Shown: positions 1 to 64,000 of the stretch, piece after piece
How positions within the stretch are numbered: position 1 is the first letter of the stretch
How the letters are laid out: each line of letters starts with the position of its first letter
Origin: Heptranchias perlo
Lineage: Eukaryota
Direction: 5' to 3'
Assembly (NCBI RefSeq): GCF_035084215.1
Contig: NC_090338.1
Span: forward strand, 7,874,001-7,938,000
DNA length: 64,000 nt
The notes under the pieces: generated by a model
The model's input: only the letters and a program-made list of their open reading frames with translations
Databases searched by the model: none
What the model was told of the DNA's origin: nothing
Program-made: the position numbers and the translations under genes

Positions 1-70
1 TTTGCGCATTCAGACATTTGCTTTCACTTGCCTAACTCCAAAGCTTTAACAATGTATAAGGTAGATAAGA

Positions 71-632
71 TTCCCCAATGTCTTTCCACCATCTACAAGG
101 CACTAGTCAGGCATGTGATAGAATATTCTCCACTTGCTTGGTTAGGTGCAGCTCCAACAACACTCAAGAAGCTCAACACCATCCAGGACAAAGCAGCCTG
201 CTTGATTGGCGTTCCATCCACCACCTTAAATATTCACCATCTCCACCACTGGCACACCGTGGCTGCAGTGTGTAACATCTATAAGTTGCACTGCAGCAAC
301 TTGCCAAGCCTTCTTCAACAGCACCTCCCAAACCCGCAACCTCTACCACCTGGAAGGACAAGGGCAGCAGGCGCATGGGAACAACACCACCTGCACGTTC
401 CCCTCCAAGTCACACACCATCCTGACTTGGAAACATATTGCCGTTTCTTCATCGTCGCTGGATCAAAATCCTGGAACTCCCTACTTAACAGCACTGTGGG
501 AGAACCTTCACCTCATGGACTGCAGCGGTTCAAGAAGGCGACACATCACCACCTCCTCAAGGGTAATTAGGGATGGGCAATAAATGCTGGCCTTGCCAGC
601 GATGCCCACATCCCATGAATGAATAAAAAAAA
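71..632 (+). mobile_element. 5'-truncated copy of the CR1-group (Zenon-like) LINE 'family Z', 3' end with poly(A)
   Basis: ORF2 C-terminus (...TIQDKAACLIG...HHHLLKGN*), 3' hairpin GCTGGC-CTT-GCCAGC, AATAAA and A-tail; same family as 11923-15128. Confidence 0.85.
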
Positions 633-635
633 GAA

Positions 636-915
636 TGGAGGAATCAAGAACCGGAGACATCATCTTAAAATTAGAGCCAGGCCATTTAGGAGTGAAATCA
701 AGAAATGCTTTTTCACACAAAGGGTAGTGGAGATCTGGAACTCTCCCAAAAGTCTGTGGACAATTGGAGCTTTCAAGACTGAGATTGGTAGATTTTTGTT
801 GGGCAAGGGTATCAAGCAATATGGAGCACAGGCAGGTATATGGAGTTGAGGTGCAGGTAAGCCATGATCTAATTGAACGGTGGAGCAGGCTGCAGGGGCT
901 GAGTGACCTCCTCTG
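636..915 (+). mobile_element. Canonical CR1 LINE 3' fragment
   Basis: Encodes RARPFRSEIKKCFFTQRVVEIWN...FKTEIGRFL, the CR1 ORF2 C-terminus, followed by the CR1 3'UTR. Confidence 0.8.
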
Positions 916-1346
916 GTTATTATGTATAAGATGCAGCAAGTGTGCATTTGTGCTAAATTTGTTTGAGTTGACTCCCATTATCATTATATGTGTGATTAAA
1001 TTGATTTCCAGATACAGACATTGAACTGTGTTTATCTCTGTTTCCACTTATTAGTAGGAGGGAAAAAATTCTATCGCATTTTCTTCTGCTGCGGGGCATT
1101 GAAAATATTTCCACACAGTGAAGTGGCCGATCACCTGCATCCATTGAATTTCCTTATATCTTCAACAGCACAGTAGCAAATGCAGTCCATGTAATTTCCT
1201 TTCCAGAGTGAATACTATCAGCAGGAAGGATTGTCCTTTTAGTTCATTTTTTTTTGTGTGATGCTGTCTGTAAAAATGTTTATTTTATGATCGTGTTTAA
1301 ACGATGATAATTTCAGAATACAACACCATAGCCGGTACTCTAAATA

Positions 1347-2305
1347 AAGAAAATATACTTGGATTTATATAGCACCTTTCATGGCCTCAGGACGTCTCAA
1401 AGCGCTCTACAGCCAATGGAGTACTTTTGAAGTGTAGTCACTGTTGTAATGTAGAAAACACGGCAGCCAATTTGCGCACAGCAAGATCCCACAAACAGCA
1501 ATGTGATAAATGACCAGATGAAGGATTTGCAGGGTTATAACACCCATTTTGAAATGAGGAGTTGCATTTACATAGTGCCTTTTCACATCTTATAAATGCC
1601 TACTCATGTTTTATGTATGATTAATTTTGTTGAAGTGCAGTGACGGTTGTTACGTGAACGAATGCAGCAACTATATTGCACACAGCAAGATCCCACAAAC
1701 TGACCACCCATTGAGTGATCAGTTAATCTGCTTATGGTATTGTCGATTGTGGGAGGACTGTTGGCCAGAACACTCTTTGCTCTTCTTTGAATAGTGCCAT
1801 GGGATCATCAGCATTTACCTGAACCACTGCAACAGGCAGATAGGGCCTCAGTTTAACACCTCACTTCAGGAATAACACATCTAACAACAGAGCACTTCCT
1901 CAATACTGCACCTGAATGTCAGCCTGCATTTTGAACTCCAGGCCTGCAGGGGACTTGAACCCACAACCATCTGACTCCGAGCCAATAGGAACATTTTTTT
2001 CCTAATATATAAAAAAAATGAAAACAAACGTAAGCAAATTTGTGCTGAACAAAAGAAAAGAATTTTAAAGCAGGACCTGTGCCTTCAAGAAAGAACTTGC
2101 TTTTATGTAGCACCTTTCATGAGCTCAGGATGTCCCAAAGCAGTTCAAATCCAATTAAGTACTTTTGAAGTGTTGTAGTCTCTGTTGTAATGTAGGGAAA
2201 TCTGGCAGCCAATTTGCGCACAGCAAGGTCCCACAAAGAGCGAAGAAATAAATGACCAGATAATCTTTTTTTGGTGGTGTTGTTTGATGGATAAATGTTA
2301 ATGTG
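1347..2305 (-). mobile_element. Cluster of three Deu-domain SINE (SacSINE1/AmnSINE1-like) pieces: ~1347-1520, ~1560-1985, ~2085-2305
   Basis: Each matches the reverse complement of 47886-48308 (GCAGCCAATTTGCGCACAGCAAG, GTACTTTTGAAGTG, L2-like tail). Confidence 0.75.
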
Positions 2306-3354
2306 CATTAGTCTAGATTAATCCCGGAGGAATTTTAAGAGCATGGGTAAAAGTACGCTAATGTTAATGCACCATAATGGTATACATTGCGCATATTTAG
2401 CTTGAGTAAGCTTTAATGCTGTAGGAATTTTAACCCCATAGATAATGATGTATATTGAATTGCTGAATAGAGTATTTAATCCATGAGTGAGGGGGACCAT
2501 GTAGCTTATAAGTGACAAAGGATCATAATGCAGGACACAGCCAAGGTTGAAATGAGATGAGATAAGTGAAGAAGTAAGGTTAGGTTGATGCCACGCTTGG
2601 ATTGTAAAAGCCTGTAGATTGCATGGGGAAGAGAAGACCAAGGCATTATGACCAAAGCATTGTACAGTGTTGAGTTAGGAAACAACAACTTGCATTTATA
2701 TAGCGCCTTTAACGTCGTAAAACGTCCCAAGGCACTTCACAGAAACATTATCGAACAAAATTAGACACAGAGCCAGCATCCATAATAGGACAGGACAAAA
2801 GAGGCATTGAAATTTTTGCAACATATGGCAAGGCAGATCACCTGTATTGTCTCTGTTCCATTTATTACAGAGTGCTGGGGGAATAATTGTTGTCCACACA
2901 AAACAAAAAAACATTCCATCAGCAAAGAATTGCAAAATAGAATGAAATAACATTTTCAGCATTTTTGTATCAATACTGTTGGCAGTGTGGGTGGGCACTA
3001 TGAATATTCAGTGTTGTTCGTTGGTCAGGCTCTTGGCATGATGGATGGGGGCTACCTGGATGATGATTTTTCCTCACATTACTTTTGTTGAAGAGCTCCT
3101 TCAGTTTCAATTGCTGCAACATTTCGAATACATTCATGTATTTGTGTTGTTGAAACTTGTGTCATGACAACAAGGATGATTGACATAACATCACTGCTTA
3201 GTAAGGAAAGCTCAGAGCGTTCATTAAATAAAAATAAGAGAGTGAAGGTGGACAAAATGTAAAACAAAAAATCAACAAAACAAATGATCAAATATAAGGT
3301 ACGTAAAGCAGAGGGGAATATGATTGTACCTCAGTGAACCTTCTAGATGGGCTA

Positions 3355-3815
3355 AGGTGTCCATCCATACCAGTTCCTGCTCACCCATCACCCCTGTGCT
3401 CGCTGACCTAAAATGATTCACGGTCCACCAATGCCTCAAATTTTAAATTTTCATCCTCGTATTCAAATCCCTCCACGGCTTCATCGCTCCTTATCTCTGT
3501 AACCTCCTCCAGCCCTACAACCCTCCGGGAGCTCTGTGCTCCAATTCTGGCCTCTTATGCACCCCCCACTTCCTTCACCCCACCATTGGCGGCTGTAGCC
3601 TTTAGCCGTCTAGGCCATAAGCTCTGGTATTCCCTCCCTAGAAGTCTCCACCTCTCTCTTCTCTTTTAAGACCGTCCTTAAAACTTACCTCTTTGACCAA
3701 GCTTGTAGTCTTCTTCTTTGGCCCGGTGTCAATTTATGCCTGATTGTGTTCCTCTGAAGCAACTTGGGATGTGTTCCTATGTTAAAGGTGCTATCAAAAT
3801 GCAAGTTGTTGTTGT
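3355..3815 (+). mobile_element. L2 LINE 3' fragment
   Basis: Matches the 3' part of 39785-41130; ends in ATGCAAGTTGTTGTTG tail. Confidence 0.8.
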
Positions 3816-5363
3816 TGCTGTTGTTCAGCCACAGGAGGGATACTGATGACCGTGAAGCTTGTGAATGGATGAGTGTGACGGCCAACAGGAGAGACGTGAA
3901 AGCAGATCATGTGGCCCATGATTTCCTTACTATTGCAGCTAAAGTCATAGACAAGTGGAAGCTAGAAGCTGTTAGCCACTCATCCATAATGCATAGTCCT
4001 GTTAAGGTAACTGCAAAGGAAGGGGGACCTCTTAGCCAAAAGTGGAGAGCTTTTAAAGGGAAACGTGAAGTCTCTTCAATGTAATCAGGAGCTGCTGGAA
4101 AGGGGTATTATATTGCAGTGCACCTAGAAGCCAGGAGATATATTAGAGACATAAGGCAGGATGAGCTGTGTTTATCTAGAAGCGTGTGCAATTTCACAAA
4201 AAAATATTCTAAATTGATTTTTTTTGTTGGCAATGGTCATAGCAGTTACAACATGGAAACAGGCCCTTCGGCCCAACATGTCCATGTCGCCCAGTTTATA
4301 CCACTAAGCTAGTCCCAATTGCCTGCACTTGGCCCATATCCCTCTTGTCATTAATCATGTCAAAAGGGTTGTCTGGCCCAGTGCCAATGAGTGACCTGTG
4401 AGGACATCTTTGGGGTCTGGAGAAAAGACAATACTGAGTTGAAGTCTGAACCAAGAAGTCATATTATGGATCCACTTGCATGGAGACCGGAGAAACTGGT
4501 GCATAGAATGAAGACCATAATCAAACTGTTTGATTGAACGATGTGGGCCTTCAGTCATGTTGTAGAGTTTGGCCAGATGGTAGTGTTCTTGCTTGGGAGC
4601 CTAGAAGATCATAGGTTCAAACTCTATTCCAGGACTTAAACATGTTGGCCCTGAAGTTCTACTGGTTCCCTGCTGCAACTTCTACACAAGAGTAACACCA
4701 GCCCCACTTCCATATTCCAAACACATGAAATAATAACCACATATGTTGTGTGTACAGTTGGAGCCTGCTTGAATAATGAATCTGTTTTGGGAATAAAACT
4801 TACTCATTTAAGTGAGCTATTCATTTATCAGATAGTCATTTATCTGAGCATTACTGCACTAAACGCAGCAGCCAGAATGATTGACACATGCATTGGAATT
4901 TTATGTTCTGGTTTGATTGCGCGGAGGGACTCGAAGGCTACTTTGAGTAATGCAGCAGACATTGCACTGAGTTTACTGGTGCACGTAAGACTAATGATTA
5001 TGTTCTGAATAGTGGCAGTTATTTTAAAAGTGCAATTAGACTCAAAATTCGAGCGGTCAGCCAAATTTAAGCGACCTATTTTGTTTTCAAGCTTGGTTGT
5101 GGGCAAATTCCGCAGAGATAATAAAACAGTCAATTCCACAGAATTCATGCGAAAGCTGCCCATAGTTTTTCTATTAAGTCTATTCATCACCTGGGATCCT
5201 GAGGGTTTCTATTGACTTCATTGCAAATCTGTTCTCAGCCCGTTGCTGAAACAGTGAAATTGCAATTGTATTTCCACGTGTTTAATGGTTTCATCTGATC
5301 GCTATGTTTTCATCAATTGTTTACTGTTTGATCTGCATCTAACTTTCATATATGTGTAGGGGG

Positions 5364-5719
5364 TGGGGTTACCAACTCTGGTTGGACATATTCCTGGAGG
5401 TTACATCATGTGAAATCTCGCCTCCAATGTCCCCGTCCCCATTGGTCGCCCAACAGGTCCATCCTTGTGTGGCCCCGCCTTCCCGCCCCAATTTGAAAGC
5501 AATCAGGCTCTTCATTATCTGATTGGATGATTCTTAACAGTGAGGCAAACTGGCCTTTTTCCAATGTCCAGTATTTTTCTAACTAAGGAATAAATGTTTT
5601 CAAAGAAAGTGCAAAAAACCCCCACATACTTTTTAACTATCACCTATCATTTTCTCCCGGGTTGCTCGCAGAAGTGTCTTGGAGATTAATTTTTAATTCC
5701 TGGAGGGTTGGCAACCCTA
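5364..5719. mobile_element. MITE / non-autonomous DNA transposon with (T)AGGGTTGCCAAC-type TIRs (possibly hAT)
   Basis: Left end GGGGTTACCAACTCT, right end AGGGTTGGCAACCCTA (imperfect inverted repeats). No TSD seen. Confidence 0.55.
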
Positions 5720-6179
5720 GACACGTGTGTATAAAGGTATCAAGGAGCATTTCCCTCCAGCCTTCCTCCCTGTTCAGTTCGAGAACAGGCAGCCATGTCA
5801 TGCTCCAAACATTCTGTACAAATGTGAACATTTTTCACATGATAAACATATCTCCTGTTTGCAATGTAGATTTTATATTTCAGTTTTCCTTCCCCTTCCT
5901 TTCGTGAAGCTACATGACAGACCCAAGGGCACTGGCTACCCTTCTGGTGCCTTGACTAAGAGACCACTCTGCATGAACGAGTGAGGACAGAACTTTCCTT
6001 GATCCTCAGATGCCAGGGTGACTTATCGGAAAATCACATGTGCTTCGCCCGTGATTTGCTGTCCATTGACATTAAGGAAGTTTTCCAACAAGTTGGCAGC
6101 TGCTTGTGAGGCCCCTGCAAGTGGGGTGGGGCCTCGGAACGTTGTCTCCGGAGTGTCAGCAAGATGTTCTGCCGTGGTG

Positions 6180-6450
6180 GGTGAATCACAGCTGAACCTG
6201 ATTCTGACCTCATCTGATGTTCATGAGCTTGTGCACTTTCCAGTTGGGGGGTGGGGGGATTAATAGATAATAAAGGAAAGGGGACTCTTACTGACATTTC
6301 CCCCCCCCCTTCCCTAGCTCTGGGCTGCAGAGACCAAATCTAGCACCACTCTGGCTGAAATCAGCTGACTCAGCAAAGGCCATAGAGTCAACCTGAGACT
6401 TTCCTGGTTTGTATGGCTCAGTTCCACAGAGAAGTGAAATTCCAACTGAG
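6180..6450 (-). mobile_element. Old tRNA-derived SINE (AmnSINE2-like) remnant
   Basis: Shares TCAGCT(G/A)ACTCAGCA and nearby blocks with 38950-39360 and 47640-47840; family assignment from memory. Confidence 0.4.
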
Positions 6451-6519
6451 CCTGAGCTTTTTTATTTATTTTCAGTTGAAAAAGAAATGGCACTCACTAG
6501 TAGCAGATACACTAGTGTA

Positions 6520-7160
6520 GGAACATAGGAACATTAGGAACAGGAGTAGGCCATTCAGCCCCTCGAGCCTGCTCCACCTTTCAATTAGAGCATGGCTGAT
6601 ATGCACCTCAACCCCATTTTCCTGCCTTTGCTCCATATCCCGCGATGCTCTTACCCAACAAAAATCCAACGATCTCAGTCTTGAAAGCTCCAACTGTCCC
6701 CCAGCATCCACAGCCTTTTAGGGGAGAGAATTCCAGATTTCTACTACCTTTTGTGTGAAAAAACGTATCCTGATTTCACTCCTAATGGACTCGCTCTAAT
6801 TTTAAGATCATGCCCCCTTGTTGTTGATTTCCCCACCAGAGAAAATAGTTTCAGTTATTTACAAATAGTATCTACCCTATCAAATCCTTTTAACATTTTA
6901 AACACCTGGATCAAATCACCCCTCAATCTTCTATACTCAAGGGAATACAAGCCAAGTTTATGCAACCTGTCCTCACAATTTAAACCTTTTAGCCCCAGTA
7001 TCATTCTGGTGAATCTGGGCTGCATTCCCTTTAAGACCAATGTATCGTTGGTGAGGTGTGGTGCCGAAAACTGAATGCAATGCTCCAGATGGGGTCTGAC
7101 CAACTCTATAGAACTGAGGGATAATTTCTTCCTCTCTGTATTTCAGCTCCCTTGCGATAG
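6520..7160 (-). mobile_element. CR1 LINE 3' fragment
   Basis: Minus-strand ORF VRPHLEHCIQF...LGLYSLEYRRLRGDLIQVFK; GAACATAG repeat tail at 6520. Confidence 0.85.
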
Positions 7161-7594
7161 AATAGGGGAGCAGAAGGATTCACAGAGTGACAGATTGAAC
7201 AGACAAGTATGGTAAAACACAGGTATTGATTGCTGGACACTTGAGGAATGAGTTAAATTTGGGGAGAAATGTGTTTGTATTGGAAGAGGGCTGTCATTCT
7301 CCAACACCATTTTAGCCAGTGGCGTATTCTCCTAGAACCTGCACAAAGCACAATGTATTAAGATGTTCTTTATAAATTTAGGTTTGTTGATTTAACCGGT
7401 CACTTGCTGTTAATCTCAGCTTACCACACTGACAGGTTTCTGCCTTCATCTGTAATGATAGCTTGCTATTACCAAAAATTATTTTTAAAATATTTAAAAT
7501 ATGTGACACATTTGAGCTCCAGTGTAACAAGAGAATGTCCTGGGATCTGAGACTCTTGGCTGGAGACGAATCATGGAGATTTGGACCTGGGGAA

Positions 7595-8015
7595 AGAAAG
7601 AACTTGTATTTATATAGCGCCTCAGGACGTCCCAAAGCACTTTAAAGCCAATGAAATGTTTTTGAAGTGTAGTCACTGTGTGCTATGGGAAAAGGCAGCC
7701 AATTTCCCATAGCACATGGCAAGATCCCACAAACTAGCAATGTGATAATGACCAGGTAATCTGTTTTAGGTGTTGATTGAGGGATAAATATAACTCCTCT
7801 GCTCTTCTTTAAATAGTGCTATGGGATCTTTTACGTCCACCTGAGAGGTCAGATAGGTTGAATGTCCTTTCCAAATGATGGCACCTCTGATACTGCAGCA
7901 CTCCCTCAGTACTGCGCTGAGAGTGTCAGCCTGGATTATGTGTTCAATTCTCTGGAGTGGGTCTTGAGCCCACAACCTTCTAACTCAGAGAGCGTTACCA
8001 CTAAACCCAGGCTGA
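7595..8015 (-). mobile_element. Near-complete Deu-domain tRNA SINE
   Basis: Reverse complement of the 47886-48308 family, including the head (GGGTCTTGAGCCCACAACC) and CACTCCCTCAGTACTGC core. Confidence 0.8.
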
Positions 8016-8059
8016 TATAGAAAGCAAGAAAGCACAGACGTTGTGAGTTTTGAAGGCTT

Positions 8060-8380
8060 CCTCATGCGTGGCAGAGCGTAAGGAAACGTGCAACTGTAGG
8101 TAAAAGGTGAAACAAGGTGGGAGAAGGGATCAAATGTTGTGAGCCCCTTGGGGGTAATGGATGAAGGAGAGCTGCACATATAAAGATACTGCAAGGATTA
8201 GATGGAAGCAGGTAGCTTACCTTGGCTACTCTGATGAGGTTGTTAAACTTCTTCCTACACTGCAAAGTAGCCTTGAGAGTCAAAGAGATTGCAGTCACTG
8301 TCACTGCGACCTGGCTCCACCAAGTGCGGATGATGTGCTTCATGGCTTTCCTGCTCCTTGAATCCAAGTAGCCCATGCCT
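8060..8380 (-). mobile_element. Harbinger/PIF Myb-SANT-like gene remnant
   Basis: Peptide WWSQVAVTV...TLQCRKKFNNLIRVAKV resembles the Myb/SANT (MSANTD-type) W...QCRKRFNDL motif. Confidence 0.6.
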
Positions 8381-8447
8381 CCTTCAAGCAGCAGCAGATT
8401 CTGAGGGGGGGGGGGGGGGGGGGGTGGAGGTAGGAGTGTGTGTGTAT

Positions 8448-8560
8448 GAAATTGGGCTTTGACGGAAGTGCAAAACGGGCGATAGCGAATCGGAAGCCCA
8501 TTTTACACTCGCCCTATTCTTTTCCATTAAAGTCAACGAAAGTTGAAGCCAATTTCACCG
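8448..8560. mobile_element. Short palindromic MITE
   Basis: Ends TGAAATTGGGCTT ... AAGCCAATTTCA are imperfect inverted repeats. Confidence 0.5.
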
Positions 8561-10087
8561 CCCCCCCCCCCCCCCCCCGATATCCTGCTACTGCACCAGG
8601 TCACGGCCTCTCCCACTTCCATTTTTCCTCTTGGCTAGCCATTTAGGATGCTAACCACTACTTCTGCAAGGGTTTTCACCCCCCCCCACCCCAACACATA
8701 ACCCACCCCCACTCCCGCAGCATGTCCGAGACAATACAGGTTGGATTTGTACAGCCTGCTCTCTTCTTCATGTGTTAATTGCCTGACCCTGTGGTTAAGG
8801 TTCGGGATCAGGACCGGGACATTATGGCAGGTAAAAGCCGCATCCTGTTTCACTTCTGGCAGCACAACAGTGTCATTGGAATTTCAGGGCCCTACTCTCT
8901 AGTCTTCCTTAAGGCTTGCTTTTGAACTTGTAACCTTTAGCACTACGATCAAAGTCCAAGTCAAATAGTCTATCTAGAACTTCATAATTTATGTTTCTCA
9001 GCATTTTAAAGACCTGAATCACATCTCTCAATTTTCTTTTCTCTGGTGAAACAAGTTCAGCTCCATGGATATTGCTTCATAATTTAAAGCCTGAGGGTTT
9101 GGATACGCCCTAATTACACTGCTCTTATTTTTCTCCAGGACAGTTTTATTAATTCAACCTAAGTTTATTTGGCAGAATTAACCTCTTTTAAAAAAATCTA
9201 GTCAAATATCTGGATAAGAACGGGATTGGAAGTATTAAAGATAAGTACAGACAAAGATCAAATATTGGATGGAATTCTATGGTTCCCACTCTGCTGGGAC
9301 CATGGAAGTTTTTTCTGTGAGCTGCAACCACTTGAGGACCAATGACATCTTGATTTTGGGGATCAGTTTTGCAAAGTTTTATGTTCTTGGAAATGATATC
9401 ACTTCTTTTGGTTTATAAATAAGTTAGGGAAAGTTCATTGTACATTTTTTTCAGATCTGTTCAAAGAAGTGGGATCAAATGGCCTTGTCCTAGGACCCAC
9501 TACATTCTCTTCTAAACCTGTTAAAATGTCTAACAATTCACCAGTACCTGATGCTATCCCTTTAGTAGAGATGACTGCTTTTTGCTTTTGTTAGTTGTTG
9601 ATTCAACTGCCAGTCTGGGCTGGGTTCAATCTGTGACAACACAGCTAAAGAGATGTTGTTCTAATCCACTGATTGCATCCAATCCCTCGTAAGAACTCTT
9701 CCCTAATTGACTGCATGATGATGTCTTTTTGGTAAGTCTAACGTTTGAGAAAGATACTCCACAGTGTAGACTTTCAGCATGATAAGCTGACATCACATAC
9801 CGGCCAAGCTACAATAGCACAGCTGTACATGAATAAACATATAGCCAGTTTGCAAATGAGTGGTATGTTCTGATTAAGATTTTCCTAGTCTACAAGTAAT
9901 GTTGTCCACTTTTCTAAGCCTAAGGTAGTTCTGAAGCACATGCATGTTCTTGGTATAGATTTTCACTAGGCCCATATTTCTACATTAGAAACAAATACCC
10001 TTTTTGTCAGGTACTCAATTCTTTTAAGGCACAGCAGTACCCTACAGTGCCAACTGATTGACTATAATGCTATTACTAAGTTCGATT

Positions 10088-10650
10088 ATTTGGCCTCAGG
10101 TAGAGTACTGTGTACAGTTCTGGTCACATTACAGGAAAGATATGATTGCACTAGAGAGGGTACAGAGGAGATTTACGGGAATGTTGCCAGGACTGGAGAA
10201 TTTTAGCTGTGAGGAAAGATTGGATAGGCTCGGGTTGTTTTCTTTGGAACAGAGGCGGCTGAGATTTAATTGAGGTGTATAAAATTATGAAGGGCCTAGA
10301 TAGAGTGGCAAGGAAGGACTTGTTTCTCTTAGCAGAGAGGCCATAAACCAGGGGGCATAGATTTAAAGTAATTGGTAGAAGGATTAGAGGGGAGTTGAGG
10401 AGAAATTTTTCCACCCAGAGAGTGGTGGGGGTCTGGAACTCACTGCCTGAAAGGGTGATAGAGGCAGAAACCCTCATCACATTTAAAAAGTACTTGGATG
10501 TGCACTTGAAGTGCCGCAGCCTACAAGGCTATGGACCAAGAGCTGGAAAACGGGATTAGGCTGGATAGCTGTTTTTCAGCTGGCACAGGCACGATGGGCC
10601 TAATGGCCTCCTTCTGTACCATAAATTTCTATGATTCTATGATTCTACGT
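10088..10650 (+). mobile_element. CR1 LINE 3' fragment
   Basis: Encodes PQVEYCVQFWS..LERVQRRFT..LGLFSLEQRRLR; ends in (TTCTATGA)n tail. Confidence 0.85.
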
Positions 10651-10669
10651 TACCAGAACAGAGAGGTTA

Positions 10670-11095
10670 CAACTATTTGGAAAGACTGAACAGACTGGGG
10701 CTCTTTTCTCTAGACCTAATATAGTTCTTTAAAATTATGAAGGGGTTTGACAGGGTAGACGTGGAGAAGATGTTTCCGCTTGTGGGAGAGTCCAAAACTA
10801 GGGGCCATAAATATAAGATAGTTACTAACAAATCCAATAAAGAATTCAGGAGAAACTTCTTCAGCAAGAGAGTGGTTAGAATTCAGAACTTGCTACCACA
10901 TGGAGTGGTTGAGGCGAATAGCATTTAAGGGAAAGCTCGATCAGTACATGAGGGAGAAAAGAATAGAAGGATATGCAGATAGGGTGAGATGAAATAGAGA
11001 GGGAGGAGGCTTGAGTAGAGAATATACACCAGCACACACCAGTTGGACTGAATGGCCTGTTTCTGTGCTGTGAATTCTATGTAATGCTATGCAAT
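10670..11095 (+). mobile_element. CR1 LINE 3' fragment (second subfamily)
   Basis: Encodes MKGFDRVDVEKMFPLVGESKTRGHKYKI...; ends in an ATTCTATG-like tail. Confidence 0.8.
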
Positions 11096-11259
11096 GATAC
11101 AGCACCCTCAGTGGATATCAGATGGGCGTAAGTAACACCAGTGCTATTGAGGCACATTGTCAGGCTCCATGCACTCCCACATCCATTTTATTAAATTGAT
11201 ATTTTTCTTTGGTTCACAAGGCCACTTTCGTAGCATGTAGGTCTTCATGAATATAACAT

Positions 11260-11421
11260 ATGTAAAGAATCTTACAACACCAGGTTATAGTCCAACAATT
11301 TTATTTGAAAATCACAAGCTTTCGGAGGCTTGTGATTTTCAAATAAAATTGTTGGACTATAACCTGGTGTTGTAAGATTCTTTACATTTGTCAACCCCAG
11401 TCCATCACCGGCATCTCCACA
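11260..11421. mobile_element. Penelope-like element fragment forming a perfect 60-bp-arm palindrome, with a 15-bp TSD
   Basis: Arms 11260-11319 and 11328-11387 are exact reverse complements around an 8-nt loop. Direct repeat TCATGAATATAACAT at 11245-11259 and 11422-11436. Confidence 0.8.
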
Positions 11422-11922
11422 TCATGAATATAACATGACTAACTGTCACATGTTTGCAATCATGATTTGTGTTTATAAATTACTGGCTAATCTCCTGTGT
11501 TATAATCTGGGGTGAGTCTGGGGTCTGGAGAATGACTGTGACATTAGCTGCGAAGACAAAGCTGTGTTCAATTTGGCCTGTAGCTTTAAGGTTACTCCCC
11601 AGGTACTGTCTGTGGGAAAGTTATCTAAATAGGCAGATTCTGAGGTTAACTGGAAGCTAATTATTGAAAGAAGTTTCTGTAAATTGGCAGTTGATTGGTA
11701 ACAGGCCAGGTTATCAAATTAGATTCTAGCTGGAAATGACTGGCTTTTTTCCTTCTTTTTTATAAATATTTTTGATGTTTGATGTCTGAAGTGTGTGCTA
11801 TACAATATATTAAAAATCTTACATCTGCATGTACTTTCTGTAAACTTTTTCCCATAATAAATTCTTATGTCCACTTTTATAATAGAAACTGCTATGTAAA
11901 CCTATCACTCTGAAAATGATAT

Positions 11923-14900
11923 GGGCACAGTAGCATAGTGGTTATGTTACTGGTGCTCGTAATCTGGAGTATATGAGTTCAAATCTCTGCTTCTGGTAGC
12001 TGGGGAATTTGATTTCAGTTAATTAAATAAAATCTGGAATAAAAAGCTAGTATTAGTAAAAGTGACCATGAAACTACCAGATTGATGTAAAAACCCATCT
12101 GGTTCACTAATGTCTTTTAGGGAAGGAAACCTGTCTTCCTTACCTAGTCTGGCCTATATGTGACTCCAGACCAACAGCAATGTGGTTGATTCTGAAATGG
12201 CCTGGCAAGCCACTCAGTTGTACAATCTCGCTACAAAAAGACATAATAAGAATAAAACCGCACGGACCACTAGGCACTGGACATGACAAAGGCAAACCAA
12301 GCCCAGTTGACCCTGCAAAGTCCTCCTCACTAACATCCGGGGAATTGTGCCAAAATTGGGAGAGCTGTCCCACAGACTAGTCAAGCAATAGCCTGACATA
12401 ACCATAGTCACAGGATCGTACCTTTCAGTCAATGTCCCAGACTCCTCCATCACCATTCCTGGGTATGTACGGTCCCATCGGCAGGACAGACCCACCAAAG
12501 GTGGTATACAGTCAGGAGGGAGTCCTCAACATTGACTCCGGACCCCATGAAGTCTTATGGCATTAGGTCAAAAATTGGCAAGCAAACCTCCTGTTGATTA
12601 TCACCTACCACCATCTCTCAGCTGATGAATCAGTACTCCTCCATGTTGAGCACCACTTGGAGGAAGCACTAAGGGTAGCAAGGGCACAGAATGTACTCTG
12701 GATTGGGTGCTTCAATGTCCATCACCAAAAATGGCTCGGTAGCACCACTGCTGGCCGAGTTTTTAAGGACATAGCTGACAGGCAGGGCTGCAGCAGGTGG
12801 TGAGAGAACCAACACGAGGGAAAAACCTACTTGACCTCGACCTCACCAATCTACCTGTCACAGATGCATCTGTCCATGACAGTATTGGTAGGAGTGACCA
12901 CCGCATAGTGCTTGTGGAGAAGAAGTCCCGTCTTCACACTGAGGACACTCAGTTGTGTGGCACTACCACCATGCTAAATCGGATAGATTCAGAACAGATC
13001 TAGCAGCTCCAAATTGGACATCCCATGAGGCACTGTGAGCCATCAGCAGCAGCAGAACTGTATTCCACCACAATCTGTAACCTCATGGCCCGGTGTATCC
13101 CTCACTCTATCATTACCATCAAGGCAAGGGATCAACCCTGGTTCAATGAGGAATGTAGAACAGCATGCCAGGAGAAGCACCAGGCAAACCTAAAAATGAG
13201 GTGCCAACCTGGTAAAGCTATAACATGCATGCTAAGCAGCGGAAGCAGCATGCTATAGACAGAGCTAAACAATCCCACAACCAACGGATCAGATCAAAGT
13301 TCTGCAGTCCTGCCACATCCAGTGGACAATTAAACAACTAACGGGAGGAGGAGACTCCGTGAACATCTCCATCCTCAATGATGGCTGAGCCCAGCACGTG
13401 AGTGCAAAAGACATGGCTGAGGCATTTGCAACTATCTTCAACCAGAAGTGCCGAGTGGATGATGCATCTCAGCCTTCTCCCGAGATCCCCACCATCACAG
13501 AAGCCAGTCTTCAGTCAATTTGATTCACTCCACGTGATATCAAGAAATGGCTGAGTGCACTGGATACAGCAAAGGCTATGGGCCCCGACAACATCCCGGC
13601 TGTAGTGCTGAAGACTTGTGCTTCAGAACTAGCTGTGCCTTTGCCAAGCTGTTCTAGTACAGATACAATACTGGCTTCTACTCGACAAAGTAGAAAATTG
13701 CCTAGGTATGTCCTGTCCACAAAAAGCAGGACAAATCCAATCCAGGTAATTACTGCCCCATCAGTCTACTCTCAATCATCAGCAAAGTGATGGAAGGTGT
13801 TGTCGACAGTGCTATCAAGCAGCACTTACTTACCAATAACCTGCTCACCGATGCTCAGTTCGGGTTCCGCCAGGACCACCCGGCTCCAGAGCTCATTACA
13901 GCCTTGGTCCAAACATGGACAAAAGAGCTGAATTCCAGAGGTGAGGTGAGAGTGACTGCCCTTGACATCAAGACAGCATTTGACCGAGTGTGGCATCAAG
14001 GAGCCCTCGTATAGCTGAAGTCAATGGGAATCAGGGGGAAAACTCTCCAGTGGCTGGAGTCATACCTAGCACAAAGGAAGATGGTAGTGGCTGTTTGGAG
14101 GCCAATCATCTCAGCCCCAGGACATTGCTGCAGGTGTTCCTCAGGGCAGTGTCTTCGGCCCAACTATCTTCAGCTGCTTCATCAATGACCTTCCCTCCAT
14201 CATAAGGTCAGAAGTGGGGATGTTCGCTGATAATTGAACATCATTCAGTTCCATTCGCAATCCCTCAGATAATGGAGCAGTCCGTGCCCACATGCAGCGA
14301 GACCTGGACAACATCCAGGCTTGGGCTGATAAGTGGCAAGTAACATTCACACTAGACAAGTGCCAGGCAATGACCAACTCCAACAAGAGAGAGTCTAATC
14401 ACCTCCCTTTGACATTCAACTGCATTACCATCGCCGAATCTCCCAACATCAACATCCTGGAGGTCACCATTGACCAGAAACTTAACTGGACCAGCCACAT
14501 AAATACTGTGGCTATAAGAGCAGGTCAGAGGCTTTGAATTCTGCGGCAAGTGACTCACCTCCTGACTCCCCAAAGCCTTTCCACCATTTACAAGGCACAA
14601 GTCAGGAGTATGATGGAATGCTTTCCATTGGCCTGGACGAGGCTAGCTCCAACAACATTCAAGAAGCTCGACACCATCCAGGACAAAGCAGGCCACTTGA
14701 TTGGTACCCCATCCACCACCCTAAACATTCACTCCCTCCTCCACCGGTGCACGTGGCTGCAGTGTGCACCATCCACAGGATGCACTGCAGCAACTCGCCA
14801 AGGCTTCTTTGACAGCACCTCCCAAACCCGTGACCTCTACCACCTAGAAGGACAAGGACAGAAGGCGCATGGGAACAACACCACCTGCACGTTCCCCTCC

Positions 14901-15128
14901 GAGTCACACACCATCCCGACTTGGAAATATATCACCGTTCCTTCATCGTCGCTGAGTCAAAATCCTGGAACTCCCTTCCTAACAGCACTGTGGGAGAACC
15001 ATCACCACACAGACTGCAGCTGTTCAAGAAGGTGGCTCACCACCACCTTCTCAAGGGCAATTAGGGATGGGCAATAAATGTCGGCCTCGCCAGCGACGCC
15101 CACATCCCATGAATGAATTAGAAAAAAT
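11923..15128 (+). mobile_element. Essentially full-length (~3.2 kb) ORF1-less CR1-group LINE 'family Z': tRNA-like 5' head, APE endonuclease, RT, 3' hairpin, A-rich tail; this copy is inactivated by stops and frameshifts
   Basis: A box TAGCATAGTGG 11931-11941 and B box GTTCAAATC 11977-11985. EN motifs (FNVHH, LLDLDLTN, GRSDH) and RT motifs (QFGFR, ALDIKTAFDRVWH, PQGSV, MFAD). Ends GGGCAATAAATG...CCCATGAATGAA. Confidence 0.88.
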
Positions 15129-15154
15129 TACAGTTCTGCCGGTGGAGGTGTTGC

Positions 15155-15370
15155 ACTTATACAGCACTTTTCACAATCTCAGTACATCCCAAAGCGTTTA
15201 CAGCCAATGAAGTACTTTTTGAAGTGCAGCCACTGTTATAATGTAGGAAACACATCAACCAATTTGCTCACAGCAAGGTCCCACAAACAGCAATGAGATA
15301 AATGACCAGATCATCTGTTTTAGATGTTGGTTGAGGGACAAATGTTGACCAGGATTCAGGGAGGACTCTC
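15155..15370 (-). mobile_element. Deu-domain SINE 3' fragment
   Basis: Same motifs as 7595-8015. Confidence 0.7.
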
Positions 15371-16204
15371 CTTGAATATGAATTTAAAATGGGGACTGAA
15401 TTATGTCTGCACACGCTGGTCCAATTATCACCGCCCTTTAAATCTGCTTCACCTGAAGACTACACTTCGTTGTGATACCATTGTGGAATGCCAAAGGAAA
15501 TTTACCAGTAGGGACTAAAAATTCTTAAATAAAGTTAGTTTGAAAAGAATAGAGAATTTTAATAAAATCCTGCTCTTTGAATTTTAAATGAAATCTAATG
15601 GAAATTTAAGAAGTAATTTAGAACACTGCATTTTGTTACTTCTGTTGCGTATTTCATTCTACTTACAATTATTATTAATTGTATACACCATTGCACAATC
15701 TGACACTAGAAAAACATATTAGTAATTTGTTGCTCTGTTAGAATCAGTGCAGCTCTGGAGGGTGGATTTCTAAATGGCTAATGAGCATTTACAAATTCAA
15801 AACACCAACAATACCAATCAGTAACTTATAGGGCAATGTTATGTTAGAAGTACCAGTTTTAGATCAATATGTGCTTAGATTGATGTAGGGGCAGCAGACC
15901 CAAGTTATAATGCTGGCTCTACATCACTCACTGACAAGAGGAAACAGCTCTGCACAGGCGTAGCTCCACTCACTGATTGAATTCTAACGTTTATAAAGAG
16001 CCAGCTGTCCCTGAGCTTTCTGTTAACAATAAAAAGATTCTGAATGAAATGTAAAAAGTTCCTAAGTGGTACCATAATATGGTTTGAAACTTTTACAATT
16101 TCACTACACACTGATTGCAGCTATTGTACAGCCCCCCTAATGCTGAAAATGTGCAAGACCGTTGTGCTGAAATTGCTCTTGCATTGCTTGCCTAAATTCA
16201 ATTG

Positions 16205-16640
16205 TTTTTAAAATTTGTTCTCAGGATGCAGATGCTGCTGGCAAGGCCGCATTTTTTGACCACACCTAGTTTCCCTGAGAAGGTGGTGATGGGACTTCTT
16301 TTTGGTCACTGCAATGATGGTGCTCCCACTATAGTGTCAAGTTGGGAATTCCAGGATATCGATCCAGCGACAATGAAGGAATGGCGATATATGTCGATGT
16401 CAGGATGGTGTGTGAATTGGAGGGGAACTTGGAGGCGATGGTGATCCCACAACATTGCTGCTCTTGTTCTTCATGGTGGTAGAGGTCACAGGGGAGGGAG
16501 GTGCTGTTGAAGTAAGTGCGGCGGGTTGTTACAATGCATCCCGTAGATATTACATGCTGCACCACAGCATGCTGGTAATGGAGTAGGTGGATACTGAGTC
16601 CAGGGGTTGATGCACTGATCAAAGGAACTGCTGATTTGAA
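16205..16640 (-). mobile_element. Older, diverged family-Z LINE 3' fragment
   Basis: Reverse complement resembles 14700-15120 (GAGAAGGTGGTG, CCAGGAT..GA.CCAGCGAC.ATGAAGGAA). Confidence 0.7.
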
Positions 16641-17019
16641 TGACTTCAAATGAGAAAGACAATACGCAGAATTACAATACACAATGCCAAGCTGGAGCCT
16701 TTTGCATCAACCAAAATGCACAGTGTAACTGGCCAATTATTTTACTGGCCCATGACAGTAAGCATCACCGGGCAAAGCTCCATCATGCATGAGATAATAG
16801 TTTTTATTCTTTCCTGGTAGCTACCAGGAGTCCATTCTTTCAGTGAGTGAGATTTGTGGGCAATACATAAAAAAAGTTAAATTAGTTCATGACTATATTC
16901 TGGAAATAGTCACTGAAGATCATAATGCAAATTAGTAACTGGCATCACAAAACATTAGTTTCCTATTTTCTAAAAAAATGTTGATAAGGAGCTAGGTAGG
17001 ACGTAGGCTTCACACATCT

Positions 17020-17545
17020 TTTTTTTCAAAAAATATACTTTATTCATAAAATTTGCAGCAATACATACAATACAGTTGTCATATCACATTCCAAACGTAC
17101 ACAATACAGATTATATAATTTGCAGGTTACATCAAGTACAGTTCAATGAACACATTGGACATAATTACAGTTCATGACACTCTAGGGTGCCTCATTGCAT
17201 TACACTCAATACACATTTTTGATAACAGGTACGTTACAGATTCTTTACAGGTTCATTACAGATTCATTACGGTTACATTACATCAATTAAAATTTTACAT
17301 TCTGCCCGAGGGGGTTTTTCCCTGATTGCAGCCCCTCGGTATACAATGGCGGGAAGACTCTAAACGGTTGCCTTTCCCCACAGAGCCTTTGCGGCGGCCG
17401 CACCCATCCTCAGTGCGTCCCTCAGCACGTAGTCCTGGACCTTGGAATGTGCCAGTCTACAACACTCGGTCGAGGACAGCTCCTTGTACTGGAAGACCAG
17501 CAAGTTTCGGGCAGACCAAAGGGCATCTTTCACTGAGTTGATGGT
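17020..17545 (-). mobile_element. 5'-truncated Tx1/L1-clade LINE with a 12-bp TSD
   Basis: Minus-strand ORF end INSVKDALWSARNLLVF...RLAHSKVQDYVLRDAL...WGKATV*. T-run at 17019 (the poly-A tail). TSD CTTCACACATCT at 17008-17019 and 17546-17557. Confidence 0.85.
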
Positions 17546-18436
17546 CTTCACACATCTAATATACTTATTTTTTTGACTTGTGGAACTTGTGTTTGAAAGC
17601 AGATCAGGCTGATGGGATAGAATTCCCCTCTCACTTTTGTCCTGGCTGTAAGGGTGTTGCAGTAAAGGGGTATGGACATCCTGAACGTAGTTCCCAGGCA
17701 GCATGAGTCTATAAGTCAAAACACAAAATGAAATTGGCATTAAGCCACACTGGGGTCAAAAAATTCTCCAGTACTTTGTGTAATGACATCGTAAATGAAT
17801 TCATGAGCTGCTCTGCTTGGTGTCTCCAGTGAAATCGTAAATGCGTTCCTTTAGAATGTATTTGCTAGAAACACCCAACAGAGGAAGTCTTTAAGGATAC
17901 ATTTATGATGTTACTGCACGTAGTGACCACAAGAAATCTTGAAGGAAAAAAAGAAGTTGCATCTATACATTTTATTCCATTGTTGGACAGAGTGGAGGGA
18001 ATCATTAACCTCCATCCAACCCATTGTATACAATATCTGATCTGGATGCCGATGGAAGTGTTCCATTCCAAGCACTCGCATCACTTGCATAAACACAAAA
18101 GTCGATTTTTTTTTAGAGTCCAAAGGAAAGTGAATCGTGACGGTGGGGTTACGGCTGTGATATGAACGGTTCCCTGTGAAAGTGTCCTCAGACTGTGAAC
18201 ACTAAGACACAATGCAGGCCACATTGTGTAAATCTGTAGTGAATGGTTTACTGCAGTGGGCTTCAAGTGCAGTCAATATATTTCTATAATAGTCGCTGGT
18301 TATTGTTGCTATATTTTTAAAACCGCTTCAGTACAATGAAACACCAGTGCTAAGCCATGTTAAATGTGCTGATTTAAACCTTTAAAAGGAAAGCAATCTG
18401 CAAAAGCAAAGGAACACAATAGCAAACTGCCATGTC

Positions 18437-18785
18437 TTTTTTTGATTCATTTTCAGGATGTGGGGGTTGCTGGCAAGGCCGGCGTTTTATTGCCCGATCC
18501 GAGTTGCCCTGAACTGAGTGGCTTAAGAGGGCAGTTAAGAGCTACGTTGGTGTGGGAGTGGAGCCACATTTAGGCCAGACAGGGAAGGGGGCAGGTTTCC
18601 CTCCCCAAAGGACATCAGTGAACCAGTTGTGTTTTATATAACAATCCAACAGCTTCATGGTCACTTTTACTGATACCAACTTTTCATTTCCAGATTTTGA
18701 AAACTAAATTCAAATTCTCAAGCTGCCACGGTGGGATTTGGAACTCACATTGTCTGGATTATTAGTCCAGAAATACAACCATGCC
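18437..18785 (-). mobile_element. tRNA-headed SINE equal to the 5' ~300 nt plus 3' ~65 nt of LINE family Z
   Basis: Reverse complement aligns to 11930-12220 (head, GTGACCATGAA, CTGGTTCACT, CCACTCAGTT) and then jumps to the LINE 3' end (AGGGCAA...GGGCAATAAA...CTTGCCAGC...CACATCC). Confidence 0.8.
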
Positions 18786-19699
18786 CTTTCTCTTAAATAC
18801 ACGTTGCCAAGAAATCTCGAGAGACAGGGGATATTTAGGTGAAAGATTTAGTTCATCCAATTTAGAGTATTTTGAGATACATTACTTGTTGTACGTAAAA
18901 CCTCCGTGCTTGAATTTTCAACGGGGGATCCAGACAATTACTGAAACTAGTACTTTGAAAATCCCGCTGCGTTCGTCTTTGTCCAATGTCAGTTGTTCAC
19001 AATGACTAGCGACCGTTTGGAAAATCTGTTCCTTGTCCCCAGGGGAGGGTCACTATAAACTATCCACTGAAACAATTAACGCCAGCTATTGTTCGAACAA
19101 ATGACGGACGCTTCTCGGCAAAGTTAAGCATCAGCCCCTCATTGATAAACGAAGCAACAGATTTGGCGAAGTGAGATTGGCGATTTAACTGTCAGAAGAG
19201 CCCCGATTGTCACGGTAGGATTCTCTGAATGGAAGAAAAACGCATTCATCGGAATCAGAAGCTTCAACTGCCTGTAAAAGGCGAGGCCAACAGAGTACTT
19301 TGTAAAACATTGAACTCCATCGTTCCCCGTTGTTGCAAAACAAATTAATCTAAAAACCAACGATCTTACTCTGAACAGATCGATATTGTTCATATACTTA
19401 ATTGACCTCACCCTGATTGTGTTGAATTAGCTCATTTTTAAAAAAAGGTGTGATTCCCAGTGTGCAGCCTCCTCCGTGTTAGTTGACACCAACGTCAAAA
19501 ATGATGGATCTCACTTGAAGCAAGTTTGTTTTTAAAGTAAGAAAACAGTTAAAAAACTATTAAAAATAACGTTGAACTGTAAACCTGGGTTTGGATTAAT
19601 GCACATATTCTAAACACTTAAGTCATAAAAGTGCTTTTACTAGACTGATAGTTTGGTGAAGTTGGTACATTCTAGTGTATGAATCGTAAATAAATAAGA

Positions 19700-19785
19700 G
19701 AAATACTGGAAACACAGGAAGTCAGTCCGCATCTAAAAGAAAAAGGACGCAATTCTGATGTAGACCCTTCATCAGAACTGGTGTT
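19700..19785 (-). mobile_element. Penelope-like pLTR remnant with degenerate hammerhead core
   Basis: Minus strand reads CCAGTTCTGATGAAGGGTC..., related to 23650-23793. Confidence 0.5.
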
Positions 19786-19794
19786 AAAATAATT

Positions 19795-20060
19795 GGGGGT
19801 ATAATTATGTTAAACAGTAGTTTGGTATGTGTATGTTAAAAGTAGCATGGGGTATAAGTATGTTAAAAAGTAGTTTGGGTATGAGCTGTGTCAGTGTTTT
19901 TCTGATAACCCTCCTGCCAAGCACCTTGGGACATTTTAGGACGGTAAAGGCGTTATATAAATGCAAGTTGTATGTTAAGAAGCGGCCTGAGATGGGAATA
20001 TGTTAAAAAGTAGATCGGAGTATAAATATGTTAAACAATGGTTTGGATTATGAGTATATT
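19795..20060. repeat. Degenerate ~28-bp minisatellite (ATGTTAAAAAGTAGTTTGGGTAT..) interrupted by an L2 3' end (~19890-19972)
   Basis: About six TATGTTAA-containing units are visible on both sides of an L2 tail. Confidence 0.6.
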
Positions 20061-21314
20061 CACTTATTTTCTTTCTTTGGCGATTAAATCTCAGTAATAC
20101 CAACCATCTATTTGTTTGGAAAATAACACTCGCTATTGGTGGGATAAATATATTAATCACAGTATTACCTTTTTAGCCCTTTTAATACCTACTTTCTTAA
20201 CCTACAAGAAGTCGCTTCTTAAAACATTACAATGTGTTTGAAACGACTTTCAGCATATTTATTAGAAGTTAGAAATGCACAGCAGACCAGTCAATAGAAA
20301 GATAGGTTAAAATAGAAACAGAAAAGAAAACAATATGTATTTAGTTATAGAGGAGCCCTCTCCGATTTCCCAGATTATCCATGCTCTCCTCTCCCCTCTC
20401 CCCAGCCTTCTGCTACTCTGCTGTAAACATTTACACCTCCTCTGAACCCATCTTTTGTTTTCTCATTATCACCTCCTTTCACCTTGCACCATCAACAACA
20501 ACGACTTGCATTTATATAGCGCCTTTAATATAGTAAAACGTCCCAAGGCGCTTCACAGGAGCAATTATCAATCAAAATGTGACACCGAGCCGCATAAGGA
20601 CAGGTGACCAAAAACTTGTACAAAAAGGTAGGTTTTAAGGCGCATCTTAAAAGAGGAGAGAGACGTAGAGAGGTTGAGAGGTTTAGGGAGGGACTTCCAG
20701 AGCTTAAGGCCTAGGCAGCTGAAGGCATGGCCGCCAATGGTGGAGCGATGAAAATCGGGGATGTGCAAGAGGCCAGAATTGGAGGAACACAGAGATCTCG
20801 GAGGGTTGTAGGGCTGGAGGAGATTACAGAGATAGCGAGGGCGAGGCCATGGAGGGATTTGAAAACTAAGGATGAGAATTTTAAAATCAAGGCGGCCAGT
20901 GAGCACAGGGGTGATGGGTGAACAGGACTTGGTGCAGGTTGCATTATGGGCAGCAGAGTTTTGAATGCGCTCAAGTTTACGGAAGGTGCAGGTGGGAGGC
21001 CAACCAGGAGAGCATTGGAATATTTGAGTCCAAGTGTAAGAAATGAATGGATGAGGGTTTAGCAGCAGAGATGGTTTTTTTATTCGTTCATGGGATGTGG
21101 GCATTGCTGGCAAGGCAGGGGCAGAGACAGGTGTTGTTATGGAGGGGAAAGTAGGTGGTCTTGCTGATGGTGAGGATATGGGGTTGGAAGCTCAGCTCAG
21201 GGTCAAGTAGGATGCCAAGATTGTGAACAGTCTGGTTCAGCTTCAGATAATGGCCAGGGAGAGGGATGGAGTTTGTGGTGGGGACCAAAGACAATGGTTT
21301 CCATCTTCCCAATA

Positions 21315-21672
21315 AGAACATAAGGACATAAGAAATAGAAGCAGGAGTATAGCCCCTTGAGACTGCTCTGCCATGCAATAAGATCATGGCTGATCTTTGA
21401 CCTTAACTCCACTTTCCCTCCTGAACCCATATCCCTTGATTCCCCTGGAGTCCAAAAATGTATCGATCTCAACCTTGAATATACTCAACGATTCCTCAGC
21501 CACAGCCTGTTGGGGTAGAGAACTCCAAAGATTCACAACTCTATGAATGAAGAAATTCCTCCTCATCTGAGCCCTAAATGGCCGGCTTCTTGTCCTGCGA
21601 CAATGCCCCCTAGTTCTAGACTCTCCAGCCAGGGGAAACAAGCTCTCAGCATCTAACCTGTCAAGCCTTCTT
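21315..21672 (-). mobile_element. CR1 3' fragment nested in L2
   Basis: Tail AGAACATAAGGACATAAG; ORF MFPLAGESRTRGH..RRNFFIHRVVNLWSSLP. Confidence 0.8.
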
Positions 21673-21789
21673 TAATTTCAATATTTAATTGGAAGAAATT
21701 TCTGCTCATCCAATACTGGATGTTGGACAAGCAGTGTGGCAAATGAAAGGCAGTGGAAGGGTCGTGAGAGTTGGTCGTGAGTTATAGAA

Positions 21790-22988
21790 TCATTACAGCC
21801 TTGGTCCAAACATGGACAAAAGAGCTGAATTCCAGAGGTGAGGTGAGAATGATTGCCCTTGACATCAAGGCGGCATTTGACTGAGTGTGGCACCAAGGAG
21901 CCCTAGTAAAATTGAAGTCAATGGGAATTAGGGGGAAAACTCTCCAGTGGCTGGAGTCTTACCTAGCACAAAGGAAGATGGTAGTGGTTGTTGGAGGCCA
22001 AGCATCTCAGCCCCAGGGCATTGCTGCAGGAGTTCCTCAGGGCAGTGTCCTAGGCCCAACCATCTTCAGCTGCTTCATCAATGACCTTCCCTCCATCATA
22101 AGGTCAGAAATGGGGATGTTCGCTGATGATTGCACAGTGTACAGTTCCATTCGCAACCCCTCAGATAATGAAGCAGTCCGAGCCCGCATGCAACAAGACC
22201 TGGACAACATCCAGGCTTGGGCTGATAAGTGGCAAGTAACATTCGCGCCAGACAAGTGCCAGGCAATGACCATCTCCATGCAGAGAGAGTCTAACGACCT
22301 CCCCATGACATTCAACGGCATTACCATCGTCGAATCCCCCACCATTAACATCCTGGGGGTCACCATTGACCAGAAACTTAACTGGACTAGCCATATAAAT
22401 ACTGTGGCTACAAGAGCAGGTCAGCGGCTGGGTATTCTGCAGTGAGTGACTCACCTCCTGACTCCCCAAAGCCTTTCCACCATCTACAAGGCACAAGTCA
22501 GGAGTGCAGCTCCGACAACACTCAAGAAGCTCAACACCATCCAGGACAAAGCAGCCCGCTTGATTGGCACCCCATCCACCACCCTAAACATTCACTCCCT
22601 TCACCACTGGCGCACTGTGGCTGCAGTGTGTACCATTCACAGGATGTACTGCACCAACTTGCCAAGGCTTCTTCGATAGCACCTCCCAAACCCCTGACCT
22701 CTACCACTTAGATTGACAAGAGCAGCAGGCACAGGGGAACAACACTACCTGCACGTTCCCCTCCAAGTCACACACCATCCCAACTTGGAAATATATCGCC
22801 GTTCATTCATCGTTGCTGGGTCAAAATCCTGAAACTCCCTTCCTACCAGCACTGTGAGAGAACCTTCACCACACGGACTGCAGCGGTTCAAGAAGGTGGC
22901 TCACCACCACCTTCTCAAGGGCAATTAGGGATGGGCAATAAATGCTGGCCTCGTCAGCGACGCCCACATCCCATGAACAAGTAAAAAA
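21790..22988 (+). mobile_element. Family-Z LINE, 5'-truncated (RT to poly-A), nested in a CR1 tail
   Basis: ORF 21885-22445 with GVPQGSVLGP and MFADD; same 3' end as 11923-15128. Confidence 0.88.
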
Positions 22989-22989
22989 G

Positions 22990-23436
22990 TATGGAATCAT
23001 AGAATGGTTACAGCAGAGAAGGAGGTCATTCAGCCCGTCAATCCTGTGCTGGCTGTCTGCAAGAGCAATCCAGCTAGTCCCACTCCCCTGCCCTTTCCCC
23101 ATAGCCCTGCAAATTTTTTCCCTTCAAGTACTTGTCCAATTCCCTTTTGAAGGCCACAATTGAGTCTGCCTCCACCACCCGCTCAGGCAGTGCATTCCAG
23201 ATCATAACCACTCGCCGTGTAAAAAAGTTTTTCCTCATATCGCCCTTAGTTCTTTTGTCAATCACCGTAAATCTATGTCCTCTGGTTCTTGATCCTTCCA
23301 CCAATGGGAACAGTTTCTCTCTATCTGCTCTGTCTATACCCATCATGATTTTGAATACTTCTATCAAATCTCCTCTTAATCTTCTCAGCTCTGAGGAGAA
23401 CAACCCCAGCTTCTCCAAGCTATTCATGTAACTGAA
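22990..23436 (-). mobile_element. CR1 3' fragment
   Basis: Encodes LEKLGLFSSELRRLRGDLIEVFKIM...; GAATCATA tail. Confidence 0.85.
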
Positions 23437-24314
23437 GTAGGGCTGGCTGTGTGTAGATGAGAAATAGGAGTGGGCCAAGGAAAGATTCTTGGGGGACTCC
23501 GGAAGTAATGGTGCGGGAGAGGGTAGGGAAGTCCTTTTGTTATTTAATCACTCCTGCCCTCCAACTTATCACAGACCTCTCCCGTTTGTTCTATTCCTGC
23601 CCCCCTTTCCTCTGACTTTGTACTTGCTTAAAAGCTGTTCATCCCTAACATCTTCCAGTTCTGATGAAAGGTCATCTAGCTGAAACTTTAACTCTGTTTT
23701 TCTCTCCACAGATGTTGCCTGACCTGCTGAGTGTGTCCTGCATTTTCTGTTTTTATTTCAGATTTCCAGCATCAGCATTATTTTCCTTTTGTATTTATCG
23801 CCTTTCAAATCCTCAGGAACACCCAAAGTCCTTTGCAAGCAATGGATTACTTTCAAAGTGCAATTCCTGTTATTTAGGCAAACTCCATTTTCCCCACAAT
23901 CAGCAACTGGATGAATGAATGACCAGATAACTATTTTTGTTGGTGCTTGAGGGAGGAATGGTCTTCTTTGAATAATGCCATGCGATTTTCAGGTCCATTT
24001 GATCAGGTAAAACACGGCACTTCATCAAAACACGGCACCTCATACAACACAGCACTCCTTCTGGACTGCACTGAACTGACAGCCTAGACGATGTGTTCAG
24101 GTATGTCTGGGGGCCTGAACCCACGATTCAGAGTACTACCTACCGAGCCAAGTTGACAACTGAAATTGCAGGCCCATCAGCATCTGAAATGAGACGGGGA
24201 GAACAACAGGCAAATGTGCAAGATTTCCAATCTACTAACTAATTTGACAAAGAGAATGGTTCAAAAGTTTATGGGTAGATTTTTTAAAAGCTGGAAGGAG
24301 GGGTGAAATATGTG

Positions 24315-24500
24315 TCTAACAGATTATCTGGTCATTATCACATTGCTGTTTGTGGGACCTTGCTGCGCGCAAACTGGCTACCCGTTTCCCTATGTTACAA
24401 ACATGGCTACACTTCAAAAGTACTTCACAGGCTGTAAAGCGCCTTTAGACGTCTCAATGTCGTGAAAAGCGTGATATAAATGCAAATCTTTTCTTTTTTA
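24315..24500 (+). mobile_element. Deu-domain SINE 3' half, just upstream of the Pcdh promoter
   Basis: CAGATTATCTGGTCATTATCACATTGCTGTTTGTGGGACCTTGC...TATAAATGCAA. Confidence 0.75.
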
Positions 24501-27500
24501 CCTTGTTAGGGTTTTTGTTTTACAGTATTTTTGAAAATCGATAATTGGTGAGGCGCGGTATCTCGTCACAGCTAATTATATGGCATCGAAATGCTGTTGC
24601 AGTTATCAAAGGGTTAATATAGCCCTGCCCGAGTCCTCCAATGAGGTGGTGAAGTGGAGCTCGAGATCGGTTACATCAAACTGCACTCCCGCCTTTCCAC
24701 CGGATACAGTAAAAATTCAGAAACAGCACTCGGCTGAGTGTGGGTGAAGCAACGGTAAGGACCAGAGTCTAAGAAATCGGAGATGTTGCCTGCTATGGGG
24801 AGGCTTTGTGTCAGCATGTCTGCAGGTCTTCATGCTGGAACCGGAGGATCAATGTGCGTCTTTACGCATATCGCTTGTTAAATCTCCACTGAAACAATGC
24901 TCAGTTATTTTGCTTCTCGTGCGTCCTAATGCTGAATATAACAAGAACTTGTAAGGTTGGGATTCGCACAAGGTATTACCATGGAAATGGCGAGTTCGCA
25001 AAAAAGTACCTGGTTAAAATGGCAAGTGGTCACCCTTATTATATCGACTTGTGTTTGGGATTTTATCACTGGACAAATTCGGTACTCAATTCCCGAAGAA
25101 CTGAAGCACGGGGCGTTTGTTGGGAATATTGCCGACGATTTGGGATTGGATGTCAGACAGCTGTCCGCTCGCAGGTTTCGCATCGTCCCTGGTCCCAACA
25201 CGCAGTATTTAGAGGTGAATCTGGAGAACGGAATTTTGTTTGTGAACGAGAAAATGGACAGGGAGCAGCTCTGTGATCTCAGCTCCACCTGCTTTCTGCA
25301 TTTAGAGATTGTCATTGAAAATCCACTCGAATTGTACCGCGTGGAAGTGGAGATATTGGATGTGAACGACAATTCTCCCGGTTTCCCTTGGCGCGAATTC
25401 CGTTTGGAGATCGCCGAGTCGGTGGCTCTTGGGGCGCGTTTCCCACTCGAGAACGCCCACGATCCAGATGTAGGCGCCAATTCTCTGCAGACCTACCGGC
25501 TCAGTCCCAATGAACACTTTACCTTGGAGGTCCAGACTCGCAGCGAACGCAATAAATTCCCCGTATTGGTGCTAGAGAGGTCCCTGGACCGGGAACACCA
25601 GGCCGTTCACCAGCTGGTCCTGACTGCCCTGGACGGCGGGGTCCCGGAGAGATCCGGCACCGCTCTGGTAATCGTTACTGTCCTTGACGTTAACGACAAC
25701 GCTCCCGTCTTCGACCAGGCTGTTTATACAGTCTGCCTGGTGGAAAACGCTCCGAGAAACACTTTGGTGATAAAGCTTAACGCCACCGATTTGGACGAGG
25801 GCTCCTATGGAGAGGTGACCTATTCCTTCAGCAACCACGCGCCCGCCAGACTGCGCCAGCTGTTTCGGGTAGAACCCCAAACTGGCGAGATTCGGGTCAA
25901 AGGGGTGGTGGATTATGAAGAGGCGAGTGTTTATGAGATTTATGTACAGGCTAAGGATAGGGGTCTTTACACGGCGGCCGTGCATTGCACGGTGGTGGTG
26001 GAAATCATTGATGTCAACGACAATGTGCCCGAAGTTATACTAACTTCAGTGTCCAGTCCGGTTCGGGAGGACGCTTTTCCCGGGACTGTGATCGCTCTGA
26101 TCAGTGTAACGGACCGGGATTCTGGGGAAAACGGGAAAACCACCTGCTACATTCCCACTCATCTCCCCTTCAAACTCCAGTCATCTTTCAAGAACTATTA
26201 CACCCTGGTCACGGATGACCTGCTGGATCGTGAAAGTGTCCTGGAGTACAACGTTAGCATTACTGTCATAGATTCGGGCTCACCTCCTCTCTCCACCGTC
26301 AAAACCATCCTAGTGCAGGTTTCAGACGTAAACGACAACGCGCCACGTTTTGCACACCCGTCTTACACGGTTTATTTGATGGAGAATAACGCGCCCGGGG
26401 CGTCCATCTGTTCGGTGTCCGCCTTGGATCCAGATATTGACCAGAATGCCTATGTGTCCTACTGCATCTTGAATAGCAAGATAAGGGGCACCCCGATGTC
26501 CACTTACGTCTCCATCAACTTGAACACAGGGAACCTCTACGCGCTGCGCTCTTTCGACTATGAGCAACTCAAGAATTTCCAGGTCCTGGTTCAGGCTCAG
26601 GACGCTGGCTTTCCATCGCTCCACAGCAACGTAACGGTGAACGTGATTATCCTGGATCAGAACGACAATGCTCCGGAAGTCGTGTCCCCGTTGCGCCCGA
26701 ACGGTTCGGCGGAGATGGTGCCTCGATCGGCGGATCCCGGCTATGTCGTGGCGAAGGTGACTGCAGTCGATGCCGATTCCGGCCAGAACTCCCGACTCTC
26801 TTACCAGCTGTTCCAAGCTACCGACCCGGGTCTGTTCAGCGTGGCACCTTTCACGGGAGAAATTAGGACCACCCGCCGCTTTGAAGACCACGACGCCCCC
26901 AAACAAAGGCTTGTCGTCCAAGTCATGGACAATGGACAGCCACCACTTTCCACCTCAGTCACCATCATCGTGTCAGTAGTCGACAGTGTTCCGGAGATCT
27001 TCTCAGACTTAACCGAGAGGCCCGAAAACATCGAATACTTCTCCGATTTCAATCTTTACTTAATCGTCTCTTTAGGCTCGGTCTCATTCGTGTTCCTGGT
27101 GGCCATCATCACCCTGGTCTCCATCAAGTGTCACAAAGATAGACACGGCACCCTTGGCCGCAACTGCCCTCGCAGTACCTGTTGCTCCCGCTGTTGTCTC
27201 CGGAGGAAGCATTCGGGAGACGTGCTCAATAATTCCCACGCCAACTTTCAGATGCCGCCCAGTGTAAAAGCCCCGCCAAGTTGCATGGAAGTGGGCGGCA
27301 GCGGCTCCCTTTCTCAAACCTACTGCTATAAGGTGTGTTTAAGTCCCGAATCGGCTAAGACCGACTTAATGTTCCTCAAACCCTACAGCTCATCCACACC
27401 CGCTGGGAATAACGCGAAGCCTGCTAACCCATACGTGACTGCGTGGAGAAGGCAGACTTCAGATGGGGCAGACATTGGAACCAACGGATCCAGCGAGGTG

Positions 27501-28100
27501 AGTTATGAAATAGATGATCAGATCTTCACCTAATTCTCCTCATTGGAGAAGAGGAAGAATTCGCTATTGGGCATAATTAAATTTTAGTTCCATATTTTAA
27601 GTTCACGACAGGCATTACCGATTATTAAAATAACCACAAGCCATCACCTATTTCAGGCACTGGCGTTTAGGGATAGAATTGTGCCTGTTCTTTGTGCATT
27701 TATCCAGCAGCCCTTCTAACACCTGCGAGTTACCCGCTAGTACCAATTTAGTGGCGCTAGCTAAAGGGGAAAGCAATTGATTGAATTGCGCGATTATTCG
27801 ACCACAGAGCGCCATAAACGGGTTATTGTCACGTTTAGAATGATCCATAACCTGTGATTTATCTTTTTCACAGGTTTCAGGTCTCCATGGTGCGTTGTTC
27901 ATTCCTTGAACGGGAATTAATGAAGAGATCCTTTCTTACGAGATTTCCCCAGTGTAGTGCAGGATATAGCGCTCACAGACTTTTAACATAACAGTGAATT
28001 CAAAGTACTCTATCTCTCATGGCCTGCCGAAAATTGTCTCCGCTACGAATAAAAGCGGCGTCTAGACTACCTACAGTAAATTAGAATGACAGGGACAGTG
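24500..28100. promoter_or_regulatory. CpG island covering the protocadherin promoter, exon and start of the intron
   Basis: CpG is frequent from ~24540 to ~28100, against strong CpG depletion in the flanks. This is typical of protocadherin variable exons that have their own promoter. Confidence 0.65.
24981..27497 (+). CDS. Protocadherin large first/variable exon (clustered-type, with gamma-C/PCDH10-like features): signal peptide, EC1-EC6, TM, variable cytoplasmic domain; spliced in phase 0 to downstream exons not recognised in this window
   Basis: Intact ORF 24957-27533. Strong-Kozak ATG (accATGG) at 24981. Signal peptide ...[19 protein letters not shown] then [11 protein letters not shown]1 C-X5-C motif (CDLSSTC). 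Five DxNDN linkers, giving 6 ECs. TM segment [21 protein letters not shown]. Cytoplasmic motif [21 protein letters not shown]. Consensus donor GAG|gtgagt at 27497/27498, in phase 0 (2517 nt = 839 codons). Confidence 0.95.
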
Positions 28101-30939
28101 GGTCTACGAAGCCCAGAGCAAATCTGATAAACAGTGGTATTTAATTAACTGCATCAAAGGGAACAGTCCTCTACAGAAACCCTTTGAACTGTTTTGATAA
28201 CTTCCAGCAAAAAAAAATGTTTTAAGCAGATTGGTAATGCAGCTCCGCAATAAAATGATCAGAAATGCTTAAGATGAGCTTGATAAATAGAATGCAAACT
28301 ATTTTGATCACTAGCGTTCAAATAAGACCATTATGCCCTTGAGGTGGCGTGGAATTAGATTCATCTTAACTCTTTGAACGTTTGCAGTTGGGATTTTAAT
28401 ACTAGGTATTAAACATTTGATTTTTCCCCACCTGCTTCAAAGTGAACTATCAATACGAAAAGCCTAGGGCGCATAACGTTATTTCGGGGTTCAATGGGAA
28501 CATCGTATTGTTACAGTACTTGTATATGATTTTGGAGGAAAAAAAGTGTTATTTCTTTCTAGAAATGCGACGAAGAAAAACCTTTTGGTATTAGAGAGGG
28601 TTAATTTACAGAAGAGAAAAACACGGTGTTTCCTAACAATTTGCCCAGAGCTAAGGTATAAATCATCCATATGTAGTAACTTTAGAGAAAGGGCATTTCT
28701 GCCAGAGATGCACACGGACTGGTAAAGGGTAAGTCGAAGCAATATGACCGTGCCTTTGATTCATGTCAGATACTGTTTCCTCACTCTCTCAGTACGCCAG
28801 CGGCAGTGTGTAAATCAAAAACTGCCCTTTTCGGCGTAGGAGCCTTTTTCTATTGATTAAAGCACTCTGCCCTTCAACTATTCTCGTTATTAAAAGTCTG
28901 AAACTGCGTCGTTCTCCCTTCTGTTAAATCAAGCATGTCGGGTTTTTTTTTGCACTTAATTGCAACCGGACTTTTTTTTTAGGCAGTTAATTCTCAGATT
29001 GCTGACATTTTCTATCGTCTGAAATAGCCCAACTCCTTTTAATGACACCATTTTCTAAATATGCATTGCAGCGTCTACATATTTCCTGACGATTATACAA
29101 TTGTAGGGGCCGGACGATTATACCGTTGAATCTTATTTCATGCAACTCAAATAGATCACCAGCCAGGATATTTGAAAACACAGAATGCTAAAAACGAGCA
29201 CTGTGAATCATATATGTACAACATTTAAAATGTAACCCCCCCTTTTTTTTGTTTGAAAATTTGCCATATTGTGTGTCTTTTTTTTAATGTGTTACTTTCA
29301 CCCAATTTCACTTCAACAAAAATCAGCATTTCAATTAACTTCATTACGAGTACACCTGCAGCTGGGAGTCTATTCTTCCACCATGTGACTCTATGCAGCC
29401 CACTGCTCCATGGGAAGGAGCCACGCTGCAGAGAGACATTGGATTCAGAGCCAAGTAGCAAAGTAATTTTGGAACCTGTGATGCACAGCATAAGGCAATA
29501 CTCTGTTGCAATTGCACAGTGGTCTGTTAACGATTTTTTTCATTATACAGTACAATCCCACCGTGCCAAAAAAGCAGTTCAATTGCCTTTTTTATGCTGT
29601 GCAGTTTTATTACATTTTCAGGTTTTGGAAATGGAGTTTCTAGGGGCAATGATCACAGTTGCTGTGGTTATAGTGGTGTGTTTAATAATGTTATATTTGA
29701 TATTTATACATTATTCAAGGGTGGCTCATATATTTTTTTTCTGTTATGTGGCCGAGGATTAATAACTGCAGCACAGTGCCACAGGCAATGTGTGCCAGTA
29801 TGACTGTGGGTCAAGTGAGTAGAAATATTGGGAGCTGGTTGGTACATGCAATATAGTTCTGATTGTCTGATATGTTATTTTACAGAATCACCACAGGGAG
29901 AAAGCAATATTCTGGCTTTTGGTAATTTTTATATTAACGACTTACCACCAACTGGGTAATAACAGTTTAACTGTTATGAATACTCTGGGTGGTATTAACA
30001 AGTGGTCACAAATTCTGACATAGTCAACATAGTAAATATTTTACAACAATGGACTCATCTACATGGGCAACCTGGACTCAGAAACACAACACAATTTGGT
30101 CAAATTCACAGATGTTACTAAATGATGGGACAGAGAGAGAGAGACAGAGCGCCAAACACATTTGATAATTCAGTCAAGGAGCTGCGTAGCTACCCAGACA
30201 AAATATGGAACTGGGAAAAATTATGGCAGATGGAATTCAGTACAGATAGCTACAAGGTGTTAAACATTAGAAGGAACAGTGAGTTGCACTTACTCAATGA
30301 ACTGCTAAACTAACAAGGGGAGAGGCTGCAAGAGAACTGGAAACAGTAGTTGACTGAACAGTTTAGTTCATCTAAGTTTTACGAAGTAGCAATCAACAAA
30401 AGCAAACAGAATGCTGATGATTGCAGTTTTGGTCACGTCTAAGCTGTGGAAAACAGTTCACAGAAGGGCAAAGAGGCTGATCCTTAGTGTCAGAGGACTG
30501 ATTATAAGAAAAGACTAGAAACGTAGGCTCTTTAATTTTTAAGGATGTGAAAGATATAGAGGTAAAAATGATACTAGTGTAGACATTCCAATAGGGGCAG
30601 GTTGTTGACGGGGATGGTGCAGTGTGACATCCACCTGACTTGTTGTTTCTGGCCATTCCCACCTTAACTCCCAAGTTTGTGGTTAATGACATGTATATGG
30701 CAAGTTCCTGTCTACTCCAAGGAATGCCTGTTGGAGCTCACACATACTTGATCAGAATATTGGAGTGTTGCTTCAGTAGTCTTTTATAGGGCTGTAATAC
30801 AGATAATGTTAAAAGAAAGAAAGATGTTGTATTTATATAGCGCCTTTCACAACCGCAGGATGTCCCAAAGTGCTTTACAGCCAATTAAGTATTTTTGAAG
30901 TAAAATCACTGTTGCAATGTAGGAAACGGGCTCTGGAAG

Positions 30940-33900
30940 AAAAGTGACTATTCTTTACTAATGGTGCAGTCAGCCAGAAGATCTGCCAGACTCACTGATG
31001 GAACAGTGGAAGTGCTGATGCATGAAATGGCAAGCTAGAGCATCTTTGCCAGAGGACAGCAATCCAGAATGCCTGAATTGGGGGGTAGGGTGGGAGAGAT
31101 GGCTGCCAGTGTTAATCTCACACATCCAGAAGTCTTGCAAACAAATGCAAGAAAAAAATGTCAGGCATGAAGGAAACTGCCCATGTAAGAATACTCAAGA
31201 GTTCTCTATGTCAAGTAAATGGCTTGAGTGTTCTTGCCACCCAGCTTTTAATCTCAACCCATTAGGCATTTGTTGCTGCTCCATCAAATCATTCAACCTA
31301 CAGCTCTTTGAAATGCTAATCATGCATGGCCATACTACAGCAGGGCAACCATTCAAGCTGTAACTTACAATTGAAATTCTTGTCACAATGGCATTATAAA
31401 TGGGCTTCAAAATAAAAGTAATTTTAACAAAACCTAGTGGGGTGATGCATGCTTGTTTACTCACGCACATGGTGGCATGCAGGATGGGCACTTGGGTGTC
31501 ACTATATGTGTTCATGGGACTTCCAGCACCTCAACACTACTTCTGTGTTTGCAGGAGAAGATGGTTTATAACAGGAAGGAACAGACCCACATGGAGGAGA
31601 TGCCTAAAACTTCAGGCCATTGTCAGCAATTGAGGTTGCTGACCTCCAGACCCAGCATTGTATGGGAAGCTAGAGGCATGCTCTAAGCTGATGGCTACTA
31701 CCATCCTTCTCTTGTTATGTCACTACTGACTGACTCACTCTCACGCAGGCATTTACTCAAGCATACCATGATACACAGTATATTGCCACTGTTTGAAGAG
31801 CTGCCTTGCATTCAGATTTGTAGCACATATTTTGCTTCATTTTTTGTAGGTGTCCACCATGAGCCAGTCAGCAGTCAGTGGCACATCAAATTCCTATTGA
31901 CACTAGCACAGTCACAAAGCACCTGGGAAGAATTAAATAGTGAGTTTGAGGAGGTTGCATTGAGTGAGCCACAGAGCATGCTGGAGGAGAAGTGGTGGTG
32001 GCAGTGAAGGAGCAGGAACTCGCTGGCCAGAAAGGCAGCTTGCTTCTTTTATCGACTGCAGAGTCTAGGGATTTGAACCCCACAGGGCCTGCGCTAAAAA
32101 CAAGATGTGGTATGAGTACTTGAGCCTGGTCAAAATACCCTGCAAGGTCAGGCTATGAGTGTGGAGGAGTCCACTAGCTACATTTGTGTTATCATACAAG
32201 AAGGCTTCACTGCACTGAAGTCTACATGAGGCATGTGGCAAATCTTATGTGCATCTTCACCAGAGCCCCATATGGTATAGGCCTTAAACATATTGTGAGA
32301 ATCTCTTATGTTTGCAATATTGTTATAGAGGCCTTGGACTTCAATGTGCAACTCTCTTGTCTAGCATCCGGGGGATTATATTGAAAGAACCTTGAGATAG
32401 GGCCTCAGAGACTTCATTGCTGTCTATTTTTGCTCCCTCACAGATCATTGAGCAAGCCAAGGGAGTGCCTGGCAGCAGGGCCATGGCTAGAATAGACATT
32501 AATGAGGCTGCTGACTCTCAAGGTTAATGTCACATCCAGCCCATCCAGCCCCTCAATGCAAGTCACAGCATACGTGTGGGGAAAAGTTGCAGGGCCGTTC
32601 CAGGAATCAGTCCTAGGGACCACCTAAATTCCTAGTGGCATCCACTGAAACTCAATAGCCAGCCATCACACTTACTCCTTCCACAGGGGTATCACTTAGA
32701 AGAAGTCACAGGATGTGATTTAGGAGGCACACATATTTATTAGCACTAACAGTAAGAACAGGAGAAAAAAACACCAAAATCACTGACAGACAACAAAAGT
32801 AGGGTAATAAATTAGTTTCCATGTATCTGAAGTTTGTCGAGAGAATGTCTTATTGATTGTGCAGAATAAGATCGTATCCAGCAAAGGGTAGGCATTAATA
32901 GTAGTTGAGTGATTGCATGTATGTGAACAGAAGAGTTTCCTAAATGAGCAGCTCAGGCACTCAAAGGAATGTCTCTTCAATGAACATCTGGTACAATAGT
33001 CTTCTTGGCTGCACTGGCATTTCTGTTTGTCTGTTTCATTTTACTATAACATCCTTTTAGTATATATCTGCACCTTGCTCTGGCCATGATTGCGATCTCA
33101 TCTTCCTCCTGCATGGCTGGGTTTCTATTTATTGCAAAATTATGCAGCAGGTAACAATAATCTTGGAAATCATAGTGGGCTGTACTGCAAGGTGCTTGCT
33201 GATCTTGCAAACTAATTGAAGAACTGTTTCACAATGCCAATGGTGTGCTTTATATTGATCCTGGTAGTTGAATGGGCCTTGTTGTTTCTGCACTTCTCTT
33301 ATCTGTGACTGCCACAATGGTGTTATTAGTCAGACTGAAGAAGGCAATCTTGGTTTCCTAGGTATTAGCTGTGGCTCAGTGGTAGCACTATAGTACAGAA
33401 GCCCATAAAAGATCTCATGGCACTATTCAAAGAAGAGCAGGGGAGTTCTCCCGGGTGTCCTGGCCAATATTTATCCCTCAGCCAACATTACTGAAACTGA
33501 TGATCTGGTCATTATCTCATTGCTGTTTGTGGGACCTGGCTGTGTGCAAATTGGCCGTCGTGTTTCCTACATTACAACAGTGACTACACTTTGAAAAGTA
33601 CTTCATTGGCTGTAAAGTGCTTTGGACGTCCTATGGTCATGAAGGGCACTATATATGTGCAATTCTTTCTCTTTCTTTCAAGTGTGACACAGATGATTGC
33701 CTTAAGATAAAGGGAGTGTGACAGCTGACTGGGAAGCAGGTATGGAGCTGTATGATCTGGGTGTCTGTGAGAACTGACCAGCTCAACATTGATGGAGCAA
33801 AACCCTTTTCTGTTCTTGAAGAACATGGAATTATGCGCAGGGGCCCAGATAGCTATTTTGGTGGCATTAATGACTTCTGTACTTTGGGAATCGAGCAATG

Positions 33901-34300
33901 CAGTGAAATTGGGCAGCCCTATCATGCTGTTGTTGTCTTTGTCTTTCAACGTGACACCAGCAATTATTTTGTGGCTATAGGGCTTTCCAACTGTATTCAC
34001 TGGATAAAATATCTCTGTAGTCAAGAAGTGACAGATTCCCTGTTCTGGAAGGGTAGAAGAAGTGAGACAGCAACAATGTTAAGTAATTGCTGGTTTCCCA
34101 GTGCTGGATGTTGTTGATTGTATGCACGAAGAGACACAAGGACTGGCTTTCAATCCAATGGTATACACTGACCATAGAGGCTTCCCTTCCCGCAAAATGT
34201 AGATGCTCTGCAATGCCGATTAAAAAAAAAACATTATGGTGAATATGGAGTACCTGGAGTCAATGTAATGCTCATATGCCCATAGTTGAATACTTGTGTC
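30940..34300. mobile_element. Decayed autonomous-type Harbinger/PIF transposon: Myb/SANT-like gene on + (~30960-31700) and HARBI1-like DDE transposase on - (~33000-34200), interrupted by a Deu SINE
   Basis: Minus-strand peptides INATKIAIWAP..FFKNRKGFCSINVELV and SKIIVTCC..HNFA resemble HARBI1-family motifs. Plus-strand LTDGTVEVLM and (ag)EKMVYNRKE resemble the exons of Harbinger Myb genes. Confidence 0.6.
33365..33680 (+). mobile_element. Deu-domain SINE with internal deletion, inserted in the Harbinger transposase
   Basis: Head GTGGCTCAGTGGTAGCAC joins directly to the GATCTCATGGCACTATT...GAAGAGCAGGGGAGTTCTCCC core and tail. Confidence 0.8.
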
Positions 34301-37300
34301 TAAGTGTTGTTTGAATGGGCCAGCTTAATGGGGCTCAGAGCTAATGTCTAAAACCATGGCTTAGAACACTGCTGCATAACCCACAGATGCCAGAAGAAGG
34401 TAAGGGACAATTAGTCATGTAAAACAATCTAATTTATTTTAGAGCAACCTGTTGTGTTCTCAACTGATTTTGGTGCCTTGGTGGTTTGGGGATAGGGACT
34501 TTATAATGTGATCTATGCAAAATGGCAAATTCTTCGTGCTGTTTTGCATGCTGTATGTAACCTTGGCACTCAGATGGGCATCCAGTTAGGAATGGGCAGG
34601 ATGTGTTAAATTATAGAAAGAGTTATTAACACTTGAAAGACCATTTTGTTGCTGTACAGTGATATATAAAGTTTATTCAGGAATGAGAAAAACACCAAAT
34701 TCACAGAGCATAAAATCAGGAGTCACTTATTAAGCTCTTTCTCTGTCCTCACAATTGGAATCACCATTTGATTGCACTAGTCCACATTGTGGATTCTGTT
34801 TATACACCTTGTGGGAAAAAAAATAAGCTTTAGAAAAATAATTTTAAAAGATTGCAACCTTAATTACAGGACATGATAAGACACACTACTACTTCCCGTG
34901 TTATATAAATTGTCCTCCATTCCAGTGTCTCTGTTGAGTTGTTGCTTTACATCTAACAGAATCATGGGGGCTTTGAAAACTAAATGCACAAGGGGAAAAT
35001 CAGATATTGTCACTTATGAAAATAGATGCATAGATTTGATATTAAACTTGATAAAAGTCTGTTGCTCTTGAGAAACAGAAGAATACGCTGATATGCAACA
35101 ATGTGAGAAAACAGAAGTGTGACAAGAAAGTAGCACCCAGGAAGAAGAAATGGTGGCCCTTAAACTGTAGCTTGCCTCTCAGAGAGCAGAGGAGGGCTGG
35201 TAGTCAGGTATGACAAGGGGTGTTTGTAGATTCATTAGTTTCAATATAACAGCAGGAAAATACCATATCCAGTATAAACATTATAACAGTGACTATACTT
35301 CAAAAGTACTTTGTTGGCTGTGAGGTGCTTTGGGACACCCTAAGGTCGTGAAAACTGCTATATAAATGCAAGTTATTTTGTTTTCTTTCTTTTTTATTCA
35401 AGGTTCTGTAAAATCCTTTCTTCTTTGTGATTAGTTTTCAAGTATATTATTCTTTGTTGTAATAAAAGCACAAAACTCAATTTTCAATTAATCAAAGGGA
35501 ATAAAGAATTAAAAAGAAAGACAAATCAAGTTCAACATAAGGGCATAAAGGGTTACCTGTTGTATAGATATCTCACTGCATAATCAGGATATCTTGACAG
35601 GTACAGTGGCTTCAGTCACGTCATAGAGGTCTTTTGGTGGGCCACCATAGATTTACTGAAAAGCATGGAGAACCCACAGGCTGAGAGAAGGACAGGGAAT
35701 TCAAGTAGGCTTAGAAAATTGGTGATTTCCAGACTTGTTTTTAAGGATTCAATGCAGTAGAAGGTGCACATCAAGAGGTAAATATACACAGACCAATCCC
35801 CAGGGATATGCAGTAACTTTAGTCGTTAGGAGATCATATTGCAGTTTTATAAATGCCACTCAGATATGTTAGTTGCTCTCAACATAAACTACTACTGTTT
35901 CATATGAAACAATAACCAATGGAATTTTGGATAAACTTGCTAATGACAGTGGGCTTTAATGTTTGAGTCATTTTATACTGGATATGGTATTTGCCTTAAG
36001 AATTATTTCAAAATCAGCTCACTTTGGGCATTTTCACATGAGTAGTGATCTACCACACTTCCAACGTGGATGAATTTGTGCCATTGGTACAGTCTTATTG
36101 GAGTACCACAAATTCTATTCAACATTTTAGCTTATAGCAATTTATTTCACCTTTTCAGAGGAACTGATGCACTTTCTGTTTTCAATTTTGTTCGCTTCTT
36201 GTGCAGGTATATGACCCACGTGGATTTTGCCTCACTTAATTAAGTCTTGAAACCGTGTTCTCTGTCCTTATTGCCACACATAAATCTTTCAAGAAGGAAG
36301 AGGCTGGACAATTTTACAGCCCTCTCAGTGAAGCTCTTCATTGTAGTTTATTGGTACCCCTGGCTCATTGAGAGATTGTACTTTCTTTGAAGAATATTGG
36401 AGGCATAAAAGGAATCCTGATAAAGAAAATGGTTGTAGTTTTAATGCCAATTCTATCTCAGATCGACTACCTTACGGCCTTATCTCCCACTAAAACAGAT
36501 AAATTGGGAAATTACTATTCAGATTTGTACCGTGACCAAAAAAACTTGCTTATTACAATGCGCATTTAATTTTGAACCTAGGCATGTTATATTGCTGGAG
36601 TGAGATTTTCATATATTAAGAGAGAACTCATGGTTTGCTAATTGTATTTCAATTAGAACCAATTCAGTATTTTTCAGTGCTTGTGTTATAAAACTAGATT
36701 GGGAAATATTATTTGGTAAGGTCTGCAGTGCGGGAATGGGCTTGAGAGTTCTGTTTCACTTCTGTATCTTAATTGTTCCAAATTTAAGCTGGATGCTTCT
36801 CCCCAGGAAGAGGAAGGTAGAGAATATTGTTTCAAAACAACTTCTGTAAATTGTATACAACAGCATTGACAAGAAATGTTTGACTTTGGGGGATCATATT
36901 CATTTTTCAAGGTATTAATCCATTCAGAAATGAAGAATCAGTCCCAGCACCAAAGGAAATTTTTATTTCTGTCTGTAATTAGAAGTAAAGGTTAACATGA
37001 ACTGTTTCACAAATTCATGTGGGATTTAATTGAAGGTATTTTATATGCCTTGTAATCCAGAAGTGAAAATAATTGCAATTAAAGCGAATTCTTGGAAAAG
37101 TTGTAATTTTATTAATCTTACAGCCAGGTAGCCTTCTTCACTGGATCTGAGATAGTGTGGGATTTTTGAGGTCAGCAATAAACCATAGTATATAATTGAT
37201 AAACAGGGGAATTATGTAGACTCTAGCACTAACTGAAATCTTCTGCACAATATAATAAATCTACACACAAGCTGCTACAGATGGAACAGGTGGGCTGCTT

Positions 37301-38003
37301 GTTTGGACCTTACAATCAAGATTACATACAATGTAGTGACTACTCTAAAGACTTTCAAGGCATAATCAATCACACCATCAAGAGAACTTGGCTGTGGTGG
37401 GAGTAGGATTTGTAAAAAATTGCTATTCTGTGATTCTCTTTAGTCTTAGGACTGATTTCATTTTTGAGTGAATCTGAAGACATTGGGTACAACAGACCCT
37501 TCTCTTAGATCTCCACATGTCCTATCTCTACTATATTTTTCCCCATCTGCAGTCAAGAATCCAATCCCTTTTCACATAGTTGCATAGTATCATAGTAGGT
37601 ACAACACAGGATGAGACCATTCGGCCCATCGTGCATGTGCCGGCTCATATAGCCACTGCAAAGTTATCTTTAACAGTAAGACCTAGTGATAGCTCATTGA
37701 ATAAGCTAATTCCCTCCACTCTTTTTCATACAAGCTTAGGAATACTGACCTACAGTTTACCTTTTGCGCAATTAAAGGCCCTGGCTGTTTCTAGATAATT
37801 AGTGATGGAACTGAAACTTTCCTCTCATGCAATTTAACTTGGCTACAATAGTAATTCTAAAGGTAGGTGGCTCAATTTTTCTAAATCTCCAGATTTTGGA
37901 ATGTTCTTATGATTCAGACATGCAAACTCATCTCGGTTAGGAGATAGTTTAATCTTAAAGCATTTTAGGCTTGTTCTCTTTTTAAGAGGAATCCATCTCA
38001 GAC

Positions 38004-38170
38004 ATGGAGGTAGATATTCAACTTACTGCCTGGGTGTAAAATTGGCGTTGTGGATTGGCTGCCCATGATCGAAAGCCCCCGATTTTTATTTCTTGGGTGG
38101 TTTCTGTAATGGACAGCTCATCCGCAATATCCGATTTACACCGAGGCAGTAAGTTGAAAATGTACCCCAT
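38004..38170. mobile_element. Palindromic MITE (Harbinger-like ends)
   Basis: GGAGGTAGATATTCAACTTACTGCCTGGGTGTAAA ... TTTACACCGAGGCAGTAAGTTGAAAATGTACCCC: ~40-bp imperfect TIRs. Confidence 0.7.
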
Positions 38171-39094
38171 GGTCCCAAACAATGGTAACATCTTTGATCA
38201 GGCCCGGTTTTTATTTATTTGATTGTTAGGTAGAGAAGAATGGGATCAAGTTGGACTAACTATAATAGGAACCATTGTTTCCTAAGTTGACACTGGTGTT
38301 TGCTGGGAGTATTGGAAACGTAAGAGGAATTGTACTTGGCTAACGCAGGCAATCAGATTTCCGATAGCCTAATATATGCATCAGCAACCATGTTTCAGCC
38401 AGAATGTTAGCTCTGCATTTGAATTTTTGCAGCCAAGCAGCAGAAATCTGGGCAATGACTATGTAACAGACTCTGAGGGCTCCACAGGCAGGAGAAATGG
38501 TGTATGAAACTTTGCCATTGATATTCTGTACAGATAACTTGATATTTGCAAAACAATATGCTATGATGTATTTTAGCACAACTATTGCTGTTTGCTGTGT
38601 GTTTTACCATATCAGGAACACTTTGACTGCATATATAGATACCTTATTTTCCACACCATGTGATATAAACCCTTGGATCTCTGGAGAAAGCCTGTTTGCC
38701 AAAGGCTTCATGGTAATCACAAAAGATAGAGGGAATGGTGGGCAGCCTGCTCATCATTAGTTCATCTGAGCAGGAAGGATTCTGATAAAGTGTTGGTATT
38801 TGGAGTATTTTTTGTGCCAATTTTCTTTGCTGTTATCATTTATTCATGCAGAGGTATGGTTTGTAGGTATCACTTGCCCTCCAGTACATTGCTGGAGTGA
38901 TCATTTTTCATATCGGAATTTAGATAGTGAATGTTGCTGGACTATTTGACTGTGATGAAAATCACAGCTGAGTCTGATCTTCTCTACACACATATATTTT
39001 CCAGTAGAGGTCACTCAGTATTAATCAGGAGCAGGAATCTTCTCTGATTCATCAACCCATGGGTGCTGAAGCCAGTTTTAGTCCCTCTACTTTC

Positions 39095-39285
39095 ATTGCC
39101 TGAAAGGGCGGTGGAAGCAGATTTAATAGTAACTTTCAAAAGGGAATTGGATAAATTCTTGAAGGGTAGAAAATTGCAGGGCTATGGGGAAAGAGTAGGG
39201 GATGGGACTAATTGGATAGTTCTTTCAAAGAGCCGACACAGCCACCATGGGCTGAATGGCCTCCTTCTGTGCTATATGACTATAT
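39095..39285 (+). mobile_element. CR1 3' fragment inside an old SINE (38950-39360)
   Basis: Encodes LPERAVEADLIVTFKRELDKFLKG... Confidence 0.75.
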
Positions 39286-39784
39286 TACTGCCACCCTGCC
39301 GAATGTCAGCTAACTCAGCATAAACTGGGATTAGAATGTGGGAGCTTTTGGTCCCTTTGGTTCAGCAGCTTGTAACTCTGAATAGCAATTTTTTACAAAT
39401 CCTACTTTACTGGGATGAATTATCCCTTCCATTACAGCATCCATCCTCTTAAAGTTTAGATTGAGGAGGCATTGGGCCAATAATTGGGACAGTCTACAGG
39501 ATATTTTTCTTGTCCCAATATACTTGTTGTTGTAACAAATAGACAACTTCTTTCCAGTGTTTCTTAATTTTGGGGATATCTTGACCCCTGTTGTATGAAG
39601 CCCAGTAACCATTTCCTAGAGCCTTTCATTGATGCCAAGTTCCCTATTGCCTTCATAATTTTGTTCTGTATAATTTGGGATTGCAATTTCTCCCATTTTT
39701 CATTTGTTACTTTTTGGAACACACATATCAGTTTATAATGAACTGATATATTGGTCTCTAAAAGCATTGGTGATTTATTTTAGA

Positions 39785-41130
39785 ACTATCCCTCCTCATC
39801 CTTCTCAACTTGTCTGCAGCCTTTGACACGGTTGACCGCACCATGCTCCTCCAAAGCCTCTCCTCCGTCATCCAGCTGGGTGGGACTGCACTCGCATGGT
39901 TCCATTCTTATCTATCCAGTCATTGCCAGAGAATCACCTGCAATGTCTTCTCTTCCTGCTCCTGCATCGTTACTCCTGGAGTCCCCCAAGGATCTATCCT
40001 TGGCCCTCTCTTATTTCTCATCTACATGCTGCTCCCTTGGCGATATCATCCGAAAGCACAATGTTAGATTCGCAATTCCACATGTACACTGCGACACCCA
40101 GCTCTACCTCACCACCACCTCTCTTGACCCCTCCACTGTCTCTGATCTGTCACACTGCTTGTCCGAAATCCATGCGCAAAAACTTCATAGAGTCATAGAG
40201 TCATAGAGTTATACGGCACGGATAGAGGCCCTTCGGCCCATCGTGTCCGTGCCGGCCATCAAGCCCTGTCTACTCTAATCCCATATTCCAACTAAATATT
40301 GGGAAGACCGAAGCCATTGTCTTTAGTCCCTGCCACAAACTCCGTTCCCTAGCCACTGACTCCATCCCTCTCCCTGACCACTGTCTGAGGCTGAACCAGA
40401 CCATTCGCAACCTTGGCGTCCTATTTGACCCTGAGATGAGCTTCCGACCACAAATCTGTTCCATCACCAAGACCGCTTACTTCCACATCCATAACATCGT
40501 CCGTCTCTGTCCCTACCTCAGCTCATCTGCTGCTGAAATCCTCATCCATGCCTTTGTTACCTCCAGACTCGACTATTCCAATTCTCTCCTGGCCAGCTTC
40601 CTATCTTCCACCCTCCATAAACTTGAGCTCATCCAAAACTCTGCTGCCTGTATCCTAATTCACACCAAGTCCCATTCTCTCATCATCCCTGTGCTCGCTG
40701 ACCTACATTGGCTCCCGGTCCGGGAAGGTCTCGATTTTAAAATTCTCATTTATGTTTTGAAATCCTTCCATGGCCTCACTCCTCCCTATCTCCCTAACCT
40801 CTTCCAGCCCTACAACCCTCCGAGATCTCTGCACTCCTCCAATTCTTCCTTCTTGCACATCCCTGATTTCAATCGCTCCACCATTGGCGGCCGTGCCTTC
40901 AGCTGCCTAGGCCCTAAGCTCTAGAATTCCCTCCCTAAACCTCGCTACCTCTCTCCTCTCCTTTAAGACGCTCCTTAAAACCTATCTCTTTGACCAAGCT
41001 TTTGGTCACCTGTCCTAATATTTCCTTATGTGGCTCGGTGTCAAATTTTGTTTGATAACACTCCTGTGAGGTGCCTTGGGATGTTTTACTATGTTAAAGG
41101 CGCTTTATAAATGCAAGTAGTTGTTGTTAT
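39785..41130 (+). mobile_element. L2 LINE RT-to-3' fragment with a short CR1 tail inserted at ~40185-40290
   Basis: Encodes SAAFDTVD..GVPQGSILGPLLFLIY and IHAFVTSRLDYSNSLL..LHWLPV; ends in ATGCAAGTAGTTGTTG. Confidence 0.88.
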
Positions 41131-41899
41131 TCTATTTGCCCTCTGGATGATTCTTTCTTTTTTAGTTGAATTGTTGCCCTTTCTCCTTGTTCAAAGCATC
41201 TCATTTTGGCAGTGCCTAAAGAATATTCTGCTTTTCTCTACTGTATTTGTTACATTCATATTTTATTCCTGTGGACATTGATCTGATAGTTTCTACATAG
41301 TTCCTAATTAACATGTTGTTCTAACATTTTCGATTTCATCACTTTGGTTGCTATGGAATAGAAGGTTTGGTTTCTATTTGATCCCTGCCAATTTGATTGA
41401 TGCTCACTAAAATATCATGTTGTTAATTCCTTCGGGTAATTCATGAAAGGAAGATCTTGAAATCCGAAGTTTCATTCTATATCTGCATGTTCTGGATGAT
41501 TGACTAAATGGCCCTATTTGGGATTATACTATTACTTGGCCTTGGAGTAAAATGCTAGTCTGTGCCTCTGTGATCAGTTTGTCCATTCCTAATGATACCA
41601 TTATAAAGTCTATCCCATATTAACATGGACAAGCAACATTAAGGTATGCCCTCACTGTTGTGAATACTGTTGTATTTACCATTCTCCAAATATCCTCTAA
41701 ATCCGAAACCTTCCTCACTCTTCCATTTCCATCTGATTGTTTTTCTGCGGGATGTTTCTACGAGGCCTGGCCAGCACCTTGCCCAGGATCAAATTAAGTT
41801 CAATTAGTAAGAAAAAAAAAATGAGGAATTTATGTTTGCACCGTGCCTCCTATTGTCATGCCTAATTTAGCTTTTAATGAGTTTTAAGTAATCCCAACT

Positions 41900-42415
41900 A
41901 TAAAGAATGTACAACTCAGAAATAGGCCATTCGACCCAACAGGCCTATGTCAGTGTTTATGCTCCACATGAGTCTCCTCCTGTTTTACTTAATCTCACCC
42001 TATCAACATATCCTTCTATTCCTTTCTCCTATATGTACTTATCTAGCTTCCCCTTAAATGCATCTGTGCCAATTGCCTCAACCATCCCACATGGCAGCAA
42101 ATTCCACATTCTCACCACTCTGGGTAAAGAAGTTTCTCCTGAATTCCCCATTGGATTTATTAGTGAATATCTTATATTTATGGCCCCTTGTTTTGAACTC
42201 CTCCGTAAGTGGAAACATCTTCTCTACATCGACCTATTGAACCCCTTCATAATTTTAAAGATCTCTATCAGGTCACCTCTCAGTTTTCTCTTTTCTAGAG
42301 AAAGGAGCCCCAGCCTGTTCAGTCTTTCCTGATAGTTGTACCTGCTCCATTCTGGTATCATCCTTGTAAATCTTTTTTTTGCACTTTCTCCAGTGTTTCC
42401 ATATCCTTTTTCTAA
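41900..42415 (-). mobile_element. CR1 3' fragment
   Basis: Reverse complement of the 10670-11095 subfamily. Confidence 0.8.
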
Positions 42416-43184
42416 TATATACTCAATCAGAAAGTCCAGCTACAGTTTGGCCATCATCGGGAATTCAGTGCAACATTAATTGATGTATGAATGAACTCAT
42501 CATTGACAGGACACAATTGGGATATTACGAACAGCTGCTTCATCTCATCAGTTTTAAGAAGGCAAGGATAATATATTTGTCATCACAATGGTCACAAACA
42601 TTGCAATGTTACTGCCTGAGGTTAAGCTCTGTTTTCTGTAGTTCAAGAAGACATGGGTAAGGTTGCATCATTAAATCTCCCACTTAAGGTGATCTTATAA
42701 AAACATATGAAGCATATAACAGGAAGCTAGATAAACACAAGGGAGAAGGGAATAGAAGGATATGTTCATAAGGTGAGATGAAATAGGGTGGGAGGAGGCC
42801 CGTGTGGAGCATAAACACCAGCATAGACCTGTTGGGCTGAATGGTCTGTTTCTGTACTGTAATTTCTATGTATGATTGCTTTCATTGGGTATCAGTTTAT
42901 ATGTAGGAGTTGACTATTTCAATACAGTTTAATGTTATTCTGTGGCGCACTGGTTGCAGTCTTTAGAACCTTCTTTCCTGGTTTGTTGGCAGACTTAACA
43001 CCTTGTACTTTTAAAATAGCACCTTTCTTTATGCTTCTATTAACTTATACTAATGATTTAACTATTAGAATCTAACATTTTTCACACTTCTCCAAACTTT
43101 CTGCAAGTTTTCTATACATTTTCCAAACATCTTTATACTTCTCTTCCTGTTTTTGTCTTCTAACTTCTATAACATTCTAAATTG

Positions 43185-43530
43185 TCATAGAATTACCATA
43201 GAATCTTACAGCACAGAAGGCGGCCATTTGGCCCATTGAACCTGTGCCGGCTCTTAGAAAGAGCTATCCCATTAGTCCCACTCCCCTGCTCTATCATCAT
43301 AGACCTGCAATTTTTTCCCCCTTTCAAGTATTTATCCAATTCCCTTTTCAAAGTTACGATTGACTCTGCTTCCACTACCCTTTCAGGCGGTGCATTCCAG
43401 GTCATAATAACACACTGCGTAAAAAAAATTCTCCTCATCTCCCCCCTGGTTCTTTTGCCAGTTATCTTAAATCTGTGTCCACTGGCTACCGACCCTCCTG
43501 CCAGTGGAAACAATTTCTCCTTATTTTCAC
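43185..43530 (-). mobile_element. CR1 3' fragment
   Basis: Encodes FPLAGGSVASGHRFKITGKRTRGEMRRIFFTQ..; CATAGAAT tail. Confidence 0.8.
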
Positions 43531-45719
43531 TAGAGTTCTGGGGTTGAATTTCTGGGTAGGGTTTTCCTGATTGTCTAATATAAATACTAAGTCCAATCCT
43601 TCCCCTTTAAGTATCATAATTCAAGTATCATATTTAATTATGCATTGAAGACAGTGTGACCAATCAGCCATTCTCTATCAAGCTTGAGATTCCAATTAAA
43701 ATTCTGCAAACACATTTATTTCTACCTATTTAAAGCTAATATGGCACATGTCAGGCTTAAAGTTGGTCAAAGGATTTGGCTAGTTCCAAACATCACTACG
43801 AATAAGCAATGATGGATTCTTGTTTATTACCAAATCCATTGCTTAATCATTTCTCTGATTAATGGTAATGTTTCAACTAAAGCAACAATCATTCATCGTC
43901 TAATTTATCCCTACAGGTGCTCAAAACATACACTTAATTAAAATTTCAAACAGTGCAGAGTATTGCTGTATGAGAGGAGAACAACCTTTGCATCACTTCA
44001 TTTTTCTTGGTTCAGAGTTAGAATTCCGATTAGGTACTAGTTTACCTTATGATACCAAAATCATAGAGAGCAGTTAACTCTGTTGAGTTGGGTGTGAAAC
44101 AACTTCTCGTACAAGATATTGCCTTCCAATTCTATAGGCTATCTCCAATTTTAAATTAGTGTAGGATTCTGGCCTTTCCCTCTAGGGCTGTATAACTGTT
44201 CTAGCATCATTTTAATCTATCTGGTATAAAATGGAGTATAAATCTCCTTCCTTCATCTGTTGCATCTTTCTTTACGTTAAAAGGGAGACTCCTATCTACC
44301 AGAATCTCTGTGGCTCTGCTGCTGTTGATTCAGTGTGCTGGAAAGCCTTGTCTGAATCAGTCAGTATATTAAATTCCCATCTTGCTCCTTCAAATGAGTT
44401 TCTCAAAATAATGCTATATCTCATTGCAAACATACTCATTTTTGCGTGTTTGCAATGGCCAGTCCCCTGGCACTTCATGAAATTACATTGTGTCCTAGAT
44501 TTGCTACTTTCTATTTTTAAAGTTCAATTTGCCAAACAGACTAGTCTCCTTGTCAGAGAGGACTATCTTTCCCCTCCTATCCCCCTGCCCAACCTTTTGT
44601 CTGACTAATGTTACCACCCCCACCCCCCCCAGCATCCCCCCCATTCCTGGTGGGGCTCTGTTCTCCATTACCTTGAACTTTCCCTGTGCCTCCTCCATCT
44701 GTGTCCTCCTTCGCTCTTATGCTATGAAAGAGTCTACAACTCTCATCCATCAACATTTTATCTGCATTGTACTTCTTTTAAGATTATCCCTTCCTATTAT
44801 TATTTCTAGCACAGCTGGCACAAAACAAATAACTTCATGATCCTCTAAGGCATCCTTATTTTTAAGCGTTACATTCCCTTCTCCCCATGTAGGTTGACAA
44901 ATGACTTGAACCTTCCTCTGTCTAGATCCAATGGATCAATTGATCCGTGCTTCCAATCCATTGCCGAAAGGACATAAATATTTCTTTTTGACATTTAACA
45001 TGAGGGAATGTCTCCCACTTGTTTCTCATTTGCAGTTTGTCCAATTATTGGGGGAGTGGGGTGGAGTGAAGAGTGCGTTCCTATCAGTATGGGTGGAGAA
45101 TGTTCCACGTTGGTTTTAATTTAATTTTGTTCTTTGGCATAAATGGGGACATCCAATCCCCTGGCTGTGTTGGCAGGATTATCAGTCCAAAGCCTCATCC
45201 ATAACCAATCCCTGTCCGTGCAGAGACAAATATGTGTTTATTTCTTAGCAGTTGAATGAATGGATATGTAGAACTTCCTAGCAGCCTTAAACCCTGTTCA
45301 TAACACGTGTACATTAATTACATTTGGCAGCTTGTTGAACCTGTGAAAGGACATTTAGTACTCCGACGGTTAATAATTCATTCCAGCTCACCTCTGATGC
45401 TTTTAAGTTGTCAGATTTGACATCACCAAGTGATTTCATAGAATCATAGAATGCTTACGGCACAGAAGGAGGCCATTCGGCCCATCGAACCCATGATTTA
45501 TTAAAACATAAATGATTGTTTTCAATATATTGCCCAAAAAGGATGACATTCAACCATTTTCACTGTTGTTCTTAGTCCCAGTTTTCTTCCCTTCCCACCT
45601 GAAGGTGCTGAGTGATGCTAGGATACAAGCTCAATGTGTACTGGCAGAATCCGTGTGACCATCCGTTATTTATGAACATAGATAGAGAGTGTCAACAGGC
45701 TACTTAATATTGGAGGGCA

Positions 45720-46601
45720 GTCTGAAATGCAAACAGAAAATGCTGGAAACACTCAGCAGGTCAGGCAGCATCTGCGCAGAGAGAGAAACAGAGTTAACGG
45801 GCGCAATTTTAGCCCCCACGATCGGGCAGATATCCCGGCTAGATCCTGCCCGTTTTTGCATTAGACTCAGGCAAATCTGTATGCATGTGCACAGCTATCA
45901 CCAGGAAGTCCCACCCCCACTTAAATCCGGCGGCCAATACTTAAAGGGGCAGTGTACCTCATTGAGGTATTTAAGGTACTTTATATTTTGTGTATTAGAC
46001 ATTTAAAATGATTTTAGCCTCACCTGGGCAGCTTTCCCATCGCTTCGGATTTATGCCTGGTGAAAACAGGTGGGAAGGGCCGGATTAATGAAAAATACAC
46101 TAAATAAATTAAATAAAATGACATATTCCATTGCAAAAAAAGTTAACAAACATACCTTAAAACCGATGCTACTTGGACCCCCCGCCTCTGATCCCCGATG
46201 TCGACTGGACCCCCCACACTGATCTGCGATGTCACCTGGACCCCCCACCCTGATCTGCGATGTTGCCTGGACCCTCCCACTACGATCTCCGATGTCTCCC
46301 CCCAATCTGATCTCCGATGTCCCCCACACCCCGATCACTCTCCCAATAGCCGATGAGGTCTCTCTCTTTCTTCTCCCCCAACTTTCTTGCATATGTAGCT
46401 CCTCTCCGCTGACAGGCAGCCAGCCTGTCAATTAGGCTGGCTGCCAGGCGCGAAACCCAGAAGAGGCATTGATTGACCTCATTAAGGTTGTGATCTGCCT
46501 ACTTCCCTTCCAGGTTTCGCACCCAAAAATTCCCTCCCCTCCTCCTGCCGGCATGATAAAATTATGCCCAATGTTTCAGATCGATGACCTTTCTTCAGAA
46601 C
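45720..46601 (-). mobile_element. Penelope-like pLTR with hammerhead core, split by a MITE
   Basis: 45720-45798 plus 46570-46601 read on the minus strand as GTTCTGAAGAAAGGTCATCGATCTGAAAC..GTTAACTCTG...GATGCTGCCTGACCTGCTGAG. Confidence 0.75.
45799..46569. mobile_element. Harbinger-type MITE with internal ~30-bp tandem repeats
   Basis: Ends GGGCGCAATTTTA and TAAAATTATGCCC; 3-bp TSD-like AAC/AAT; repeats of CTGGACCCCCCAC..TGATCTGCGATGT at 46170-46350. Confidence 0.7.
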
Positions 46602-46631
46602 CGAATCTGATCTTGAATTCCAAGACATCCA

Positions 46632-47638
46632 CAGGACATTGCTGCAGGAGTTCCTCAGGGCAGTGTCCTAGGCCCAACCATCTTCAGCTGCTTCATCAAT
46701 GACCTTCCCTTCATCATAAGGTCAGAAATGGGGATGTTCACTGATGATTGCACAGTGTTCAGTTCCATTCTCAGCCCCTCAAATAATGAAGAAGTCCGAG
46801 CCCGCATGCGGCAAGACCTGGACAACATCCAGGCTTGGGCTGATAAGTGGCAAGTAACATTCACGCCAGACAATTGCCAGGCAATGACCATCTCCAACAA
46901 GAGAGAGTTTAACCACCTCCCCTTGACATTCAACGGCATTACCATTACCGAATCCCCCACCATCAACATCCTGGGGTCACCATTGACCAGAAACTTAACT
47001 GGACCAGCCACATAAATACTGTGGCTACAAGAGCAAGTCAGAGGCTGGGTATTCTGCGGCGAGTGACTCACCTCCTGACTTCCCCAAAGCCTTTCCACCA
47101 TCTACAAGGCACAAGTCAGCAGTGTGATGGAATACTCTCCACTTGCCTGGATGAGTGCAGCTCCAACAACACTCAAGTAGCTCGACACCATCCAGGACAA
47201 AGCAGCCCGCTTGATTGGCACCCCATCCACCACCCTAAACATTCACTCCCTTCACCACCGGTGCACTGTGGCTGCAGTGTGTACCATCCACAGGATGCAT
47301 TGCAGCAACTCGCCAAGGCTTCTTCGACAGCACCTCCCAAACCCGCGACCTCTCCCACCTAGAAGGACAAGAGCAGCAGGCACATGGGAACAACACCACC
47401 TGCACGTTCCCCTTCAAGTCACACACCTCCGGACTTGGAAATATATTGATGTTCCTTCATCGTCACTGGGTCAAAATCCTGGAACTCCCTTCCAAACAGC
47501 ACTGTGGGAGAACCTTCACTACACGGACTGCAGCGGTTCAAGAAGGCGGCTCACCACCACCTTTTCAAGGGCAATTAGGGATGGGTAATAAATGGCGGCG
47601 TCGCCAGCGACGCCCACATCCCATGAACGAATAAAAAG
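46632..47638 (+). mobile_element. Family-Z LINE, 5'-truncated
   Basis: GVPQGSV/MFTDD region through to the CCCATGAACGAATAAAA end. Confidence 0.88.
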
Positions 47639-47885
47639 AAAACACACATGCATTTTCCAAGCTGAAGTGTTGCTTGATAGTGATCAGGGGCAGGAATTCC
47701 GACTGATTTATTTTCTCTTCCTCCTTACCCCAGAACACTGAGGCTGATACTAGTATCCTGCTACTGCCCTAGTGAAGGCAGAACAGACCGAGGGTTGAAC
47801 GTAGGACCGTTTGTTTTGTACGGGTTATGAATTTATTGAACATTTTCATATATGGTTTTGATATTAGGAACTTGGATTCACCTAT

Positions 47886-48308
47886 GTCAGTCGTGGCTCA
47901 GTTGGTAGCTTTTCTCGCCTCTGAGGCAGAAAGTTATGGGTTCGAGTTCCACTCTGGAGACTTGAGCACATAATCTAGGCTGACACTCCCAGTGCAGTAC
48001 TGAGGGAGTGCTGCACTGTCAGAGGTGCCGTCTTTTGGATGAGACATTAAACTGAGGTCACATCTGCCCTCTCAGGTGGATGTAAAGGATCCCATGGCAT
48101 GATTTGAAAGAAGAGCAGGGGAGTTCTCCCTGTGTCCTGGCTGATCAAACAACATCACTAAAAACAGATTATCTGGCCATTATCACATTGCTGTCTGTGG
48201 GACCTTGCTGTGCACAAATTGGCTGCCGTGATTCCTACATTAAAGTGCTTTGGGATGTCCTGAGGTTGTGAAAGATGCTATATAAATGTAAGTTCTTTCT
48301 TTCTTCTT
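47886..48308 (+). mobile_element. Near full-length tRNA-derived Deu-domain SINE (SacSINE1-like)
   Basis: A box TGGCTCAGTTGG (~47894), B box GTTCGAGTTC (~47940), Deu core CTGAGGGAGTGCTGCACTGTCAGAGGTGCCGTC, L2-like tail with (TTTC)n. Confidence 0.85.
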
Positions 48309-48309
48309 T

Positions 48310-48610
48310 ATAAATTACCTTTCACCTCCTCAAGACCTCCCAAAGTGATTCATAGCCAATGAATTACTATGTATTGATGTGTAGTTACTGTTGTTATGTA
48401 GGCAAATGCAGCAGTCAATTTGTGCGCATCCAAAACCGACAAATAACAATGAAATAAATAACCAATTAATCTGTTTTGTTCAGTGTTAGTTGAGTGATAA
48501 ATGTTGGCCAGGACAATGGGAGAACTCCCTGCTTTGCACTATGAGATCTGTTACAGCCACTTGAACAGGCAGGCAGGACTTTAGTTTAACATCTCGTCTG
48601 AAAGATGGAT
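48310..48610 (-). mobile_element. Older Deu SINE, tail-to-tail with the previous copy
   Basis: Diverged reverse-complement match. Confidence 0.6.
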
Positions 48611-48994
48611 TGTACTTTGCCATATCACAATTGCTAGTTTCCCAGTTCACTTCCAGTTCCAAAAACCTTTGAAAATCAAGGTAAAGACACAAGTTTTATC
48701 TATTTCTTTTACTTTTAAATGTCTCGCGTGCGCAATGCAATGTAGACCTGACTTTAATTACACACATGAAAAGTGGAGATAAATAAATTTGCTTCAGTTC
48801 AAATGTTCAGTTTGATCCAGGACAAGCCGAGTAAATAGAAATCAGATGGGTGTGAAACATCTCCTTCCACTGCAACCCCCTCCCCCATGAATTTCATAAT
48901 TTTGAAAACAATCGGACTGGACTGAAAAGTGTTTGACTTTGGCTAGACGCACGTGAACTAACTAAATCTGGTTGGTTCCTGATTGGCATCTTTT

Positions 48995-49815
48995 TGTGCT
49001 TGTCCGACATCCAGTATTGGATGAGCAGAAATTTCCTCCAATTAAATATTGGGAAGATTGAAACCATTGTCTTTGGCCCCCGCCACAAACTCCGTTCCCT
49101 CGCCACCAACTCAATTACTCTCCCTGGCCACTGTCAGGTATCCTATTTGACCCTGAGCTGAACTTCTGACCCCATATCCTCTCCATCACCAAGACCGCCT
49201 ACTTCCACTTCCGTAATATTGCCCGTCTCTGCCCCTGCCTCAGCTCATCTGCTGCTGAAACCCTGATCCATGCTTTTGTTACCTCCAGGCTTGACTTTTT
49301 CAATGCTCTCCTGACCAGCCTCCCATCTTCCACCCTCCATAAACTTCAGCTCTTCCTAAACTCTGCTGCCTGTATCCTGACTTGTGCCAAGTCCCGTTCA
49401 CCCATCATTCTTGTGCTCGCTGACCAATATTGGCTCCCGGTCCAGCAAGGCCTCAAATTTAAAATTCTCATCGTTGTGTTCAAGTCGCTCCATGGCCTCG
49501 TCCCTCCCTGTGTCTGTAACCTCCTCCAGCCCTACAACCCTTTGAGAAGTGTGCACAACCGCGATTTCCTTCGCCCCTACATTGCCCTTCAGCTCTCTGG
49601 GCCGTATGCGCTGGAATTCCCTTCCTAAATCTAAATGCCTCTTTACTTCTCTGTCCTCCTTTAAGGTGCTCCTTAAAACCTACATCTTTGACCAAGCTTT
49701 TGGTCACCTGTCCTAATATCTCCTTATGTGGCTCAGTGTCTGCTAATGCATCTGTAAAGTGCCTTGGGGCATTTCACTATGTTAAAGGCACTATATAAAT
49801 GCAAGTTGTTGTTTT
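48995..49815 (+). mobile_element. L2 LINE 3' fragment
   Basis: Colinear with 40290-41130; GCAAGTTGTTGTT tail. Confidence 0.85.
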
Positions 49816-50809
49816 GGGTACTGATCAAGAAGGTTCTGAGTCAGATAGATTCAGTTTTGGTTGGGTAGTAATGTTCTCAATTTTTTCGTCAATTTTTTCC
49901 AGTGTTTGTGGCTGTGAAGTTTCCTATAGGGTTTCTCACTGCTACCCCTGTGGCTGTTGGCAATGAAGAGACTCCCTGTAGAGAGTGGACACCTGAAATG
50001 ATGGGTGTCCACACTACAGAAGAACTAAGAACATCGGAAATATCAGCTACCAAATGGGAATGTTAAATATTGCCTACGTGGGTTTGCAAAATAATTTGAA
50101 CAACGTGAATAAACTCCAGAGTGAGAAAAGACCATTCAGCCTGCCCCACCTGGAATTCAAGTGTAATCTATCATGGGCATCTGTCTTACACTTCCTCCTG
50201 CTCCCGTATCTCACCTGAAAAAAATCAAGTAATGTTATATCTGTAACCCTGAATCCTGTTCTAAACAGGTATCTTATATTGAACATACCCTGTAAGAGAA
50301 GTATATTTATAACCTTATAAGTATATAAGGTTATAATATAGGTGCTGTTTTGAGGCTGGTACCTGCTTAAAGGAATGCTGTGCTTAGTTATACCACTGGC
50401 TTTGCATCATCCTGCTAAAGGTGGACTTGCTGTGCTTGCTTAGATTTCATTTGCATGAGTTACATCCAAGGCACATTACAACATCAATGTCAATACATGG
50501 CTGAAACCATTTTACTTTCATATAAAATGTGTAAGCTAGCAAATTGTACATACAGGCTGTGATCTGAATGCATAGGTATATTTCTAAAGCTCAATTTAAT
50601 TAATTCACTGTAATGTTTGTATAAAAATCAGGCCATTTGCTTTGGGAGTATAGCTTTGTCGGCTATCTATACATAGATGCACACTCAAGAAGACATTACC
50701 TCCAAATGCTAATCTGTTAATTGGATATCCTTATACGTCAGTCTAACATCTCATTATTTAACTAACTACGAGAGCCAGCCGGTGTTATTCCTTAAGCTGT
50801 TCTAATGTT

Positions 50810-53118
50810 AAAAAAAGGAAGAGATTAGCAAAAGTAAACGTGGGTCTCTTATAGGCAGAGACAGGAGAAATTATAATGGGGAATAAGGAAATGGCAGAGA
50901 CGTTAAACAAATATTTTATATCTGTCTTCACAGTAGAAGACACAAAAAACTTACCGGAAATAGTGGGGAACCACGGTTCTAATGAGAGTGAGGAACTTAA
51001 AATAATTAAGATTAGTAAAGAAAAAGTACTGGAGAAATTAATGGGACTAAAAGCCGACAAATCCCCTGGACCTGATGGCCTACATCCTAAGGTTTTAAAA
51101 GAGGTGACTGCAGAGATAGTGGATACATTGGTTTTGATCTTCCAGAATTCCCTAGATTCTAGAACGTGCGTCGTGGATTGGAAAGTAGCAAATGTAAGCC
51201 CGCTATTCAAGAAAGGAGGGAGAGAGAAAGCAGGGAACTGTAGGCCAGTTAGCCAGATATTAATAGTAGGGAAAATGCTAGAATCTATTATTAAGGATGT
51301 AGTAACAGGGCACTTAGAACATCATAATATGATTAGGCAGAGTCAAAATAGTTTTATGAAAGGGAAATCGTGTTTGACAAATCTATTGGAGTTTTTTGAG
51401 GGTGTAAATAGCAGGATAGATAAGGGGGAACCGGGTGGATGTAGTATGTTTGGATTTTCAAAAGGCTTTCGATAAGATGCCACACAAGAGGTTGTTACAC
51501 AAGATTAGGGCTTATGGGATTGGGGGTAATATATTAACATGGATTGAGGATTGGTTAATGGACAGAAAACAGTAGGAATAAACGGGTCATTTTCGGGTTG
51601 GCAGATTGTAACTGGTGGGGTGCCTCAAGGGTCAGTGCTATGGGCTCCAGCTGTTTACAATATATATCAATGACTTAGATGAAGGGACCGAGTGTAATGG
51701 ATCCAAGTTTGCTGACGATACAAAGCTAGGTGGGAAAGTAAGCTGTGAGGAGGATGCAAAGAGGCTGCAAAGGGATATACACAGGTTAAGTGAGTGGGCA
51801 AGAAGGTGGCAGATGGAGTATAATGTGGGGAAATATGAAATTTTCCACTTTGGTAGGAAGAATAGAAAAGCAGAATATTTTTTAAAACTTGAGAGACTAA
51901 GAAATGTTGGGAGTCAGAGGGATTTGGGTGTCCTTGTACACGAATCACAGAAAGTTAACCTGCAGGTACAGCAAGCAATTAGGAAGGCAAATGGTATGTT
52001 AGCCTTTATTGCAAGGTGGTTGGAGTATAAGAGTAAGGACTTCTTGCTGCAATTATGTAGGGCTCCGGTGAGACCACATCTGGAGTACTGTGTACAGTTT
52101 TATTCTCCTTACCTAAGGAAGGATATACTTGCTTTAGAGGGGGTGCTACGAAGGTTCACTAGATTGATTTGTGGGATGAGAGGGTTGTCCTATGAGGAGA
52201 GATTGAGTAGAATAGGCCTATACTCTCTGGAGTTTAGAAGAATGAGAGGCGATCTCATTGAAATGTATGAAATTCTAAGAGGGCTTGACCGGGTAGATGC
52301 TGAGACGTTGAGTCCCCAGGCTGGAGATTCTAGAACTAGCGGTCACAGTCTCAAAATAAGGGATTGGCCATTTAGGATCGAGATGAGGAAAAATTTCTTC
52401 CCTCAGAGAACATAGGAACATAGGAACAGGAGTAGGCCATTCAGCCCCTCGTGCCTACTCCGCCATTTGATAAGATCACGGCTGATCTGTGATCTAACTC
52501 CATATACCTGCCTTTGGCCCATATCCCTTAATACCTTTGGTTGCCAAAAAGCTATATATTTCAGATTTAAATTTAGCAATTGAGCTAGTATCAATTGCCG
52601 TTTGCAGAAGAGAGTTCCAAACTTCTACCACCCTTTATGTGTAGAAATGTTTTCTAATCTCACTCCTGAAAGGTCTGGCTCTAATTTTTAGACTGTGCCC
52701 CCTACTCCTAAAATCCCCAACCAGCGGAAATAGTTTCTCTCTATCCACCCTATCTGTTCCCCTTAATATCTTATAAACTTCGATCAATTTGTGTAATCTC
52801 TCCTCGTAACTTAACCCTTGAAGTCCGGGTATCATTCTAGTAAACCTACGCTGCACTCCCTCCAAGGCCAATATGTCCTTCCGAAGGTGCGGTGCCCAGA
52901 ACTGCTCACGGTACTCCAGAGGGCTGTGAATGCTTATTCGTTGAGTATATTCAAGACTGAGATCGATAGATTTTTGGACTCGAAGAGAATCAAGGGACAT
53001 GGGAATCGGGCGGGAAAGTGGAGTTGAGGTCGAACATCAGCCGTGATCTGATTGAATGGCGGAACAGGCTTGAGGGGCCCTATGGCCCACTCCTGCTCCT
53101 ATTTCTTATGTTCTTAAG
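50810..53118 (+). mobile_element. CR1 LINE ORF2 (RT) to 3' end, with an antisense CR1 piece inserted at ~52408-52915
   Basis: Encodes KSPGPDGLHP, GKSCLTNLLEFFE, KFADDTKLGG, RPHLEYCVQF; resumes at AGAGGGCTGTG (~52918); TTCTTATG tail. Confidence 0.9.
52408..52915 (-). mobile_element. CR1 3' fragment with internal deletion, nested antisense in CR1
   Basis: GAACATAG tail; minus-strand ORF ..RLHK|LIEVYKILRG skips the LGLYSLE..RGD segment. Confidence 0.75.
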
Positions 53119-53734
53119 TTCTTAATTTAGGTTGTAGGTTTAAGCACAGGAACAGTGCACAAAATTACATACAACTAAATCGAGGGGAAAGATTTCCTTT
53201 GGTTGCCGTCTCTTTTAGAACATGGTTATAATTTCACCAGTAATAGTGATCAGTGGTGATCATTCCACTATGTTTACAATGTTGTTAATACATTTTGACT
53301 AGAGGAGATGTCTCCCTCATATACTGTGAAGGAGAGTCATCATCTTTTAAAATCAAACTGTTTCAAGAGCTATGATTAAAGCAAATATTCCTTTGCTTTC
53401 TTCTGTTAATTTATTCAGTACTTTTTGTTTAAGCAGCGAGTTCTGGTGATATCACCAGGATTACAAGCCTGAAGAATTGATTGAGCCTGACCTGTGTTGA
53501 AGCAACTATATTAACAGATATAGTTCATGTCAAAGCACTGACTCTCTCTCCACTGATGTTAATTGAGCCCCAGACAGTGTTGGCACCGGTACTTGAAGTC
53601 CCACTGATATCGGCAGCTCTCTTTACTTAAACAGATATCAACAGAATATTTGCATTAATGCTATTTCTCTGTAATTATGATAGGTGATAGATCTTCTTGG
53701 AGTGCTTGGGTTGGTACCATTACTACCTTGTTTA

Positions 53735-53985
53735 ACATAAGAACATAAGAAATAGGAGCCATACGGTCCCCCAAGCCTGCTCCGTCTTTCAATAAGATCA
53801 TGGCTGACCTTCAACCTCAACTCCACTTTCTCGCCTGATCTCCATATTCCTTAATTCCCTTAGAGTTCAAAAATCTATTGCTCTCAGCCTTGAATATACT
53901 CAATGACTGAGCATCCACAGCCCTCTGGGGTGGAGAATGCCAAAGATTTGCAACCCTCTGAGTGAAGAAATTTCTCCTCATCTTA
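53735..53985 (-). mobile_element. CR1 3' fragment
   Basis: ACATAAGA tail; encodes MRRNFFTQRVANLW. Confidence 0.8.
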
Positions 53986-54059
53986 AGATACCACTTATTT
54001 CTACTAGAATGTTCCTTATCAGAGCAGTTGCCAGATTGCATTTTATTTTTTGAACTACA

Positions 54060-54250
54060 AAACCAATAAAATGCTGGAAACGCACAGCTGGCCAGTCAGG
54101 ATCTACAGGGCGAACAAATACAGGTCAGCGTTTTACACAGTGTCCTTCTTCGGAACTGAAGACCGAGAGATAACCAGCGCTTTAATAGAATTGGAAAAAT
54201 GCAGGAGGAGGGGGAGGGAGGGAAGGGGAGGAAGGAAAACATAAGCAAGT
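54060..54250 (-). mobile_element. Penelope-like pLTR remnant
   Basis: AAAATGCTGGAAAC...CCTTCTTCGGAACTG is the reverse of a degenerate C(C/T)GAAGA hammerhead core. Confidence 0.45.
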
Positions 54251-54282
54251 AACAGATACTGCAATTATAAAAGTTCTATGAG

Positions 54283-54720
54283 GAACATTAGGAACAGGAG
54301 TAGACCATTCAGCTCCTCGAGCCTGCTCTGCCATTCAATTAGATCATGGCTGATCGCCACCAAAACTCAATTTACCCGCCTTTGCTCCATATCCCTTGAT
54401 ACCCTTATCTAACAAAAAATTATTGATCTCAGTCCGGAAAGCTCCAATTGACCCTCACTATCCACCACCTTTTCGGGGGAGAGTTCCAAATTTCGACTCT
54501 TGGCATGAAAAAGTGCTTCCTAATTTCGCTCCTCAATGGCCTGGCTCTAAATTTAGATTATGTCCCCTTGTTTTTGATTCCCCCACCAGAGGAAATAATT
54601 CCTCTGTACCGATCCTATCAAATCTTTTTAACATTTTAAACACCTCAATCAGATCACCCCTCAGTGAGGAAACAAGCCAAGTTTATGCAACCTGTCCTCA
54701 TAATTTAATCCTCTAAGCCC
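54283..54720 (-). mobile_element. CR1 3' fragment
   Basis: Same subfamily as 6520-7160. Confidence 0.8.
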
Positions 54721-56934
54721 TTATTGTGTAACATCTGTCCATTGAGAATTTCTTATCTTAAACATAGAAACATAGAAAATGGGAGCTGGAGTAGGCCATT
54801 TGGCCCTTTGAGCCTGCTCCGCCATTCAATATGATCATGGCTGATCCTCTATCTCAATACCATATTCCCGCTCTCTCCCCATATCCCTTGATGCCTTTTG
54901 TGTCTAGAAATTTATCTACCTCATTCTTAAATATATTCAGTGACTTGGCCTCCACAGCCTTCTGTGGTAGAGAATTCCACAGGTTCACCACCCTATAAGT
55001 GAAGAAATTTCTCCTCATCTCAGTCCTAAATGTCCTACCTCATATCCTGAGACTGTGACCCCTCGTTCTGGACCCCCCAGCCAGGGGAAACATCCTCTTT
55101 GCATCCAGTCTATCTAGCCCTGTCAGAATTTTATATGTTTCAATGAGATCCCCTCTCATTCTTCTAAACTCGAGTGAATACAGGCCGAGTCGACTCAATC
55201 TCTCCTCATACGACAGTCCTGCCATCCCAGGGATCAGTCTGGTGAACCTTCGCTGCACTCCCTCTATGGCAAGTATATCCTTTCTTAGGTAAGGTGACCA
55301 AAACAGCACACAATACTCCAGGTGTGGTCTCAACAAGGCCCTGTATAACTGCAGTAAGACATCTTTGCTCCTGTACTCAAATCCTCTTGCAATGAAGGCC
55401 AACATACCATTTGCCTTACTAACTGCTTGCTGCACCCGCATGTTGGCTTTCAGTGACTGATGTACAAGGACACCCAGGTCTCTTTGTACATCAACATTCC
55501 CCAATCTATCACCATTTAAATAATAACCTGTCTTTCTGTTTTTCCTTCCGAAGTGGAAAGCTTCACATTTATCCACGTTATTCTGCATCTGCCATGTATT
55601 TGCCCACTCACTCAACTTGTCTAAATTGCTTTGAAGCCTCTTTGTATCCTCCTCACAACACACGATCCCACCGAGTTTTGTGTCGTCAAGAAACTTGGAT
55701 ATATTACATTTGGTTCCCTCATCCAAATCATTGATATATGTTGCGAGTTACTGGGGCCCAAGCACTGATCCCTGCGGTACTTCACTAGCCACTGCCTGCT
55801 GCCCCGAAAAAGACCTGTTTATTCCTACACTCTGTTTCCTGTCTGTTAACCAATTTTCAATCCATGCCAGTATATTAACCCCAATCCCATGTGCTTTAAA
55901 TCAGCACAATAACCTCTTACGTGGGACTTTATCAAAGGCCTTCTGAAAATCCAAATACACCACATCCACTGGTTCTCCCTTATCTATTCTACCAGTTACA
56001 TCCTCAAAAAACTCCAGTAGGTTTGTCAAACATGATTTCCCTTTCATAAATCCATGTTGACTTTGTCTAATCCCGTTGATATTTTCTAAGTGTCCTGTTA
56101 TCACATCCTTCATAATAAACTCTAGCATTTTCCCTACTACTGATGTTAGGCTAACCGCTCTATAGTTCCCTGTTTTCTCTCTCCTATTTAAATAGTGGGG
56201 TTACATTTGCCACCCTCCAATCTGCAGGAACTGTTCCATAATCTATAGAATTTTGGAAGATGACAACTAATGCATCCTATTTCCATGGCTACCTCTTTTA
56301 TTTCTCTGGGATGCAGATTATCAAGTCCTGGGGATTTATTGGCTTTCAGTCCCATTAATTTCTCCAGCACTATTTTTTTACGAATACTAATTTCCTTTAA
56401 TTCCTCCTTCTCTCTAGTCCCTTAGTTCCCTAGCATTTCTTGGAAGTTATTTGTGTCCTCTTCTGTCAAGACAGAACCAAAGTATTTGTTTAATTGCTCT
56501 GCAATTTTCTTGTTCCCCATTATAAATTCTCCCGTTTCTGACTGTAAGGGACCTACATTTGTCTTCACTAATCTTTTTCTTTTTACATACTTGTAGAAGC
56601 TTTTACAGTCCACTTTTATGTTCCTTGCAAGTTTACTTTCATAATCCATTTTGGCCCTCTTAATCACTCTCTTGGTCCTTTTTTGCTGAATTCTAAATTG
56701 CTCCCAATCCTCAGGCTTGCTACTTTTTCTGGCAACTTTATATGACTCCTCTTTGGATCTAATACGATCCTGAATTTCTTTTGTTAGCCATGGTTGGGTC
56801 GCATTTCCTTTTGTGTTTTTGCACCAGAAAGGAATGCATAATTGTTGCAATTCATGCATTCGTTCCTTAAATGCAACCATTGCCTATCCACCATCATGCC
56901 TTTTAATGAAGATTCCCAATCTATCGTAGCCAAA

Positions 56935-59900
56935 TTTTTTCTTCTTCATTCATGGGATGTGTGTTGCTGGCAAGGCCAGCATTTATTGCCCATCCCTAAT
57001 TGCCCTTGAGAAGGTGGTGGTGAGCCACCTTCTTGAACCGCTGCAGTCTGTGTGGTGAAGGTTCTCCCACAGTGCTGTTAGGAAGTGAGTTCCAGGATTT
57101 TGACCCGGTGACGATGAAGGAACGACGATATATTTCTAAGTCGCGATGGTGTGTGACTTGGAGGGGAACGTGTAGGTGGTGTTGTTCCCATGTACCTGCT
57201 GCCCTTGTCCTTCTAAGACCATAAGATGGCATAAGAGATAGGAGCAGGAGTAGGCCATTCGTCCCCTCGAGCCTGCTCTGCCATTCAGTGAGATCATGGC
57301 TGATCTGATTTTTACCTCAAATCCACTTTCCCGCCTTTTCCCCATATCCTTTGACTCCCTTGCTGATCAAAAATTTGTCTAACTCAGCCTTGAATGTATT
57401 CAATGACTCAGCCTCCACAGCTTTTTGGGGTAAAGAATTCCAAAGATTCACGACTGTCTGGGAGAAGAAATTCCTCCTCATTTCCGTCTTAAACAGGCGA
57501 GCCCTTATTCTGAGACTATGCCCCCTAGTTTTAGATTCCCTCATGAGGGGTAACATCCTCTCAGCATCTACCCTATCGAGTCCCCTCAGAATCTTGTATG
57601 TTTCAATAAGATCTCCTCTCATTCTTCTAAACTCCAATGAGTATAGACCCAACCTGTTGAATCTTTCCTCATAATACAACCCTTCCATACCCGGAATCGA
57701 CCGAGTGAACCTTCTCTGAACTCCTTCCAATGCAAGTATGTCTTTCCTTAAATAAGGGCACCAGAACTGTATGCAGTACTCCAGGTGTGGTCTCACCAGC
57801 ACCCTGTACAGTTATAGTATGACTTCCCTGCTTTTATACTCCAACCCCCTAGAAATAAAGGCCAATATTCTGTTTGCCTTCCAGATTACCTGCTGCACCT
57901 GTATGTTGACTTTTTGTGTTTCATGTACGAGGACACCCTCTGTACCGCAGCATTTTGTAATATTTCTCCATTCAAATAATATTTTGCTTTTTTATTTTTC
58001 CTCCCAAAGTGGATGACTTCACATTTTCCCACATTATATTCCATCTGCTAAATTTTCGCCCATTCGCTTAACGTGTCAATATCCCTTTGCAGACACTTTG
58101 TGTCCTCATCACAACTTGCTTTTCCACCTATCTTTGTATCATCAGTTAATTTGGCCACAAGACACTCTGTTCCTTCATCCGAGTCATTGATATATTTTGT
58201 AAATAGTTGAGGCCCCAGCAATGAACCCGGCGGCACCCCACTAGTTACAGATTGCCATTTTGAAATTGACCCTTTTATCCCGACTCTTTGTTTTCTGTAA
58301 GTTAGCCAATCCATATCCATCTATTCGAGGTGGAAGAAGCCTTGGCGATTTGCTGCAGTGCATCCTGTGGATGGTACACACTGCAGCCACAGTGCACCGG
58401 TGGTGAAGGGAGTGATTGTTTAGGGTGATGGATGGGGTGCCAAGCAAGCGGGCTGCTTTGTCCTGGATGGTGTCGATCTTCTTGAATGTTATTGGAGCTG
58501 CACTCATCCAGGCAAGTGGAGAGTATTCCATCACACTCCTGACTTTTGCCTTGTAGATGGTGGAAAGGCTTTGGGGAGTCAGGAGGTGAGTCACTCGTCA
58601 CAGAATACCAAGCCTCTAACCTGCTCTTGTAGTCACAGTATTTATATGGCTGGTCCAGTTAAGTTTCTGGTCAATGGTGACCCCCAGGATGTTGATGGTG
58701 GGGGATTCGGCGATGGTAATGCCGTTGAATGTCAAGGGGAGGTGGTTAGACTCTCTCTTGTTGGAGATGGTCATTGCCTGGCAATTGTCTGGCACGAATG
58801 TTACTTGCCACTAATCAGCACAATCCTGGATGTTTTCCTGGTCTTGTTGCATGCTGACGGGTTGCGAATGGAACTGAACACTGTGCAATCATCAGCGAAC
58901 ATCCCCATTTCTGACCTTTTGATGGAAGGAAGGTCATTGATAAAGCAGCTGAAGATGGTTGGGCCTAGGATACTGCCCTGAGGAACTCCTGCAATGATGT
59001 CCTAGGGCTGAGATGATTGGCCTCCAACAACCACTCCCATCTTCCTTTGTGCTATGTATGACTCCAGCCACTGGAGACTTTTCCCTCTGATTCCCATTGA
59101 CTTCAATTTTACTAGGGCTCCTTGGTGCCACACTCGGTCAAATGCTGCCTTGACGTCAAGGGCAGTCACTCTCACCTCACCTCTGGAATTCAGCTCTTTT
59201 GTCCATGTTTGGACCAAGGCTGTAATGAGGTGTGGAGCCGAGTGGTCCTGGCGGAACCCAAACTGAGCATCGGTGAGCAGGATATTGGCGAGTAAGTTCC
59301 GCTTGATAGCACTGTCGACGACACCTTCCATCACTTTGCTGATGATTGAGAGTAGACTGATGGGGCGGGAATTGGCCGGATTGGATTTGTCCTGCTTTTT
59401 GTGGACAGGACATACCTGGGCAATTTTTCACATTGTCGGTTAGATGCCAGTGTTGTAGCTGTACTGGAACAGTTTGGCTAGAGGTGCGGCTAGTTCTGGA
59501 GCACAAGTCTTCAGCACTACAGCTGGGATGTTGTCGGGGCCCATTGCCTTTGCTATATCCAGTGTACTCAGCCATTTCTTGATATCACGTGGAATGAATC
59601 GAATTCACTGAGGACTGGCTGCGGTGATAGTGGGGATATCGGGAGGAGGCCGCGATGTATCATCCACTCGGCACTTCTGGCTGAAGATGGTTGCAAACAC
59701 TTCTGCCTTGTCTCTTGCACTCACGTGCTGGACTCCGCCATCATTGAGGATGGGGATGTTTACAGAGCCTCCTCCTCCCGTTAGTTGTTTGATCGTCCAC
59801 CACCATTCACGACTGGATGTGGCAGGATTGCAGAGCTTTGATCTGATCCATTGTTTGTGGAATCACTTAGCTCTGTCTATAGCATGTTGCTTCCGCTGTT

Positions 59901-61065
59901 TAGCTTGCATGTAGTCCTGAGTTGTAGCTTCACCAGGTTTGCACCTCATTTTTAGGTACGCCTTGTGCTGCTCCTGGCATGCTTTTCCACACTCCTCATT
60001 GAACCAGGGTTGATCCCCTGGCTTGTTGGTAATGGTAGAGTGAGGAATATACCGGGCCATGAGGTTACAGATTGTGCTGGAATACAATTCTGCTGATGGC
60101 CCATGGCGCCTCATGGATGCCCAATTTTGAGCTGCTGGATCTGTTCTGAATCTATCCCATTTAGCACGGTGATCGTGCCACACAACATGTTGGATGGTGT
60201 CCTCAGTGTGAAGACGGGACTTCGTCTCCACGAGGACTGTGTGGTGGTCACTCCTACCAGTACTGTCATGGACAGATGCTTCTGCGACAGGTGGATTGGT
60301 GAGGACGAGGTCAAGTAGGTTTTTCCCTCATATTGGTTCGCTCACTACCTGCTGCAGGCCCAGTCTGGCAGCCATGTCCTTCAGGACTCGGCCAGCTTGG
60401 TCAGTAGTCGTGCTACCAAGCCACTCTTGGTGATGGACATTTAAGTCCCCCACCCAGAGAACGTTCTGTGCCCTTGCTACCCTCAGTGCTTCCTCCAAGT
60501 GGTGCTCAACATGGAGGAGAACTGATTCATCATCTGAGGGAGGATGGTAGGTGGTAATCAGCAGGAAGTTTCCTTGCCCATGTTTGACCTGATGCCATGA
60601 GATTTCATGGGGTCCGGAATCAATGTTGAGGACTTCCAGGGCCACTCCCTCCTGACTGAATATCACTGTATCGCCACCTTTGGAGGGTCGTCCTGCTGGT
60701 GGGACAGGACGTACCCAGGGATGGTGATGGAAGAGTCTGGAATGTTGGCTGAAAGGTATGATTCTGTGAGTATGGCTATGTCAGGCTGTTTCTTGACTAG
60801 TCTGTGGGACAGCTCTCCCAATTTTGGCACAAGTTCCCAGATTTTAGTGAGGAGGACTTTGCAGGGTCGACTGGGCTTGGTTTGCATTTGTCGTGTCCGG
60901 TGTCTAGTGGTCCGATGCCAGGTGGTCCTTCCGGTTTTATTCTTATTCTGACTTTTTTAACGAGATTTTACAACTGAGTGGCTTGCTAGTCCATTTCAGA
61001 GAGCAATTAAGAATCAACCACATTGCTGTGGGTCTGGAGTCACATATAGGCCAGACTGGGTAAGG
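56935..61065 (-). mobile_element. Near full-length family-Z LINE (3' part 56935-57214; rest 58325-61065), lacking only the tRNA head and proximal 5'UTR
   Basis: Colinear with 12135-15120, including the 5'UTR block (CTGGCCTATATGTGACTCCAGAC..CCACTCAGTTGT), EN (PDIAILTESYL, GDLNVHH) and RT. Confidence 0.88.
57219..58322 (-). mobile_element. CR1 RT-to-3' fragment nested inside the family-Z LINE
   Basis: Encodes LVRPHLEYCIQFW..LGLYSLEFRRMRGDL and GVPPGSLLGP; CATAAGA tail. Confidence 0.85.
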
Positions 61066-62519
61066 GCTCACTCCTCATACCTTTGTAGTTTCCTTTGTTT
61101 AGATTTAGGACCCTAGTTTCGGATTGGACTACTTCACTTTCCATCTTATTGAAGAATTCTGTTATGTTCTGGTCACTCTTTCCTAAAGGACCCCGCACAA
61201 CAAGATTATTAATTAACCCTTCCCATTGCACAATACCCAATCTGGGATAGCCTGTTCCCTGGTTGGCTCCTCAATGTACTGGTCTAAAAAAACCATCTCA
61301 TACACATTCCAGGTATTCATCCTCCACAGTATTATTGCTAATTTGGTTTGGCCAGTCTATATCAGATTAAAGTCACCCATGATTACTGTAGTACCCTTGT
61401 TTCATGCATCTCTAATTTCCTGTTTGATCCCATCCCCTACATTACCATTACTGTTGGAGGCCTATCGACAACTCCCACCAATGTTTTCTGCCCCTTGGTG
61501 CTTCTTAACTCCACCCAGACTGATTCTAAATCTTGATTTTCTGAGCCAATATCCGTTCTCGCTATTGCTCTGATTTCATCCTTTACTAACAACACCACCC
61601 CACCTCCTTTTCCTTTTTGCCTGTCCTTCCTAAATATCGAATACCCTTGGATATTCAGCTCCCAGCCTTGGTCACCCTGCAGCCATGTCTCTGTAATTGC
61701 TATTGTATCATATCTGTTTACATCTCTTTGCACTGTTAATTCATCTACCTTATTACGAATGCTTCATGCATTCAGATTCAGTGCCTTTAGATATGTATTT
61801 TTAACATTTTTAGACATCTTAATATTTTTTTGTACTGTGGCCGGATTTGTCTTATTACCTTCTTTTTTCTTACCCGGACCCTATTTGTTGTCTTTTGTTT
61901 GTGCACCCTGTCCCTTCCTGACACAATCTGGTTATCCTTACCCCAATCACTTTCCTGCACTGCTTCTTTGTCTTTTCTCTTTACCATCTAGATTTCTTTC
62001 CACCGGGATCCCCCCCACTTAATTAGTTTAAAGCCCTATCTACCTCCCTAGCTATTCGATTCGCTAGAACTCTAGTCCCAGCATGGTTCAGGTGTAGTCC
62101 GTCCCAACGAAACAGCTCTCTCTTTCCCCAGTACTGGTTCCAGTGCCCCATGAATCGAAACCCACTTCTCTCACACCAATCTTTGAGCCACACATTCATC
62201 TCCCTGATCCTATTGACCCTATGCCAATTTGCTCGTGGCTCAGGTAATAATCCAGAGATTATTACCTTTGTGGTTCTGCTTTTTTAATTTCGTCCCTTGC
62301 TGCTCAAACTCTCCCAGCAGAACCTTTTTCTTAGTCCTACCTATGTCGTTGGTACCTACATGGACCACGACAACTGGATCCTTCCCCTCCCACTCTAATT
62401 TCTTATCTAACAATCTCCTGCTTTTTGTTAATTTACCATTTTGTGATTTCAGCCTGTTATTTGGTTGTGCTTTTCACATGCCTTTTTCTGATTCTATTAT
62501 CTCTTGTTTTCATTCAGTG

Positions 62520-62648
62520 TTCAGTTCTGAAGGACACTGCCTGAAACACGAACCTGCCTTTTTTCTCTCTGCAGGTATTGAGTGACCTGCTGTGTGTTTG
62601 CATCATTTTCTGTCTTTGATTCAGATTTCCAGCATTTGCAGTTTTTAA
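62520..62648 (+). mobile_element. Penelope-like pLTR remnant
   Basis: TCAGTTCTGAAGG..CCTGAAAC...GACCTGCTG..CATTTTCTG..TCAGATTTCCAGCAT, matching 23650-23790. Confidence 0.55.
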
Positions 62649-62814
62649 AAAAACGATCTTGTTTAAAACCCCTCACCCTTCTCTTCTCATCTACCCCCTC
62701 CGTTTAATGCTTGTAATCACTTCTGTGCTCACTCTCTTTCTTTCTTTGAAAATTCCTTGCTTTCCTTATTTCTAAATTCTTAAGGTTTTTAAAACTTACG
62801 CTGAGTGTCACTTA

Positions 62815-63118
62815 TAGAATCATAGAATCATAGAACGATGCAGCACAGAAGGAGGCCATTTGGCCCATCGTGCCTGTGCCGGCTCTTTGAAAGATCTATC
62901 CAATTAGTCCCACTCCCCTGCTCTTTCCCCGCACCCTGCAAATTTTTCCTCTTAATGTATTTATCCAATTCTCTTTGAAAGTTTCAATTGAATCTGCTTC
63001 CACCACCCTCTCAGAGAGTGCATTCCAGATCATAACAACTCGCTGCGCAAAAAATATTGACCTCATCTCCCCCCTGCTTCTTTTGCCAATTACCTTAAAT
63101 CTGTGTCCTCTGGTTACA
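62815..63118 (-). mobile_element. CR1 3' fragment
   Basis: (ATAGAATC)n tail; same subfamily as 22990-23436 and 43185-43530. Confidence 0.8.
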
Positions 63119-64000
63119 CTAATAATAATTAATAAGTAATTATCACTAATTGTTGATTTATATTGTCTCCTATTCTACTTTTTTCAACTTTACTGGTATC
63201 TGTGGCCTTTTTGTAAAAAAAATCAATAAAGTATCCCGATGCTGAGACTGTTTAAATGAAGTGCCTTTATATATGCGCAGCAATCATACTACAGTCCTCA
63301 TACAGAGGAAGGCTGTGGCGTATATTGTAAATAAAGATTTATTGATAAGTATTCGAGCTATACTTCACATGACATTCTTTTATAAGAATGTATTATGATC
63401 ATTTCTGCTTTGGGTTCTGTCTTGCCCGATTGTGAGTGTGCATATATGGTGCTCATTTTATTGTAAATTTTCAGCAGTGATGGTGGATGAAATCTTGACA
63501 CTAATATTGGCACTCCAAAGAAAATATTTGGGAATATCTTTAGATGAAAATATCATAGAGGATGATGATGCAGGAGTTGACTCTAGCTTCAAGAAATTGC
63601 TTGCCAGTTTGAAAACCCTGTAGAAATAAAGGTGAAAATTAGTTTGTGTATTAATATAAAAAAAAATCCTCCCAGCAGGTTCACTGAGCGTGTTAGAGAT
63701 ACCACAACTAATGTGAAAGGGTAATAAAGATGGTAGTGATGTGAAACCTGAAGGTATCTGACATTGTGAGATTAATACTGTAAGGGTATTAATGGATTAC
63801 TGGGAAATATATTAAGTCACAATTACATTGGGGACCAAGTATTTTCCATTTTAATTTTTATGGTTCTGCCCCTTCAAAAATATTCTAGTGCCCTTCGTGT
63901 CCCATTTGATTGGTATTCTGTTTATCGGGATGTGAGTGTCAATGCTGTCTGCGGAGGGGAAATGTTTGCAAGACTCAATTTCAAAAGACACGGGGGGAGA

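Follow-up and report, generated by a model that had tools for sequence, protein, structure and literature searches.

The window, the whole 64,000-nt stretch of Heptranchias perlo DNA that was analysed, contains a decayed retrotransposon on the plus strand at 11923–15128 and related elements on the minus strand. The features discussed below are as follows.

11923–11998, plus strand: tRNA-like head, forming the 5' end of the element; copies across the genome have a sharp common 5' boundary here, with unrelated flanks
11931–11941, plus strand: A box TAGCATAGTGG, from a box-pattern scan; found in 15/15 full-length young copies
11977–11985, plus strand: B box GTTCAAATC, from the same kind of scan; found in 14/15 full-length young copies
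11999–12223, plus strand: conserved non-coding leader, common to the short SINE-like derivatives and the published Zenon consensus of five elasmobranchs
12224–15064, plus strand: broken single ORF with a basic N-terminal extension, APE endonuclease (EN) and reverse transcriptase (RT)
15065–15128, plus strand: 3' tail, a predicted stem-loop followed by a short A-rich end
16205–16567, minus strand: 3' fragment from an older sister lineage, in which the head–leader–EN layout is also seen at other genomic loci
18437–18770, minus strand: short SINE-like element of head, leader and LINE 3' tail, from an older multi-copy lineage
58330–61067, minus strand: second copy, cut at both ends, without a head and lying inside CR1 sequence

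The original prediction, made from the letters of the window, described an A box at 11931 and a B box at 11977. Both are present and form the sole such pair in the window on either strand, with 0.07 pairs expected by shuffling (100 shuffles); ARAGORN called no tRNA in the window. As predicted, the leader leads straight into the endonuclease and RT without space for an ORF1, as the remnants at 12224–15061 follow directly after it. Their frame is broken into eight pieces, and 16 stops lie within the pieces that align; the window copy is therefore dead. Its identity to a young copy is 87.7%, and no TSD was found at it. The second copy begins at position 256 of the young element and contains the expected leader-to-EN junction, the head being absent. 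The short element at 18437–18770 links head, leader and LINE 3' end, as had been proposed, and matches them at 80%, 78% and 81%, respectively; its A box has decayed. A nearby CR1 element had been said to possess an ORF1, and an esterase-like remnant of one was located at 62026–62283 (Pfam Lipase_GDSL_2, E 3e-4, below the curated cut-off).

The same LINE is represented in the window by five further 5'-truncated copies, at 69–640, 21075–21119, 21790–22988, 46626–47642 and 56935–57215. Another short repeat, which we take to resemble a shark Deu-type SINE, adjoins the 3' end of the element at 15151–15300 and recurs in at least eight other places in the window. A near-perfect 120-nt palindrome at 11264–11383 (Rfam mir-2513, 63 bits, below the cut-off of 89) is probably a MITE-like repeat and not a microRNA. 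An 863-aa open frame with putative cadherin-type repeats, at 24942–27533 on the plus strand, presumably corresponds to a protocadherin variable exon.

The head is an integral part of the insertion unit

A search of the 3.25-Gb genome for the head together with the EN start gave 40 listed matches of 10,857 candidates, and 38 of the 39 others were retrieved. Among these 38 head-selected copies, 23 aligned to the 3' end as one block, and most began sharply at the head with unrelated flanks. Because this sample had been picked by its head, two further samples were drawn by protein alone. Among 150 copies scored, 21 had a frame of at least 964 aa, and 20 of these made up one sample; the other was the first 20 of 56 copies found with a 43%-identical foreign protein. 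The 5' starts of these 40 copies lay at most 5 nt from the head in 22 cases, inside the head in seven, in the leader in three and in the ORF in eight, with 18 of the 40 being 5'-truncated. The original prediction holds that full-length copies start at the head and do not extend into an upstream ORF1 or another 5' end; in the 40 protein-selected copies, we found no junction sequence shared by two copies, no ORF1 and no alternative common 5' end.

Full-length copies had also been expected to carry TSDs that enclose the head. TSDs were mostly absent: a TSD of at least 7 nt was detected in 5 of 43 copies (null 3%), and three of the five were of low complexity. The boundary was therefore established from the sharp 5' ends together with interrupted host repeats, 11 of the 43 copies dividing a host repeat that occurs elsewhere with its halves side by side. 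Exact occurrences numbered 5,008 for a 25-nt head word and 7,933 for a 22-nt EN-start word; in the first 24 Mb of one contig (C1), 35 of 74 exact head words had an exact EN-start word 349–445 nt downstream. Head and leader are mobilised together with the EN-RT frame and the tail, and the head is integral to this unit. We are virtually certain that this structure is real, old and common to sharks and rays.

Intact young copies encode one long frame

Fifteen full-length young copies (3.27–3.34 kb, 98.2% alike) contained one frame of 965–987 codons that began about 350 nt from the 5' end, without an ORF1. In an intact copy, the frame spans 973 codons from stop to stop; Pfam identified Exo_endo_phos and RVT_1 in this single 973-aa frame, and the endonuclease and RT catalytic motifs were present. 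The phase between leader and EN was kept in 41 of 46 rows, six mis-anchored rows of the original 52 having been set aside. Short A-rich tails were seen in 17 of the 18 young copies listed (20 examined), and the last 110 nt of a young copy gave a fold z of -2.6. At 3.3 kb and with an intact 973-codon frame under purifying selection, the element is not the short, non-coding unit that defines a SINE. Public shark gene models (P0001, P0013, P0230 and P0241) contain pieces of the LINE protein at 68–82% identity, probably through mis-annotation or exonisation.

In 12 of the 15 young copies, the first in-frame ATG lies behind the endonuclease, at codon ~250; nine ATGs precede the frame in the head and leader of a young copy. 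We rejected a leader ATG just before the frame as the start: though in frame, it is followed in most copies by a stop, either at codon 3 or at codon 9. Variants present in at least five copies were 41 synonymous and 45 not, compared with 296 and 859 among private variants (p 3e-5). For EN alone, the shared variants were 10 synonymous and 6 not (p 0.003); for the RT part alone, the synonymous excess of shared variants was not significant. Since the shared EN variants favour synonymous changes, the endonuclease is likely translated. As the first in-frame AUG lies behind an endonuclease under purifying selection, translation is likely non-AUG, and we infer internal initiation just after the leader. 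RNAalifold returned a weak fold for the leader RNA, without two-sided change between lineages and with an invalid shuffle control; given this weak fold, no IRES structure is claimed.

tRNA likeness of the head

The head was compared with tRNA genes of the same genome, the comparison covering tRNA-Gln genes only. It was identical to one tRNA-Gln gene in 46 of 77 columns and reached 48 of 76 across the tRNA-Gln genes, to which its first 60 nt aligned without internal gaps. The Rfam tRNA model gave a score of 18.7 bits, below the cut-off of 29, over model positions 8–63, the acceptor stem not being covered. ARAGORN recognised a tRNA in the head at 6 of 37 loci and named the anticodon Thr, Ile, Ala or Val. 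The first 95 nt folded no better than shuffles (z -0.3). The element begins one base before tRNA position +1, as SINEs do, and its start has the composition of a tRNA-derived SINE head with A and B boxes, albeit with an Rfam score below the cut-off.

Within the family, conservation of the A and B boxes was not higher than that of the rest. Both boxes were found in 16 of 38 older copies and, in another count, in 9 of 27, the latter figure being low in part because heads were clipped. Between its A and B boxes, the young head duplicates about 20 nt of the anticodon-arm hairpin (locus L088, 1894–2040, and other young copies), and an AT-rich palindrome of variable length follows. Elsewhere in the genome, contig C38 has about 80 matches to the tRNA-Gln anticodon-arm word between 2.56 and 8.86 Mb, many of them about 3.1 kb apart; this is likely a large tandem tRNA gene array.

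Scarcity of T-runs in the sense strand

Vertebrate Pol III terminates at four or more Ts, and TCTTT acts as a moderate stop in mammalian SINEs (PMC9599045). Sense-strand TTTT was absent from 29 of 35 young copies (14/15 plus 15/20), and a run of five Ts never occurred; A4 runs numbered 20–22 in each full-length young copy. No T4 site was common to half of 42 family copies. The controls were 12 CR1 copies of the same genome, those with the longest frames of 150 listed, and they contained 2.2–4.5 T4 per kb and six shared sites. The older sister lineage had 28 T4 against 134 A4 in 32.5 kb, and no T4 site was shared there.

We then used a codon null that keeps the protein and the third-base usage of the element. 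The ORF contained 6–7 TTT, compared with 20–21 under this null (0 of 1,000 draws as low), a depletion of about threefold, and a third-position T before a TTN codon was seen in 0 of 30 cases versus 198 of 942 (p 0.002). CR1 displayed neither the TTT depletion nor the avoidance of T before TTN under the codon null. The three copies of the element tested were near-identical, so this result counts as one lineage. The absence of T4 by itself is only modestly unlikely by chance, with P values for zero T4 of 0.011 (base shuffle), 0.015–0.027 (codon null) and 0.055–0.095 (synonymous shuffle). One CR1 control was also low under the codon null (P 0.034), the Phe TTT:TTC bias on its own was not significant, and CCC and GGG were also somewhat scarce. 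TCTTT occurred at least once in 12 of the 15 young copies, as chance predicts. Thus, the young element generally lacks an internal T4 or longer run, and it does contain the moderate terminator.

A first metagenome scan with a single protein gave no match; 80 metagenome relatives were available for comparison. All 71 with a frame of at least 450 aa hold at least three T4. Two distant relatives also reach a TTT z of -3.1, but with ratios of 0.63–0.75 versus about 0.3 in the element, and 10 T4 runs together with an early ATG are present in the metagenome locus nearest to a moth protein. None of the 80 has an A- and B-box pair 5' of the ORF. One of them carries a consensus pair downstream of the LINE ORF (metagenome contig L152, 6405–6450), perhaps from a neighbouring SINE or tRNA.

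Assembled contigs from four runs of four organisms cover all 30 bins of the element; they give no start, strand or level, and no contig piece spanning head to EN was listed in those four runs. Taken as sequence, the element is supported as carrying the signature expected of a Pol III template. Its tRNA-type promoter and the lack of runs of four Ts favour transcription of the element by Pol III, which we consider somewhat probable.

SINE-like elements that may derive from headed LINEs

The fragment at 16205–16567 (73%) led to the older sister lineage. EN followed the leader in 18 (the query among them) of 30 loci of this lineage, and a head could be recognised in many of these; in eight loci, head and leader were joined directly to the tail. 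In the set belonging to the short element of the window, the leader-tail join fell at variable points in 29 of 30 loci, and EN was there in 0 of 30; TTTT occurred just after the head in 18 of 30 SINE-like copies. The variable junctions and the lineage-matched leader in the sister set suggest that repeated internal deletion from headed LINEs produced SINE-like partners. For the joint reading, in which the coding sequence was purged of T-runs and ready-made SINEs were born repeatedly via simple internal deletion, we see an even chance.

Discussion

We propose that the full-length form is a self-mobilising single-ORF Zenon LINE, of which the window copy is a dead member. The tRNA-like head would act as an internal type-2 promoter, with TFIIIC binding the A and B boxes. 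As there is no T4 terminator inside, Pol III could read through the entire 3.3 kb and would terminate once it reaches flanking DNA. Lacking a cap, the RNA would be translated via internal non-AUG initiation just after the leader, and the protein would bind the 3' stem-loop and copy the RNA back by target-primed reverse transcription, a process established for APE-RT LINEs. Reverse transcription of an RNA carrying the head would return the promoter to each full-length copy, and internal deletions would yield SINE-like partners that retain promoter and tail. We hold the head to be the likely Pol III promoter of the LINE, ahead of a Pol II and a processing explanation. Points against Pol III are the TCTTT in 12 of 15 young copies, the TTTT just after the head in 18 of 30 SINE-like copies, A and B boxes conserved no better than the rest, and the difficulty of translating an RNA that has no cap.

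The leading alternative, which we regard as possible though clearly less probable, is that Pol II transcribes the element, starting in the head or leader. The head would still be integral, its tRNA part would derive from a captured SINE as a relic or helper, and the scarcity of T-runs would have another cause, such as avoidance of splice or polyadenylation signals. LINEs are normally Pol II transcripts (PMC10886601, PMC5786205), but the present element starts one base before tRNA +1 in the manner of SINEs. All Zenons have a poly-A tail (PMC13343379), and in our element AATAAA at the 3' end runs into the A-tail, although AATAAA is also found at RNA positions 138 and 383. A capped RNA would be easier to translate; however, with nine upstream ATGs and an AUG-less endonuclease part, ordinary cap-scanning does not explain translation either. 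The T-run statistics have weak points that leave room for Pol II, among them modest P values, the CR1 control at P 0.034 and a single lineage, whereas the retention of T-runs in headless relatives speaks against this alternative.

It is improbable that the element is transcribed by host Pol II read-through, with the tRNA-like fold serving as an RNase P-type processing signal that sets the 5' end. The precise 5' end near tRNA +1 and the ARAGORN calls in 6 of 37 loci agree with such processing, but the Rfam match is confined to model positions 8–63 with the acceptor stem absent, and shuffled sequences fold as well as the first 95 nt do. Processing would likewise give an uncapped RNA requiring internal initiation, and it does not predict the loss of T-runs. 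The 5' end of R2 is set by a ribozyme, which offers a parallel to the proposed tRNA-like processing. A chance join, either a SINE that landed beside an ordinary LINE or a local chimera, can be dismissed, as the original prediction had argued: most copies lack a clear TSD, yet split host repeats, protein-selected copies starting at the head, exact head and EN-start words that number in the thousands and keep a fixed spacing, the same layout in the sister lineage and a published consensus from five species that carries the head together refute it.

If Pol III indeed transcribes the element, the textbook divide between coding Pol II LINEs and non-coding Pol III SINEs would break, and a vertebrate would possess a natural, long, protein-coding Pol III transcript. 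There would also be a direct route to SINE birth, in which the ORF is deleted and promoter and tail are kept, explaining a possible source of the SINE 'body'. The numerous intact young copies make the promoter and the translation start directly testable, and such a compact element, with one ORF and a Pol III promoter, might also attract builders of retrotransposon insertion tools.

Comparison with known systems

The element has a single frame with APE and RT, no ORF1 and a poly-A type tail, and, judged by its identity with the elasmobranch Zenon consensus (first 400 nt, by eye), it belongs to the elasmobranch Zenon LINEs described in 2026 (PMC13343379). That paper reports ORF1-less, poly-A-tailed Zenon LINEs in five elasmobranchs, none of them deposited in a repeat repository. 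The published elements (SquAca_Zenon-1/2/3 and CarCar, RhiTyp, ScyCan and HypSab _Zenon-1) are about 3.3 kb long with one APE-RT frame, an A-tail and no ORF1, and, as described there, do not differ structurally from the element studied here. In its supplement, a 15-nt leader word is exact in six of seven elasmobranch consensus rows, and, by eye over the first 400 nt, all seven begin with head and leader. By the same inspection, these rows keep A- and B-box-like words with a variable spacer between them, the stingray B box being degenerate, and the hagfish and coelacanth Zenon rows lack the head and contain T-runs. The words tRNA, pol III and promoter are absent from the main text of PMC13343379; the LINE family is known, and its tRNA head, T-run loss and missing AUG appear to be unremarked in that text. 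The prediction of a minimal self-mobilising LINE thus stands in that the head is integral to an autonomous ORF1-less LINE of about 3.3 kb with the sequence signature of a Pol III template, whereas the ORF1-less structure had already been published (Zenon, PMC13343379). Our survey of the open-access literature found no description of a tRNA-headed autonomous LINE, although a possible pol III promoter in non-LTR elements is mentioned in passing (PMC3894237) and the 5' UTR of Ingi-3_AC is stated to hold SINE-like sequence (PMC5786205).

In a quick RT tree of 61 of 62 rows, which contained no labelled Zenon rows, the element grouped with a whale shark fragment in a 41-row clade (SH-aLRT 91) that also held moth and amphioxus RTs and from which shark CR1 was separate. 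The element is not a canonical CR1, as it has no ORF1 and its RT, on a separate branch, is 31–33% identical to that of shark CR1. Lepidopteran Zenon and Persaeus present a similar pair, a single-ORF CR1-group LINE of about 3.3 kb with short derivatives made of its 5' and 3' parts; Persaeus, whose 5' part comes from Zenon, is described as having neither tRNA homology nor a Pol III promoter, unlike the derivatives here (PMC6740152).

tRNA-derived SINEs, including shark HE1 and SacSINE1 and the bipartite Bov-tA and SINE2-1_ACar, resemble our family in combining a tRNA-like head, A and B boxes included, with a conserved body and a LINE 3' tail. They are short, non-coding and dependent on a partner LINE, whereas in our family the coding LINE itself bears the head. 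Judged by their descriptions, HE1 and SacSINE1 have other partners (HER1 and CR1-4_DR-like or L2-2_CM, respectively). R2 retrotransposons resemble the element in having a single ORF and, likely, an uncapped RNA with non-AUG translation; they differ in rDNA co-transcription, ribozyme excision, site-specific insertion and another endonuclease type. The R2 ribozyme is mentioned in PMC5786205.

SINE length, 100–700 bp, has been tied to weak Pol III processivity (PMC10886601), and at 3.3 kb the element is far longer, which counts against Pol III. A parallel outside SINEs for the promoter proposed here is found in the TRIMp3 elements Cassandra, Helenus and Ajax, retroelements that have a small-RNA-derived Pol III promoter; unlike our element, they are non-autonomous LTR elements of 0.3–1.3 kb and encode no protein (PMC10886601).

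Follow-up and report, generated by a model that had tools for sequence, protein, structure and literature searches.

According to the rule as stated in PMC10886601 and PMC2666806, LINEs are transcribed by Pol II and SINEs by Pol III, whose RNAs are non-coding. The 64-kb stretch of DNA analysed here (the window) raises the question of whether a coding LINE could depart from this rule. It contains copies of family Z, an abundant and recently active 3.33-kb single-ORF LINE in a shark-type genome, and the initial annotation proposed that the sense strand of this family has been purged of runs of four or more T (T4), at which Pol III terminates, so that Pol III could read the entire coding sequence. 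The features on which the answer depends are collected in Table 1.

Table 1. Family-Z copies, their parts and related elements in the 64-kb window (element nt, position in the Z element; L032, a young Z copy).
Feature	Position	Strand	Identity, extent or basis
5'-truncated Z copy	69..624	+	element nt 2772-3327
Full-length decayed Z copy	11923..15128	+	89% to L032
A box TAGCATAGTGG	11931..11941	+	sequence
B box GTTCAAATC	11977..11985	+	sequence
Single EN-RT reading frame, broken in the plus copy	12224..15064	+	
3' end from a far older Z subfamily	16213..16567	-	73% to L032
SINE with Z head, body and 3' tail, without ORF	18435..18790	-	
5'-truncated Z copy	21790..22978	+	element nt 2102-3323
5'-truncated Z copy	46626..47632	+	element nt 2320-3327
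3' end and A-tail of the Z copy at 58330..61065	56933..57215	-	element nt 3054-3326
CR1 3' fragment nested inside that Z copy, not Z sequence	57216..58329	-	1.1 kb
Family-Z LINE, decayed, 5'-truncated	58330..61065	-	element nt 254-3022; sense T4 = 0
Reverse transcriptase region, approximate	58675..59395	-	Pfam PF00078 on L032, tblastn
APE-type endonuclease region, approximate	60237..60845	-	PF03372/PF14529 on L032, mapped by tblastn
Final hairpin predicted in the SINE-like body	60974..60999	-	7-nt loop CTAGCAA; directly upstream of the open frame

The copy from which the proposal arose, read on the minus strand over 58325-61065 (2741 bp, T 0.205), has indeed no T4+ run, and its sense A4+ runs, said to exceed ten, number 17, together with nine C4+ and four G4+ runs. 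Sense T3+ runs are just six. Base shuffling of this copy gives 3.9 expected T4 (P(0)=0.017) and 18.9 expected T3, and the observed T3 count was matched by 0 of 5000 shuffles. The copy is 93% identical to L032 and carries frameshifts near 60680, in the endonuclease region, and near 58855, in the reverse transcriptase region. The CR1 fragment nested in it (T 0.247) has one T4 and 15 T3, and the Z 3' part beyond that fragment (57215-56933) is likewise without T4 or T3. The host CR1 frame is uninterrupted across the Z insertion, GMRSE at 61066 joining LATIDW at 56932, and no target-site duplication was found at this junction. The AAAA-free stretch of the plus strand spans 57373-61285, about 1.2 kb of which is flanking CR1 DNA, so T4-free stretches of 1 kb arise without family Z. 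The absence of T4 is real, but this copy is 5'-truncated and itself has no A or B box.

The two T4+ runs reported for the full-length plus-strand copy (12115-12118 and 12760-12764) are present and, as had been supposed, copy-specific. Of 207 distinct aligned pieces, just one, from an old SINE copy, shares the first run, and none shares the second. The CR1 at 50810-53118, put forward as a T4-rich contrast, is T4-rich, with 13 T4+ runs instead of about ten, but its T content of 0.268 disqualifies it as a matched control.

Full-length Z copies begin GGGTACGG, and in 41 of 47 the 5' end falls within nt 1-3 of the element. A type-2 Pol III promoter was taken to consist of an A box near +9, a B box 30-60 nt downstream and a fixed 5' end, and Z has all three, with the A box at +9, the B box at +73 and a gap of 53 nt; the pair is present in 45/47 full-length copies. 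Within the head, these boxes also vary least (A box 0.012, B box 0.004; rest of the head 0.026-0.057). The pair was absent from eight same-genome control loci and 57 foreign upstream regions, and 651 kb of control DNA contained it a single time. Searches for the Z head as a tRNA gave no match in Rfam or ARAGORN, and a relaxed ARAGORN run on control loci returned only noise; divergent SINE heads are often missed by tRNA covariance models.

Downstream of a 351-nt leader, and with no ORF1 upstream, intact copies have one EN-RT frame of 973 codons stop-to-stop, with GDFN, SDH and FADD motifs and its first Met at residue 250; PF03372, PF14529 and PF00078 are found on L032, and the frame is open for at least 958 codons in 18/47 full-length copies. 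Z has the features of an autonomous APE-type LINE (EN and RT in one frame, A-tail, 5'-truncated copies) and, of those of a SINE2, the A/B-box head, but it is neither short nor non-coding (3.33 kb, 973 codons). This anatomy, and the conservation of the frame in an ATG-less N-terminal extension, are firmly established. A T-run of its own stands directly at the 3' end in only 2/47 full-length copies; in the remainder the first T4 lies in flanking DNA, at a median of ~200 bp downstream, and the first T4 of Alu is likewise found in the flank. Target-site duplications were dropped as a trait of Z, since 31/47 full-length copies have none of at least 5 bp.

The absence of sense T4 extends to the whole family, with zero in 44/47 full-length copies and, in keeping with the expectation of a T4-free consensus, no T4 run that most copies carry in any one of the three age classes compared. 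However, zero T4 is not far from what composition would give: for the whole element, P is 0.010 under base shuffling and 0.083 under dinucleotide shuffling; for the ORF, P is 0.20 under dinucleotide shuffling; and codon permutation, the kind of comparison proposed by the initial annotation, gives 0.033 when Phe is set to the general NNY rate and 0.09 otherwise. The count is thus near expectation for a T-poor ORF. Most head-less LINEs are rich in T4, but a Tx1-like family of this genome has just 2-3 T4 per ORF2, Tx1A has only two in 4.5 kb, the close foreign relative L217 has one in 953 codons, L278 has one against 8.4 expected, and T4 is lacking from three short control ORFs. The proposal was to fall if the T4 count lay within expectation, if the consensus contained T4+ runs or if head-less relatives were equally depleted; none of these outcomes was found in full and two were approached. 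Since the count is near expectation and T4-poor head-less LINEs exist, T4 scarcity is by itself weak evidence and insufficient to carry the claim of a purge.

The deficit of shorter T-runs is more telling. Codon permutation predicts 12.2 TTT runs and Z has five (P 0.001), while the same test leaves A3 (40 against 40.0), C3 (40 against 40.6) and G3 (31 against 34.0) unaffected; under dinucleotide shuffling, the TTT count is seven against 14.3 (P 0.004). A synonymous T occurs at 5/59 sites beside at least two T against 144/472 elsewhere (P 1.8e-4), a drop that is lacking in Tx1A (19/107 against 63/365), Tx1B (38/161 against 98/578) and CR1 (54/98 against 148/330). Strong terminators, scored as T4+, T3VT2 and T2VT3 after the classes given in PMC3141230, are zero against 5.5 expected (P 0.002), and all terminator classes together are four against 13.0 (P 0.0007), whereas their A, C and G analogues are as expected and the terminator classes are at expectation in four Tx1 segments of like T content (0.18-0.21). 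Per copy, strong terminators are zero in 43/47 full-length Z and weak ones number 3-6. Degenerate runs, in contrast, are not significantly scarce under codon permutation (4-of-5 T, 3 against 6.4, P 0.08; 5-of-6 T, 0 against 1.8, P 0.16). The deficit is specific for T, for the sense strand and for family Z. The purge proposed for Pol III stands on TTT and degenerate terminators and not on T4 alone, and we infer Pol III as its cause. In favour of this cause, 6/7 of the TTT left in Z are isolated, a class described as nearly inactive (PMC3141230). Against it, an isolated T3 does not terminate human Pol III (PMC3141230), so the avoidance of TTT would have to be one of weak stops or of one-step T4 precursors, which adds a further step to the argument. 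Low Phe content (1.95%) was dropped as a sign of Pol III, because it is common to several clade relatives, e.g., L217 (2.2%).

Composition and luck, with a T-poor (20%) and Phe-poor element tracing back to a single master that was free of T-runs by accident, would account for the T4 count, about two T4 being expected under codon-preserving nulls (P 0.09-0.11), and this reading gains from the non-independence of Z copies, from the near-equal T4 poverty of Tx1A and from the use of more than one statistic. It seems nevertheless very unlikely. The TTT deficit persists (P 0.001-0.016) when amino acids, codon usage or dinucleotides are kept constant in the null, and TTT is by ratio the most depleted of the 64 trinucleotides. 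The T3 observed/expected ratio of Z (0.41) is the lowest when set against 143 foreign ORFs (next 0.69, median 0.97; 17/160 loci were left out for want of a clean open frame of at least 300 codons over RT), and three same-genome LINE families without an A/B pair (Tx1A, Tx1B and CR1) have no such deficit; the L2 family was excluded from the ORF tests, a 450-codon frame being present in 0/20 loci. Moreover, the deficit recurs in an older Z subfamily that carries the same ORF under a different A/B head and whose majority differs at 122/954 columns: over these 954 columns, the majority has no T4 and one T3 against 5.8 expected. All Z subfamilies share one ancestry and count as a single lineage.

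Dead Z copies gain T at 3.2, 3.6, 2.8 and 2.4 per 1000 beside 0, 1, 2 and 3+ T, respectively, and T4 per 3.33 kb climbs with copy divergence (0.06, 0.3, 0.9 and 3.25). T-runs are therefore gained at a normal rate once copies are dead, which points to selection in the active lineages. The ORF is also under purifying selection in the master lineages, shared variants having N:S ratios of 6:9 and 11:21 and rare variants of 955:392 and 1197:470.

Taken from its sequence, Z is probably an autonomous LINE transcribed by Pol III. TFIIIC would bind the A and B boxes, and Pol III would start at the common 5' end, read through 3.3 kb and stop at the first T-run in flanking DNA. Master copies with an internal terminator would lose full-length RNA, and this failure is the likely reason for the absence of sense T4 and the avoidance of TTT. 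Translation of the uncapped RNA might then begin at a non-AUG site adjoining the last hairpin of the SINE-like body. The protein would reverse-transcribe its own RNA without ORF1, and internal deletions could yield SINEs. Against a Pol III origin, Pol II-transcribed LINEs without ORF1 exist (ZfL2-2 and Bov-B). Furthermore, Pol III RNAs are described as uncapped and, as a rule, untranslated; the same source notes that they can retrotranspose without ORF1 (PMC2666806).

Z could instead be a Pol II LINE with a captured SINE as its 5' UTR. Its avoidance of U-runs would then have a different cause, for instance RNA decay, slippage of the RT, innate sensing or the target of its own endonuclease. The LINEs described in PMC10886601 and PMC5786205 are Pol II elements, an isolated T3 is no terminator, and TT is low in general in Z (o/e 0.80), as are TTA and TAT. 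Nevertheless, TA in Z (0.64) is not below that of Tx1 controls (0.48-0.64), which disagrees with a UU/UA nuclease model, and the normal C3, G3 and A3 counts speak against general slippage. There is no depletion of pyrimidine tracts, acceptor-like motifs or poly(A) signals, splice and polyadenylation signals not having been purged (AATAAA/ATTAAA, 7 against 2.0), and like pressures would be expected on CR1 and Tx1 of the same genome, which have no deficit. Variation in the head is, moreover, lowest at the A and B boxes. This reading appears unlikely.

In a scheme with two tracks, the Pol III RNA would be the one copied, hence the purge, and the protein would be supplied in trans from capped Pol II host transcripts reading through Z copies. 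This would dispense with translation of an uncapped RNA, and a loose cis preference is suggested by the numerous SINE-like internal deletions, whose junctions are scattered. However, the purifying selection on the master-lineage ORF and the share of full-length copies with a long open frame fit cis action, and the ATG-less start would also be left unexplained, which makes such a division of labour decidedly unlikely.

Transcription of Z by Pol III, if true, would require a translation start independent of both cap and AUG. R2 and the dicistrovirus IGR-IRES offer precedents for uncapped RNA whose translation starts at a non-AUG site next to a structured leader, R2 RNA being a Pol I product freed by a ribozyme. 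By analogy, the deeply conserved SINE body of a Pol III-transcribed Z might act as a ribosome entry site on the uncapped RNA, its last, anticodon-like hairpin pairing with the first in-frame GCU, but this full scenario is doubtful. The predicted stem carries the loop CU-AGC-AA and an in-frame GCT is present; no compensatory changes were found in the stem, and the fold z is -1.3. The likeness to the IGR-IRES is one of analogy, the pseudoknot not being part of the prediction for Z. The second loop base is variable, and its reading as a mark of RNA modification was dropped, since CtA sites are hypermutable in general.

The SINEs of this genome carry both Z ends with scattered junctions, the 5' part ending at nt 324-355 and the 3' part starting at 3223-3276 in 28/30 copies; a pattern for an older-type junction had no match in G000. 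Of 30 old SINE copies, roughly two thirds have a T4, which in many cases lies at a single T3 site following the head. The SINE body presumably resembles a Deu domain. Like the tRNA-headed Deu-SINEs SacSINE1 and LmeSINE1, the SINE in the window has a tRNA head, a conserved body and a LINE-type tail, but in those, as described, only the tail is common to a LINE, the partner being L2-2_CM or a CR1-4_DR-like LINE, whereas the Z LINE also has the head and body (PMC5499810; PMC3747384). As a coding Pol III unit, if it is one, Z would allow two open questions to be tested directly, the role of conserved SINE bodies and the origin of some SINEs as ORF-deleted LINEs. If the ribosome-entry reading were true, Deu-SINEs would have arisen from LINEs of this kind by internal deletion, and the conservation of their bodies across deuterostomes would have an explanation.

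Partial parallels exist. RTE-1_DAn and related elements also combine an autonomous-type LINE with tRNA-like sequence, but they belong to the RTE clade, and their passing mention in PMC5786205 makes no claim about polymerase or T-runs. The bipartite non-autonomous derivatives of RTE and Vingi are likewise SINEs made of LINE 5' and 3' parts after internal deletion; as reported there, a small-RNA head was added to the ends of a Pol II LINE, whereas in Z the coding LINE itself already bears the head (PMC5786205, PMC7245038). The proteins closest to Z (35-50% identity) are those of invertebrate single-ORF LINEs, amphioxus included (P0010, P0149, P0145, P0146 and L217), and in a quick tree these form one clade with Z (support 99). 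They are ~960 aa long and often Phe-poor, as is Z, but an ATG precedes the endonuclease in P0145, P0146 and L217, and L217 has 15 T3 at equal T content. The canonical CR1 of the same shark genome, which we take to be of the HER1 type, shares with Z an APE endonuclease, an RT and the lack of a clear target-site duplication, but it has 27% protein identity to Z, a separate branch in the RT tree, 11 T4 and 45 T3 per ORF2, and no A/B pair in the parts examined. Z is thus not sister to the CR1 of its genome in the quick RT tree and differs from the canonical two-ORF CR1 class.

No relatives were found in viral contigs or in a metagenome scan with a single protein, and the literature searched, which lay outside Repbase and subscription papers, described no such element. 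A 3.3-kb coding Pol III unit, if true, would contradict both halves of the LINE/SINE polymerase rule, and the existence of intact young Z copies makes tests feasible.

The complete absence of T4+ runs from the sense strand of the minus family-Z LINE copy of the window, claimed in the initial annotation, is confirmed by counting (0 vs. 3.9 expected under base shuffling of this single copy, P(0) 0.017; T3, 6 vs. 18.9), as is the claim of more than ten sense A4+ runs (17 counted), and the plus copy contains exactly the two T4+ runs previously named. The neighbouring canonical CR1 is indeed rich in T4+, but with 13 runs instead of about ten. The minus copy spans element nt 254-3022 and, thus, lacks the head; the reading frame of the host CR1 is unbroken across the whole Z insertion, with no duplication.

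Locations of the copies and of other elements met in the window and in other loci
Feature	Location	Strand	Remark
Minus Z copy	window 58325-61065	minus
3' end of minus Z copy	window 57215-56933	minus	past nested CR1 piece
Plus Z copy	window 11923-15128	plus
Canonical CR1	window 50810-53118
Additional CR1 pieces	window 50810-56590
Nested stack	window 56005-62000		old CR1 > Z copy > second CR1 fragment
3' end, young Tx1-like family	window 17040-17560		98% to other copies
Old L2-like copy	window 39790-41130		split by short insertion
Foreign LINE ORF	L278 3440-5473		A/B pair not found across 9 kb
557-codon frame	L334 37-1710 (G000:C12)		adjoins young CR1; Pfam match not found; by eye presumably envelope-like (retroviral): basic cleavage-like site, hydrophobic stretch, heptad-like region

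The absence of T4+ is real and family-wide. Full-length copies, found at 47 of the 56 loci examined in this 3.25-Gb genome, a sample skewed to young copies because it was drawn from the best similarity-search hits, are ~3.33 kb long, 96-98.6% identical to copy L007, and terminate with GAACGAAT and an A-tail. T4 is lacking in 44 of the 47, and the other homopolymers of four or more amount to about 20 A4, 11 C4, and 6 G4 per copy. T4 per 3.33 kb climbs with divergence, from 0.06 (88 pieces) through 0.3 (58) and 0.9 (18) to 3.25 in the most divergent class (43 pieces, including SINE copies and one stray CR1 hit). T4 positions are scattered, any one place being affected in at most 4 of 136 LINE pieces, and a majority-state T4 was not found in any age class. 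Nevertheless, since the copies share one master, the T4 test carries little weight despite these counts: for a single master, P ranges from 0.010 to 0.20 over seven nulls, and under codon permutation T4 is low but borderline (P 0.09). The statistic proposed in the initial annotation is borderline.

The specific case for selection against T-runs is made by the avoidance of TTT and of T at synonymous sites. Under synonymous-codon permutation, the Z ORF contains 5 T3 runs vs. 12.2 expected (P 0.001), with A3, C3, and G3 at expectation; TTT is its most depleted trinucleotide by ratio, and this persists with dinucleotides fixed (7 vs. 14.3, P 0.004). T is the synonymous choice in 5/59 cases beside at least two T vs. 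144/472 beside none (P 1.8e-4), and Phe is encoded by TTT in 3/19 codons (P 0.08 vs. other NNY codons). With terminator classes adopted from an excerpt of PMC3141230, strong terminators number 0 vs. 5.5 and all classes 4 vs. 13.0 under base shuffling; under codon permutation, the degenerate classes are not significant (4-of-5 T, P 0.08; 5-of-6 T, P 0.16). The antisense strand has no T-run depletion (20 T4, 53 T3). The young families with long RT frames that served as same-genome controls are three: CR1 (T 0.24; 11 T4, 45 T3), Tx1B (T 0.205, 1319 codons; 6 T4, 36 T3), and Tx1A (T 0.204, 933 codons; 2 T4, 19 T3). In all of them, T3 is at codon expectation or above. Against 143 foreign LINE ORFs retained of 160 loci, mostly from AT-rich hosts and poorly matched, Z ranks lowest both in T3 per kb and in T3 observed/expected, its 0.41 comparing with 0.69 for the next ORF and a median of 0.97. 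However, Tx1A is almost equally T4-poor, the foreign L278 has 1 T4 vs. 8.4 expected, three short control ORFs have zero, and L217, the sole clade relative compared as DNA, has 1 T4 with 2.2% Phe, yet 15 T3; apart from this last count, these values speak against the present reading.

In dead Z copies, T is gained equally beside 0, 1, 2, or 3+ T (3.2, 3.6, 2.8, and 2.4 per 1000), with 9 events among 43 T4-creating sites; thus, T-runs are supplied by mutation and not retained in active lineages. Avoidance owing to splicing, polyadenylation, a UU/UA nuclease, or slippage is argued against, since Z retains poly(A) signals and splice-acceptor-like tracts without depletion, has at least as much TA as Tx1, and shows normal levels of the other homopolymers. 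An older Z class (30 pieces, 954 columns) shows 0 majority T4 and 1 T3 vs. 5.8 expected, both counts being biased toward the reference copy L032, on which the columns are projected. Synonymous changes predominate among variants common to several copies (N:S 6:9 and 11:21), but not among rare variants (955:392 and 1197:470); therefore, the master lineages are under purifying selection. Separately, the T of TpA, chiefly CtA, is far more mutable than other T in Z copies (e.g., nt 331, 414, 524), CtA reaching 35 transversions per 1000; this excess on the sense strand is ~2.5x its mirror, CR1 being near symmetric.

Among full-length copies, 41/47 have their first base at position 1, 2, or 3 of GGGTACGG, and 45/47 carry a Pol III-type promoter, with the A box at +9 and the B box at +73. 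An older subfamily (74-77% identical) joins the same ORF to a different A/B-type head, and no A/B pair occurs in eight same-genome control loci, the CR1 and Tx1A 5' ends being only partly covered. Endonuclease and RT lie within a single 973-codon frame and ORF1 is absent; in the consulted part of PMC2666806, Pol III RNAs do not require ORF1 and are, as a rule, non-coding. No extra G pile-up, as a cap might give, is seen at the 5' junctions of 29 copies beginning at nt 1; the preceding base is C in 15/29 and G in 3/29. A Pol III LINE was not found in the openly accessible literature searched. Pol III transcription of Z under the full model is moderately favoured by these sequence features, and becomes fairly probable if joined by a variant in which Pol III would make the copied RNA and capped Pol II host transcripts would provide the protein in trans. 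The closest named proteins are from sharks, the sister in the tree being whale-shark proteins; part of Z is present in 23 of the 24 sequencing runs listed (8 studies), and one contig of organism G spans the body through the endonuclease start. One Z copy (L077) lies within another, and a full-length copy (L347) is flanked by Z copies in inverted arrangement.

The earliest in-frame ATG is residue 250. Counted from the leader-adjacent GCT, the endonuclease start lies a whole number of codons away in 83/90 copies (32/39 non-modal), compared with 11/43 and 1/11 for two leader stretches, although same-subfamily copies are not independent and local short repeats may favour in-frame lengths. All five lengths occurring in at least three copies are in frame, as are two copies ~75% identical to L032. 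This conserved frame makes a start without AUG, directly behind the leader, likely. The 7-nt loop (CU-AGC-AA) of the final predicted leader hairpin could pair with the GCT, an arrangement resembling an IGR IRES; covariation was not found for the hairpin, its second loop base is variable, and the fold is unremarkable (z -1.3), so this pairing is a lead only.

Head, body, and tail of Z are common to 30 old SINE copies, in 28 of which the 5' part stops at nt 324-355 and the tail begins at 3223-3276; many comparable joints occur on contigs from four runs. These scattered breakpoints are consistent with recurrent internal deletions in the LINE, or the LINE may have captured its head from a SINE. 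The SINE copies are decayed, and roughly two in three carry a T4. In an excerpt of PMC5499810, SacSINE1 is tied to L2-2_CM through the tail only.

Among other loci, a Tx1-like LINE with an intact 1311-1326-codon ORF2 forms ~7-kb tandem arrays (L455-L458, L473, L474) in many places (G000:C38, C725, C1626), which suggests a sequence-specific target. Many MAG/metagenome contigs labelled bacteria or archaea (L135-L294) carry intact animal-type LINE ORFs and are likely host DNA.
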